From NCBI GenBank assembly GCA_041686115.1, contig JAWLEM010000002.1, forward strand, positions 1 through 46,074: 46,074 nt of DNA, written 5' to 3'. Position numbers and translations under genes: made by a program. Positions 1 to 46,074 of the stretch are shown piece by piece (positions within the stretch are counted from its first letter, which is position 1; every line of letters starts with the position of its first letter). The stretch is from Bacteroidales bacterium. Lineage in GTDB: Bacteria > Bacteroidota > Bacteroidia > Bacteroidales > UBA12077. The notes below the pieces were generated by a model, which was not told the origin of the DNA, did not search any database, and was given only the letters and a program-made list of their open reading frames with translations.

Positions 1-1
1 T

Positions 2-514
2 GAAAGTTATTACGATTATTTTACATCTAAACCCTATATGGCTATACGTAATATCAGCGAAGGAAGCTACAGATATTATAACGAGGTCAGGTATAATCAC
101 GAAAAAAACATAGTAATAAGTCAAAAGTCAGGAGAGCATGAGGTCCCCGAAAATATTTTTGATATGCTTAGTGCATTCTACTTTTTTCGTGAATCGATGT
201 TAAAGGATATCAATGCTATTGGCGACGAAATTATTTTTGTTACTTATTTTGCCGATGAAATTTTTCCTTTAAAAATGAGATATGCCGGGGATGAAACCAT
301 AAAAACAAAATTAGGGAAATTTAATACAATGAAATTTTCTCCAGTTGTTGAGCCCGGCCGTATTTTTGACTCTGAAGATGATGTCACCATTTGGATTTCC
401 CGGGACAAAAACTTTGTTCCCATACAAATCCGCATCGACCTTATTATTGGGTCAATAAAGTGTGATTTAGTAGAAACAACAGATTTAAAACACTCCTTAA
501 ACCAAATTAAATAA
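2..514 (+). CDS. DUF3108-like protein, C-terminal part (5' end runs off the window)
   Basis: The frame is open from the window edge, so the Met at 38 in the ORF track is internal. DMLSAFYFFR and the C-terminal VTIWISRDKNFVPIQIRIDLIIGSIKCDL resemble the DUF3108 family pattern. Confidence 0.6.
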   Translation, partial: ESYYDYFTSKPYMAIRNISEGSYRYYNEVRYNHEKNIVISQKSGEHEVPENIFDMLSAFYFFRESMLKDINAIGDEIIFVTYFADEIFPLKMRYAGDETIKTKLGKFNTMKFSPVVEPGRIFDSEDDVTIWISRDKNFVPIQIRIDLIIGSIKCDLVETTDLKHSLNQIK

Positions 515-575
515 GCGATATTTTTTAAAATGCAGATGATTTAATCAATTCAATTTCATATTAAAATGATTTCAT

Positions 576-583
576 TATTTTTG
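576..583 (+). promoter_or_regulatory. Bacteroidota-type -7 promoter motif (TATTTTTG, consensus TAnnTTTG) upstream of efp
   Basis: Exact match to TAnnTTTG about 27 nt upstream of the efp ATG in an AT-rich intergenic region. Confidence 0.4.
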
Positions 584-609
584 CATGAAATTCTTAATAA
601 TAATTTATT

Positions 610-1179
610 ATGGCAAGTACATCAGATTTTAAAAACGGATTATGTATAGAGTATAACAATGAGCTATATACCATAGTTCAGTTTCAGCATGTAAAACCAG
701 GGAAGGGTGGAGCTTTTGTGAGAACAAAATTAAAAAACTTGAAATCAGGCAAAGTTATCGACAACACTTTTAATTCCGGCGCAAAAGTAAATTTTGCGAG
801 AATTGAGCGCAGGCCTTACCAGTTTTTATATAAAGACGATATTGGTTATCATTTTATGCATACAGAAACTTTCGAACAAGTATCGTTTCAGGAAGAATTA
901 ATTAATCAACCCGATTTGTTAGTGGAAGGCCAGTCAGTAGAAGCAGTTTATCATGCCGATACCGAAACCCCGTTATATTGTGAGTTACCTCCTTTTGTGG
1001 TGTTAGAAGTAACTTATACAGAACCGGGTTTAAAAGGCGATACTTCTTCAAGCACATCGCTTAAACCTGCAACATTACAAACCGGAGCAGAAATTATGGT
1101 TCCCTTATTTGTTTCAACTGGTGATAAAATAAAAGTAGATACCAGAGATCGTTCATATAATGAAAGGGTAAAAGAATAA
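610..1179 (+). CDS. efp: Translation elongation factor P
   Basis: 189 aa. It is colinear with EF-P over its whole length. It has the [18 protein letters not shown] loop with the modifiable Lys32 and the C-terminal GDKIKVDTR motif. Confidence 0.95.
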
Positions 1180-1247
1180 AATACTTTCATTTTGCCTGTT
1201 TTTTTTATATATTTATAGAAATTTGAAAATCAGGAAATTAAACCTTT

Positions 1248-2486
1248 ATGGATATTACAGGTAAAGCATCAATAAACAGGTTAAAGCTTTCGACATTCAA
1301 GCTAAATACGCTTCTTACCATTACGAAAGCCATTAATGCCAATCTGTCAACTGAAGAGTTGTTGAAGCGTTACGAAAAAATATTGCGTGATGACCTGAAT
1401 ATTGGTAAAATCTTAATTTTTAAATTTGATAAAGGGTGGAATTTAATTTTAAGCTCAGGATGTTCTCAACAGATTATTGATCAGATTCAAGTTGAAAAAG
1501 ACCTGCTTGAACATACAGAAATATCTTTTGTTACAGCCTCGCCAAATCCATCATTAAGGGTTTTTGATAATATTATTCCTGTATTTAATAATAATATTCC
1601 TGTTGCTTTTGTTTTAATTGGCGATATTGATGAAGAAAAAGAAGGTGTTAGCCCCACCATTAAGCACCTTCATTTTATTCAAACGCTTTCGAACATTATT
1701 ATTGTAGCCATCGAAAATATACGGTTATATAACGAAACGTTAAAGCAGGAAGCCCTAAAAAAGGAGTTGGAGCTGGCATCAAAAATGCAGTCGATGTTAA
1801 TTCCCGAAAGGGATAAACTTCCGCATAATGACCGAATTTTTGTTTCAACTTTTTACCACCCTCACTTTGAGGTTGGGGGCGATTATTACGATTTTATTCA
1901 ACTAAATGATGATGAGGTAGGATTTTGTATTGCCGATGTTTCAGGTAAAGGTATTTCTGCCGCATTATTAATGTCTAACTTCCAGGCCAACTTACGAGCT
2001 CTTTTTGTTACCGAAACATCGTTGGCTAACATGGCTGTTAAGCTTAACGAAAGAGTTATGGCAAGCGCTAAAGGAGAAAAGTTTATTACCATTTTTATGG
2101 GGCGCTATAATTATAAAACAAAAAAACTTGATTACATTAATGCGGGGCATAACCCGCCTCTGTTTTATAAAGTTGACGATGATGAGATGTTGTTTTTACG
2201 CGATGGCTGCGTGGGCATGGGTATGTTAAATGAGATACCAACACTTAAAGTTGGGTCTGTTACCATTGATCAAAAATCAAAACTATTCTGTTATACCGAT
2301 GGGCTGGTAGAGCTTGTTGGTGACGATGGCGTAAGTTTTGGTACCGAACAAATTGAGGGTTCTTTAACCAATAATCGCGAAATCGATCAAAATATTAATA
2401 GCATAATTCAAGATCAAAAAATTTTGGAAGGCAGTACTGCTATTTTCGACGATATTTCTATTATCGGGATTGAATTTTATGTGTAG
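1248..2486 (+). CDS. PP2C/SpoIIE-family serine phosphatase with N-terminal GAF-like sensor domain
   Basis: Motifs GGDYYDF, ADVSGKGISAALLMS, NAGHNPP, TDGLVE and FDDISIIG are typical of RsbU/SpoIIE phosphatases. Confidence 0.85.
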   Translation: MDITGKASINRLKLSTFKLNTLLTITKAINANLSTEELLKRYEKILRDDLNIGKILIFKFDKGWNLILSSGCSQQIIDQIQVEKDLLEHTEISFVTASPNPSLRVFDNIIPVFNNNIPVAFVLIGDIDEEKEGVSPTIKHLHFIQTLSNIIIVAIENIRLYNETLKQEALKKELELASKMQSMLIPERDKLPHNDRIFVSTFYHPHFEVGGDYYDFIQLNDDEVGFCIADVSGKGISAALLMSNFQANLRALFVTETSLANMAVKLNERVMASAKGEKFITIFMGRYNYKTKKLDYINAGHNPPLFYKVDDDEMLFLRDGCVGMGMLNEIPTLKVGSVTIDQKSKLFCYTDGLVELVGDDGVSFGTEQIEGSLTNNREIDQNINSIIQDQKILEGSTAIFDDISIIGIEFYV

Positions 2487-2528
2487 TTATCCTGCTTTCA
2501 GTTTTTAATCCAAGCAATTTTTCCCGGG

Positions 2529-3146
2529 TTAATCAAAAATAATTTTATCTAACCTGATATTTTTATGATAGCTTTTGGCTTTGTTTATTATTGGCTTTTG
2601 TAATGCTTGTAATTCTTTCAATTGATTATTTTCTCGATTAAAAACCCATACGACCGGGATTGATTTTTTTTCAGGTTTTGAAAAACCTAAAATATAAATT
2701 GTTTTGTTATCTATCCATTGGGCTTCTTCGGCAAAACATGCTGTACCACAAAAAATGATTCGTTGTCTTATTTTGTTCTTGATATCAATTAATGCAACTT
2801 CCTGATCAACAGCCGTGCCCCTGCAAATAAGTTCTCCTTCAGTATTCTTTTCAAGTACCAGGAAATAGCTGTCTAAATCAATCAAAAAATTATGGTTTGC
2901 AGAATAAATGTAGAAATCCTTAAACATTTTAAAATGTATATTCGCTGTGTCAACAGGTGATTTTAAAATGGCATTATTTTCTATAAAAAGAGTATCTCTA
3001 AAATCATCTAGCACTAACCCGTAATAATCGAGCCATCGATTTAATCTTTCGTTTTTTGGCTGGCTTTTTTGTTGATTACAACCACTTAAAATCACTGATG
3101 TGATCATTGTAATTATAAAATACGTTGCAGCTCTGGTTTTTATCAT
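2529..3146 (-). CDS. Hypothetical lipoprotein
   Basis: The likely start is the internal Met (MIKTRAATYFIITMITSVILSGC), which gives a lipobox Cys. The longer ORF-track N-terminus (to 3215) is translated GC-rich palindrome. I recognise no family. Confidence 0.55.
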   Translation of the reverse strand: MIKTRAATYFIITMITSVILSGCNQQKSQPKNERLNRWLDYYGLVLDDFRDTLFIENNAILKSPVDTANIHFKMFKDFYIYSANHNFLIDLDSYFLVLEKNTEGELICRGTAVDQEVALIDIKNKIRQRIIFCGTACFAEEAQWIDNKTIYILGFSKPEKKSIPVVWVFNRENNQLKELQALQKPIINKAKSYHKNIRLDKIIFD

Positions 3147-3176
3147 CTGTTTTGCTTGCTTGTTTGTCGCCACTTT

Positions 3177-3203
3177 CGCTGGCGCGCGTTTATAACGCGT
3201 GCC
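3177..3203. repeat. GC-rich REP-like palindrome (CGCTGGCGCGCGTT-TAT-AACGCGTGCC)
   Basis: About 10-bp inverted arms around a 3-nt loop, sitting just 3' of the RAYT gene. It shares the GCTGGCGC core with copies at 3733-3759 and 3771-3796. Confidence 0.6.
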
Positions 3204-3223
3204 TTTTCTTTTCATCTTCTATA

Positions 3224-3676
3224 TCAATCATAAGTTATTAATAGTTTATCTACTAATTCCACATACAATAAATAATCTAACCCGGCATAATTTCTTGCTG
3301 AGCTATACAAATAATCTTCTGGCTGTGCCACAAGCATTTCTTCTACCGGATTCATATGTATATAATTTACCTTTTCGTTTAAAAAACGATTTGTGAAAAT
3401 TTCTTTAGGATGATTTCCATCCTGCCAAAATTTGTAGTTTTTAATTCTCTTCAAATCTTTCCCTGCTTTTTCAAATTTTTTTAAAAGCCACTCTCTTCTA
3501 CTTTCAGGTTCTTCTTTAATTTGTTTAATAATTTGCTTTGCTGTATGCTTTTTAAAATCACGTAATATTTCAGATAGCGAATACTCACCATCGGCACGTA
3601 TAATCATATGCAGATGACTTGGCATCAACACCCATGCAAAAATTGTTAATCCTTTATATTGCTGACAGTATTTCAA
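3224..3676 (-). CDS. REP-associated tyrosine transposase (RAYT, IS200/IS605-like Y1 HUH enzyme), apparently N-terminally truncated
   Basis: It has the HUH motif (MPSHLHMII), EEPESRREW, KFWQDGNHP and the Tyr region YIHMNPV. The frame stays open upstream to 3727 (WIDIFTRRNHKEKIIESL...) and then hits a TAG exactly where GC-rich repeat sequence starts. The ~20-aa first beta-strand seen in full-length homologues is missing. Confidence 0.8.
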   Translation of the reverse strand: MKYCQQYKGLTIFAWVLMPSHLHMIIRADGEYSLSEILRDFKKHTAKQIIKQIKEEPESRREWLLKKFEKAGKDLKRIKNYKFWQDGNHPKEIFTNRFLNEKVNYIHMNPVEEMLVAQPEDYLYSSARNYAGLDYLLYVELVDKLLITYD

Positions 3677-3730
3677 TGATTCTATTATTTTTTCTTTATG
3701 GTTTCTTCTTGTAAAAATATCAATCCACTA

Positions 3731-3812
3731 CCGCTGGCGCGGACGTCCACGTCCGTGGCTTTTTAAAACGGCTGGCGCCCGATTGCAACGAGTGCCTTAT
3801 AGCACGTCCGTG
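3731..3812. repeat. Cluster of GC-rich REP-like units abutting the truncated RAYT 5' end
   Basis: GCTGGCGCGGACGTCCACGTCCGTGGC (hairpin CGGACG-TCCA-CGTCCG) is followed by GCTGGCGCCCGATTGCAACGAGTGCC. The second unit parallels the 3177-3203 unit. GC content is far above the local background. Confidence 0.6.
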
Positions 3813-3822
3813 ATATTTAATA

Positions 3823-4797
3823 TTACCAATTTAATAACCACGCAAAAATAAGCGGAGCCACAATGGTGGCATCAGATTCAACAATATATTTAGGGGTATC
3901 CACATCGAGTTTACCCCAGGTTATTTTTTCGTTAGGTACGGCGCCGGAGTATGAGCCGTAGCTGGTTGTAGAATCAGAAATCTGGCAAAAGTAACTCCAG
4001 AAAGGAATTTTTTCCATTTCTAAATCCTGGTAAAGCATGGGAACAACACAAATCGGAAAATCGCCGGCTATACCACCACCGATTTGAAAAAATCCTATTC
4101 CTTTTCCTTCTGAATTTCTAATATACCAGTCGGCAAGCCAGGCCATATACTCAATACCCGACTTTACTGTTGATGGTTTTAACTGCCCTTTAATACAGTA
4201 CGAAGCAAAAATATTGCCCATGGTGCTGTCTTCCCATCCGGGAACAACAATCGGAAGGTTTTTTTCAGCTGCAGCAATCATCCATGAGTTTTTAGGGTCA
4301 ATCTCATAATATTGCTCTAAAACTCCCGAAAGCAACATTTTGTACATGTATTCGTGTGGAAAATATCTTTCGCCCTTTTCTTCAGCATTTTTCCAGATTT
4401 CGTAAATATGTTTTTGTAAGCGCCTGAATGCTTCTTCTTCGGGAATACAAGTATCGGTAACCCGATTTAATCCCTTTTCGAGCAGCTCCCATTCCTGTTT
4501 GGGTGTCAGATCCCTGTAGTTTGGTACTCTTTTATAATGCGAATGGGCAACAAGATTCATTAAATCTTCTTCAAGGTTTGCCCCGGTACATGAAATGATA
4601 TGCACTTTATCCTGCCTGATCATTTCGGCAAGGCTTTTTCCCAGCTCCCCGGTACTCATTGCTCCGGCAAGGGTGATCATCATTTTACCGTTTTCGGCTA
4701 AATGTTTTTCGTATCCGATAGCTGCATCTTTTAAAGCAGCTGCATTAAAATGTAAAAAATGCTCATCGATAAATTTTGATATGGTATTTCTTTCCAT
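3823..4797 (-). CDS. Deoxyhypusine synthase-like protein (probable homospermidine synthase type)
   Basis: 324 aa. It has the DHS-fold motifs (GAMSTGELG, ISCTGANLEED, IGGGIAGDF) and a conserved catalytic-lysine context, TWGKL. It is the last gene of the polyamine operon. Confidence 0.85.
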   Translation of the reverse strand: MERNTISKFIDEHFLHFNAAALKDAAIGYEKHLAENGKMMITLAGAMSTGELGKSLAEMIRQDKVHIISCTGANLEEDLMNLVAHSHYKRVPNYRDLTPKQEWELLEKGLNRVTDTCIPEEEAFRRLQKHIYEIWKNAEEKGERYFPHEYMYKMLLSGVLEQYYEIDPKNSWMIAAAEKNLPIVVPGWEDSTMGNIFASYCIKGQLKPSTVKSGIEYMAWLADWYIRNSEGKGIGFFQIGGGIAGDFPICVVPMLYQDLEMEKIPFWSYFCQISDSTTSYGSYSGAVPNEKITWGKLDVDTPKYIVESDATIVAPLIFAWLLNW

Positions 4798-4820
4798 GAT
4801 ATATGTTTTATTTTTAATTT

Positions 4821-4847
4821 TTAACCACGAAGGAAATTTGTGGTTAA
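4821..4847. other. Intercistronic hairpin TTAACCAC-N11-GTGGTTAA
   Basis: Perfect 8-bp stem between the agmatinase stop and the DHS-like start. It contains the ACCACGAAGG motif, related to the ACACAGAG repeats at 28534-28575. Confidence 0.4.
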
Positions 4848-4856
4848 AAAATGTAA

Positions 4857-5702
4857 TTATTTATTAAAAACATAACTTAAAATCTTATAATAGAGTTTGG
4901 CAGCTAAAAAATCGGGTGCTTTATTATTTTGATCCGGACATAGCTCCATGATATCGAAACCGACAACATTTTTATTTTTGGCTACTAACTGAATAAAATC
5001 TGTTACCTGTTTCCAGCTTAATCCCCCTGGCTCGGGAGTTCCTGTCGATGGCATGATTGATGGGTCAAGCCCGTCGAGGTCGATGGTAATAAAAACATTT
5101 TCAGTTAATTTGCTCAGGGCTTTTTGCATCCATTTTGGATCTCTGTGTATATCATGTGCAAAAAAGCAGTTTTCTTGTTTCAGGTGTTTTTTCTCAGATA
5201 TATCCATACTTCTAATCCCAACCTGAACAAGATTTAATGTTTTTTGCGCTTCGTGAACTGCACAGGCATGATTACATGCTGAACCATCATAATCGGGGCG
5301 AAGATCAGCATGTGCATCTATTTGCAAAACCGAAAGATCACTAAAGTGTTCTTTAAATGCTCTAATAGATCCAATGCTAATGGAATGTTCTCCCCCGAAA
5401 AGGGTAACAAATTTATTCATTTTAAGGTACCTTAGGGCCACTTCATGAACCTTGCTAACCATTGCTTCGGGTGAGCTGTTTTCTGTTATCGGATCAGATA
5501 AAAATATACCCCGGGTATATACTTCAGAATCAGTTTCTATATCGTATAGTTCCATGTTTTCAGAAGCCTCTAGAAAAGCTTCCGGGCCTTTGTCCGATCC
5601 TTTGACCCAGGTACTGGTTCCATCGTAAGGAACAGGAATAAGCACAATTTTTGATGTTTCCAATTGAGCATATTCATCAGGTATACCAGCATAGTTTTTC
5701 AT
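4857..5702 (-). CDS. speB: Agmatinase (ureohydrolase family)
   Basis: Arginase-family Mn ligand motifs GGEHSIS, DAHADLR and TIDLDGLDP. It sits between the arginine decarboxylase and the DHS-like gene. Confidence 0.9.
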   Translation of the reverse strand: MKNYAGIPDEYAQLETSKIVLIPVPYDGTSTWVKGSDKGPEAFLEASENMELYDIETDSEVYTRGIFLSDPITENSSPEAMVSKVHEVALRYLKMNKFVTLFGGEHSISIGSIRAFKEHFSDLSVLQIDAHADLRPDYDGSACNHACAVHEAQKTLNLVQVGIRSMDISEKKHLKQENCFFAHDIHRDPKWMQKALSKLTENVFITIDLDGLDPSIMPSTGTPEPGGLSWKQVTDFIQLVAKNKNVVGFDIMELCPDQNNKAPDFLAAKLYYKILSYVFNK

Positions 5703-5711
5703 TGTACTTAG

Positions 5712-7112
5712 TTATTTATTGTTATAACCTAATATCTTGAGCATATCTTTCGGTTCCTGCTCTTTTGTAAATAACCGGGTTGTAAATCCTCCTTTTTTAT
5801 CTATATCAATAATGATATGTTTCGGGCCGGGAATTAAACAATGTTGCAAACCGCCGTATCCACCTAATGTGTCCTGGTATGCACCGGTATTAAAAAACCC
5901 AATGTATAAGGTTTCATTGGCTGTGATTTTTGGCAGGTATATGGCATTTGCATGTTGCTCTGAGTTATAATAATCGTCGCTATCGCAGGTTAATCCGCCA
6001 AGAAAAACCCTTTCGTATGTACTGTACCATTTGTTTATTGGCAACAAAATAAATCGTTTATTAATAGCCCAGCTATCGGGCAAAGTGGTCATAAACGAGC
6101 TATCAATCATATTCCATAACTCCCGGTCGTTTTGTTTTTTTTGTCCTAAAACGGAATAAATAATTCCGCTGCTTTCGCCTACGGTAAATGACCCAAATTC
6201 GGTAAAGATATTAGGTTCCTTTAAGTTATTGGCTTCGCAATATAATTTTATTTGCGATATGATTTCATCAATAATATATTCGTAGTCATAATCGAACGAA
6301 AGGGAGTTTTTTATGGGGAATCCTCCACCAATATTTAATGAGTCCAGTTCGGGACATACTTTCTTTAGCTCGCCGTAAACATTCAGGCATTTTACCAGTT
6401 CACTCCAATAATAAGCATTATCTTTTATTCCGGTATTAATAAAGAAATGCAGCATTTTGAGTTTGATGTTGGGATTCTCTTTTACCTGTTTTTTATAAAA
6501 GGGAACGATATCCTTGTAACCAATACCCAACCGCGAGGTATAAAACTCAAATTTTGGTTCTTCTTCAGAAGCAATTCGTATTCCAACCTGGAATGGAACA
6601 TCAATTAAATCTTCAAGTTGTTCCAGTTCTTTAAAATTATCCACAACGGGGATGGTATTTTTAAATCCGTTATTGATAATCCTGGAAATATTTTCAATAT
6701 AGGCTTCACGTTTAAAACCATTACAAATAATATAGGTTGATTTATCGATTTTTTTCTCTTCGTAAAGTTTTTCAACAATATTAATATCAAAAGCAGAAGA
6801 TGTTTCGATATGGATATCGTTTTTTAATGCTTCGTGCAAAATGTGTTTAAAGTGTGAGCTTTTTGTACAATAACAGTAGTAGTATTTACTTTTGTAGTTT
6901 ACCTTTTCCATGGCATTATAAAACCATTTCTTGGCTCTTTTTATCTGATTGGATACTTGTGGTAAGTAGGTAAATTTTAAAGGGGTTCCATACGCTTCAA
7001 TCATGTCCATCAAAGGAATTTTATGAAACAGTAAATTGTCATTGTCTAAACTAAATTCCTTTTGTGGGAAATCGAAGGTTTGCTCTATTAAATCTATATA
7101 TTTAATCTTCAC
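5712..7112 (-). CDS. Arginine decarboxylase (PLP-dependent, alanine-racemase-fold decarboxylase, short Bacteroidota type)
   Basis: 466 aa with a GTG start. It has group IV decarboxylase features (CTKS lysine region, NIGGGFP, GAYQD) and is operonic with the agmatinase. Confidence 0.75.
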   Translation of the reverse strand: MKIKYIDLIEQTFDFPQKEFSLDNDNLLFHKIPLMDMIEAYGTPLKFTYLPQVSNQIKRAKKWFYNAMEKVNYKSKYYYCYCTKSSHFKHILHEALKNDIHIETSSAFDINIVEKLYEEKKIDKSTYIICNGFKREAYIENISRIINNGFKNTIPVVDNFKELEQLEDLIDVPFQVGIRIASEEEPKFEFYTSRLGIGYKDIVPFYKKQVKENPNIKLKMLHFFINTGIKDNAYYWSELVKCLNVYGELKKVCPELDSLNIGGGFPIKNSLSFDYDYEYIIDEIISQIKLYCEANNLKEPNIFTEFGSFTVGESSGIIYSVLGQKKQNDRELWNMIDSSFMTTLPDSWAINKRFILLPINKWYSTYERVFLGGLTCDSDDYYNSEQHANAIYLPKITANETLYIGFFNTGAYQDTLGGYGGLQHCLIPGPKHIIIDIDKKGGFTTRLFTKEQEPKDMLKILGYNNK

Positions 7113-7227
7113 GTCATAAAAATTTTTAATGGATAAATAAAAGCAAATTAAGTATTTTTATTGAGATAAAATCTCAAATAATCCCTGGAAATAAATAAAA
7201 AGTATTGTTTTTTTATCAATTACTTGG

Positions 7228-7262
7228 ATCATAAAACAAAAGCCGCATATGTAGCGGCTTTT
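7228..7262 (-). terminator. Rho-independent terminator after the HU/SPOR gene
   Basis: On the minus strand: AAGCCGC-TACATAT-GCGGCTT followed by TTTGTTTTAT. It lies 22 nt downstream of the stop at 7284. Confidence 0.75.
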
Positions 7263-7283
7263 AGGATGTCTGAAACGATTGTT

Positions 7284-8423
7284 CTAATAGTATAAAATCC
7301 AGGCTTGCAAGTCTTTTTCCTGTGTTAAATACCGATATTCGGCTAAAGCTTTTCTTTTATCGGTAAAAGAGTTATAACTAACTGCATGCATGCCATTCCT
7401 TTCCTCTAGTTTTTCAGCCTTATATCCTTGTTCTTTAAGATTTTCTAAATAGCTGAAGGCATATTTTTCGTTTTTAAAACTACCTGCAATAATATAATAT
7501 TTTTTCTGTGCCGGAGTTGCAGGTTTTGCTTCTTGTTTTGCTTGAGTAGCCTTTTTATCTGTTTCGGTTTTAGCTTGTTCTGTTGATTTTTGCTCTGCTT
7601 TGGGTTTTTCATCGTCTTTATTTGCAGTAGCTTTTTTAGGGGTATCTGTCTTTTTCTTTTGGGTAATTTCTGTTTTTTCTTTTGTAGTATCTTTACTAAA
7701 GATAGTGCCAATTTTATCAATGTTGATTAAAGCAAAAATAAATAAAACGGCAACAGGAACACCAATAGCAATTGCCCATACTAAACCTTTATTGAGAGGC
7801 TCTTTTTTCTTTTTGTAACTGGCAACTTTTGGTTCTGGTTTTTGAGTTTTTGGTTTTGCCGGCTCTTCTTTTTCAGGTTTAAACTCTTCGAGTTTTGATT
7901 CCTTTTTGGGCTCTTCTTTTTTTACTTCTTCCTTTTTGGGTTCTTCAGGTGCTTTTTTGGTTTCTTTTGGGGCAGCAGTTTTCTTTGCATTAGTTTTTGC
8001 TGTTTTGGGTGCTTCCTTTTCGGGAGTCGGTGCCGTTTTTTTCTCTTCTTTCGGACTTTCGGTTTCTTTTTCTTTGGCAATAGTTATGAATTGGACTTTG
8101 CCCTGCTTGTCGACAATAAATTTTCCAAAATCTTTTATCTCAAATGGTTTTTCTTTGTCCAGTTCGTTTTTTATACTTTCTATAAATTCTTTTATTTTTT
8201 CAGCAGCTTGTTCTTTAGAGATATTTTCTTTTTTAATGATATACTTTTCAAGCAGTTCGTCGTTAAATTTCAGAAAAGGGCTAAAATAGATATCTTTTAG
8301 CTTCTCTTCCAGGGTGTTGGCATCTTTGCTTTTGGATGTTGCCCGAACCAAAAAGGCACCGAAATTAGGAACAATAACCCGGTTGTTTGTGGCAAGTAAT
8401 TCCTGAATATAGGTTGCGATCAT
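7284..8423 (-). CDS. HU-like N-terminal domain / membrane-anchored SPOR domain protein with K/E/P-rich linker
   Basis: N-terminal NNRVIVPNFGAFL (HU/CCDC81-like), one TM helix (GLVWAIAIGVPVAVLFIFALI) and a C-terminal SPOR-like region (KKYYIIAGSFKNEKYA...). The ATG at 8423 is preferred over the TTG at 8429. Confidence 0.75.
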   Translation of the reverse strand: MIATYIQELLATNNRVIVPNFGAFLVRATSKSKDANTLEEKLKDIYFSPFLKFNDELLEKYIIKKENISKEQAAEKIKEFIESIKNELDKEKPFEIKDFGKFIVDKQGKVQFITIAKEKETESPKEEKKTAPTPEKEAPKTAKTNAKKTAAPKETKKAPEEPKKEEVKKEEPKKESKLEEFKPEKEEPAKPKTQKPEPKVASYKKKKEPLNKGLVWAIAIGVPVAVLFIFALINIDKIGTIFSKDTTKEKTEITQKKKTDTPKKATANKDDEKPKAEQKSTEQAKTETDKKATQAKQEAKPATPAQKKYYIIAGSFKNEKYAFSYLENLKEQGYKAEKLEERNGMHAVSYNSFTDKRKALAEYRYLTQEKDLQAWILYY

Positions 8424-8541
8424 AACCAATTATTTTAAGTTGTTAGCTTTTAATGGTATAAATGTATAAATTTTAATGTAAAATTAGAAATGTTGATACA
8501 ATTAAGTTTATCAATATTTTACAAAAAGCAGAGTTGATGAA

Positions 8542-11500
8542 TTAATTTTTCGAAAAAGCCTTGTTAATTGCCGACAACAAATCTTCAATACTTATTGGTT
8601 TAGTAATATAGTTATCGCATCCGGCTTTTATGCATTTAAGTTTTTCATCATCGTGGGTAAATGCCGATTGTCCGATAATTTTCATGTCGTGCTTATGTTT
8701 CTTAATTTCTTTTGTTGCTTCGTATCCGTCCATATTGGGCATTTTAAGGTCCATAAGCACCAGGTCTATTTTATTTTTCAAACACATTTCAACGGCCTCT
8801 TTACCATCTTTGGCCCAAATAATTTTGGCATTTGTCGGACTAAGCACTTCTTCGAAGTAGGTGTAATTTACATCAATGTCTTCAACTATCAAGAAGACCT
8901 TGTCTTTCCAGTCGAAATTTTTTTCTTTACTGGGGAGTTTTTTGTTTTCTGTAATCGGTTTTTCTGATTCAATGGGTAGTGTAAAATATATATTTGTTCC
9001 CTGTTTTGGCGTAGACTGTGCCCAAATTTCCCCTCCCAAATGGTGTACAATTTTTTTGGCAATAGTTAATCCAAGCCCCGTTCCACCATACTCGCGTGTA
9101 AATGATTCGTCTATCTGCCGGAAAAGATCATAAATCATTTCAAATTTATTATTAGAAATTCCAATTCCGGTATCTATAACGTAAAACTGAATTTTATTTT
9201 CATTTTTTAAGATTGAGTAACCAAATTCAACAAATCCATTCTGAGTAAATTTCACTGCATTTTCGATCAGGTTAAATAGTACCTGCTTAATACGTATGGT
9301 ATCTGTAAAAATTGAAAAGTCGTTATTTTTTACTCCTTTATTTATCGATAATTGTATTTCCTTTTTAGGATCTTGTTCTATTTTAATACTAAAAGACACA
9401 TATAGGTCTAATAACAACTTATTTACATAGCAGTTGGTTTTATTAATTTCAAATTTTCCTGATTGAATTCGGGAGATATCGATCACATCATCTATAAGTT
9501 TTAGAAGGCTATGGCTGTTTTCGTTAATCAGGGTATTGAGTTTAATTTTTTCTTCATAAGGGAGTTCTTCGTCGAGCAGAAGGTTTGAAAAACCGATAAT
9601 AGCATTCATTGGGGTGCGTATTTCGTGAGAAAGGTTTGCCAAAAATGCTGTTTTTAATCGATTTGATTCTTCGGCCTGCTCTTTTGCCAGAATAAGCTCT
9701 TTTTCATTTTTTTTGCGATCTGAAATATCTTCTGCAATAATTACAAAATGAGTTATTTCATTCTTGTGATTCTTAACAGGTGATATGGATGCCAGTTCCC
9801 AGTATATTTCGCCGGTTTTTTTCCTGTTCTGAATTTCCCCCTGCCAGTCTTTTCCTTTTAAAACCGCATTCATAATATTTTTATAAATACTGGTTGGCGA
9901 AACAGAATCGTTTAATATTCCAACTTTTTTACCCAGGACTTCTTCGGGTGTATATCCGGTAAAGGCTGTAAAGCTTGGATTAACATATTCTATCTGCCCT
10001 TTTAGATTTGTAATAATAACACAAACGGGTGAGTGCTGAATAGCATTTGATAATTTTTTTAGCTCGTATTCGGTTTTTTTCTTTTGGGTAATATCCAGAG
10101 ATACCCCTCCGATTTTCCAAGTATTATCTATTCCTCTGAACCTGAACTTGTGTGTCTGATAAGTTCTTAATCTGCCCGAAATATCAGGTAGCTGGTCTTC
10201 AACAATCAAAACCTGTCCGTTTAGTACTTTTTGATCTTCACTAATAACCCTTTTGGCATATTCTTCCGGAAATATTTCCTGTGGTTTTTTTTGCTGACAA
10301 TTCTCGGCAGAAAAAACATGATTCATATATTTATTCAGATAAACCGATTTTAGGTTTTCATCTTTAATAAAAACACCCAGGGGCAGATTGTCCATGAATA
10401 TTGAGAATTGCTGTTCTGTTTTTTGTAATGCTTCCTCTATTTCAACCCGTTTGGTGATGTCTTTAAAATCTTCGATAATTCCTAAAATTTCACCGCTTTG
10501 TCCTTTAAAGGCAACCGATGTTAGAATACCAGGAATGATTTTTCCGGTTTTATTTCTTTTCTTAATATCCTGTTCAACGCGCTCTTCGCCGTTTTTTATA
10601 AGATTTAAAGGGCAATCTGCTGTATGGCAGTAAGGCCCGGGAAAAACATTGTAGCATTTTTTACCTTCGGCATCATCCTTGCTAATTCCAGACATCATTG
10701 TAAACGTTCTGTTAACACGCAGGATGTTAAAGTCTTTGTCAATTAATCGCATGCTGTTGCCGGTGGTGTTGAATATCTGGTTTAATTCTGCATTGGTTTC
10801 GATAATTTCTTTGGTTTTTTTGGCCAGTCGCTTGTCAATGCTGTCTTGCAAATTAAAAAACTTGTTTAAAAGCATGTTAAACGAAAAATGGAGAATTAAA
10901 TAGGTAATGGCCAGAATGCCAAAAATGATTAACAAAGACCGGTATATGGATGCAAGATAAGCATTTTGCAGCCTGGTAATATCTTTAAGATATAATATTC
11001 CGGTAAACCCTTCATAACGGAAACTGTTTTGTACATCAACAATATCGATATAATAATATTTATCGAGATATTCTATTCTATTTGCTTTAATGCTTTGATT
11101 ATTTTTTAAAACCGATGCAAAAAATTCTTTATTAAAAAGGGAGTGTATTATGATGTTTTCTTTCTTAGGGGACGAAGAAAAGGAATAGGCCAGATTTTCA
11201 GAAATTTTATTTGCATCGAATAAACTGGCTATTATTAAATCATGATTTTTGGATACATGCTCGATGATTTCATTTTCTCGAATACCAAATTCAATGCAAC
11301 CAATATATTCTCCGTTATATATTATGGGTTCAATAATTTTATAATACAATTGAGCATCGTCAAATTCAAAGGCTGTTTTTTTCTTTTGTTTCTGGTTTAC
11401 TTCTGAAACAAGTGTTTGTGGAGCAGCGGTACTTACATTTTCTGTTGGGCCCGATTCCATGTTTAATCCAAGTGTATTATCTTTATAATAAAAGTTTAGT

Positions 11501-11826
11501 ACAAAATGAAAAGGATCTTCGGTTTTTAATATGGAATAGAAAGGGAAAACTTTTTTGTATAAATCATCCGTTTTACGTAATTGGAAATCTTTTTTTATAG
11601 CCGGATTATTTACAAAATACTGAATTTTTTCGCGATAAATCCTGTTTGTAGTATAAAGCAGATTTTTAATTTCTATTCCGGCTATTTCACTGTCTTTTTG
11701 AATTTGCCAATCGAGGTATTGCTTATGGTTTTTTAGGCTGATATAAAAATAAAATGAGCATAAGATGAATAGCACAGAAATGACTGCTATTATAGTCCTG
11801 TTTTTTAACTTTTTTTCAAAATCCAT
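8542..11826 (-). CDS. Hybrid sensor histidine kinase/response regulator with extracytoplasmic sensor and multiple PAS domains
   Basis: Two TM helices bracket a ~270-aa sensor region, followed by three PAS-like modules. It has the H-box LSHEIRTPMN, the N/G boxes NAVKFT, DTGIGI and GTGLGL, and a C-terminal receiver (LVLMDLKMPNMDG ... TKP). Confidence 0.9.
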   Translation of the reverse strand: MDFEKKLKNRTIIAVISVLFILCSFYFYISLKNHKQYLDWQIQKDSEIAGIEIKNLLYTTNRIYREKIQYFVNNPAIKKDFQLRKTDDLYKKVFPFYSILKTEDPFHFVLNFYYKDNTLGLNMESGPTENVSTAAPQTLVSEVNQKQKKKTAFEFDDAQLYYKIIEPIIYNGEYIGCIEFGIRENEIIEHVSKNHDLIIASLFDANKISENLAYSFSSSPKKENIIIHSLFNKEFFASVLKNNQSIKANRIEYLDKYYYIDIVDVQNSFRYEGFTGILYLKDITRLQNAYLASIYRSLLIIFGILAITYLILHFSFNMLLNKFFNLQDSIDKRLAKKTKEIIETNAELNQIFNTTGNSMRLIDKDFNILRVNRTFTMMSGISKDDAEGKKCYNVFPGPYCHTADCPLNLIKNGEERVEQDIKKRNKTGKIIPGILTSVAFKGQSGEILGIIEDFKDITKRVEIEEALQKTEQQFSIFMDNLPLGVFIKDENLKSVYLNKYMNHVFSAENCQQKKPQEIFPEEYAKRVISEDQKVLNGQVLIVEDQLPDISGRLRTYQTHKFRFRGIDNTWKIGGVSLDITQKKKTEYELKKLSNAIQHSPVCVIITNLKGQIEYVNPSFTAFTGYTPEEVLGKKVGILNDSVSPTSIYKNIMNAVLKGKDWQGEIQNRKKTGEIYWELASISPVKNHKNEITHFVIIAEDISDRKKNEKELILAKEQAEESNRLKTAFLANLSHEIRTPMNAIIGFSNLLLDEELPYEEKIKLNTLINENSHSLLKLIDDVIDISRIQSGKFEINKTNCYVNKLLLDLYVSFSIKIEQDPKKEIQLSINKGVKNNDFSIFTDTIRIKQVLFNLIENAVKFTQNGFVEFGYSILKNENKIQFYVIDTGIGISNNKFEMIYDLFRQIDESFTREYGGTGLGLTIAKKIVHHLGGEIWAQSTPKQGTNIYFTLPIESEKPITENKKLPSKEKNFDWKDKVFLIVEDIDVNYTYFEEVLSPTNAKIIWAKDGKEAVEMCLKNKIDLVLMDLKMPNMDGYEATKEIKKHKHDMKIIGQSAFTHDDEKLKCIKAGCDNYITKPISIEDLLSAINKAFSKN

Positions 11827-11998
11827 TAAATGAGTATAGCTCCTTTATTAAAACACAAGCAACAAATAAAACAAAAATAATCAGAATTAAAAAATTACGG
11901 TTGTCAGGTTTGTAAACTTTTTATTAAAAACACGGACTCTAATTATTTATGGCATTGTTAATAACTATAGGGATTTACTTTGTACCGTATACAAATTT

Positions 11999-12006
11999 TA
12001 TATTTG
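11999..12006 (+). promoter_or_regulatory. Bacteroidota-type -7 promoter motif (TATATTTG)
   Basis: Matches TAnnTTTG about 70-85 nt upstream of the PagL-like gene start. Confidence 0.35.
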
Positions 12007-12073
12007 CAATGATGAATAAACCTGTTGGAAAACATTGTGTTAAAGCAATTGAATTTGTATTTTTAATTTTATT

Positions 12074-13171
12074 ATGCATTGGGAAAAAATGGTGAAATTT
12101 AAATTGTTTGTAGTTGTTTTTTGTTTGTTTAACCTGGCACTTTATGGACAGGATACAGCAAAAAACCCGTTATCACTATCACTAAAGCCTCAATATGGGT
12201 TTATTCTTCCACATTCAAGCAAGGTTGAGCATCTTACGCATACTAATCCGTATGGTGTTGAGCTGGAGTATGCCTGGTTTATGCTTAAAGATAAAAACTG
12301 GCAGCAATGCAACTGCTATTCAAAAATGGGATTTTCATTTTTGTATATGAATTATGCAAACCCGAAGGTTGTTGGCAGCTCGTATAACGTTATAGGTTTT
12401 GCCGAACCATTTCTATTTCGAAGCGAAAAATTGATTTTTTCGACCAGAATGGGCGTTGGAGTGAGTTTTTTGGATAAGATTTATGATGAACAGGAGAATC
12501 CAGACAATCAGTTTTTTTCTACTCATATTAGCTTTATAACCCACATCGATTTAAATCTATATTTTAAACTAACTGATCAATTAAATTTTTTGGTTTTTGC
12601 TAAGTATTCCCATATTTCTAACGGAGGAGTAAAAGACCCAAACTATGGAATGAATTTCCCGACTTTCGGTTTGGGATTGGATTATTACCCCGGGGGTGAA
12701 ATTCAATTTGATGAAAAAGAAAAAGATGTATTTCATCCTGAATATTTTTATGGCATTTATCCTTTTGGAACCATCGAGTCAGTTTCTGCTGATACTGAAA
12801 ACCCTGAAAAATCAGCCATTGTAACCGGGTTGTATGCCATTGCAGGGCGCACAGTGAGTAAATTAAACGGTTTTAGTATAGGTATGGATTATGTTTACGA
12901 TGGAGCAAAAAAAGAAAAACTTTCGAGGGCAGGGGTTACAAAAGATCATCAGCAAATATCTTTTTTATTGGGGCACCATTTGCAATTTGGGAAATTTGAC
13001 TTTTCGCAACACTGGGGTACTTATGTTTATGCACCCGATAAACCAAGGAATTTTTTTCAACGATATAGCCTTTCATACCGTTTCACAAAACATTTATCAG
13101 GAGGAGTTACATTAAAAGCCCATGGAGATGCCGCCGATAATTTTAATGTGTTATTTGGTGTGGTTTTTTAA
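12074..13171 (+). CDS. Acyloxyacyl hydrolase / lipid A deacylase (PagL-like) outer-membrane protein
   Basis: It has a signal peptide, beta-barrel-like alternating sequence and the catalytic-type motif HISNGG. The C-terminus ends in an aromatic residue (F). Confidence 0.65.
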   Translation: MHWEKMVKFKLFVVVFCLFNLALYGQDTAKNPLSLSLKPQYGFILPHSSKVEHLTHTNPYGVELEYAWFMLKDKNWQQCNCYSKMGFSFLYMNYANPKVVGSSYNVIGFAEPFLFRSEKLIFSTRMGVGVSFLDKIYDEQENPDNQFFSTHISFITHIDLNLYFKLTDQLNFLVFAKYSHISNGGVKDPNYGMNFPTFGLGLDYYPGGEIQFDEKEKDVFHPEYFYGIYPFGTIESVSADTENPEKSAIVTGLYAIAGRTVSKLNGFSIGMDYVYDGAKKEKLSRAGVTKDHQQISFLLGHHLQFGKFDFSQHWGTYVYAPDKPRNFFQRYSLSYRFTKHLSGGVTLKAHGDAADNFNVLFGVVF

Positions 13172-13223
13172 ATAATGGCTCTTTTGCTAAATTTGTATAT
13201 TGTTAATTCATAAAACAGGAATC

Positions 13224-14105
13224 ATGACAATGAATACCCTTACAAAAGAACAGATTAAAAAGGTAAAACAGTTTCAGCGAAACGAAATTACCGAGTACCA
13301 TATCTATTCAAAATTATCGCGAAAAATAAAAAATGAAAAAAATGCTAAAACTCTCCAGCGAATTGGCGATGATGAAATGCAGCACTATCATTTCTGGAAA
13401 AAATATAGTGGACAAGATGTAAAGCCCAACCGTTGGAAAATTTTTAAATTTTACTGGATTTCTCGAATATTGGGAATAACCTTTGGCATTAAATTAATGG
13501 AAAATGGAGAAGAAGGGGCACAGGAAGAATACCTTAAAGCATGCGAATATATTCCGGAAGCCAAACATATTGTTGACGATGAAGATAACCATGAAAAAGA
13601 ATTAATTGACTTGCTGGAAGAGAAGAAACTAGACTATGTGGGCTCTATTGTTTTGGGTTTAAACGATGCGTTGGTTGAACTTACCGGAACACTGGCAGGG
13701 TTAACTTTTGCATTGCAAAACACCAGGTTAATTGCTATTGCGGGTTTAATTACAGGAATTGCTGCATCATTTTCTATGGCTGCTTCGGAATATTTATCTA
13801 CAAAATCGGAAGGGAATGGAGCCAAAGCGCTGGCATCATCTATTTATACCGGACTGGCATATATTGGTACTGTTGTTGTTTTAATTCTGCCCTACTTGTT
13901 ATTTACCAACTATTTTGTTTGTTTGGCAATGACCCTGGCTTTTGCTATTCTGATCATTTTGTTTTTTAATTATTATATCGCTATTGCTAAAGACCTGAAT
14001 TTTAGAAAACGATTCTGGGAAATGTTTACCATTAGCATGGGTGTTGCAGCCTTAACTTTTGGGATAGGCTATTTAATCAGAATATTTTTAGGTGTGGATA
14101 TTTAA
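13224..14105 (+). CDS. VIT1/CCC1-family iron/manganese transporter with N-terminal ferritin-like domain
   Basis: It has GLNDALVELTGTLAG and C-terminal TM helices typical of VIT1/CCC1. The N-terminal EYHIY...DEMQHYHFW is a ferritin/rubrerythrin-like four-helix pattern. ATG at 13224 chosen over the TTG at 13200. Confidence 0.8.
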   Translation: MTMNTLTKEQIKKVKQFQRNEITEYHIYSKLSRKIKNEKNAKTLQRIGDDEMQHYHFWKKYSGQDVKPNRWKIFKFYWISRILGITFGIKLMENGEEGAQEEYLKACEYIPEAKHIVDDEDNHEKELIDLLEEKKLDYVGSIVLGLNDALVELTGTLAGLTFALQNTRLIAIAGLITGIAASFSMAASEYLSTKSEGNGAKALASSIYTGLAYIGTVVVLILPYLLFTNYFVCLAMTLAFAILIILFFNYYIAIAKDLNFRKRFWEMFTISMGVAALTFGIGYLIRIFLGVDI

Positions 14106-14139
14106 AGATTAGTCTGGAACAATATGTTAAAACATAAAA

Positions 14140-14679
14140 ATGATAAAAATACAGGTAAACATAAACATTGAATTAAAGCAAATTGAACTTTCTGACTCGG
14201 AAGATATTTTTAACACGATTAATACGCAGCGTGAATATCTGGGGAGATGGTTGCCTTTTGTGGATTCTACACAAAAGATTGAAGACACCCAAAATTTTAT
14301 TCAAATGATTGAGGATTCACCGCCCGAAAACCGGGAGCTGGTTTTTGTCATTCGTTATGATGGAGTATTTGCCGGTCTGATTGGTTTTAAAAGTACCGAT
14401 AAGCAAAATAAAAAGACCGAGATTGGATACTGGCTTTCAGAACCGTTTCAAAAAAAAGGAATCATTATAGCATCTGTAAAAGCATTGGTTAAATTTGCTT
14501 TTGACGAGATGGATATAAACAGAGTACAGATCAAATGTGCCACAGAAAATATTCAAAGTAAAAAAATACCAAAAAAGTTAAATTTTGCTTTTGAGGGAAT
14601 TGAACGGGATGGTGAGCTGCTGGCAGGTGGTAAATATACCAATATAGAAGTTTATAGTTTGTTGAAAAATGAGTTTTGA
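14140..14679 (+). CDS. GNAT family N-acetyltransferase (RimJ/RimL-like)
   Basis: 179 aa with a GNAT acetyl-CoA motif region (QKKGIIIASVKALVKFAF) and overall RimJ/L-like layout. Confidence 0.8.
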   Translation: MIKIQVNINIELKQIELSDSEDIFNTINTQREYLGRWLPFVDSTQKIEDTQNFIQMIEDSPPENRELVFVIRYDGVFAGLIGFKSTDKQNKKTEIGYWLSEPFQKKGIIIASVKALVKFAFDEMDINRVQIKCATENIQSKKIPKKLNFAFEGIERDGELLAGGKYTNIEVYSLLKNEF

Positions 14680-14851
14680 TATCATTAAACGCCTAAATTA
14701 TTAAATTTATGCTAATTTTAAACGAGCAATTGCAGTGTGGAATAAAATACATTCCGGAATGTGTTTGAGAAGACAGAAAATATGCTTGGATAAATAATAG
14801 CTCAAAACTACCAAGAACATTGATTATTATTAACGCTATTATAATTTTTAA

Positions 14852-16342
14852 ATGAAAGTAAAGATAATTTTGATAATTTTCTTGACCTTATTGGTTAATA
14901 AGTTAGCAGTTTCACAATCAAATGATTGTTTGAAAGATTTTGATTACCTGGTAAAAAAAATCCAATCAGATTATCCCGGCTATAATGATAAAGTAACAGA
15001 GGCGAATCGTTTACAACTCCTGCTTTTAGAAAAAGATGTTAGACAGAAAATAACTAGATATCCCGATAGTTGTGGGTATTATTTAAATGAATACACAGAT
15101 TTTTTCAGAGACCATCATCTTCGTATTAACCGTATTTGGAAAGAAAAAAATCAACAATCTGAATTTATGAATATTTCAACATACGGTAAAAACCTGTATG
15201 TCAATGTTGATAGTTTGCAACAAAAAACAAAAAATTCAACTGGGATAGAAGGTGTTTGGGAAGGATTTAGGGAAAAGTTCGTTGTTACAAGAGACAGAGA
15301 AACATATGTTGGTGTTATTGTAAATAGTCATGGATGGAAAGGTGGACAGATAAAATATACATTCGAGCCAGTCAACGACAGTGTTTTTGATGTAATAAAT
15401 TATTCTTTAATTAAAGATGGGAGGACGTTTGAAACTAAAACATCATTGCATTTAAATGGGAAAGTTCTTGAATTCCACGGTGATACAAGGTTTGTTCGAA
15501 AATCCAACTCTGATATTTTAGATAAATCAATCTTATATTCTTATGTGCCAGTATTTCCCAATGGAATAAATACTTACCCAGTTTCAATATGTTTGGGCGA
15601 TAGCACATACTATTTAAGAATACCAAGTTTTTATGATAACACAGGTAATGAATTTGTAACGCAACATTGGAATGAAATAATGACTCGTCCGAACTTGATA
15701 ATAGACATTAGAAATAACGGAGGTGGTCAGGATAATTATTATCAAGAGCTTAAAAGAATAATTTATACAAACCCATACGAATCAAAAGGAGTAGAATGGT
15801 ATGCTTCAAAAGGAAACATTAAATATTTTGAAGATGCTATGAAGAAAGGAGAAATTCGCGATGGAGAAGAAGGAATGAAATGGACCCAAGCTTTAGTTGA
15901 AGCTATGAAAAAAAATGTTGGAGGCTTTGTTACTCATCCCTATAGTGCAGATGATGATACAATAGTTGAAATGGATACGGTTTATTCTATGCCAAGAAAC
16001 ATTGGAATTATAATTAATGAGGTAAACGCTTCGGCTGCAGAACAGTTCCTGTTGGCTGCCCAACAAAGTGAAAAGGTTATTTTATTTGGTAACTGCAGCA
16101 CTGCAGGAGTATTGGATTATTCAAATATTACACCCAACCCGCTTCCATCAAATAATTATCAATTGTGGTGTCCCATGACACGCTCAAAACGTTTACCTGA
16201 TAACCCCATTGACAACATTGGTATCGCACCTGATGTATTCATACCATTTCATGCAACAGAACAATTGTATGATAAATTGGACAATTGGGTTTATTTCGTC
16301 AAAAATTATTTAGAACTTTTAAATGAAGTAGAAAAACAGTAA
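14852..16342 (+). CDS. S41 family peptidase (secreted)
   Basis: It has a signal peptide and the motif IIDIRNNGGGQ, with a downstream S-A-AE region typical of tail-specific protease-like S41 enzymes. Confidence 0.75.
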   Translation: MKVKIILIIFLTLLVNKLAVSQSNDCLKDFDYLVKKIQSDYPGYNDKVTEANRLQLLLLEKDVRQKITRYPDSCGYYLNEYTDFFRDHHLRINRIWKEKNQQSEFMNISTYGKNLYVNVDSLQQKTKNSTGIEGVWEGFREKFVVTRDRETYVGVIVNSHGWKGGQIKYTFEPVNDSVFDVINYSLIKDGRTFETKTSLHLNGKVLEFHGDTRFVRKSNSDILDKSILYSYVPVFPNGINTYPVSICLGDSTYYLRIPSFYDNTGNEFVTQHWNEIMTRPNLIIDIRNNGGGQDNYYQELKRIIYTNPYESKGVEWYASKGNIKYFEDAMKKGEIRDGEEGMKWTQALVEAMKKNVGGFVTHPYSADDDTIVEMDTVYSMPRNIGIIINEVNASAAEQFLLAAQQSEKVILFGNCSTAGVLDYSNITPNPLPSNNYQLWCPMTRSKRLPDNPIDNIGIAPDVFIPFHATEQLYDKLDNWVYFVKNYLELLNEVEKQ

Positions 16343-16435
16343 AAATTAGTGGCGAACGCTGAATAAATGGTATATTGTATGATGATTTCAGTGGATTTTC
16401 TAAGGTCCGTGCCTTTAATTAAATAACTTCAACAA

Positions 16436-16508
16436 CCCTACAACTTGTTGGCGCGAGTGGAAAAGTCATTTTAATTAACAGATGTCTACTGAAACATTTT
16501 TTTGTCTG
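16436..16508 (+). repeat. Dispersed ~75-nt intergenic element, copy A (core ACAACTTGTTGGCGCGAGTGG ... CTGAAACATTTTTTTGT)
   Basis: Colinear similarity by eye to 22552-22633. Both copies lie just 3' of plus-strand genes and end in a T7 run. Confidence 0.55.
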
Positions 16509-16569
16509 AGAAATATGAGTATATTAATGGTTTGATTTAAAAGAATTTCAAGCTCATAAGAAGACTAAA

Positions 16570-17184
16570 ATGAAGAAGTTAGATCAAAGAAAATATAATA
16601 GATCAGATTGTTGTTGCTTTGGTTCTGGAATAAAGGATTTTAGTGGGTTGTCTAATATGAGTACTGACTTTGAACTTGAAGTAAATGGTTTAAGAATAAT
16701 GACTTCAGAAGCATTATATCAATCCATGCGATTTACAAGTTTTCCTGATATTCAAGAAGAAATTCTTAACGAGAAAAGCCCAATGTCAGCAAAAATGGTT
16801 GGGAGAAAATATCTTCAAAAGACAAGGCCGGATTGGGAAGACGTAAAAACAGATGTAATGGGGTGGTGTATCAGAGTAAAACTGGCTCAGCATTTTATAA
16901 GATTCGGGGCATTATTAGCAATTACTTATCCTAAGGATATCGTTGAATTATCTGCAAAAGATGGATTCTGGGGAGCAAAACCAATTGAAAAGTCAGATGT
17001 ATTAATTGGGATCAATGCATTGGGAAGAATACTTATGGAATTACGACAGGAATATTTTTCAGAAAACAAATATAAATTATTAAAGGTAATGCCTTTGGAA
17101 ATAGATCATTTCAAACTATTAAATGAGCCTGTCAGAATCATTGATGCGAGAGATCGATTTATTGAATTAGTCAGGAGTTATTAG
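16570..17184 (+). CDS. NADAR (YbiA/DUF1768) family protein
   Basis: LSNMS...NGLRIMTSEALYQSMRF...SPMSAKMVGRK...RPDWEDVKTDVMGWCIRVKL...FWGA...GINALGRILMELR matches the NADAR pattern (SNF..F..sEh.YQa.Kf ... dW...k..vM ... WG ... G.N.LG..LM.vR). Confidence 0.8.
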   Translation: MKKLDQRKYNRSDCCCFGSGIKDFSGLSNMSTDFELEVNGLRIMTSEALYQSMRFTSFPDIQEEILNEKSPMSAKMVGRKYLQKTRPDWEDVKTDVMGWCIRVKLAQHFIRFGALLAITYPKDIVELSAKDGFWGAKPIEKSDVLIGINALGRILMELRQEYFSENKYKLLKVMPLEIDHFKLLNEPVRIIDARDRFIELVRSY

Positions 17185-17329
17185 TATTAAACGGTACTAA
17201 AAAATGACTTTTACTGCTTCCTTAGATGGCTATTCTATTGAGGTTGTCCAAAAAGTTTTTGGTTGTCCATATTTTGCTTAGCAAGAGAAGAGTTCGACGG
17301 GCTCAATATGATAACCAGTTAATCAATAT

Positions 17330-17600
17330 GTCACACTGAGTAACGTCATTCTGTCCCGGTAACTCCTAAAACCCGCATGTCTTTTATGAGTTTCACAACG
17401 TTTCACGAATCTGCTTGACGGCAGTCAGGGTTAAAACACAAAACTGCACCAAGTTAGGTGAGGTTTTCCTTTGTGGAACATCGTGTAATCCTTTGAGGAA
17501 CCCAGCCTTCCCGGCTGGCAGGTTTGTGTTGCAAAAAGCATAACCTAACTTACGGATTTTATGAACTATCGGGATTGTCGAAGAATGTCGAAGTGTAGAC
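17330..17600. repeat. GC-rich structured non-coding element (REP/MITE-like composite)
   Basis: A long-range 13-bp stem (17435-17447 AACACAAAACTGC pairing with 17518-17530 GCAGGTTTGTGTT, 1 mismatch) encloses the hairpin CCAGCC-TTCCC-GGCTGG. It has a TATCGGGAT...TCGAAG tail motif shared with 23732 and 39987. No credible ORF. Confidence 0.5.
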
Positions 17601-17607
17601 ATGAAAA

Positions 17608-17641
17608 AGAGGCTTTTTGTAAGCCTCTCATTTAATTTTTT
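17608..17641 (+). terminator. Intrinsic terminator-like hairpin (AGAGGCTT-TTTGT-AAGCCTCT + T-rich tail)
   Basis: Perfect 8-bp stem followed by CATTTAATTTTTT on the plus strand. The reverse strand also has a TTTTTC tail, so it could act in both directions. Confidence 0.65.
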
Positions 17642-17732
17642 ATATAAAAAATAGTTGCAATATTATTTAAATATACTTATTGTTGAATTATATTATTAAT
17701 TTCACTTTATCGAAATGTCACTCTATTAACTT

Positions 17733-18449
17733 ATGAAATTAAAAAACACAAAGTTCAGGATTTACTTTTTAAATTTTATACTATTAACTTTTATAATAAG
17801 TTGTGAAAAAGAAGAAAAACAAATAGAGCCAACAGTTACTTTTACATACAATGGTAATGAAGTGACATATGGTACTATTGTTTATGCAGGCAGAGTTTGG
17901 ATGGATAGAAATCTTGGGGCTTCACGTATAGCAAATTCATATAACGATACTGCAAGTTTTGGTGATTTTTTTCAGTGGGGTCGTGAAGCCGATGGACATC
18001 AAATAAAAACTAGCGATACAATAAGCACCCTTGCTTTATCGGGTCAGCAACCTAAGCATGATAAATTTATCATAACAAAAAATTATTATGATTGGAATTC
18101 AGATGAAAACTGGACTACTCGCTGGTTAACAAAATTTGGAAAAAAAACTTATGCGGATCCCTGCCCAAGTGGGTGGCGTGTTCCTACAAAGGAAGAATGG
18201 CAATCTGCTATTAACTCTGGACAATGGAATAACTACAAAGATGGTTTTAATTCTCCCCTTAAACTTCCTGCTGCTGGATATCGCAGTCATTTTGGTGATT
18301 TCTATTATCTTTACGATTTTAGTCTTTATTGGAGTTCTGGGCACTTAGGTTCAAGCGCTTCAATTCTTTTCCTTGATGATAATTATGCTAATACAAATCT
18401 GACTGGACGTGTAAACGGTTTATGTATCCGATGTATTATGGAGGAATAA
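17733..18449 (+). CDS. FISUMP (Fibrobacter succinogenes major paralogous) domain lipoprotein
   Basis: It has a lipobox (FIISC) plus the motifs GRVWMDRNLGA, GDFFQWGR..DGHQ, CPSGWRVPTKEEW, AAGYR and YWSS, typical of TIGR02145. Confidence 0.85.
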   Translation: MKLKNTKFRIYFLNFILLTFIISCEKEEKQIEPTVTFTYNGNEVTYGTIVYAGRVWMDRNLGASRIANSYNDTASFGDFFQWGREADGHQIKTSDTISTLALSGQQPKHDKFIITKNYYDWNSDENWTTRWLTKFGKKTYADPCPSGWRVPTKEEWQSAINSGQWNNYKDGFNSPLKLPAAGYRSHFGDFYYLYDFSLYWSSGHLGSSASILFLDDNYANTNLTGRVNGLCIRCIMEE

Positions 18450-18616
18450 TTTAATGTAATTAATAAAAAAATAGAGCTTTTAATAAACTCACTTGGACAC
18501 TTTCCTTCTATTTTGCAGTTTGTAACATGCAATCAATCGGGCATGTGGGTTTTTGTGGTTTGCTGACAAAACATTACCTTAGTAACTGAATGCTTTAGAA
18601 AAAGTCAGGAAGAAAA

Positions 18617-19022
18617 ATGAAACATTTATTAATTAAACAAGCCATTTTCTTACCAGTTATTTACTTTGGCTTTATTATAATTGCGGGATTTTTCGCTAAA
18701 GATTATTCCTACTTAGGACAACATGCTAGTGAATTAGGCATTAATTCCAGTAAAAGCGCAGTGATTTTATTCAAAACTGGTATTTTGTTAACCAGTATTT
18801 CTTTGTTTACATTAGTTAGCTATTGGGTTATTGTTAAATTTTAATAAATTTACATTATCACCTATTCTAATTTTTGCTTTTGGTGTGACTTGTATTTTTG
18901 GAGCTATTTATCCAATAGATTATCTCGTATTAACACAAAGATTATTTGGTATAGCAGTCATTGGTTGGTTTTTATTTATTTCGTATCATCTTAGTAAATT
19001 GATAAATAAAGGTATTTATTAG
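18617..19022 (+). pseudogene. DUF998-like membrane protein, apparently split by a +1 frameshift
   Basis: Two overlapping hydrophobic ORFs (18617-18844 and 18831-19022). The second frame is already open from 18816, and together they read as consecutive TM helices. Confidence 0.4.
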
Positions 19023-19123
19023 TATTGATTTAATCCTACATACAATAATTATAAAACAATAGGAGTTTAGAACTAAATCTTCATATTTTTTAGAAAAAGC
19101 TGAAAACCTAAAATCACAACGAC

Positions 19124-19756
19124 ATGGATCAACTAAAAAAAATAAGTATTCAGCTTGAACATGCCTTGCTATCCCTCGACCAGGAAGCTGCTTTACATAT
19201 AATCAGAGAGGCCCAAGATGACAGTTCACCAGATAAAATTGCCGGTGATTTGATATCTACTACTTTAGTAAGAATAGGTAATTCATGGGAATCGGGAAAT
19301 CTTTCCTTATCGCAGGTTTATATGAGCGGCATCATTTGCGAAAAAGTAATTGATGAAATTTTACCACCACAAAGCCCAATCAGAAAAAGCCAACCTAAAA
19401 TGGCTATTGCTGTGCTTGAAGACTTTCATTTGTTAGGAAAAAGAATCATCTTTTCGACACTAAGGGCAAGCGGCTATGAACTCATTGATTTAGGTGGAGG
19501 TTTAAGCATTGAAAGCATTGTTAACATTGTAAAAACCGAAGAGATTAAAATTTTATTACTCTCCGTTTTAATGTTACCATCGGCACTCCGCGTTAAAGAG
19601 TTGAAAAAGCAACTAAAGGATTTTGGTGTAACCATTGTAGTGGGTGGAGCTCCATTCAGGTTTGATGAGCAATTATGGGAAGAAGTAGGAGCCGATTATT
19701 ACGGCAAAGATTCATCCGAAGCATTGAAAATTGTAAATAAAATTATGGAGGATTGA
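19124..19756 (+). CDS. Cobalamin (corrinoid)-binding protein, MtaC/MtbC-like (B12-binding_2 helical cap + Rossmann B12-binding domain)
   Basis: It has the canonical base-off/His-on signature: DxHxxG (EDFHLLG), SxL (LSVLM) and GG (VVGGAPF). An N-terminal helical bundle precedes it. Confidence 0.85.
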   Translation: MDQLKKISIQLEHALLSLDQEAALHIIREAQDDSSPDKIAGDLISTTLVRIGNSWESGNLSLSQVYMSGIICEKVIDEILPPQSPIRKSQPKMAIAVLEDFHLLGKRIIFSTLRASGYELIDLGGGLSIESIVNIVKTEEIKILLLSVLMLPSALRVKELKKQLKDFGVTIVVGGAPFRFDEQLWEEVGADYYGKDSSEALKIVNKIMED

Positions 19757-19757
19757 T

Positions 19758-20798
19758 ATGAAAAGAGTTGAAATGACCCCGATGGAACGTGTTTTAACCA
19801 CATTGTCTCATAATGAACCCGACCGTGTTCCTTTGTTTTTATTACTCACCATGCATGGTGCAAAAGAACTGGGATTAAGTATTAAGGATTATTTTTCAAA
19901 AGCCGAAAATGTAGCTGAGGGTCAGATAAGGCTACAAAAAAAATACACTACAGATTGTTTTTATCCTCTTTTCTATACTCCGATTGAAGTAGAAGCTTTT
20001 GGTGCGGAGGTAATTTACCGAGAAGATGGCCCTCCAAATTCAGGACTCCCCATCATTAAAGACTTAACCGACATTAAAAAGCTGGAAGCACCGCGGGTAA
20101 GCGACACTAAAGTCTTGCATAAAGTTTTGAAATCCATCGAGATTCTGAAAGATGAAAGCAAAGGGAGTATACCGATTATAGGTGTTGCTATGTCGCCTTT
20201 TTCATTGCCTGTTATGCAACTTGGATTTGAAAAATACCTGGAACTTATGCATTATCACGAAGATTTATTCAACCATTTAATGAAAATCAACGAAGCATTT
20301 TGTATAGATTGGTCGAATGCACAATTGGCTGCAGGGGCTACTGCCATTTGTTATTTCGACCCGGTATCTTCTCCTACCATCATCCCAAAAGGACTATATC
20401 GCAAAACGGGCTTTCAGGTAGCTAAACGAACCATCACAAAAATTAAAGGGTCAACAGCTACTCACTTTGCTTCCGGAAATTGTTTAAAACTGGCTGATTT
20501 ACTACCCGAAACAGGAACAGCGGTGGTAGGGGTTAGTACTCATGAAAGCATCAGCGAAATCAAGCAGGCATATAAAAACAAATTATCTGTTTTAGGAAAT
20601 TTAAATGGAATTGAAATGCGGCGTTGGACAAAAGAAGAAACTACAAATATTGTTAAGGAAGTGATAAAAAAAGCGGCCCCGGGAGGAGGATTTATCTTAT
20701 CTGATAATCATGGCGAAATACCATTTCAGGTAAAAGACGAAACCTTACTGGCAGTATCAGCCGCTGTAAAAGAATTCGGAACTTACCCAATTCAATAA
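19758..20798 (+). CDS. Uroporphyrinogen decarboxylase (URO-D) family protein, MtaA/CmuA-like corrinoid methyltransferase homologue
   Basis: It starts 1 nt after the corrinoid protein stop. N-terminal MTPMERVLTTLSHNEPDRVPLF and the overall length match the MtaA/URO-D family. The expected HxC...C zinc ligands read THFASGNC and SDNHGE. Confidence 0.75.
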   Translation: MKRVEMTPMERVLTTLSHNEPDRVPLFLLLTMHGAKELGLSIKDYFSKAENVAEGQIRLQKKYTTDCFYPLFYTPIEVEAFGAEVIYREDGPPNSGLPIIKDLTDIKKLEAPRVSDTKVLHKVLKSIEILKDESKGSIPIIGVAMSPFSLPVMQLGFEKYLELMHYHEDLFNHLMKINEAFCIDWSNAQLAAGATAICYFDPVSSPTIIPKGLYRKTGFQVAKRTITKIKGSTATHFASGNCLKLADLLPETGTAVVGVSTHESISEIKQAYKNKLSVLGNLNGIEMRRWTKEETTNIVKEVIKKAAPGGGFILSDNHGEIPFQVKDETLLAVSAAVKEFGTYPIQ

Positions 20799-20809
20799 AC
20801 AATGGTTTG

Positions 20810-22543
20810 ATGGAAAAAAAACTGACACTATCAGCTTGTAATTTTTTAATACCCGAAATAGCACAAGTCTTTAAAAATGGGTATTACCCGGAAGTGCAAT
20901 TAATCTCCTACCCGGTTAATTGCTCTTCGAACGCACTAAATTCCAATGTGGTTTCTGAAGTCGCATCAAAATCGGTTTCAGATTCCGACATTATTGTTAT
21001 TGGGAGTTTTTGTCATTCACCGCAAAATTCAGAAATCAAAGGCAACAAAAACGTTCAGGTTATTCAATTGGAACAATGTTTTGAACTTGTGTTAAACCCC
21101 GAAACCATTTATCATTTTGTAAAACAGGGTTATTATATTGTAACCAATGGTTGGTTAAGGAGCTACGAGCGCAATATTCAGGATTGGGGATTTGATAAAC
21201 CATCAGCCAGGTCGTTTTTTCAGGAATCGATGAAATCGATCCTTCTGCTCGACACAAAAATCCCGGGTGATTATATGCCTAACCTTTTGGCCCTTTCCGA
21301 CTATATGGGATTGCCCTACGAGATTATCCCGATTGGATTATCTCATTGCAAAAAATATATTGATACAATAGTACTAAACTGGCGAAACGAGAACGAACAA
21401 AAAAAATTAACCGATAAGCTCTCAACAATTTCCAAACAAAGTGCGGACCATAAACTTATTTTTAATCAACTGGAGACACTTGTTCGACTAACAAATGAAA
21501 AAGAAATTACTCAAATAGGTGTCGAATTGATAAATATTTTATTCGCACCTTCTAAGATTGTTTACAAATTTGTGAACAATGATCAAGAAAAATCATTCGA
21601 TTTTAAGGGTTTTTTCAATGCTGACAATTTTAATGCTGAGAACTCCTTTGAAATTGAAATTAAATATGCGGATGAATTATTGGGCATCGCTGAAGTAAAA
21701 GGTCTTCAATTTCCGCAATTTAAAAAGAAGTATGAGGAGATGGGGGTTGTTATCAGTCAGATATTTGGAATGGCAATTGCAAATGCACGTAAATACTCTG
21801 AACTCGAAGATGCCAATCTGGCTCTAAAAGTTAGTGAAGCTGAGTTGAGCGAATTAAACGCCACTAAAGACAAATTCTTTTCAATCATTGCCCACGATTT
21901 GAAAGGGCCATTTAGTACAATTGTTGGATTAAGTGAAATGCTTGTTAAAAAAATCAAGGAAAAGGACTATGATAAGATAGAGAAATATGCCGGGTTTATC
22001 TTTCATTCATCCAAACGAGCAATGGATTTACTTATGAACCTCATGGAATGGTCGCAATCCCAAACCGGCAGGATGGAATTTAATCCTGAACGATTCGATT
22101 TAACTGTATACATTAATGATATCACACTGCTGTTCGATGACATTGCAAGGCAAAAGGGAATAGTAATCAAAAAAGAATTACCTGACAATACTCTAGTATT
22201 TGCAGATCAAGCTATGATAAGCACAGTGCTGCGAAACCTGATTTCGAATGCTATTAAATTTACCAAGCCGGGTGGTGAGATTACAATTTTAGTGAGGGCA
22301 GAAAAAAAAGAATGCATTGTATCAGTAAAAGATAACGGAATCGGAATACCAAAAGACAGTGTTGGCAAACTATTCCGTATTGATGAAAATTACTCTACAC
22401 AAGGAACTGCCAACGAAGAAGGCACCGGACTGGGATTAATATTGTGTAAAGAGTTCGTTGAAAAGCATGATCAAGAGATTTGGATTGAAAGCGAAGAGGG
22501 TAAAGGCTCAACATTTTATTTTACCTTGCCTTTAATTAAATAA
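20810..22543 (+). CDS. Sensor histidine kinase with N-terminal DUF1638-like domain
   Basis: The N-terminal ~190 aa (SACNFLIPEI...IIVIGSFC...QCFELVL...YYIVTNGWL) resembles DUF1638. A coiled-coil/GAF-like segment follows. It then has the H-box FSIIAHDLKGP, the N-box LISNAIKFT, G1 DNGIGI and G2 GTGLGL. No TM helix and no receiver domain. Confidence 0.75.
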   Translation: MEKKLTLSACNFLIPEIAQVFKNGYYPEVQLISYPVNCSSNALNSNVVSEVASKSVSDSDIIVIGSFCHSPQNSEIKGNKNVQVIQLEQCFELVLNPETIYHFVKQGYYIVTNGWLRSYERNIQDWGFDKPSARSFFQESMKSILLLDTKIPGDYMPNLLALSDYMGLPYEIIPIGLSHCKKYIDTIVLNWRNENEQKKLTDKLSTISKQSADHKLIFNQLETLVRLTNEKEITQIGVELINILFAPSKIVYKFVNNDQEKSFDFKGFFNADNFNAENSFEIEIKYADELLGIAEVKGLQFPQFKKKYEEMGVVISQIFGMAIANARKYSELEDANLALKVSEAELSELNATKDKFFSIIAHDLKGPFSTIVGLSEMLVKKIKEKDYDKIEKYAGFIFHSSKRAMDLLMNLMEWSQSQTGRMEFNPERFDLTVYINDITLLFDDIARQKGIVIKKELPDNTLVFADQAMISTVLRNLISNAIKFTKPGGEITILVRAEKKECIVSVKDNGIGIPKDSVGKLFRIDENYSTQGTANEEGTGLGLILCKEFVEKHDQEIWIESEEGKGSTFYFTLPLIK

Positions 22544-22551
22544 TTACAATA

Positions 22552-22633
22552 CCCCGACAACTGTTGGCGCGATTGGGGTAAAATAAATTGATCTTTTAGT
22601 CAGCGGATGACTCCTGAATCAATTTTTTTGTAG
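22552..22633 (+). repeat. Dispersed ~80-nt intergenic element, copy B (core ACAACTGTTGGCGCGATTGG ... CTGAATCAATTTTTTTGT)
   Basis: It begins 9 nt after the kinase stop codon, is colinear with copy A (16436-16508) and contains the palindrome CGACAAC-T-GTTGGCG. Confidence 0.55.
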
Positions 22634-22685
22634 TAATAAACATTATCTGGATCGGGTAATTTTTGCAACCTGTATGGATGCTTAA

Positions 22686-23429
22686 TTATTGTATATTAAA
22701 AGTAAGTATAGTATCTCCCATTTCCCACCCATCTTGGTCCCCATCTAGTAAAATTCCACTGGTATCAGAAATACCTACATAACTCGCTCCACCAATCCAC
22801 ATAAATTTAAATGAAAGGTACAAATTGCATGGAAATGTTGGACAAAAACTATCTGTTTTTTCTTTCGATAATATGGATAAAACTTCGCCATCTTCTAACC
22901 AATAATATGTATAAGATACATTTGAATAGTCTGTATTAAGATTTACGAAGCCCGAAAGTGGGTAATATGGAATTGTGTCAGCGGGTCTGTTAAACCTAAC
23001 ATCAATTTTAACTAAACTATCTACTATGGTGTATTCGTCTGTACTTGTCGGAGAAATAATTATAAAAGGGGTGTTTGGAGTTGCATAAACGTCAAAGCCA
23101 TTAGACCTGTTTCCTGCTTTGTCGTATGCCACTATTGTAAATTTATAGGTTACATTATTGGTTAAATTAGTAATCACTACTCCATCAACACCATATTCTC
23201 TTACAACCTTTTTAATTCCATTATGGTAATAGGTTATTTCTACTCCTTCACTTTCATATACACCCCATGACCAATTGAAAGAAACAGATCTATCACCGAC
23301 ATTATAACTGGATAAAAAAAGTTTAGGAGGAGTAGTATCCTGTTCTTCTTGTTCCTCAGTGCAGCCGAATGATAAAAAACAAAAAATAAGAGCTGACAAT
23401 ATGGTTAATGCTCTGGCATTATTCTTCAT
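22686..23429 (-). CDS. Lipoprotein with fibronectin type III-like domain
   Basis: Lipobox (FLSFGC). PPKLFLSS...RSVSFNWSW...YKFTIVAYDKAGNRS is an FN3-like pattern. Confidence 0.6.
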   Translation of the reverse strand: MKNNARALTILSALIFCFLSFGCTEEQEEQDTTPPKLFLSSYNVGDRSVSFNWSWGVYESEGVEITYYHNGIKKVVREYGVDGVVITNLTNNVTYKFTIVAYDKAGNRSNGFDVYATPNTPFIIISPTSTDEYTIVDSLVKIDVRFNRPADTIPYYPLSGFVNLNTDYSNVSYTYYWLEDGEVLSILSKEKTDSFCPTFPCNLYLSFKFMWIGGASYVGISDTSGILLDGDQDGWEMGDTILTFNIQ

Positions 23430-23875
23430 CAGACAAATGATTTATTATAAACTATAAATTTACAACGAAAAGAACACAATGTCAAGAAAATACACCTAGC
23501 AATCACGTTGTTATAAAATTTTCAGAAGTTAATTTAAAGTTCATTGTTATGTAATTTAAAAAACAGATCTAAACAAAAATTACTCTCTTAAATCAAATTA
23601 ACCAAAGTAGTTTAATTGTTGGGTATCAAAATATGAACTGATAGTTCTGGTGTTTATGGCGCACAATTTGTAACATTGCTTCACAAGCCATAAGGGGGGT
23701 AATCACTTTTCGGCTAATGATCCTAATAAGTATCGGGACGATTCGCTAAGTTGGTAGTTTGCTGACTAAGTATTATCTTTAGTGGTGGTTTAAAAGGGTA
23801 ACCGCAAACTATAGAGGGAGCTCCCGTACTCAAGTTACTTAATGGCTAAATTAACGGAAACACTAAACCAAAACC

Positions 23876-24280
23876 ATGGAAAAACAAGATTACCTCAAAA
23901 GACAAATCGACCAGCTGGGAAAAGTTTTGAGTGAACTGCTGGCTAAATTAACTGGTTCAGGCAAAAATACGGATGCTTCAGAAACACTTGAGATAGTAAG
24001 TCAGGTGCTTGATGAAAACCTGGATTGGGATATCGAACAACTACTGAATATTCCAGAAAATGAGTTTATCGATAGAGTAAAAGAAAATCGTTTATTAAAT
24101 AATGCGAACTTAGAAACTTTGGCTGATGTTTTGGTAGCGTTTGCAAACCATTATTCATTAAATAAAGACGGTTTATTGAAAAGGGCTTTAATCATTTATA
24201 AGCACATTGAAAAGTCGAACAAAACATTCTCTTTTACCCGAAACCAGAAGATGGAAAAAGTCCGGGGTTTGCTGAAATAG
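23876..24280 (+). CDS. Hypothetical alpha-helical protein
   Basis: 134-aa ORF with an ATG start and coding-like composition. No family recognised. Confidence 0.5.
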   Translation: MEKQDYLKRQIDQLGKVLSELLAKLTGSGKNTDASETLEIVSQVLDENLDWDIEQLLNIPENEFIDRVKENRLLNNANLETLADVLVAFANHYSLNKDGLLKRALIIYKHIEKSNKTFSFTRNQKMEKVRGLLK

Positions 24281-24433
24281 TAATGATCGAATTCTATTCA
24301 TTTTTATAATATTAAATTTAAAAAGCATTAATTTAGGGGGATATATTTTTTAAAACGTCATATTATAAATAATAGTATACAACCTAATTTATTAACCATT
24401 AAATTTTACTGTAAATATTTAATATTATATAAA

Positions 24434-25642
24434 ATGATACTTAAAAAAACAGCTCAGCTTTTATTAATAGCCATATCGCTATTTTTTATTGGTTGCAATC
24501 AATCAGTAAATAAAAAAGAGAACTTAACCAAAGTATATCATAAACTGAACAAGGTACATAGTGCATCGTATAATATCCGGAAAGAGTCGTGGGCACCTTA
24601 TGATACAGTTCCTTCGTTTGTGTATAATTTGCATGAAATAGAAATAGATAACCCTTCTGACACTACGATTGGAGCTTGTTATGTTTCTTTTACAGAAGAA
24701 GAATCCAGGGTAAGAAGTATTTATGATGGACAGATGTCTGCAACCTTTTTTCATGAACATCAGGGAGTGATTATCGATAGTTTTAAAATTGACCGGGGAC
24801 TGGAATTTAGGCCGCTTTCACCACCCTTTTTTAATTATACCCGAAGTATTATTCATTATATCCTTAACACCGGAGATAGTATAAATCTTAGCTTTGAGCA
24901 TAAGGATAGCGCTTACTATTACCGGTTAAACATTTTTGAAGACCGGCAGGTTGAATTTTTCGGGAGAGCTTACCATATGCCTGAAAATCCTTACAATTTG
25001 GGAGAAACAACATCTCAATATGAATTGTGGATAGATAAAAAAACCAACCTTCCTTACCGTGTGCGGCGAAAAATGTCGCATGATATTTCGGTATCTTCGG
25101 TTAGCGAGGTAGAAATAAACACCCACAGCCTTGAAGATTTCAATGCTGGCGATTATCTCCCCGATGATTATGAATACCGGGAGTGGGGCGTGGATAATAA
25201 AAAAACAAAACAGGAGCCAATCAAAGGAGAAGTTGCGGCAGACTGGACGCTCCGGTCAACTGATAATACCGATGTTACATTGAATGATTTGGATAGTAAG
25301 CTGATTTTATTACAATTTACCAGTGTAAGTTGTGGCCCCTGCAGGGTTTCGGTTCCATTTTTAAACCGTCTGTCGGCTGAATATCCCAAAGAGCAATTGG
25401 CTGTTATTGCCATTGAATGTACAGCAAAAAGTGTAAGGGCTATAAAACATTACCGTGAGGTAAATGAGATTATATACCCCCTATTGAAATCAAACCACGA
25501 TGTAAAAGAAAACTACCAGGTATCCTCGTTCCCTGTATTTTATCTTATTGATGAAAACCGGGAGGTTGTTCATATAAGCAAAGGTTATGCCGAAGGAACA
25601 ACGGATGAGAAACTGAAAAAGATAATCCATCAATACATTTAA
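24434..25642 (+). CDS. TlpA-like thiol:disulfide oxidoreductase lipoprotein (N-terminal domain of unknown function + thioredoxin fold)
   Basis: Lipobox (LFFIGC). C-terminal LLQFTSVSCGPCRVSVPFLNRL carries the CxxC motif, and SSFPVFYLID is typical of the AhpC/TSA-TlpA fold. Confidence 0.8.
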   Translation: MILKKTAQLLLIAISLFFIGCNQSVNKKENLTKVYHKLNKVHSASYNIRKESWAPYDTVPSFVYNLHEIEIDNPSDTTIGACYVSFTEEESRVRSIYDGQMSATFFHEHQGVIIDSFKIDRGLEFRPLSPPFFNYTRSIIHYILNTGDSINLSFEHKDSAYYYRLNIFEDRQVEFFGRAYHMPENPYNLGETTSQYELWIDKKTNLPYRVRRKMSHDISVSSVSEVEINTHSLEDFNAGDYLPDDYEYREWGVDNKKTKQEPIKGEVAADWTLRSTDNTDVTLNDLDSKLILLQFTSVSCGPCRVSVPFLNRLSAEYPKEQLAVIAIECTAKSVRAIKHYREVNEIIYPLLKSNHDVKENYQVSSFPVFYLIDENREVVHISKGYAEGTTDEKLKKIIHQYI

Positions 25643-25645
25643 ACC

Positions 25646-26005
25646 ATGGAGAAAATCAACATACCCGAGAAACTGGATTTGTTTGATGATTACTGGAATC
25701 CGCGTATTGTAGCTGAGCTGAATGGGCAGTATGTTAAGCTGGCTAAATTTAAGGGTGATTTTGTATGGCATAAGCATGATGATGAAGACGAAATGTTTTT
25801 TGTTATCAGGGGTGAATTAGCGGTAGAATTCAGGAATAAAACGGTTTACCTGAAACCCAATGAATGCATTGTTGTTCCCCGAGGTGTGGAGCACAGGCCT
25901 GTAGCTACTAAAGAAGCTCATGTTATGCTATTTGAACCCAAAAGTACATTAAATACAGGTGATGCCGGGGGAGAACTCTCCCGAAATGACCTGGAAAAGA
26001 TTTAA
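25646..26005 (+). CDS. Cupin domain protein
   Basis: 119 aa. WHKHDDEDEMFFVIRGEL...VVPRGVEHRP is a classic cupin two-motif pattern. Confidence 0.85.
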   Translation: MEKINIPEKLDLFDDYWNPRIVAELNGQYVKLAKFKGDFVWHKHDDEDEMFFVIRGELAVEFRNKTVYLKPNECIVVPRGVEHRPVATKEAHVMLFEPKSTLNTGDAGGELSRNDLEKI

Positions 26006-26039
26006 TTTTTGTACTTTTACCTTAGAAAAATTTATTGTT

Positions 26040-27368
26040 ATGATGCATTGGGATCAATTGCTGTCTGCCAAAAGATTTGGGCTTGAAAATCGTGAATTTA
26101 CAAATACAGATGAAATACGGTCGCAGTTTCAGCGCGATTACGACCGGATTATTTTTTCATCGCCATTTCGGCGGTTACAAAATAAAACACAGGTTTTTCC
26201 CTTGCCCGGAAGTGTATTTGTACATAACCGGCTTACCCACAGTCTGGAAGTTGCCAGTGTAGGACGTTCGTTGGCTAATCTGGTAGCACAGGAGTTAAAA
26301 CAAAGGGATGATATTAAACACAAAGAAATTTTAAGTGAGCTGGGATCCATTGTATCTGCTGCCTGCCTGGCGCACGACATGGGAAATCCGCCATTTGGCC
26401 ATGCCGGCGAGGAAGCCATATCCAAATATTTTGCCGAAGGAAACGGGAAAAAGATAAAAGCTGCAGTTACACCCGAAGAGTGGAGTGATCTTACAAATTT
26501 CGAAGGCAATGCCAATGCTTTGCGGCTTTTAACCAATCAATTTACAGGCCGTAGAAAAGGAGGTTTTGCACTTACCTACTCTACACTGGCGGCATTAATT
26601 AAATATCCCTATGGTACCGATGCCGGCAAAAAGAAATTTGGTTATTTTCAGGCCGAAAAGGAAACTTTTTTAAAAATTGCCTGTGAGCTGGGTTTGAAAA
26701 AAGTGAATGATTCGCCCCTTGTATTTGCCCGCCATCCTTTGGTTTTTCTTGTCGAAGCCGCCGATGATATTTGCTACGAAATTATGGATATTGAAGATGC
26801 CCATAAGCTGAAAATTATTGATACACAAACTACATTTAACCTTTTGCAGGGATTTTTTGACCCTGATGAGGATAAGGATTTTTATAACCTGAAAAATGAA
26901 ATTTTTAAAGAAGTAACCGATGTAAATGAGCAGGTAGCGTACCTGAGGGCTTCGGTCATTAATCGTTTAATCAACGAAACAGCCGGGGTTTTTATCCATC
27001 ATCATCATGAAATTTTAGATGGGAATTTTAATCAAAGCCTGATAAAAGGATTGCAGGGGAAAACCAAAAATGCGTTCGAGATTTGTAAAAGCCTGGCCAT
27101 TAAAGAAATTTATAAGCACCGGTCGGTGGTAAAAATTGAGCTTACTGGTTTTAATGTACTCGGAACGCTGTTAGATGAGTTTATGACTGCCATTTTAAAT
27201 CCTGAAAGCAGTTATTCAGAGAAAATTTTATCGGTTTTACCTTCTCAGTTTTCTGTCGAAGGGCATAATTTTTACAAAAAAGCAATGTCCGTCGTAGATT
27301 TTGTTTCCGGCATGACCGATTTGTATGCCGTTGATTTATATAAAGATATCAGGGGAATTAATCTGTAA
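26040..27368 (+). CDS. dgt: dGTP triphosphohydrolase (HD-domain dNTPase)
   Basis: It has FQRDYDRIIFSSPFRRLQNKTQVF, RLTHSLEVASVGR, AHDMGNPPFGHAGE and AADDICY. The start is set at MMHWDQ, because the ORF-track extension overlaps the cupin gene. Confidence 0.9.
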   Translation: MMHWDQLLSAKRFGLENREFTNTDEIRSQFQRDYDRIIFSSPFRRLQNKTQVFPLPGSVFVHNRLTHSLEVASVGRSLANLVAQELKQRDDIKHKEILSELGSIVSAACLAHDMGNPPFGHAGEEAISKYFAEGNGKKIKAAVTPEEWSDLTNFEGNANALRLLTNQFTGRRKGGFALTYSTLAALIKYPYGTDAGKKKFGYFQAEKETFLKIACELGLKKVNDSPLVFARHPLVFLVEAADDICYEIMDIEDAHKLKIIDTQTTFNLLQGFFDPDEDKDFYNLKNEIFKEVTDVNEQVAYLRASVINRLINETAGVFIHHHHEILDGNFNQSLIKGLQGKTKNAFEICKSLAIKEIYKHRSVVKIELTGFNVLGTLLDEFMTAILNPESSYSEKILSVLPSQFSVEGHNFYKKAMSVVDFVSGMTDLYAVDLYKDIRGINL

Positions 27369-27379
27369 AACAAAAAGTG

Positions 27380-28435
27380 ATGAGTCATTTCGGGATATCC
27401 CAAAAAATTGGACAAATACCCGGTAGTTTAGTTTATACCGGCAAAAAGGAAGATGCTCAAAAAGCTGTTCGGATCATACAGTTTAATGAACAGGATGTAT
27501 TGATCAACCAGGAGCTGTCGCCTGATGAAATCATCAAAAGCATAAAGGAACCACATGTCAACTGGATTCATTTTTTTAGCCTAAACCAGGTTGAATCGAT
27601 TGAAAAAACGGGTAATTTTTTTGATATCCATAACCTGATGCTCGAAGATGTGCTCAATGTTGACCATCTCCCCAAGGTTGAGTTTTCAGAAAAGCACGTG
27701 TTTTTTACGCTTAAAATACTTACCATTAACCCGGAAGATCAACTGGAAGCTGAGCATGCCAGTTTTATTCTGGGCGATCATTATTTAATCAGTTTTAAAG
27801 AACAGCGGGCGGAGTTGTTAAAGCCTGTAACCGAGCGGATTTTAAAAAACATTGGAAAAGTAAGAAAAAAAGGTGCTGATTATTTGTTTTACCTGATGGC
27901 CGATACCATTGTGGATCATTACCTGGTAATGGTAGAAAAATTTAGCCAAAGGATTGATGAACTTGAAGATTTATTAATTGATTATCCGGATAAAAACCAG
28001 ATTGGTGAAATACATGATCTCAAAAAGAATATTTTAACGGCACGAAAGTATATCATTCATTTGCGCGAAGCCATCATTAACCTTATAAAAGAAGAGCCTG
28101 CCCAAATTGAAGAAGATAACTACAAGTACTGGCAGGATTTGCTCGATCATGTAAAATTTGTATACGAATCGATGGAAACTTTTCGGGAGGATCAAAAATC
28201 GCTGGTAGAGCTGAACCACTCGAACATGAACAACAGCCTAAACCAGGTAATGAAAACCCTTACCATTATTGCCACTATTTTTATTCCGTTAACGTTTGTT
28301 GCCGGAATTTACGGAATGAACTTTGAAAACATGCCCGAACTGAGTTGGAAATATGGCTATACTGCTGTTTGGGGTATCATGATTGTCCTTACGGGTTTAA
28401 TGATTTGGTATATGAAACGAAAACGGTGGTTTTAG
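27380..28435 (+). CDS. corA: CorA magnesium/cobalt transporter
   Basis: It has the YGMNFENMPE (GMN) motif between two C-terminal TM helices and a basic C-terminus (KRKRWF). Confidence 0.9.
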   Translation: MSHFGISQKIGQIPGSLVYTGKKEDAQKAVRIIQFNEQDVLINQELSPDEIIKSIKEPHVNWIHFFSLNQVESIEKTGNFFDIHNLMLEDVLNVDHLPKVEFSEKHVFFTLKILTINPEDQLEAEHASFILGDHYLISFKEQRAELLKPVTERILKNIGKVRKKGADYLFYLMADTIVDHYLVMVEKFSQRIDELEDLLIDYPDKNQIGEIHDLKKNILTARKYIIHLREAIINLIKEEPAQIEEDNYKYWQDLLDHVKFVYESMETFREDQKSLVELNHSNMNNSLNQVMKTLTIIATIFIPLTFVAGIYGMNFENMPELSWKYGYTAVWGIMIVLTGLMIWYMKRKRWF

Positions 28436-28533
28436 CATCTTTTTGGGATTAAAAGTTAATATTAATTATTTAAAAGAACCATAAACCTGCCTTCAAACAA
28501 TGTGGCGCTATGGTTAATGAAAATATATTTTTT

Positions 28534-28708
28534 ACCACAGAGTATACACAGAGTATGACACAGAGTCCCACTGAGTTTGTTTGTAAACCAGCCAATCTGC
28601 CTTCGTCTTTCAGACTTCTAACTATTACTTACTTCTTACTATTTACTACTTTCTACTTGTATCCTGCCTCCTGGCACTGGTTACTGCCGCTGGTTACTGC
28701 CACTACCT
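28534..28708. repeat. Low-complexity intergenic repeat block: 3x ACACAGAGT(A/C) then TTACT/CTACT-periodic tract with tandem (G)CTGGTTACTGCC x2
   Basis: ACCACAGAGTATACACAGAGTATGACACAGAGTCCCACTGAG and CTGGTTACTGCCGCTGGTTACTGCC can be read directly. The 66-aa ORF here is low-complexity. Confidence 0.7.
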
Positions 28709-28804
28709 AATTTATTCCTTATCTCATTGAACATTTTTTACCCGCCTCTGTTAATTAGTTAACAAATAATTTAGAATAATTCTAATTAATATAATAATAA
28801 CACT

Positions 28805-29266
28805 ATGCTTATCAATACTAGTTATACAAGAAAATTAGATGTTCGTATCAGGGCTTGGATGCGAGAAAAAGCTCCTATATTTTTACGTTGGAGTGTAGGA
28901 ATTATTTTTCTTTGGTTCGGGGCGCTTAAATTTTTTCAGGGCGCCAGCCCTGCAGAAATACTAGCCATAGAAACCATCAATTTACTTACATTCGGATGGT
29001 TTTCCGATGTTTTTATAATTAATGGTCTTGCTCTATGGGAAGTTATTGTTGGTATTGGATTAATTACGGGATTATTTCTAAGAGAAATTATTCTTCTGCT
29101 TTTCCTTCAGATGCTGGGCACCTTAACGCCTATTTTCCTGTTTCCGAATGAAGTTTTTGTACAGGTTCCTTTTGTTCTTACATTGGAAGGCCAGTATATT
29201 GTAAAAAACTTGGTACTCATGAGTGCGGGTGTAGCTATAGGAGGAACGCTGAAAGATCCAAAATAA
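28805..29266 (+). CDS. Small multi-pass membrane protein, DUF417/YkgB-like (DoxX-like fold)
   Basis: LRWSVGIIFLWFGALKFF plus three more TM helices and a C-terminal KNLVLMSAGVAIG resemble the YkgB/DUF417 layout. Confidence 0.5.
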   Translation: MLINTSYTRKLDVRIRAWMREKAPIFLRWSVGIIFLWFGALKFFQGASPAEILAIETINLLTFGWFSDVFIINGLALWEVIVGIGLITGLFLREIILLLFLQMLGTLTPIFLFPNEVFVQVPFVLTLEGQYIVKNLVLMSAGVAIGGTLKDPK

Positions 29267-29349
29267 TATCCTGGTTTATGTATTATTTTTTAAAAGTGTA
29301 GCTTAGGTGCTTTGCACATCCAATATTCTAACTTATTATACTAAAATGT

Positions 29350-29396
29350 CAACTACTTACTGCTGCTGCCTACTGCTGCTTCTATTGCCTGCCGCT
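29350..29396. repeat. Second CTACTGCTGC/TTACTGC low-complexity tract
   Basis: AACTACTTACTGCTGCTGCCTACTGCTGCTTCTATTGCCTGCCGC has the same periodic word family as 28621-28708 and lies on the other side of the DUF417-like gene. Confidence 0.6.
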
Positions 29397-29445
29397 TTCA
29401 ATTGACTTATAGCTAAATAAAAAACAGTGTTCCATTATTATTATT

Positions 29446-30462
29446 TTACTCACTCCTTACCACCGTCTTAGTAATATGGCTGTCCCCGGCAAAAATCCTG
29501 ATATGAAACATACCTAACTGCTCACCGATATCATCTTTTTTAATGATCTCGTTATAATATCCTGCTTTTTGATTTTTCCGGCTTATGGTATGCACTTTCC
29601 TTCCTGAATTATCGTAAATTTCTATAGTGATGTCAGAATCCACAGCCAGTTGATAATTAATTTTAAATTCATTTTCAAATGGGTTAGGATAAACTTTGGC
29701 TTGTATCGTTTCATCCCATAAAGGATTGTTTATTTCTTCAGCTTTTGGTTCTTTAATTTTTGAATAATAGGCTGTTCTTATGACCCTTTCGCCCGAGCTG
29801 GAGTGGGTTTTTATAATGGTTAACACCGGATAACGGATATTTTTTGCATACCATTTGTACGAAATGGTTCCGCAGTTGCATCCGCTGTTATTAAAGCATT
29901 GTTCTTTGTATGTTTTAATCCGCAACACATGATGATAAGTATTGTTGGGCAGAATTAGTGTGCCATATGCATCCGCTTCCAGTGTATAACTACCGGTAAA
30001 AGTTGCCTGATAATTATTGTTTCCTTCAACTGTTCCTGAAAAATCGCCTGAATAAATATCGCCGTAGCTAAACGGGAAAATCATTTTAACAAATGGTTTG
30101 TTGTACCTGGTAATGGTATTGTTTTTAGATACTGTTCCGTATTGCTCAATCATATTTGGCGATGTTCTGAAATAAAATTGGGTGTCGAACTCTTCTAATA
30201 CAGCATTTGCTTCAGGAATATCGAATGCATGGGGTGTTTTATCCGGTTGATACATATAGCTGGTTAGTTGCGATTGGGTTTCAAGCTCTGAAAAATCCCA
30301 AATTTGAGCCGGCCCCGACGGGCCTTCTTCAGTATTGTTGCAAATATTAAAATAGTGCTCATCTCCCGAGCGTAAAACATGTGTGTTATTTTGCATTACG
30401 AATTGAGCCTGTAGTGTTAATGCCATTAAGCTCAATAGTAGTATAAAGTAGATTTTTTTCAT
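29446..30462 (-). CDS. Secreted protein with T9SS (Por) C-terminal sorting domain
   Basis: It has a signal peptide from the internal Met (MKKIYFILLLSLMALTLQAQ). C-terminal VYPNPFENEFKINYQL...ITIEIYDNSGRKV is a type A T9SS CTD. Confidence 0.8.
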   Translation of the reverse strand: MKKIYFILLLSLMALTLQAQFVMQNNTHVLRSGDEHYFNICNNTEEGPSGPAQIWDFSELETQSQLTSYMYQPDKTPHAFDIPEANAVLEEFDTQFYFRTSPNMIEQYGTVSKNNTITRYNKPFVKMIFPFSYGDIYSGDFSGTVEGNNNYQATFTGSYTLEADAYGTLILPNNTYHHVLRIKTYKEQCFNNSGCNCGTISYKWYAKNIRYPVLTIIKTHSSSGERVIRTAYYSKIKEPKAEEINNPLWDETIQAKVYPNPFENEFKINYQLAVDSDITIEIYDNSGRKVHTISRKNQKAGYYNEIIKKDDIGEQLGMFHIRIFAGDSHITKTVVRSE

Positions 30463-30602
30463 ATTGCAAATCTTTAAAAAGGTTTGAAGATGATTAAGAT
30501 ACAAAAAATTGAGATCTATGTAAAGCGTTTTTACTCCAAAAATTCTTAATTTTATGAAAGCAGAAATGGACCTAAAAATTTATTTCTCTCAAAAAGCTTA
30601 TT

Positions 30603-31001
30603 ATGCTTATGCAGCCATTAACTAAAAAAAAATTACTTGCCGTTCTCTTGCTTCTTTTTTTGATTACGGTGGGATTTTATACAAAAATTTACTCGGGAGT
30701 TGGTCTTGAATGGGTAAACAATAAGCTGGGGGGAGTTTTTTATGAAGTGTTCTGGATTTTATTATTCTTTATTTTATTACCCGTTGTAAAACCAATAAAG
30801 ATTTCTGCCTGGGTTTTAATCATTACCTGTATGCTTGAGTTTTTGCAATTGCTCGACCATGAAATACTTGCAATTATTCGGGCTAATTTTTTCGGACAGG
30901 CCATTATAGGAAACTCATTTGCATGGAGCGATTTTCCTTATTATTTTGCAGGTTCCTTATTGGGTTTTCTCATGTTACGATTAATCAATAATTTTCGATG
31001 A
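30603..31001 (+). CDS. DUF2809-like membrane protein
   Basis: 132 aa, 4 TM helices, with the GGVFYEVFW and LEFLQL...GNSFAWSDFPYY pattern of DUF2809. Its stop overlaps the next ATG (ATGA). Confidence 0.6.
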   Translation: MLMQPLTKKKLLAVLLLLFLITVGFYTKIYSGVGLEWVNNKLGGVFYEVFWILLFFILLPVVKPIKISAWVLIITCMLEFLQLLDHEILAIIRANFFGQAIIGNSFAWSDFPYYFAGSLLGFLMLRLINNFR

Positions 31002-31873
31002 AAGAATCTGAAATTATAATTGTAGATTATATTCCTTCGCAGGTTTATTATTCTTTAATAAAGGAATCTGCAAAGTATGCTATTATTTCGATACCCTTTA
31101 CGATTAACCGGATGCATCTTGAAAATCTGGAAAAAAGAATTGAAAACATTGCTAAAGGGAAACTGGCTGAAAATTTGTTTGCTTATTATTGTTCTGAGAA
31201 CGGAATCGCTGCTGACTTTAATACACCATCAACCCCGTTTTATCAAACAGATCATCGCGATTTTTTGTTGGATGGTTATGAGTGGGACATTAAAAATAAT
31301 TTTATCCATCACGATGGAAATGTTTTACAAAGTATTAATTATACCGATTTACCTGCATTGGTTCCGGACCGGCACTCAAAAGATCAGTGGTCCAAACGCA
31401 ACGAAAAGATCTATGAATCAACCAAAGGTGTTCGGTTTTTATTTACCTTTTTAAAATCAACGGATAAAAAAAGCAGAGAACAGTTTTTATCCATTCGGTT
31501 AAGCCAACAGCAAATTGATTTTTTGCAACAGTTAGCCAATAAATATGGAGGAAATACTTTTAAAGAAAAACCTTTTAAAGAAAAATGGTTTTGGAGTAAG
31601 ATGAGTGCATTAAAAGATGAAAAGTTATCGCTTATAATTCGTGATTTTCCCAACTTAGTGATTGCCGGATATGCAGATGCTGAGCGGTGGAATTTTTTTA
31701 AACCTACCAACTCTCTCAATGATAATAATTTTCAGAATTACCAAAAACCTTTTTGGTACGAGAAAATAAGAAAGGGCGAAACTCAGCTTTTAAAATTTAT
31801 GGATGGAGTAATATGGACCCGAATTAAGAATGCAACACTGCCGGTTTCGATGTTGAAAGCTTTTAATTTTTAA
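30998..31873 (+). CDS. Hypothetical protein, candidate PD-(D/E)xK type II restriction endonuclease
   Basis: It is convergent with the DNA methyltransferase, 66 nt apart. A helix Glu (GKLAENLF) is followed by TDHRDFLLDGYEWDIKN, which gives D85/D88 ... E95-x-D97-x-K99. No other family recognised. Confidence 0.45.
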   Translation: MKESEIIIVDYIPSQVYYSLIKESAKYAIISIPFTINRMHLENLEKRIENIAKGKLAENLFAYYCSENGIAADFNTPSTPFYQTDHRDFLLDGYEWDIKNNFIHHDGNVLQSINYTDLPALVPDRHSKDQWSKRNEKIYESTKGVRFLFTFLKSTDKKSREQFLSIRLSQQQIDFLQQLANKYGGNTFKEKPFKEKWFWSKMSALKDEKLSLIIRDFPNLVIAGYADAERWNFFKPTNSLNDNNFQNYQKPFWYEKIRKGETQLLKFMDGVIWTRIKNATLPVSMLKAFNF

Positions 31874-31939
31874 TCGGATTACGTGGCCCGGAAAATTTTT
31901 CTAAAAGGCATATTTAAGATTGCTAATAGTCAAAACGCA

Positions 31940-33355
31940 TTATAATGGCTTTTGAAAAGTCAAACAATATTGATGGAATGTATTACTCACAAAGGTATTT
32001 CCATAACCATAGGGTGCAATTGAGATATCATCCTGCAACCAAAAGGTTTCTGGAAGTAAAATCATCTTTTCCTGTAGTTTCAGGGATAAATCCCATGCAA
32101 ATGGGTAGTTGCTTCCTTTTTTCTTGATGTTTTTTACCACAATAGTCATGTAACCACCCGGTTTCAGTAAATTGATCAAATTATAATAGATTTTGGTTAA
32201 ATCATTAAGAAAATCATGGTAATCGCTCATATTTCCGAGATCTTCTTTATTATCAGAATAGTTGACCTGCAACCCTTTTTTTATTCTTTTTGCCTGGTTT
32301 TCGGCGCCTTTCATGTTTAACATATCCCAATACGGAGGAGATGTAATGATATAATCAATCGACGGAAAATCTTTGGGTTTAATTTTTCGGGCATCTTTAC
32401 ACAGGATTTTGTATTCAGCAGTATTTGCATTTTCGGTTTTAAAGTGCTTACACCGCTCGTTGGCAATATCACAAAAGAAATCGCTTAATTCGGTGCCGTA
32501 ACCATTTCGGTTTAGCATCATGGCTGCAAGTTGTGTTGTTCCGGTGCCACTCATAGGATCGAAAACATTTTCGTCACCCTTTGTAAATGCTTTAATATGC
32601 ATTTCTGCCAAATCTTCGGGATATTTAGCAGGATGCAATATTTCATTCTTTTTACGTGGCTTGGGCTTTAAAATATACCACGATGGGAAAATATTAAATT
32701 CTTTTTTGTTGTTGATTTGTGTATTATGCTCGAAAAAAGGGAAAGTGTGATTGCTTATTTGATACTGGCTTTTTTCATCATTTCTGAAATACAGACTGTA
32801 AAAATGATTTTCTGATGTTTTAAAAAAGTCAATCCTTTCGTTTTTGTTTTCCTGTTCAAAACAACCAATTTTTTCATCTTTCAGACTGTAAAATGAGCTG
32901 ATTGTTTTGGCCAAATCCCAGGCTACCGGATAAAATTTATTGTTGTGATAAAGATTTGGAGTGTGGATGGATATAAATTTCCGGTGTGCAAGATTATTTT
33001 TTAAAGTAAAAATGAAATCCAAAACCTGCTTTTTGAGCTTTAAATAGTTATTGAAAGATGAATCTTCATGCAAAAAGTCTCTAAAATCGATTAAAACAAA
33101 TTGCAATACATCTTTTTTTGAAACCGTATCAGGAGTAAACAGGTTAAAGCTTAATTCCTTCTCAAGTTTTTGGATGGTTTTTAGTTTTTTGGCAGAGCCC
33201 CAAAATAAAAGATTGGGTTCTTTTTCTGCGTCATCGAATTTAATGAAAAACCGGATATTTTGTTTGTATAACGTTTCATCATCGGTGTATTTAAACCATG
33301 ATTTCTGGAAAGGCAGCCACTCTTTAGATGTAAGGTTGTTAAATCGGTTTTTCAT
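31940..33355 (-). CDS. DNA methyltransferase (N6-adenine or N4-cytosine, SPPY type) with large N-terminal extra domain
   Basis: HPAKYPEDLAEMHIKAFTKGDENVFDPMSGTGTT (motifs X and I, aa 241-274) precedes ITSPPYWDM (motif IV, aa 338-345) and LLKPGGYM. Confidence 0.85.
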   Translation of the reverse strand: MKNRFNNLTSKEWLPFQKSWFKYTDDETLYKQNIRFFIKFDDAEKEPNLLFWGSAKKLKTIQKLEKELSFNLFTPDTVSKKDVLQFVLIDFRDFLHEDSSFNNYLKLKKQVLDFIFTLKNNLAHRKFISIHTPNLYHNNKFYPVAWDLAKTISSFYSLKDEKIGCFEQENKNERIDFFKTSENHFYSLYFRNDEKSQYQISNHTFPFFEHNTQINNKKEFNIFPSWYILKPKPRKKNEILHPAKYPEDLAEMHIKAFTKGDENVFDPMSGTGTTQLAAMMLNRNGYGTELSDFFCDIANERCKHFKTENANTAEYKILCKDARKIKPKDFPSIDYIITSPPYWDMLNMKGAENQAKRIKKGLQVNYSDNKEDLGNMSDYHDFLNDLTKIYYNLINLLKPGGYMTIVVKNIKKKGSNYPFAWDLSLKLQEKMILLPETFWLQDDISIAPYGYGNTFVSNTFHQYCLTFQKPL

Positions 33356-33411
33356 TTTTTGTTGTTTGGATGGCTAAAATAATAAAAAATTAAGATTCCG
33401 GATCATTTAAA

Positions 33412-34512
33412 TCAATCAAAAGTCAGATGCTTGTAGCTGGATAAATCCAATGCTTTTTTACGATAATCCGACGATTTATCTGGGTCTTTATTCTTCCAGA
33501 TTCTCGATAATCCAAAGTACGCATACGAAATTCGTCCGTTGGCAAAAGGCAGGTATTTTTCCGACAGCCGAATGGCCGATAAATAATGTTGTTCTGCCTT
33601 GCTGTAATTTTTATGTTTTTTTTCTTCGAGTATTCCTTTGTAAATATTGGCCATCATCCTGAAAAAATCATTATAAAATTGATTCTTTTCCAGTTTTTCA
33701 ACTAGCTGTTCCGCCCTGTTATATCTTTCCAGCAAAAGCAATGTTCTTATTCTGTATGAAAGATATAGCGGGTTGTCGGGGTATTCATGGTGTAACTCGC
33801 GGGTATACCGGGCGCTTTTATGGTAGTTGCCTTCGAAATTAAGGCTGATAAAAACCAGGAATGATAATGACTCGGCATCTAAAAATATGCCATGTTTCCA
33901 TGTATATTCGAGTTGCTTAAATCCAAGCTCCCTGTCGCCTGAAGGAAAAAAAAATGCGATGGGTTTATAAGCAGGATGTTTTTCGGGATAAGCTTCGCGA
34001 TAATAGTTGTATAAACCGGTAGAGAAATTGAAATCTGTAAACTCGTCAGTTAAATCAAAGCCCTTTTTTGTTAGTTGGTAGGCTTTGCGAACATAAGGTC
34101 TAACTTCCGATGATTGATGATTGTCGGCATAGTATTGCATCAGCAATAATCTTGACATCAGGCTTATAAAACTGGCTTCGATATTGTTTTTGTCTTTTTC
34201 CAGCAAGGCATCTGCTTTATTTATGGCTTGACTTATCAAATCAACATACATTTGGTGGTAATCGCTTTGCGTGGTTACCGGAAAATGCTGCCAATAAATT
34301 TTTATGGAGTAAAATAGATCAGGAAGCGGATGTTCAGGATATTTTAATGATATTTCTTGGTAATACGAATCAAATTGATCAAACTGAAAATTATAAATCA
34401 TGTTCAATTGCTGCTCAATTTCACCAACAGCTTTTTGATCCGACAAAATATAGGGTTGGGAATATACATGGAGAGAAATAATGGCCAATAATGTAGCAAA
34501 AAATAATTTCAT
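33412..34512 (-). CDS. Secreted helical-repeat (TPR-like) protein of unknown function
   Basis: It has a signal peptide (LLAIISLHVYSQ) and an all-helical repeat-like sequence rich in Y/L/E. No specific family recognised. Confidence 0.5.
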   Translation of the reverse strand: MKLFFATLLAIISLHVYSQPYILSDQKAVGEIEQQLNMIYNFQFDQFDSYYQEISLKYPEHPLPDLFYSIKIYWQHFPVTTQSDYHQMYVDLISQAINKADALLEKDKNNIEASFISLMSRLLLMQYYADNHQSSEVRPYVRKAYQLTKKGFDLTDEFTDFNFSTGLYNYYREAYPEKHPAYKPIAFFFPSGDRELGFKQLEYTWKHGIFLDAESLSFLVFISLNFEGNYHKSARYTRELHHEYPDNPLYLSYRIRTLLLLERYNRAEQLVEKLEKNQFYNDFFRMMANIYKGILEEKKHKNYSKAEQHYLSAIRLSEKYLPFANGRISYAYFGLSRIWKNKDPDKSSDYRKKALDLSSYKHLTFD

Positions 34513-34565
34513 CTATTTTGAGCTGTTAATTTTAGAAGCTCAAAATTATAATTTCTTAATGAATT

Positions 34566-34619
34566 AAAAAAAAGGGGGTGTACGAAAATTCAATTAGCAC
34601 TAAATTTTCATGCAACCCC
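34566..34619 (-). terminator. Rho-independent terminator of the cupin-pirin-CDGSH operon
   Basis: On the minus strand: GGGGTTGCATGAAAATT...AATTTTCGTACACCCC, a long imperfect stem, followed by CTTTTTTTT. It lies 23 nt downstream of the stop at 34642. Confidence 0.7.
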
Positions 34620-34641
34620 GGTTTGTTGTTGTCAGGCTTGT

Positions 34642-34827
34642 TTAACCTTTAAATCCATTCTCTTTATGGGTTCCGTCGCAAAAAGGTTTGTTTTTCGATC
34701 CACCGCATCTGCATAGATAAGTGTTTTCTTCAGTAGCAATTACTTTCCCTTTACTGTCTTTTAATTCTATTTTACCATCAACAAATAATGGCCCGTCTTC
34801 AATTAAATTAATTTTTGTTTTGCTCAT
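34642..34827 (-). CDS. CDGSH iron-sulfur domain protein
   Basis: 61 aa with CRCGGSKNKPFCDGTH (the CDGSH-type 2Fe-2S motif). Confidence 0.85.
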   Translation of the reverse strand: MSKTKINLIEDGPLFVDGKIELKDSKGKVIATEENTYLCRCGGSKNKPFCDGTHKENGFKG

Positions 34828-34838
34828 ACTTTTGATTT

Positions 34839-35555
34839 TTAGTTTATTTTCATTGGGACTTCCATGAGTAATATTTTACTATTTTCGCTTGCCGAAATAC
34901 CAAAGTTTTTGATTTCTGATATTCCCAACCCGTCGCGTTTATTTAATTGTTGATTTTCAATCGAAATGCTTCCTTCGATAACAAAAATATATACGCCATG
35001 ATTTTTGCCTTTGAGTTGATATTCTCCCTGCCATCCTGATTTTAGGTTTCCCATATGAAACCAAGCGTCCTGGTGAATCCAAACACCTTCGTCGTTTTTA
35101 TCGGGAGATAATATCTGGAATAACTCGTTTTCTTTAGCAATATCACTAATTGAGATTTGATCGTAACGTGGTTCTACATCTTTTTTATTGGAGAAAACCC
35201 AAATCTGAAGTAATTTAACGTCTTTATCCGGGTTGGCATTAAATTCGCTGTGCTGAATTCCTGAACCGGCGCTCATCACCTGCAGGTCTCCGCTTTTTAT
35301 TATACCGGCATTTCCCATGCTGTCTTTATGTTCCAGGTCGCCATACAACGGAATGGTTATAATTTCCATATTATCGTGCGGGTGTGTACCAAACCCTTCG
35401 CCTGCAGCAATGGTATCGTCGTTTAAAACCCGTAATGCGCCAAAATGAATTCTTTCCGGATTGTAATAGCTGGCAAAACTAAATGTATGATAGGTTTTTA
35501 ACCAACCATGATCGGCATGTCCCCTGCTATCGGATTTATGTAGTATTGTTTTCAT
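34839..35555 (-). CDS. Pirin family protein
   Basis: It has GFGTHPHDNMEIITIPLYGDLEHKDSMGN and MSAGSGIQHSE (bicupin pirin signatures). Confidence 0.9.
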   Translation of the reverse strand: MKTILHKSDSRGHADHGWLKTYHTFSFASYYNPERIHFGALRVLNDDTIAAGEGFGTHPHDNMEIITIPLYGDLEHKDSMGNAGIIKSGDLQVMSAGSGIQHSEFNANPDKDVKLLQIWVFSNKKDVEPRYDQISISDIAKENELFQILSPDKNDEGVWIHQDAWFHMGNLKSGWQGEYQLKGKNHGVYIFVIEGSISIENQQLNKRDGLGISEIKNFGISASENSKILLMEVPMKIN

Positions 35556-35566
35556 TTTTCTTTCGT

Positions 35567-35893
35567 TTATTCTTTAATCATGGTAAGCAACATCTTAAAT
35601 TTTGAAGGTGCTTTTACTGCATGTGGAATATTGGCAGGCATAATAATCGATTGCCCTTCTGCCACTTCGTACGGTTTTTTATCAATAATAATTTGTGCTG
35701 TACCTTCTAAAACCTGGATAAGTGCATCGAATGGAGCAGAATGTTCGCTCAACTCCTGTCCTTGATCAAAAGCAAACAAAGTAACGTTACCAACAGGTTT
35801 TTGAATGATTTTTTTACTTACTATTCCATCGCTCGAATAGTTTACTTTCTTAGCAAAATCAAAAACTTCCGAATGAATTATTTTATCTTCCAT
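35567..35893 (-). CDS. Cupin domain protein
   Basis: 108 aa. ELSEHSAPFDALIQVLEG...IIMPANIPHAV is a cupin pattern. It is co-oriented with and adjacent to the pirin gene. Confidence 0.8.
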   Translation of the reverse strand: MEDKIIHSEVFDFAKKVNYSSDGIVSKKIIQKPVGNVTLFAFDQGQELSEHSAPFDALIQVLEGTAQIIIDKKPYEVAEGQSIIMPANIPHAVKAPSKFKMLLTMIKE

Positions 35894-36024
35894 GGTGTAT
35901 TGTTTTTATTTTCAAACAAAAAAAAGACTGTTTTGTTTGTTTTTATGTGATGATATTGTTTAGGATTATTGGTTTTTGTGAGCATCATTTTTAATTGCAA
36001 ATTTTTTTTCGTATAATATAATCA

Positions 36025-38022
36025 ATGAATTACAATAAAAAGGAGGTATGTATTTTGATGTTTTTTAGATTGTTGATGAGAATATTGATAGTTTTAATTT
36101 TAGTGTTGAACTTTTTAAATAGCAGTGCAGAGGAGCATATGAACGAAATTTATAGATATACAATTTTAAAAGCGGGAGAGATTAAACCAGCAGGATGGAT
36201 TAAAGAACAACTACATCGGGACTTAACCGATGGCTATATCGGGCAGTTTGACCAGGTGCATCATACTGTAACGCATAATTTATTTGTAAAACAAAATCGC
36301 CGCAGCGAGAAACAATATAAAATAGTAAAAGAATGGTGGAGTGGCGAGCATGAAGGATACTGGAAAGATGCTGTAATTCGGATGGCTTTTTTAACCGGTA
36401 ACGATGAGTATATAGAGCAGGCAAAAGGATGGATAGATGAAATTGTTGAAAATGCAGGCGAAGATGGCTACATTGGAATTTATGAGAATTGCGATGAGCC
36501 GACATGCCGATTTAACCATTTAAAAGGAAATGGAGAACTTTGGACTACAAGCCGGATTTTGATGCCTATGCTTGCTTATTATGAATACACGGGAGATAAA
36601 AAAGTGTTGTCAGCAGCAGAAAAGGCAGCAAAATTAATTATATCGGAATATAAAGATCGAAATTATTTCACAAAAACGTCTAAAGGGGGTGGTGTATCAC
36701 ATGGCGTTGGATTTTTCGAAAATCTCGAATGGCTATTTCGAATAACCGGAGATGATATTTATTTAAAGGCTGCTGTGAAATTATATGATGATTTCAACAA
36801 TGGAAAAGTCCGCGATGATGATTTAAAAATGCAAATGCTACTTGATACTTCACGGTATTTTAGAAAACATGGAGCACATGTGGCTGAGGGCATTTTTGTT
36901 CCGCACTTTATAGCAGCGATTAATGATAATCCGGAACTTGACCATGCATCAGATATGAGTGTTGAAAAATTGAATTACCACTTAACTCCAGGCGGTGCAA
37001 TGCGTTGCGATGAATGGGTTAAGGGGCGAAAAGGAACGGCTGATGAACATTACGAGTATTGTGGTATAGCTGAAATGATTAGCCCTTTGAATAAAATGAT
37101 TGCTTTTAACGGAGTTTTTGACCTCGCCGATAAAATTGAAAAGATGGTTTTTAATGCCGGCCAGGGTTCAAGATTCCCTGTTCTTAAAGGATTATCATAC
37201 CTTACATCCGATAACCGGATAAAAATAAACCATAATGAAATTGGACACCGGGAAACCTACGATGCTAATCATCGGGCGGCTTCATGTTGTGTGCTTAATG
37301 GTGGCAGACTTATGCCTTATTATGTTGAAGGAATGTGGATGAAAGATATCGAAAATGATGGGCTGGTGGCTACGCTTTATGGCCCGTGCGAAGTAAATAC
37401 CACGGTAAAAAATGTTGATGTGCATATCGAAGAGAAAACCAACTATCCTTTTTCAGGGAGGGTTGAATTTACAATTAACCCTGAAAAACCAACAGAATTT
37501 CCACTTATTTTACGAAAGCCCCATGGTTGCTCCGATATTGATGTTTCAAAAATTGAGGGAGCCGATATTCGCGATGAAAAAAGCCATTTGGTTATTACTA
37601 AAAAATGGAAAAAAAATGATAAATTTATTGTTCATTTTAAATTTGAGACACAAAAAATCCGTCAGCCTTCATCAAAAACAGTAAAAGGCGGAGGGTATTT
37701 TTTACAACACGGACCTTTGGTTTTTGCTTTGCCATTTGAACATAAAATGGATACTATAAAAGAATATAAACAAAGTGGATTCTACAGATACAAGTTAAAA
37801 GCAAAAAACAGAGAAGGCTGGAAATATAAAATAATGCCGGATTCGGATTTTGAATTTGAGTCAGGTATTGATGATGAAATAGTGCTTCATCCCTGGGATG
37901 AACCAATTGTTAAGCTAAAAGGGAATCTGGTAAACAAAAAGGGAGAAAAAGTACCTGTTGAGTTGGTTCCTGAAGGAAACACTATTTTTCGCAGAGTAAC
38001 GTTCTCAGTATATAAAAAATAA
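36025..38022 (+). CDS. Secreted glycoside hydrolase-like protein (GH127/GH146, DUF1680-like alpha/alpha-barrel)
   Basis: It has a signal/TM segment. WWSGEHEGYWKDAVIRMAFLTGN, DGYIGIY and GELWTTSRILMPMLAYYEYTGD resemble the beta-L-arabinofuranosidase-like family. The assignment is tentative. Confidence 0.45.
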   Translation: MNYNKKEVCILMFFRLLMRILIVLILVLNFLNSSAEEHMNEIYRYTILKAGEIKPAGWIKEQLHRDLTDGYIGQFDQVHHTVTHNLFVKQNRRSEKQYKIVKEWWSGEHEGYWKDAVIRMAFLTGNDEYIEQAKGWIDEIVENAGEDGYIGIYENCDEPTCRFNHLKGNGELWTTSRILMPMLAYYEYTGDKKVLSAAEKAAKLIISEYKDRNYFTKTSKGGGVSHGVGFFENLEWLFRITGDDIYLKAAVKLYDDFNNGKVRDDDLKMQMLLDTSRYFRKHGAHVAEGIFVPHFIAAINDNPELDHASDMSVEKLNYHLTPGGAMRCDEWVKGRKGTADEHYEYCGIAEMISPLNKMIAFNGVFDLADKIEKMVFNAGQGSRFPVLKGLSYLTSDNRIKINHNEIGHRETYDANHRAASCCVLNGGRLMPYYVEGMWMKDIENDGLVATLYGPCEVNTTVKNVDVHIEEKTNYPFSGRVEFTINPEKPTEFPLILRKPHGCSDIDVSKIEGADIRDEKSHLVITKKWKKNDKFIVHFKFETQKIRQPSSKTVKGGGYFLQHGPLVFALPFEHKMDTIKEYKQSGFYRYKLKAKNREGWKYKIMPDSDFEFESGIDDEIVLHPWDEPIVKLKGNLVNKKGEKVPVELVPEGNTIFRRVTFSVYKK

Positions 38023-38056
38023 AAACGAAACAAAACAATCATTAAAATTACCCAAT

Positions 38057-38839
38057 ATGGATAAAAAAGATGTAAGTATTGTTATTTGCGCTTACAACGA
38101 AGAGCCAACCATTAAATATGTAATAGAATCGTGCCACCGGTTTAATCAAGAAAGCGAAATTGTTGTGGTAGATGATGGCTCAGAAGATGCCACACAAGAA
38201 ATCATAAAGGATTTACAAAAAGATATTCCTTTAAATTATATCAGGTTGGATGAAAATAAAGGAAAAAGTTATGCCATGGTTGTAGGTGTTGAAAATGCAA
38301 CCCGCGATATTATTTTATTTTTTGATGCTGATATTACCAATATTAAAAAAGTACATTTTGACCAGCTGCTCAACCCAATATTTAATGAAGAGGCAGACAT
38401 GGTGCTGGGGCAACCTTCGGAAACGCTGATTGATTTTCGCATTAATCCATTTAAAGGGCTTACCGGTGAAAGAGCGATGCTAAAAAAAGATATTGTACCT
38501 ATCCTGGAAGATATTCGTGATATCCGGTTTGGTGTTGAAACGTATATCAACCTTTATTTTCAGGCTTATGGCAAAAAGTTAAAGTTCAGCGTATTAGATG
38601 GATTAACCCACCCTACAAAATATGAAAAAACGACTCCGATGAAAGCCACCATGGAATTTATCAGCGAAGGACAGGAAATCGCATCTACCCTGTTAAAAAA
38701 TTACGATTTAATTACCAAACGGATTGAATCATCGTTTAATTCGCAAAACGAAAAAGTGAAAGAGAGAATAAAGCAGTTACATTCAGAGTTAAACGAAAAT
38801 ATCCAATCATTAATAAAAAACGGAAAGTTTAAAGAATAA
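38057..38839 (+). CDS. Family 2 glycosyltransferase
   Basis: VSIVICAYNEE, VVVDDGSEDAT and FFDADI (DxD) are typical of the GT-A fold GT2. Confidence 0.85.
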   Translation: MDKKDVSIVICAYNEEPTIKYVIESCHRFNQESEIVVVDDGSEDATQEIIKDLQKDIPLNYIRLDENKGKSYAMVVGVENATRDIILFFDADITNIKKVHFDQLLNPIFNEEADMVLGQPSETLIDFRINPFKGLTGERAMLKKDIVPILEDIRDIRFGVETYINLYFQAYGKKLKFSVLDGLTHPTKYEKTTPMKATMEFISEGQEIASTLLKNYDLITKRIESSFNSQNEKVKERIKQLHSELNENIQSLIKNGKFKE

Positions 38840-38866
38840 TTCCCGATTGTTGGAAAACTACATGCT

Positions 38867-39838
38867 ATGAAAAAGAGAAAAATCATTCAGTCGGGGATTT
38901 TTTTTGTTATCGGTGCTGCATTATTTTGGTATGTTTATAAAGACCTTAATGTTAGTAAGATAAAATCTGAATTAGGACATCTGGCTTATGGATGGATATT
39001 GCTATCGTTGGTTTTTAATCTGTTAAGTCAGCTTACGAGAGCATATCGCTGGAAAAAGCTTATTGCTCCAATGGGTTATCAGCCCGGGAATTTAAATTTG
39101 TTTTTATCGGTTATGGTGTTGGCTTTTACCAACCTGGTTATTCCCCGTGGAGGAGAAATTGCCCGTTGTGGCGTGATTACCAAATATGATAAAGTACCTT
39201 TTACTAAACTGGTGGGCACTGTTTTTATAGAACGGATTACCGATTTTGCCGCATTAATTTTTTTGTTTTTTGTTTTGCTGGCATGGCAATTTCCTGTGAT
39301 ACAAAAACTATTTCAATCAGCTAATATTAATTTGGAGTTCTCCGAATATAAATCAAAGGTCATCATCTATTCATCAGCAATTATTTTTATTGTTTTATTG
39401 CTTTTTGTGTTGTATAAGCTCAATGTTTTTAAAAAGTTTAGAAGAAAAATTCATCAAGTGAAAATGGACTTTTCTGAAGGTTTTAAAACCATTGTATCCA
39501 TAAAGGGGAAAGGAATGTATATTTTTCAGACTTTTCTGATTTATTTTTTTTGGTTATTGATGCTATATGTAATGTTTTTTGCGTATGAACCAACCCGGGA
39601 TTTAACTCTGGGCAATGCAGCCTTTACTTTTGCCATTGCTACTTTTGCATTTATTCTACCCATTCAGGGAGGTATTGGCGCCTGGCATTATGTGGTTATT
39701 CAATGTTTATTGCTATTTGGAATCAGCAGCCAGGACGGGATGGTTTTTGCTTTAATTGCCCATACTTTTACCAATCTGGTGTATCTGTTTTTTGGCGCTG
39801 TGGCTTTGATTATACTGCCGTTGGTGAATAAAAATTAA
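38867..39838 (+). CDS. Flippase-like / lysylphosphatidylglycerol-synthase TM-domain (UPF0104) membrane protein
   Basis: 323 aa and about 8 TM helices with the RAYRWKKL and PRGGEIARC motifs typical of the LPG_synthase_TM family. It follows the GT2 gene. Confidence 0.65.
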   Translation: MKKRKIIQSGIFFVIGAALFWYVYKDLNVSKIKSELGHLAYGWILLSLVFNLLSQLTRAYRWKKLIAPMGYQPGNLNLFLSVMVLAFTNLVIPRGGEIARCGVITKYDKVPFTKLVGTVFIERITDFAALIFLFFVLLAWQFPVIQKLFQSANINLEFSEYKSKVIIYSSAIIFIVLLLFVLYKLNVFKKFRRKIHQVKMDFSEGFKTIVSIKGKGMYIFQTFLIYFFWLLMLYVMFFAYEPTRDLTLGNAAFTFAIATFAFILPIQGGIGAWHYVVIQCLLLFGISSQDGMVFALIAHTFTNLVYLFFGAVALIILPLVNKN

Positions 39839-39885
39839 TCATTCTTTTTGTTATTAATTAATTTATCTTTTTTTCTTTTTTTGCT

Positions 39886-40120
39886 GACATATTCGACACC
39901 TCCGGGGTCGCGTTCCGTCTGCGTTTCAACTTCTTCGCGGGCGCTCATTCAGAGCCGTCATCGCGAGGAGTCCCGTGCCGATAGCTATCGGGACGACGAA
40001 GCGATCTGCTCCAATTACCCGCAGCAGCAGCTTGTAACAGATCACTTCGCTATGCTCGTGATGATACTTCGACACGCTCAGCACACCGCGTGTCTTCGAT
40101 TTGGGGTTTGTGCAGCTAAA
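39886..40120. repeat. GC-rich composite palindromic (REP/BIME-like) element between convergent genes
   Basis: Nested inverted repeats: GTCATCGCGAG (39957-67) pairs with CTCGTGATGAT (40055-65), and CGAAGCGATC (39997-40006) pairs with GATCACTTCG (40040-49). There is an inner hairpin GTCCCG-N13-CGGGAC (39970-94) and a repeated TTCGACAC(C/G). GC is far above background. Confidence 0.65.
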
Positions 40121-40237
40121 TGTATTCGAAACGGTTTTTTGTTGCAAAGCAGCCACAAATTATCCAAAATGATGCCGGAGGCATTCAATGTTTATAAAAG
40201 GCGTTGTAGAAGTTGGAATCGAAGAACAATTTTAAAA

Positions 40238-41278
40238 TCAATCATCCTCACTGCCAATTCTTCCGTCTTTGGTTAAAAGAATGGCGATAGGCCTTGTTGA
40301 TGGTATTTCCGATAAAATGATAATAAGCATTACGGTAATAGGAACACTTAAAAACAGGCCGATAATACCCCAAATAGCACCCCAGAAAGCTAAACCAAAA
40401 ATGATCATCAGGGGGCTTATATTTAAAGAGTCTCCTGTAAATTTCGGGTCTATATAATTTCCAACAATGAGCTGAATGGCTCCAACAATAATTAGAACCC
40501 AAATCCCGGGCATAACTTCGCCAAATTGCAGCATGGCAAAAAATGCGGGGAAAGTGGTTGCTACCAGCGACCCAACCGTTGGAATATAGTTGAGAACAAA
40601 AATTAAAAACGCCCAAAATATTGGAGCATCAATATTTAAGAATAACAATGCAAAGTAACTTAGAAACCCGGTAAGCAGGCTCACCAGTGTTTTTATGGAA
40701 ATATACTGGCCAATGGATTTGTCTATTTTTGCGAGAATTTCAATCACATCGTCCTGATCATCTTTATCGGCATAAATGGCATTGATTTTCCGCGAAAAGA
40801 AAGGTTCTTCAAGTAATAAAAACAGGGTGTATACAACAATTAAAAGGGCGTCTCCAAAAAGGTCTGTTATGGAATTGAACAGAACAGAAAGTAGTTTGGT
40901 GTATTCATATTCGCCTAAAAATTCTTTAATAGAATCAACTACATCAATATTAAAAGTCTGATTAATAGAAGCGGTAATATCGGTAATGTTTTTTTGATAA
41001 GCCGGAAGTTCTTTCGATAACTGTTGAATATTCATGGCCAGAATTTTCCCTACCCCGCCAAGGATGGCAAATATCACTGCAAAACCAATTGCATTTAGGA
41101 TTATTGTTGGGACTTTATTGACATATTTTATTCTTTTTAATAAGTCGCGAATTTCTTTGATCAAGAACCAAAAAATCAGGGCTATAATAAATGGTAAAAT
41201 TAAATCTTTACCATAAATAAATATTAAAACTACAGCAAAAGAGACAAGCAGGCTGTTTGTAATTCTCGAAGCTTTCAT
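40238..41278 (-). CDS. AI-2E family transporter (PerM/UPF0118)
   Basis: 346 aa, multi-pass membrane protein with the typical central loop and C-terminal NYIPTVGS...FGLAFWGAIWGIIGLFLSVP pattern. Confidence 0.8.
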   Translation of the reverse strand: MKASRITNSLLVSFAVVLIFIYGKDLILPFIIALIFWFLIKEIRDLLKRIKYVNKVPTIILNAIGFAVIFAILGGVGKILAMNIQQLSKELPAYQKNITDITASINQTFNIDVVDSIKEFLGEYEYTKLLSVLFNSITDLFGDALLIVVYTLFLLLEEPFFSRKINAIYADKDDQDDVIEILAKIDKSIGQYISIKTLVSLLTGFLSYFALLFLNIDAPIFWAFLIFVLNYIPTVGSLVATTFPAFFAMLQFGEVMPGIWVLIIVGAIQLIVGNYIDPKFTGDSLNISPLMIIFGLAFWGAIWGIIGLFLSVPITVMLIIILSEIPSTRPIAILLTKDGRIGSEDD

Positions 41279-41319
41279 CTGTTTGAAATTTTTAGTTTTA
41301 TTGAAAATGAAGAAAATAA

Positions 41320-41337
41320 TCCCGAAAACTTTCGGGA
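41320..41337 (-). other. Perfect hairpin TCCCGAAA-AC-TTTCGGGA in the AI-2E 5' region
   Basis: 8-bp inverted repeat 42 nt upstream of the AI-2E start, followed on the minus strand by TTATTTTCTTCATTTTC. It may be an insulating terminator, an attenuator or another TCGGGA-family repeat. Confidence 0.4.
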
Positions 41338-41490
41338 CTTCACATTCAGGAACTCCCGATGAATTTTAATCATTTTCGTGTTTATTATAAAATGTTAAAA
41401 TTCATGGTCGTTTCATTTTAACAGGTTTTAATGAAAGTATAAAATTAATATTTTAAATGATAGAAAATAAATCAAATGATAAAAATTTAT

Positions 41491-41527
41491 AATACAAAAC
41501 GTGCCGCAACAAATTGTTACGGCACGC
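41491..41527 (-). terminator. Rho-independent terminator after the M16 peptidase gene
   Basis: On the minus strand: CGTGCCG-TAACAATTTGTTG-CGGCACG followed by TTTTGTATTAT. It lies 36 nt downstream of the stop. Confidence 0.75.
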
Positions 41528-41561
41528 TTATAAATCAGCCTGTTAAGATTTTTCTATAAAG

Positions 41562-44549
41562 TTATTTTGTGATATGCTTAATCTCTTTAAATAAATCTTT
41601 ATGTGCTTTAATCTTTTGATCGTTACCATAAACACAAATTACATCCTGGTCCATGATGTCCTTAATCATTTTTTCGTAAGATTTAATATCTTCGAGTGTA
41701 GTATTAAGGATTGCATTGCGCTCTTGTTCCAGCTCTTCTTTGGTTGATTTGGTAAAATAATTATTTACAGCCATCCAACCACGTTGCGATGCTGTTGTTG
41801 GGCGGTCGATGTTTGAAATTGTACCAATAATAAACCTTGTCATAGCTGTTTCGTCGGCATCAAATCCGGCTAAAAACTCAGGGGCAGCATCATAATTTTC
41901 AAGCGTTTCCTTTAAGTTTGGATCACGGTAAGATGCAAAAAATGCATTTCCTGAGGGGGCAAATCGTGCCCATCCGCCATAGGCTCCTCCCATTACACGA
42001 ATCTTGTTTTGTAAATAATCACGCGACATAACCTGATTTAGCACACGCATTTTACCATCCCACTCATATCCCAGCTCTTTAAAATCGTATCCTTTGATTA
42101 CATACTGTACCATTGAAGAAGACATTAACCCTTCATTCCTTATTTCAAAGTCAAAGGTCCAGTCGATTAATTGAACATCTTCTTCGGACAATGTGGAAAC
42201 GAAACTTTCAAGTTCTTTCTTATAGGTTGGATAATTATCTTTTGAGCAGGTTATATTAGCAATAAGATTATTCTTATTGAAAAGCAGTTTAGCAGTTTGC
42301 TGCAATTTTTCAATAATTTCCTGGTTTTTTGCATCGAAATTATCTGTTAGTGCAGTAATAAAATCATAATAAGTTAGTCCTCCGGTTAACTCGTTAAACA
42401 TGCCTTCGTTGCTGTAATAGGAATTTATCCTGGTTGTTGCAACTCCCACTCCATTATTTTTCACACCTGATTCTACCTGCGACTGATGACGAGTCATTAC
42501 TTCTTTTAAACGATCAATGTCATCAAATTTTGTATGATTCAGAATCTCTGCAGTTAATTCAAAAAGTTTATCGGTTTTATCTACCGTTGCTTTAGCATTA
42601 ACCATAAATTTAGGGATAAGCTTATCGTCTGAATTGTTTTCAAGGTAAGAGTTCAGATAAGTGTTAAATCCACCGGTATTGATATTAAGAGCATTGTCGA
42701 GTTCGCCAAATGAATAATTCTCTGTATTTAAAACGCCCATTAATTCTGATAAAAGTTTACCATAAGGAATTAAGTCTTGTGGTAATGCACGCAGATCAAA
42801 ATAGAGGTTTGCATAAACAATATTATTGGTAAAATCTTCGTAATGCAGAATAGGTACGTTAGCTACCTTTTTTTCTGCCGCTTCGTACCATTGTACTTCT
42901 TTGCTGATATCGGAAAGAGAAAGCATTGGAACGGTAGCAATAGCTTCCGGCGAATCTTCTTTCTTTTGATGCTCTTTTAGCTCTTTGGTTTCTTCTATCA
43001 ATTTTTCCAGTTCTTCTTTACTTAAGCTGGCTTTGTATTCAGCTAATTCTTTTCTGGTTTTTTCAGCAATTTCATTTTCGAGTCCCGGCTGTGGTTTTAA
43101 AACCATTAACAGTGCATGCGGGTTATTAATGAGTTGCTCCTGAACAATTTTTTCGAGCATTCCATTTTCAATTCCTTCTTTAACATTAGCCAGTGGAGTT
43201 TCAAATTCTAATCCCATAAATGGATCGTCGGCAAACAGAAGCCCGTTTTTAATAGAGAAAAGGTACATTAAACCTTTCTGCGAAGAGTCTCCTTCTCTTA
43301 AACGGAATTCTAATCGGTTTACAATTCCTTCAATGGTTTTATCATCAAAACCCTCTTTACTAACTTTTTGAAGTGTATTAAAAACAATTTCATCGAATTT
43401 TTCTTTGTCTTCGGGGTTAGCATTTTGAACCATTATTTGAAAAACATTTTGCTTTCCGTTACTAACCCATGCATTGACATCTTTTCCAATTCCTGCTTCC
43501 TGCAATGCAATGCGCAGTGGCGCCGACTCGTGATTTACAAGCGCTTCTCTTAAAATATTTAATGCCATAACCAGTTCCTGGTCTGTATTTAGTCCTGCTA
43601 CAAAACTGTAACTTAAGAATGTTTTATCTTTGGTCTCGCTTCCTTCGGGAACACTGTACGGTTTTTCTGCAACCTTTTTCTCTTCAAATGGTTTTTGGAT
43701 AGGAATTTCTACCTTTTCTTCAGATTTTTCATACCCGGAGAAATATTCCTGATCAATAAATTGTAATTCTTTATCTAAATCGGCATCTCCATATAATAAA
43801 ACAAAGCTATTGGATGGATGATAATATTTTTCATGGAAATTTTTAAAATATTCATAAGTAAGTTCAGGAATTGCTGTTGGGTAACCTCCTGATGATGCTC
43901 CATAGGTATTGTCAGGGAAAAGGATTTTGTTTACTTGATAACTCAATTCTCTGTAAGGACTGGAAAAAGCACCTTTCATTTCGTTATAAACAACACCTTT
44001 ATAAACAATGTCGCCATCAATATCATCCAGCTCGTAATGCCATCCTTCTTGTTTCAGGATTTTTGGATCGGTGTAAATACGGGGTTTAAAAACAGCATCC
44101 ATATAAACATGCATCAGGTTAAAATAATCCTTGTCATTCATGCTGGCAACAGGGTATGCAGTATAGTCTGATCCTGTCATGGCATTGATAAATGTATTTA
44201 ATGACCCTTTTACAAGAAGGTCGAATGGACTTTTTACAGGGAAGTTTTCCGAGCCGTTTAATACCGAATGCTCCATAATATGCGGAGTGCCATAGTCGTG
44301 TTCGGGAGTAGTTTTAAATGATACGCTAAAAAGTTTATTCGCATCATCGGCTGCAATTTTCATTAATTTTGCACCACTTTTTTCATGAATAAAGTATAAA
44401 CAATTGGCATTAACTTCGTCAACAAATCTTTTCTCAACAAGTTTGAAACCATTGTATGTTTTGCCCTCTTTGTATACCGGGCCTTGCGAACATGACCACA
44501 ACAATGAAAATATTATTGCTGTGGATAGTAATAAAATTTTGTTTTTCAT
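41562..44549 (-). CDS. M16-family zinc metallopeptidase, PreP/insulinase-like (M16C), lipoprotein
   Basis: 995 aa. It has a lipobox (LLWSC), the inverted zinc motif HIMEH, a downstream YNEMKG region and the four-domain length typical of presequence-protease-like enzymes. Confidence 0.9.
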   Translation of the reverse strand: MKNKILLLSTAIIFSLLWSCSQGPVYKEGKTYNGFKLVEKRFVDEVNANCLYFIHEKSGAKLMKIAADDANKLFSVSFKTTPEHDYGTPHIMEHSVLNGSENFPVKSPFDLLVKGSLNTFINAMTGSDYTAYPVASMNDKDYFNLMHVYMDAVFKPRIYTDPKILKQEGWHYELDDIDGDIVYKGVVYNEMKGAFSSPYRELSYQVNKILFPDNTYGASSGGYPTAIPELTYEYFKNFHEKYYHPSNSFVLLYGDADLDKELQFIDQEYFSGYEKSEEKVEIPIQKPFEEKKVAEKPYSVPEGSETKDKTFLSYSFVAGLNTDQELVMALNILREALVNHESAPLRIALQEAGIGKDVNAWVSNGKQNVFQIMVQNANPEDKEKFDEIVFNTLQKVSKEGFDDKTIEGIVNRLEFRLREGDSSQKGLMYLFSIKNGLLFADDPFMGLEFETPLANVKEGIENGMLEKIVQEQLINNPHALLMVLKPQPGLENEIAEKTRKELAEYKASLSKEELEKLIEETKELKEHQKKEDSPEAIATVPMLSLSDISKEVQWYEAAEKKVANVPILHYEDFTNNIVYANLYFDLRALPQDLIPYGKLLSELMGVLNTENYSFGELDNALNINTGGFNTYLNSYLENNSDDKLIPKFMVNAKATVDKTDKLFELTAEILNHTKFDDIDRLKEVMTRHQSQVESGVKNNGVGVATTRINSYYSNEGMFNELTGGLTYYDFITALTDNFDAKNQEIIEKLQQTAKLLFNKNNLIANITCSKDNYPTYKKELESFVSTLSEEDVQLIDWTFDFEIRNEGLMSSSMVQYVIKGYDFKELGYEWDGKMRVLNQVMSRDYLQNKIRVMGGAYGGWARFAPSGNAFFASYRDPNLKETLENYDAAPEFLAGFDADETAMTRFIIGTISNIDRPTTASQRGWMAVNNYFTKSTKEELEQERNAILNTTLEDIKSYEKMIKDIMDQDVICVYGNDQKIKAHKDLFKEIKHITK

Positions 44550-44780
44550 AGTGTAAGGTTTAATTTGAAATAGGGTTTAATAAATTATTAGATCATTTTT
44601 TTAATCAGAAGTTTAAAGATAGAATAAATATTTTAAATCAGAATTGTTTTTGGATAAGATATTTAACGTTTGGTGGGGCAAGGTAGGGTATAACAACAGA
44701 ATAACGTAATTTAAGCTTTATTTTAAACATTTGTATCTGATCTTTGGTTTTATATTAATAAATTGCGTGATTATACGATT

Positions 44781-45206
44781 ATGAAAGATTTAATGCATAT
44801 TGTTTATGTAAGTTTTTCTGATAAAGTTTTATCAGAAAAAGGCCTTGATGAATTATTGGTTGATATTCGGAAAAGAAATAAACTTCAGAAAGTTACAGGC
44901 TTACTTCTATATAATGATGGGACATTTATTCAGCTTATAGAAGGAAAGACGAATATTATTCAAAACTTATTTGAAAAAATAAAGAATGACAAACGGCATT
45001 CCAATGTAGTATTATTATTAGAAGAATCAATAAAAAAGCGTGCATTCCCTGATTGGACCATGGGATACTATAAGCTAAGTAAAGAACAATCCGGAAAAAT
45101 CCCCGGATATTCAGATTTTATGCATTCAAAGGATTCCAGAAAGATTATTGAGTCTACATCGGATGAGGCAATGAAGTTGTTGAATAGTTTCAAAACATAT
45201 ATTTGA
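44781..45206 (+). CDS. Short BLUF-domain blue-light FAD photoreceptor
   Basis: IVYVS (photoactive Tyr), VTGLLLYNDGTFIQLIEG (Gln), DKRHSNV and FPDWTMGY (Trp/Met) match the BLUF consensus. A C-terminal ~50-aa helical tail follows. Confidence 0.85.
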   Translation: MKDLMHIVYVSFSDKVLSEKGLDELLVDIRKRNKLQKVTGLLLYNDGTFIQLIEGKTNIIQNLFEKIKNDKRHSNVVLLLEESIKKRAFPDWTMGYYKLSKEQSGKIPGYSDFMHSKDSRKIIESTSDEAMKLLNSFKTYI

Positions 45207-45221
45207 TTTTATATAGATTTT

Positions 45222-45560
45222 TTATTTTAAGGCTTCAAACCGGCATCTTAACTCGTTATATTGAAATTCATTTGTATCTGATAAAGCATCTTCCCTGGTT
45301 GTTTCAATATCATTATAATCCAGTTGAAAATCGAACTGGTTTTTTGTAAAATCGACTCGTTTCCCGTTTATCAGGTTATAAAAATGCCATTGATTATTAA
45401 CTTTTGTTTTTAGTATTTTTCCCCCAAACCAGTCATTGATTACCAGTGCAGTTACACCACACTGGCCACTGTATGGGTTTTGTTTTGAATATTTACTGCT
45501 TGTTTTCTGGCTCCAGCATGTTAGCAATTTTTGCTCGATTAAATCGTAATTAAACTCCAT
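45222..45560 (-). CDS. YunG-like small protein
   Basis: LLTCWSQKTSS...NPYSGQCGVTALVINDWFGGKIL...HFYNLINGKRVDFTKNQF resembles the Bacillus YunG family as I remember it. Confidence 0.5.
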   Translation of the reverse strand: MEFNYDLIEQKLLTCWSQKTSSKYSKQNPYSGQCGVTALVINDWFGGKILKTKVNNQWHFYNLINGKRVDFTKNQFDFQLDYNDIETTREDALSDTNEFQYNELRCRFEALK

Positions 45561-45572
45561 ACTTAATAATAT

Positions 45573-46074
45573 TTAGTTGTTCAGCCATTTTTTAAAATTA
45601 GAAGCTCTTTCTATGCTTACAATGGTTTCCATTTCGTCATCTGCCGGCGGATTAAGCTTTAGTTTTACCCTGCCACGCGAAAAGGCTGTCATACTTTGTA
45701 TAGCATCCATATGAACAATATATTTTCTGTTGATTCTGAAAAATAGTTCCGGGTCTAGAACAGCTTCTAATGCATCCAGGGTGTAATCTACAGCCTTGGA
45801 ACCACCCTGGAATGTTTTTAAAAAAACATTTTTCTCGAGTGCATAAAACCACGCTATTTCGCTGGCTTCAATTTTTTTAATTTTATCACCAATTTGTATC
45901 AAAAAACGCTTTTTATAGTCTGGTTTTTTGTCTTGTATACCTGCCAGCAAACTTTCAAAATCAATAGAAAAGGCTGATTTTAATTTTTTATATTTCTGCA
46001 AACTGTCTTCCAGCTCACTTTTCCTTATAGGCTTTAAAAGGTAAGCAATGCTGTTTAGCTGAAAAGCTTTTATG
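45573..46074 (-). CDS. LytR/AlgR-type response regulator (LytTR DNA-binding domain; receiver domain runs off the window)
   Basis: The C-terminal region is LytTR-like (IEASEIAWFYALEKNVFLKT...FFRINRKYIVHMDAI). The frame stays open upstream to the window edge, reading AFQLNSIAYLLKPIRKSELEDSL, the typical end of a receiver domain. Confidence 0.8.
   Translation of the reverse strand, partial: IKAFQLNSIAYLLKPIRKSELEDSLQKYKKLKSAFSIDFESLLAGIQDKKPDYKKRFLIQIGDKIKKIEASEIAWFYALEKNVFLKTFQGGSKAVDYTLDALEAVLDPELFFRINRKYIVHMDAIQSMTAFSRGRVKLKLNPPADDEMETIVSIERASNFKKWLNN

Follow-up and report, generated by a model that had tools for sequence, protein, structure and literature searches.

A candidate cobamide-coupled signalling cassette combining a corrinoid protein, a UroD-superfamily methyltransferase homologue and a DUF1638 sensor kinase

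Why should a small corrinoid carrier protein and a relative of the corrinoid methyltransferases be encoded in one tight cluster with a sensor histidine kinase, and what could such a kinase read? The question is raised by a locus in the window, i.e. the whole 46,074-nt stretch of Bacteroidales DNA analysed here, for which the original prediction had proposed a cobamide-coupled signalling operon made up of three packed same-strand genes at 19124-22543, with gaps of 1 nt and about 11 nt. All three ORFs were found at these coordinates on the plus strand. The first (g1) ends at 19756 and the second (g2) starts with the ATG at 19758, leaving a single nucleotide between them; g2 ends at 20798, and the gap before the third gene (g3) is 11 nt if translation starts at ATG 20810, as in the 577-aa database copy of the protein, or 8 nt if it starts at TTG 20807. 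The features are as follows:

19023..19123, plus strand: 5′ intergenic region of the cassette, a 101-nt gap after an upstream small membrane-protein ORF; presumed promoter/leader
19124..19756, plus strand: g1, corrinoid (cobamide) carrier protein, 210 aa, with a helical cap and a Rossmann B12-binding domain
19758..20798, plus strand: g2, UroD-superfamily MtaA/CmuA-like corrinoid methyltransferase homologue, 346 aa, without the Cys2 zinc ligands
20807..22543, plus strand: g3, soluble sensor histidine kinase, 578 aa from TTG 20807 or 577 aa from ATG 20810
20807..21391, plus strand: g3 sensor, part 1, DUF1638 domain (aa 1-195) matching PF07796, two-lobed alpha/beta, with four conserved Cys
21404..21826, plus strand: g3 sensor, part 2, long helices and a GAF-like domain (aa ~200-340), from AF2 and Foldseek
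21866..22534, plus strand: g3 transmitter, HisKA (aa 354-421, with H363) and HATPase_c (aa 467-576), from Pfam

A sigma-70 scan is uninformative for Bacteroidota, so that the promoter upstream of the cassette stays presumed, and none of the Rfam families, the cobalamin riboswitch included, passed its gathering threshold in any part of the window. A BLUF blue-light sensor is encoded in the same window.

The corrinoid carrier and its UroD-superfamily partner

The cobalamin-binding signature that had been noticed behind a helical cap in g1 is intact: both the B12-binding_2 cap (aa 10-78, E 7e-9) and the B12-binding domain (aa 95-201, E 2e-16) exceed their Pfam cut-offs, and all B12 motifs, namely D100xH102xxG105, S147xL149 and G174G175, are invariant in 37 orthologues, as are the cap residues W55, L62 and Y66, which align with F708, L715 and V719 of the MetH cap. 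The best NCBIfam model is TIGR02370, “methyltransferase cognate corrinoid protein”, at 80.6 bits, well short of its cut-off of 215.3; the equivalog cut-offs were not reached either (MtbC, 66.6 bits vs 350; MtaC, 50.6 vs 420), and g1 likewise falls outside the MtgC equivalog class. TIGR02370 is thus the best-matching class, but by these scores g1 is a distinct branch. In a profile search, its best PDB relatives were MttC (7xcn), MtmC (3ezx), 4jgi, 1y80, MetH (1bmt) and MtaC (2i2x), and the photocobilins, including the GGDEF protein 8j2y, also appeared among them. A CarH-type B12 photoreceptor can be ruled out for g1, which scored 43.1 bits against the NF052513 cut-off of 400 and has no HTH domain; no CarH structure was found among its PDB profile matches at E<=1e-3.

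The assignment of g2 to the URO-D/MtaA family holds as well. The URO-D model covers the full length of the protein (188 bits), and its top PDB match is MtaA (4ay7), with HemE entries close behind, although it remained below the cut-offs of both TIGR01463 mtaA_cmuA (111.2 bits vs 235.4) and PRK06252 (119.4 vs 244). By score it is not a uroporphyrinogen decarboxylase HemE either, TIGR01464 giving only 60.8 bits against 302.95. In the HMMER alignment to 4ay7, “THFASGN” lies opposite “LHIC-GN” and “SDNHGE” opposite “APGCGI”; the His-Cys-Cys ligand set therefore becomes His236/Ala238/His318, in line with the suspicion that the HxC...C ligands of MtaA had been remodelled. The 40 orthologues compared all keep H236, A238, E263 and H318, and none of them has the Cys, which rules out an S-methyltransferase with the His-Cys-Cys zinc sphere of the MtaA/CmuA type.

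The UroD superfamily includes O-, S- and halide-demethylases. The zinc-sphere rule that separates S- from O-methyltransferases (PMC10418091) bears on g2, which may itself be a substrate-specific, non-thiol methyltransferase (MT1), because a non-Cys metal sphere is the pattern reported for O-methyltransferases. As far as ligand residues alone can tell, the pattern is compatible with MT1 proteins of the UroD O-demethylase type (OdmB/VdmB-like, with Cys replaced by carboxylates or non-coordinating residues); the substrate class is read from these substitutions only, and activity is inferred. Across phyla, g2 orthologues are 52-85% identical to the window copy, compared with only 23-80% for the sensor, which points to conserved chemistry.

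The sensor kinase and the conservation of the trio

Judged by its domains, g3 is a soluble class I (HisKA) sensor histidine kinase. HisKA (aa 354-421, 31.9 bits) and HATPase_c (aa 467-576, 101.4 bits) were both matched, and the H, N, G1 and G2 boxes, which had been described as intact, are conserved in the family alignment, where H363 (the H-box), N481, D509xGxG513 and G541 are invariant or nearly so; the family comprises about 50 clusters at 90% identity, all with the same architecture. The proposed resemblance of the N-terminal domain to DUF1638 was confirmed by PF07796 (aa 42-183, 41.7 bits vs a gathering cut-off of 27), which was also exceeded by 62 of 62 diverse relatives. The sensor, however, is not the ~190 aa first supposed, but about 340 aa, consisting of DUF1638 (about aa 1-195) and a GAF-like domain (about aa 200-340). 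The AF2 model of the former is two-lobed alpha/beta (pLDDT 87, pTM 0.83), and Foldseek found only weak neighbours for it, namely the PrpR N-domain (TM about 0.45), LacI/CcpA/PBP-like folds and ATCase. Four Cys (C11, C39, C69 and C91), each located at the C-terminal end of one of strands 1-4, are >=90% conserved in the 62 diverse representatives and also in the 37 loci described below, with no Fe-S or metal evidence for them. The GAF-like model (aa ~200-340, pLDDT 80.8) matched GAF domains with a Foldseek probability of 1.0 (5w10, 3p01, PDE5A, DosP; target-normalised TM about 0.5), while Pfam GAF gave no match in the window protein; the region ends in a conserved “IANARKY” signalling helix, in which N326, A327 and R328 are invariant.

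Nor does DUF1638 lack a functional handle altogether, as had been thought, since it has already been linked genetically to corrinoid reactivation: in Phaeobacter inhibens, a split corrinoid methionine synthase depends on both a DUF1638 protein and a RamA-like protein, which also co-occur phylogenetically; the DUF1638 gene there adjoins that of the B12-binding protein (Price et al. 2018, PMC5764234). In a 2025 paper it is “predicted to enable reductive recharging”.

Of the refuting conditions attached to the original prediction, two could be checked by computation: that the N-terminal domain matches neither DUF1638 nor any corrinoid-associated family, and that homologous loci always carry a full MT1/activase set, the kinase being a lineage-specific accident. 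Neither holds, as far as the surveyed loci and their annotated flanks show. The order corrinoid protein-UroD protein-sensor, on the same strand and with adjacent or overlapping genes, is kept in every one of ~37 non-redundant loci (those with a DUF1638 sensor N-terminus and >=1.7 kb of upstream sequence), spanning at least six phyla among the loci surveyed and found in Bacteroidota (Bacteroidales/Prolixibacteraceae/Marinilabiliaceae), Ignavibacteria, Victivallaceae, Chloroflexota, Clostridia and a cultured Azoarcus. The hosts come mostly from anoxic habitats, many of them dark, such as sediments, groundwater and digesters. The sensor profile matched 1,778 clusters at 50% identity (E<=1e-3), 886 of them at E<=1e-30, and the best 150 of the 1,778 all cover its 341 positions in full with their N-termini. 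Three loci in Desulfobacteraceae depart from this pattern: behind the corrinoid/UroD pair lies a protein that has the GAF-like half alone, without DUF1638, which is therefore not indispensable to the pair and not proven to be the reading head.

The DUF1638 plus GAF-like sensor is fused to interchangeable outputs, namely HisKA, HisKA_2, hybrid kinase, GGDEF, HD-GYP and STAS, and the trio is retained with a HisKA_2 output at one locus (L008) and with GGDEF at another (L007). Among the 62 representatives, which are family members of non-standard length and all of which have DUF1638, HATPase_c was found in 48, Response_reg in 17, GGDEF in eight, HD-GYP in two and STAS in one. The genes around the cassettes code for PAS kinases and receiver proteins, not for enzymes of methylotrophy: among the 64 genes immediately beside them, HATPase_c is encoded by 24, PAS and HisKA by about 20 and a receiver domain by 15, and at many other loci receiver domains are present in neighbouring hybrid kinases. 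Apart from the carrier and a single UroD protein, nothing of a methyl-transfer pathway turned up in the Pfam-annotated flanks of related loci, where DUF4445/RamA, MtaB/MttB and pterin methyltransferases were all absent, and no B12 transport or salvage genes were seen in any neighbourhood examined.

A complete methyl-transfer pathway (MT1, carrier, MT2 and reductive activase) is thus absent from the cluster, as far as the window and the annotated flanks extend, the rest of the genomes not being included. The claim that the pathway is incomplete at the window locus, in the absence of an MT1, a RamA and a response regulator, stands in so far as none of the three (the last as a stand-alone protein) was found near the locus in the window, but its argument from a missing MT1 is weak, as g2 may be one. 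Nor does the locus qualify as a canonical two-component system, since neither the cassette nor its flanks in the window encode a response regulator that stands alone, and no cognate response regulator for g3 was identified in the window.

What the cassette may read

Taken together, the fixed order of the trio, the swapping of outputs and the signalling-rich neighbours support the idea of a cobamide-coupled signalling cassette, while the reading of the corrinoid protein's state by the kinase remains an inference, as does the signal itself, be it methylation, redox or light. We give a probability of roughly 55% to the trio being one self-contained sensory cassette with protein-bound cobamide as its signalling cofactor; the contact between sensor and carrier, the activity of g2 and the state that is read are all inferred, without experimental data. 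Under this reading, g1 would be a small His-on carrier for the cobamide, of the MttC/MtmC/MetH-cap type, and g2 would exchange a methyl group with a non-thiol small molecule (a donor of the O-methyl or halomethane type), the other partner being the Co(I) of g1, an exchange inferred because the His236/Ala238/Glu263/His318 site is not a thiol-activating His-Cys-Cys one; its role would then resemble that of an MT1, unlike that of MtaA. The DUF1638 plus GAF-like module of the cytoplasmic kinase is presumed to dock on g1 or on the carrier:enzyme complex and to discriminate its state, most likely methyl-Co(III) from Co(I)/Co(II), so that the availability of the methyl donor would set the rate of autophosphorylation, with the phosphoryl group passing to a receiver domain encoded elsewhere, plausibly in the adjacent PAS hybrid kinase or REC protein seen in many genomes. 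Against this, a system with one methyltransferase depends on Co(I), and a gene for a reductive activase is missing from the vicinity (the rest of the genome was not covered). The Desulfobacteraceae variants without DUF1638, a DUF1638 fold that would allow direct binding of a ligand, the lack of a cognate response regulator in the window and the thin basis for the substrate class of g2 also count against it.

Other readings draw on the same observations. It is conceivable, though we think it unlikely, that the signal is oxidative inactivation, Co(I) cobamide turning into Co(II), instead of methylation, with DUF1638 recognising the inactive Co(II) carrier and switching the kinase, much as it may assist RamA-type reactivation, and with its four Cys perhaps serving as ligands of a metal or an Fe-S cluster. 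The Phaeobacter genetics and co-occurrence, the “recharging” prediction, the conservation and placement of the Cys and the mostly anoxic hosts would all fit such a redox or oxidant sensor, but the constant presence of a methyltransferase as conserved as g2 would go unexplained, metal evidence is lacking, and the Desulfobacteraceae variants do without DUF1638. We are similarly doubtful that g3 is an ordinary regulator beside an ordinary enzyme pair, in which DUF1638 or the GAF-like domain binds a small molecule, the kinase regulates co-transcribed or other genes, and the corrinoid and UroD proteins are metabolic, with their missing partners encoded elsewhere. Binding of small ligands is common for GAF domains, type 1 mlp (PMC10418091) is an example of corrinoid methyltransferase clusters that lack an H4folate methyltransferase, and the weak structural neighbours of the DUF1638 model are ligand-binding sensor or repressor domains; judging from the model, DUF1638 could bind a ligand directly, because its fold resembles two-lobed small-molecule-binding domains (PrpR N-domain, LacI-like). 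However, the cassette has no response regulator or DNA-binding output, and the persistence of the trio with GGDEF, HD-GYP and STAS means no simple transcriptional control of a neighbouring operon; moreover, an activase or second methyltransferase is missing from every annotated flank, the neighbours are signalling rather than catabolic genes, and stand-alone DUF1638 is tied to corrinoid proteins, not to small-molecule catabolism.

Light offers a further, rather improbable signal: if g1 carries a methyl- or adenosyl-cobamide, its photolabile Co-C bond would be cleaved, the sensor would read the photoproduct, and re-methylation by g2 would reset the system. B12-binding domains are established photoreceptor modules with diverse outputs, comparable to the repertoire seen here (HK, GGDEF, HD-GYP, STAS), photocobilins are among the relatives of g1, and from the BLUF protein in the window it follows that the organism meets light. 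Yet g1 is closest to the methyl carriers MttC, MtmC and MetH, the comparisons with CarH failed both by model and by structure, many hosts live in dark anoxic settings, and no known B12 photoreceptor needs a methyltransferase. We give very little credence to the possibility that the kinase merely tells apo from holo corrinoid protein and thereby reports the B12 supply, which is compatible with a small, highly conserved carrier co-translated with the sensor and with the lack of a cobalamin riboswitch at the locus, but leaves the strictly conserved methyltransferase unexplained, and B12 transport and salvage genes are absent from every neighbourhood. If protein-bound cobamide is indeed the signalling cofactor, the cassette looks like an undescribed route from the chemical state of a B12 cofactor to a cellular signal; we found no published description of such a cassette, in agreement with what had been suggested.

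Comparison with known systems

With the methylotrophic systems (MtaABC, MtbA/MtbC, MttBC, MtsA and the bacterial O-demethylases Odm/Vdm) the cassette shares a small His-on carrier with the DxHxxG/SxL/GG motifs and a helical cap, and a UroD-superfamily methyltransferase gene adjoining that of the carrier. It differs from them in having a single methyltransferase, without a second MT or a RamA/RACE activase in the vicinity, from MtaA in the loss of the His-Cys-Cys zinc site, and from the named families in that g1 and g2 fall far below the NCBIfam cut-offs and the third gene codes for a sensor kinase, not an enzyme. With the split methionine synthase of P. inhibens it shares the link between DUF1638 and a B12-cap/B12-binding protein, the genes of which directly adjoin there and are functionally tied; in Phaeobacter, however, DUF1638 stands alone as a protein of about 200 aa that is needed for making methionine and co-occurs with RamA (PMC5764234), whereas in the cassette it forms the N-terminus of signalling proteins, ahead of a GAF-like domain, and RamA is not encoded nearby. 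Another parallel is offered by the type 1 mlp clusters, widespread “orphan” clusters that also combine MtaA-like UroD and corrinoid proteins without an H4folate methyltransferase. These contain two or three Mlps that have His-Cys-Cys sites, together with a Ram/RACE activase and neighbours from sulfur/selenium metabolism, but no kinase (Kountz & Balskus 2023, PMC10418091), whereas the cassette has a single UroD protein without the Cys ligands, lacks an activase and carries a fused sensor.

Among sensory systems, CarH/LitR, AerR/PpaA and the photocobilins (8j2w-8j2y) likewise use a cobalamin-binding domain as sensory input, for transcription factors, kinases and GGDEF proteins; in these, the B12 domain is fused to the output or is its direct partner, light is the signal, and there is no methyltransferase or DUF1638; moreover, CarH is a more distant relation of g1 than the methyl carriers are. 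A histidine kinase inside a corrinoid methyltransferase cluster has a parallel in MecA of the anaerobic dichloromethane mec cassette, which, however, has a PocR sensor domain and a partner regulator, MecD, and whose cassette is a complete catabolic pathway that includes several methyltransferases as well as an activase. In its inferred logic, the cassette is reminiscent of sensor kinases that depend on an accessory protein, such as LuxP-LuxQ and TorT-TorS, in which the kinase reads the state of a separate ligand-carrying protein and not the ligand itself; their partners are periplasmic binding proteins, whereas the inferred partner of g3 is a cytoplasmic cofactor protein, the state of which would be set enzymatically.

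Layout and genomic setting of the trio

The three closely packed, same-strand genes of the original prediction were confirmed as open reading frames at the positions listed here, and Pfam assigned B12-binding, URO-D, DUF1638, HisKA and HATPase_c domains to their products, as had been anticipated.

Genes of the trio
19124-19756, plus strand: g1, corrinoid protein, ORF of 210 aa with Pfam B12-binding_2 and B12-binding
19758-20798, plus strand: g2, UroD-like protein, ORF of 346 aa with a full-length Pfam URO-D match of 188 bits
20807-22543, plus strand: g3, sensor histidine kinase, 578 aa from TTG or 577 aa from ATG at 20810, with Pfam DUF1638, HisKA and HATPase_c

The first two genes are separated by 1 nt, and the second and third by 8 or 11 nt, depending on the start codon. 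The proposed DUF1638 identity of the g3 N-terminus is borne out by a Pfam score of 41.7 bits, against a gathering cut-off of 27, and the H, N, G1 and G2 boxes of its transmitter are intact, as had been described. With about 35% GC, T9SS sorting domains and nearest relatives in Draconibacterium/Bacteroidales, the window is a segment of a Bacteroidota chromosome. No MT1-type methyltransferase, RamA or stand-alone response regulator was found near the locus in the window, in agreement with the absences on which the original prediction had relied. There was no Rfam match to a cobalamin riboswitch or other RNA element anywhere in the window, including upstream of the trio, and a scan for sigma-70 promoters and terminators, ill-suited to Bacteroidota, returned sites no commoner than in shuffled sequence.

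Other features observed in the window
1248-2486, plus strand: SpoIIE/PP2C-type phosphatase, a further signalling gene
3224-3676: IS200-like Y1 transposase fragment, adjoining the polyamine cluster
3823-7112, minus strand: polyamine cluster of deoxyhypusine-synthase-like, arginase/agmatinase-family and PLP-dependent Orn/Arg decarboxylase genes
8542-11826, minus strand: 1,094-aa dCache/PAS hybrid histidine kinase with receiver
31940-34512, minus strand: N6/N4 DNA methylase (470 aa) beside a 366-aa protein without Pfam match, which may form a restriction-modification or other defence pair
44763-45206, plus strand: 147-aa BLUF (blue-light sensing using FAD) protein, Pfam E 9e-29, adjoining a YunG-family gene
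45573-46001, minus strand: stand-alone LytTR DNA-binding protein, beside the BLUF gene

Conservation of the trio and its variants

Gene contexts were inspected with local HMMs of the three proteins in assembly-collection loci, 39 loci from named genomes and one plasmid hit. The order corrinoid protein, UroD, sensor was found in every locus that contained the sensor N-terminus and at least 1.7 kb of upstream sequence, with the genes on a single strand and adjacent or overlapping; the corrinoid-UroD pair is missing only in three loci (L027, L038 and L044), where the contig ends. Among loci with enough upstream sequence, the trio is kept across phyla, well beyond Bacteroidota: its hosts include Bacteroidales (Prolixibacteraceae, Mariniphaga and the Marinilabiliaceae isolate ANBcel2), Ignavibacteria, Victivallaceae, Chloroflexota/Anaerolineales, Clostridia and the betaproteobacterium Azoarcus sp. 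KH32C. Since the flanks are otherwise unrelated between hosts, the three genes constitute a conserved unit.

The 64 immediate flanking genes are rich in signalling functions, with histidine kinases in 24, PAS domains in about 20 and receivers in 15. Two of the 64 have a PocR sensory domain, which also serves as the sensor in the PocR regulator and in MecA, the kinase of the corrinoid-dependent dichloromethane cassette. Pfam-annotated flanks of related loci contained no RamA/DUF4445 protein and no MtaB/MttB-type or pterin-binding methyltransferase. The PAS hybrid kinase located 7 kb from the trio in the window was considered as an orthologue of the trio-flanking PAS hybrid kinases and rejected, as the identity of about 30% represents only generic kinase similarity, and no partner for g3 can be inferred from it.

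Three Desulfobacteraceae loci have, after the pair, a protein of 243-259 aa that matches only the GAF-like half of the sensor, without DUF1638; nearby are again PAS hybrid kinases, together with an Hpt-containing relay protein, a GAF-half-GGDEF protein and CheW.

GAF-half variants in Desulfobacteraceae
L046: 9875-10654
L048: 9968-10678
L050: 6913-7644 and 11261-12322

It is in L050 that the GAF-half-GGDEF protein, a PAS-HK-REC-REC-Hpt relay protein and CheW are encoded nearby. The occurrence of the pair without DUF1638 indicates that this domain is not indispensable to it, and the interface may include the GAF-like domain.

The plasmid hit is a trio (WP_015451904/05/06) on the megaplasmid pAZKH of Azoarcus sp. 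KH32C (NC_020548.1, 271288-276437), preceded by an HD-GYP gene and followed by a hybrid kinase, and lying between the fwd/fhcD genes of H4MPT-linked C1 oxidation and a PQQ methanol/ethanol dehydrogenase cluster. This setting is a hint, and no proof, of a C1 or methyl-donor signal; the host is cultured, which makes experiments feasible and offers a possible model. Plasmid searches for stand-alone DUF1638 returned only this trio and unrelated B12-binding proteins of about 350 aa beside kinases. The latter, annotated as cobalamin-dependent proteins on Skermanella and Azospirillum plasmids (L052, L053), have histidine kinases or response regulators as neighbours but neither UroD nor DUF1638, and probably represent a different B12-protein-plus-kinase arrangement of the AerR/PpaA or photocobilin type.

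In one locus (L023, 1797-4844), a stop-free ORF of 1,016 aa covers UroD HMM positions 1-255 and continues as the sensor from its position 11. We did not accept it as "Rosetta stone" fusion evidence, because UroD lacks its final ~90 aa and the sensor its initial ~10 aa; on this 4.8-kb MAG contig it looks like a deletion or assembly artefact, and a natural fusion remains possible.

Properties of the three proteins

The closest NCBIfam model for g1 is "methyltransferase cognate corrinoid protein", matched far below its curated cut-off, with CarH lower still. A profile of g1 and its orthologues retrieved MttC (7xcn), MtmC (3ezx), 4jgi, 1y80, MetH (1bmt) and MtaC (2i2x) as its best relatives in the PDB, with photocobilins as weaker matches and no CarH structure at E<=1e-3. 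The B12-binding residues D100xH102xxG105, S147xL149 and G174G175 are invariant in 37 orthologues, as are the cap residues W55, L62 and Y66, which align opposite MetH F708, L715 and V719, taken here to be the cap residues that cover the methyl ligand in the MetH structure. Judged by this kinship with MttC, MtmC and MetH, by the invariant motifs and by the aligned cap residues, g1 looks like a methyl-carrier corrinoid protein and not a CarH-type photoreceptor. The corrinoid gene is represented by two ORFs, for the cap and Rossmann halves, in L006 (8300-8955), L039 (548-1204) and L040 (8310-8968), which may reflect a frameshift, a sequencing error or a truly split gene. In some loci, a few genes downstream of the sensor and within a series of PAS kinases, there is also another, divergent B12-binding protein that scores 40-50 bits to the trio corrinoid profile.

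Second divergent B12-binding proteins (L010 and L018 are one Bacteroidota locus fetched twice)
L010: 16754-17041
L018: 17706-18362
L020: 11703-12368

The g2 protein is nearest to the MtaA/CmuA models of NCBIfam, again far below their curated cut-offs and with HemE lower still; in the PDB it is about equally distant from MtaA (51 bits) and HemE (45 bits). In the alignment to MtaA (4ay7), the H-x-C motif is matched by H236-F-A238 and the second Cys ligand by H318, and H236, A238, E263 and H318 are invariant in 40 orthologues. In the UroD superfamily, S-methyltransferases have a His-Cys-Cys zinc sphere, while O-methyltransferases have carboxylates or non-coordinating residues in place of one Cys or of both (Kountz and Balskus, PMC10418091). 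The thiol-activating site had therefore been correctly recognized as remodelled. By the same rule g2 may itself be a substrate-specific MT1, an activity that is only inferred, and the argument that the locus lacks one is weakened accordingly.

The sensor, originally estimated at about 190 aa, is longer: the conserved region spans about 340 aa, with a GAF-like domain beyond DUF1638. In the AlphaFold2 models, DUF1638 is a two-lobed alpha/beta domain, joined by long helices to a beta-sheet domain (pLDDT 80.8 for residues 1-340; pLDDT 87 and pTM 0.83 for residues 1-196), and Foldseek matched the beta-sheet domain to GAF domains with probability 1.0. For DUF1638, transfer of function by fold was rejected in the absence of a close solved relative: the best of its weak neighbours is the PrpR N-terminal sensor domain (TM about 0.45), the others being LacI-like folds and ATCase. 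Sequence searches of the PDB with the sensor and the DUF1638 profile gave only noise (GAF, E 0.96; saposin, E 0.03). Four cysteines (C11, C39, C69 and C91), each directly after one of beta-strands 1-4 of DUF1638, show conservation of at least 90% both in 62 diverse representatives and in 37 loci. Across phyla, identity to the window copy is 52-85% for UroD and 41-81% for the corrinoid protein, against only 23-80% for the sensor, and by this measure constraint is much looser on the reader than on the enzyme and its carrier.

The sensor region, used as a query, retrieved 51 clusters at 90% identity, nearly all of them DUF1638-HisKA-HATPase proteins of 572-595 aa, with one DUF1638-GGDEF protein and one DUF1638-HisKA_2 kinase as exceptions. 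A full HMMER scan of 1.84 billion representatives expanded the family to 1,778 clusters at 50% identity (886 at E<=1e-30), and its best 150 members, from 213 to 1,415 aa, carry the whole DUF1638+GAF profile at the N-terminus. We sampled 62 representatives of non-standard length: all have DUF1638, combined with HATPase_c (48), HisKA (41), PAS (about 24), receiver (17) and, more rarely, GGDEF (8), HD-GYP (2), HisKA_2 (2) or STAS (1). Such promiscuous fusion to signalling outputs is what marks a sensory input module. Output exchange is also seen in the gene contexts: the trio is kept with a HisKA_2 output in L008, a GGDEF output follows in L007, with the UroD C-terminus directly upstream of the sensor, and some loci have larger DUF1638-GAF-PAS-HK sensors of up to ~1,150 aa. 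At present the members of this large unannotated family go under the labels "ATP-binding protein", "HAMP domain-containing histidine kinase", "uroporphyrinogen decarboxylase family protein" or "cobalamin-dependent protein".

Possible signal and relation to known systems

Overall, the comparative evidence supports the idea of cobamide-coupled signalling, with corrections to the sensor length and to the possible role of g2 as MT1. We propose, as the best-supported reading and with a probability of about 0.55, that the cassette is a sensory module whose signal is the state of the protein-bound cobamide: by transferring methyl groups with a non-thiol substrate g2 would set this state, which would be sensed by the DUF1638-GAF module of g3, and from the kinase the signal would pass to a receiver whose gene lies elsewhere. 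We are more confident, rating it as probable, that the trio serves as a dedicated unit of signalling in the first place, while methylation specifically as the property being read is only a tentative suggestion. Similarly speculative is a wider reading, of a module spread across at least six bacterial phyla in which the methyltransferase writes a small methyl donor (e.g. methoxylated aromatics, methanol or halomethanes) onto the cobamide, and the methyl-Co(III)/Co(I) state is conveyed by the DUF1638-GAF reader to a kinase, c-di-GMP or partner-switching output. If true, it would represent a new principle of chemical sensing, with DUF1638 as a general recogniser of corrinoid-protein state.

Four other explanations cannot be separated from the cobamide-state reading without experiments. 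The cassette might sense Co(I)/Co(II) redox state, or g1 and g2 might be an ordinary enzyme pair co-transcribed with a regulator that binds its ligand directly; we regard each of these as unlikely. A cobamide photoreceptor reset by g2 is somewhat less likely still, g1 resembling methyl carriers more than CarH; in its favour, the organism evidently senses light, given the BLUF protein encoded in the window. Sensing of cobamide availability appears very improbable.

In Phaeobacter inhibens, methionine synthesis requires the stand-alone DUF1638 gene PGA1_c13340, a neighbour of the gene for the B12-binding part of the split methionine synthase, and DUF1638 co-occurs with a RamA-like protein, although no mechanism was offered (Price et al. 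2018, PMC5764234); the Ruegeria homologue SPO2162 was "predicted to enable reductive recharging of cobalamin" in a 2025 paper. The domain is thus genetically required for a corrinoid methionine synthase and has so far had no proposed mechanism; if our inference holds, it acquires a concrete, testable role as reader or handler of corrinoid-protein state. Literature searches (DUF1638/PF07796, corrinoid plus histidine kinase, B12-binding plus UroD plus kinase) found nothing on DUF1638-kinase fusions, and the cassette is, as far as we could find, undescribed.

Two known clusters were considered as the identity of the trio and rejected. In the mec dichloromethane cassette the kinase has a PocR sensor and is part of a full pathway, whereas the trio sensor is DUF1638 plus a GAF-like domain; type 1 mlp clusters encode His-Cys-Cys Mlps and an activase, without a kinase (PMC10418091). 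Unlike the trio with its g2, photocobilins and CarH sense light and have no methyltransferase. An enzymatically set state of protein-bound cobamide, if the inference is correct, would add a class of sensory input distinct from these light-driven B12 sensors. The cassette is akin both to known accessory-protein-dependent sensor kinases and to B12-based sensing, and there is a realistic chance that its input mechanism is categorically new.
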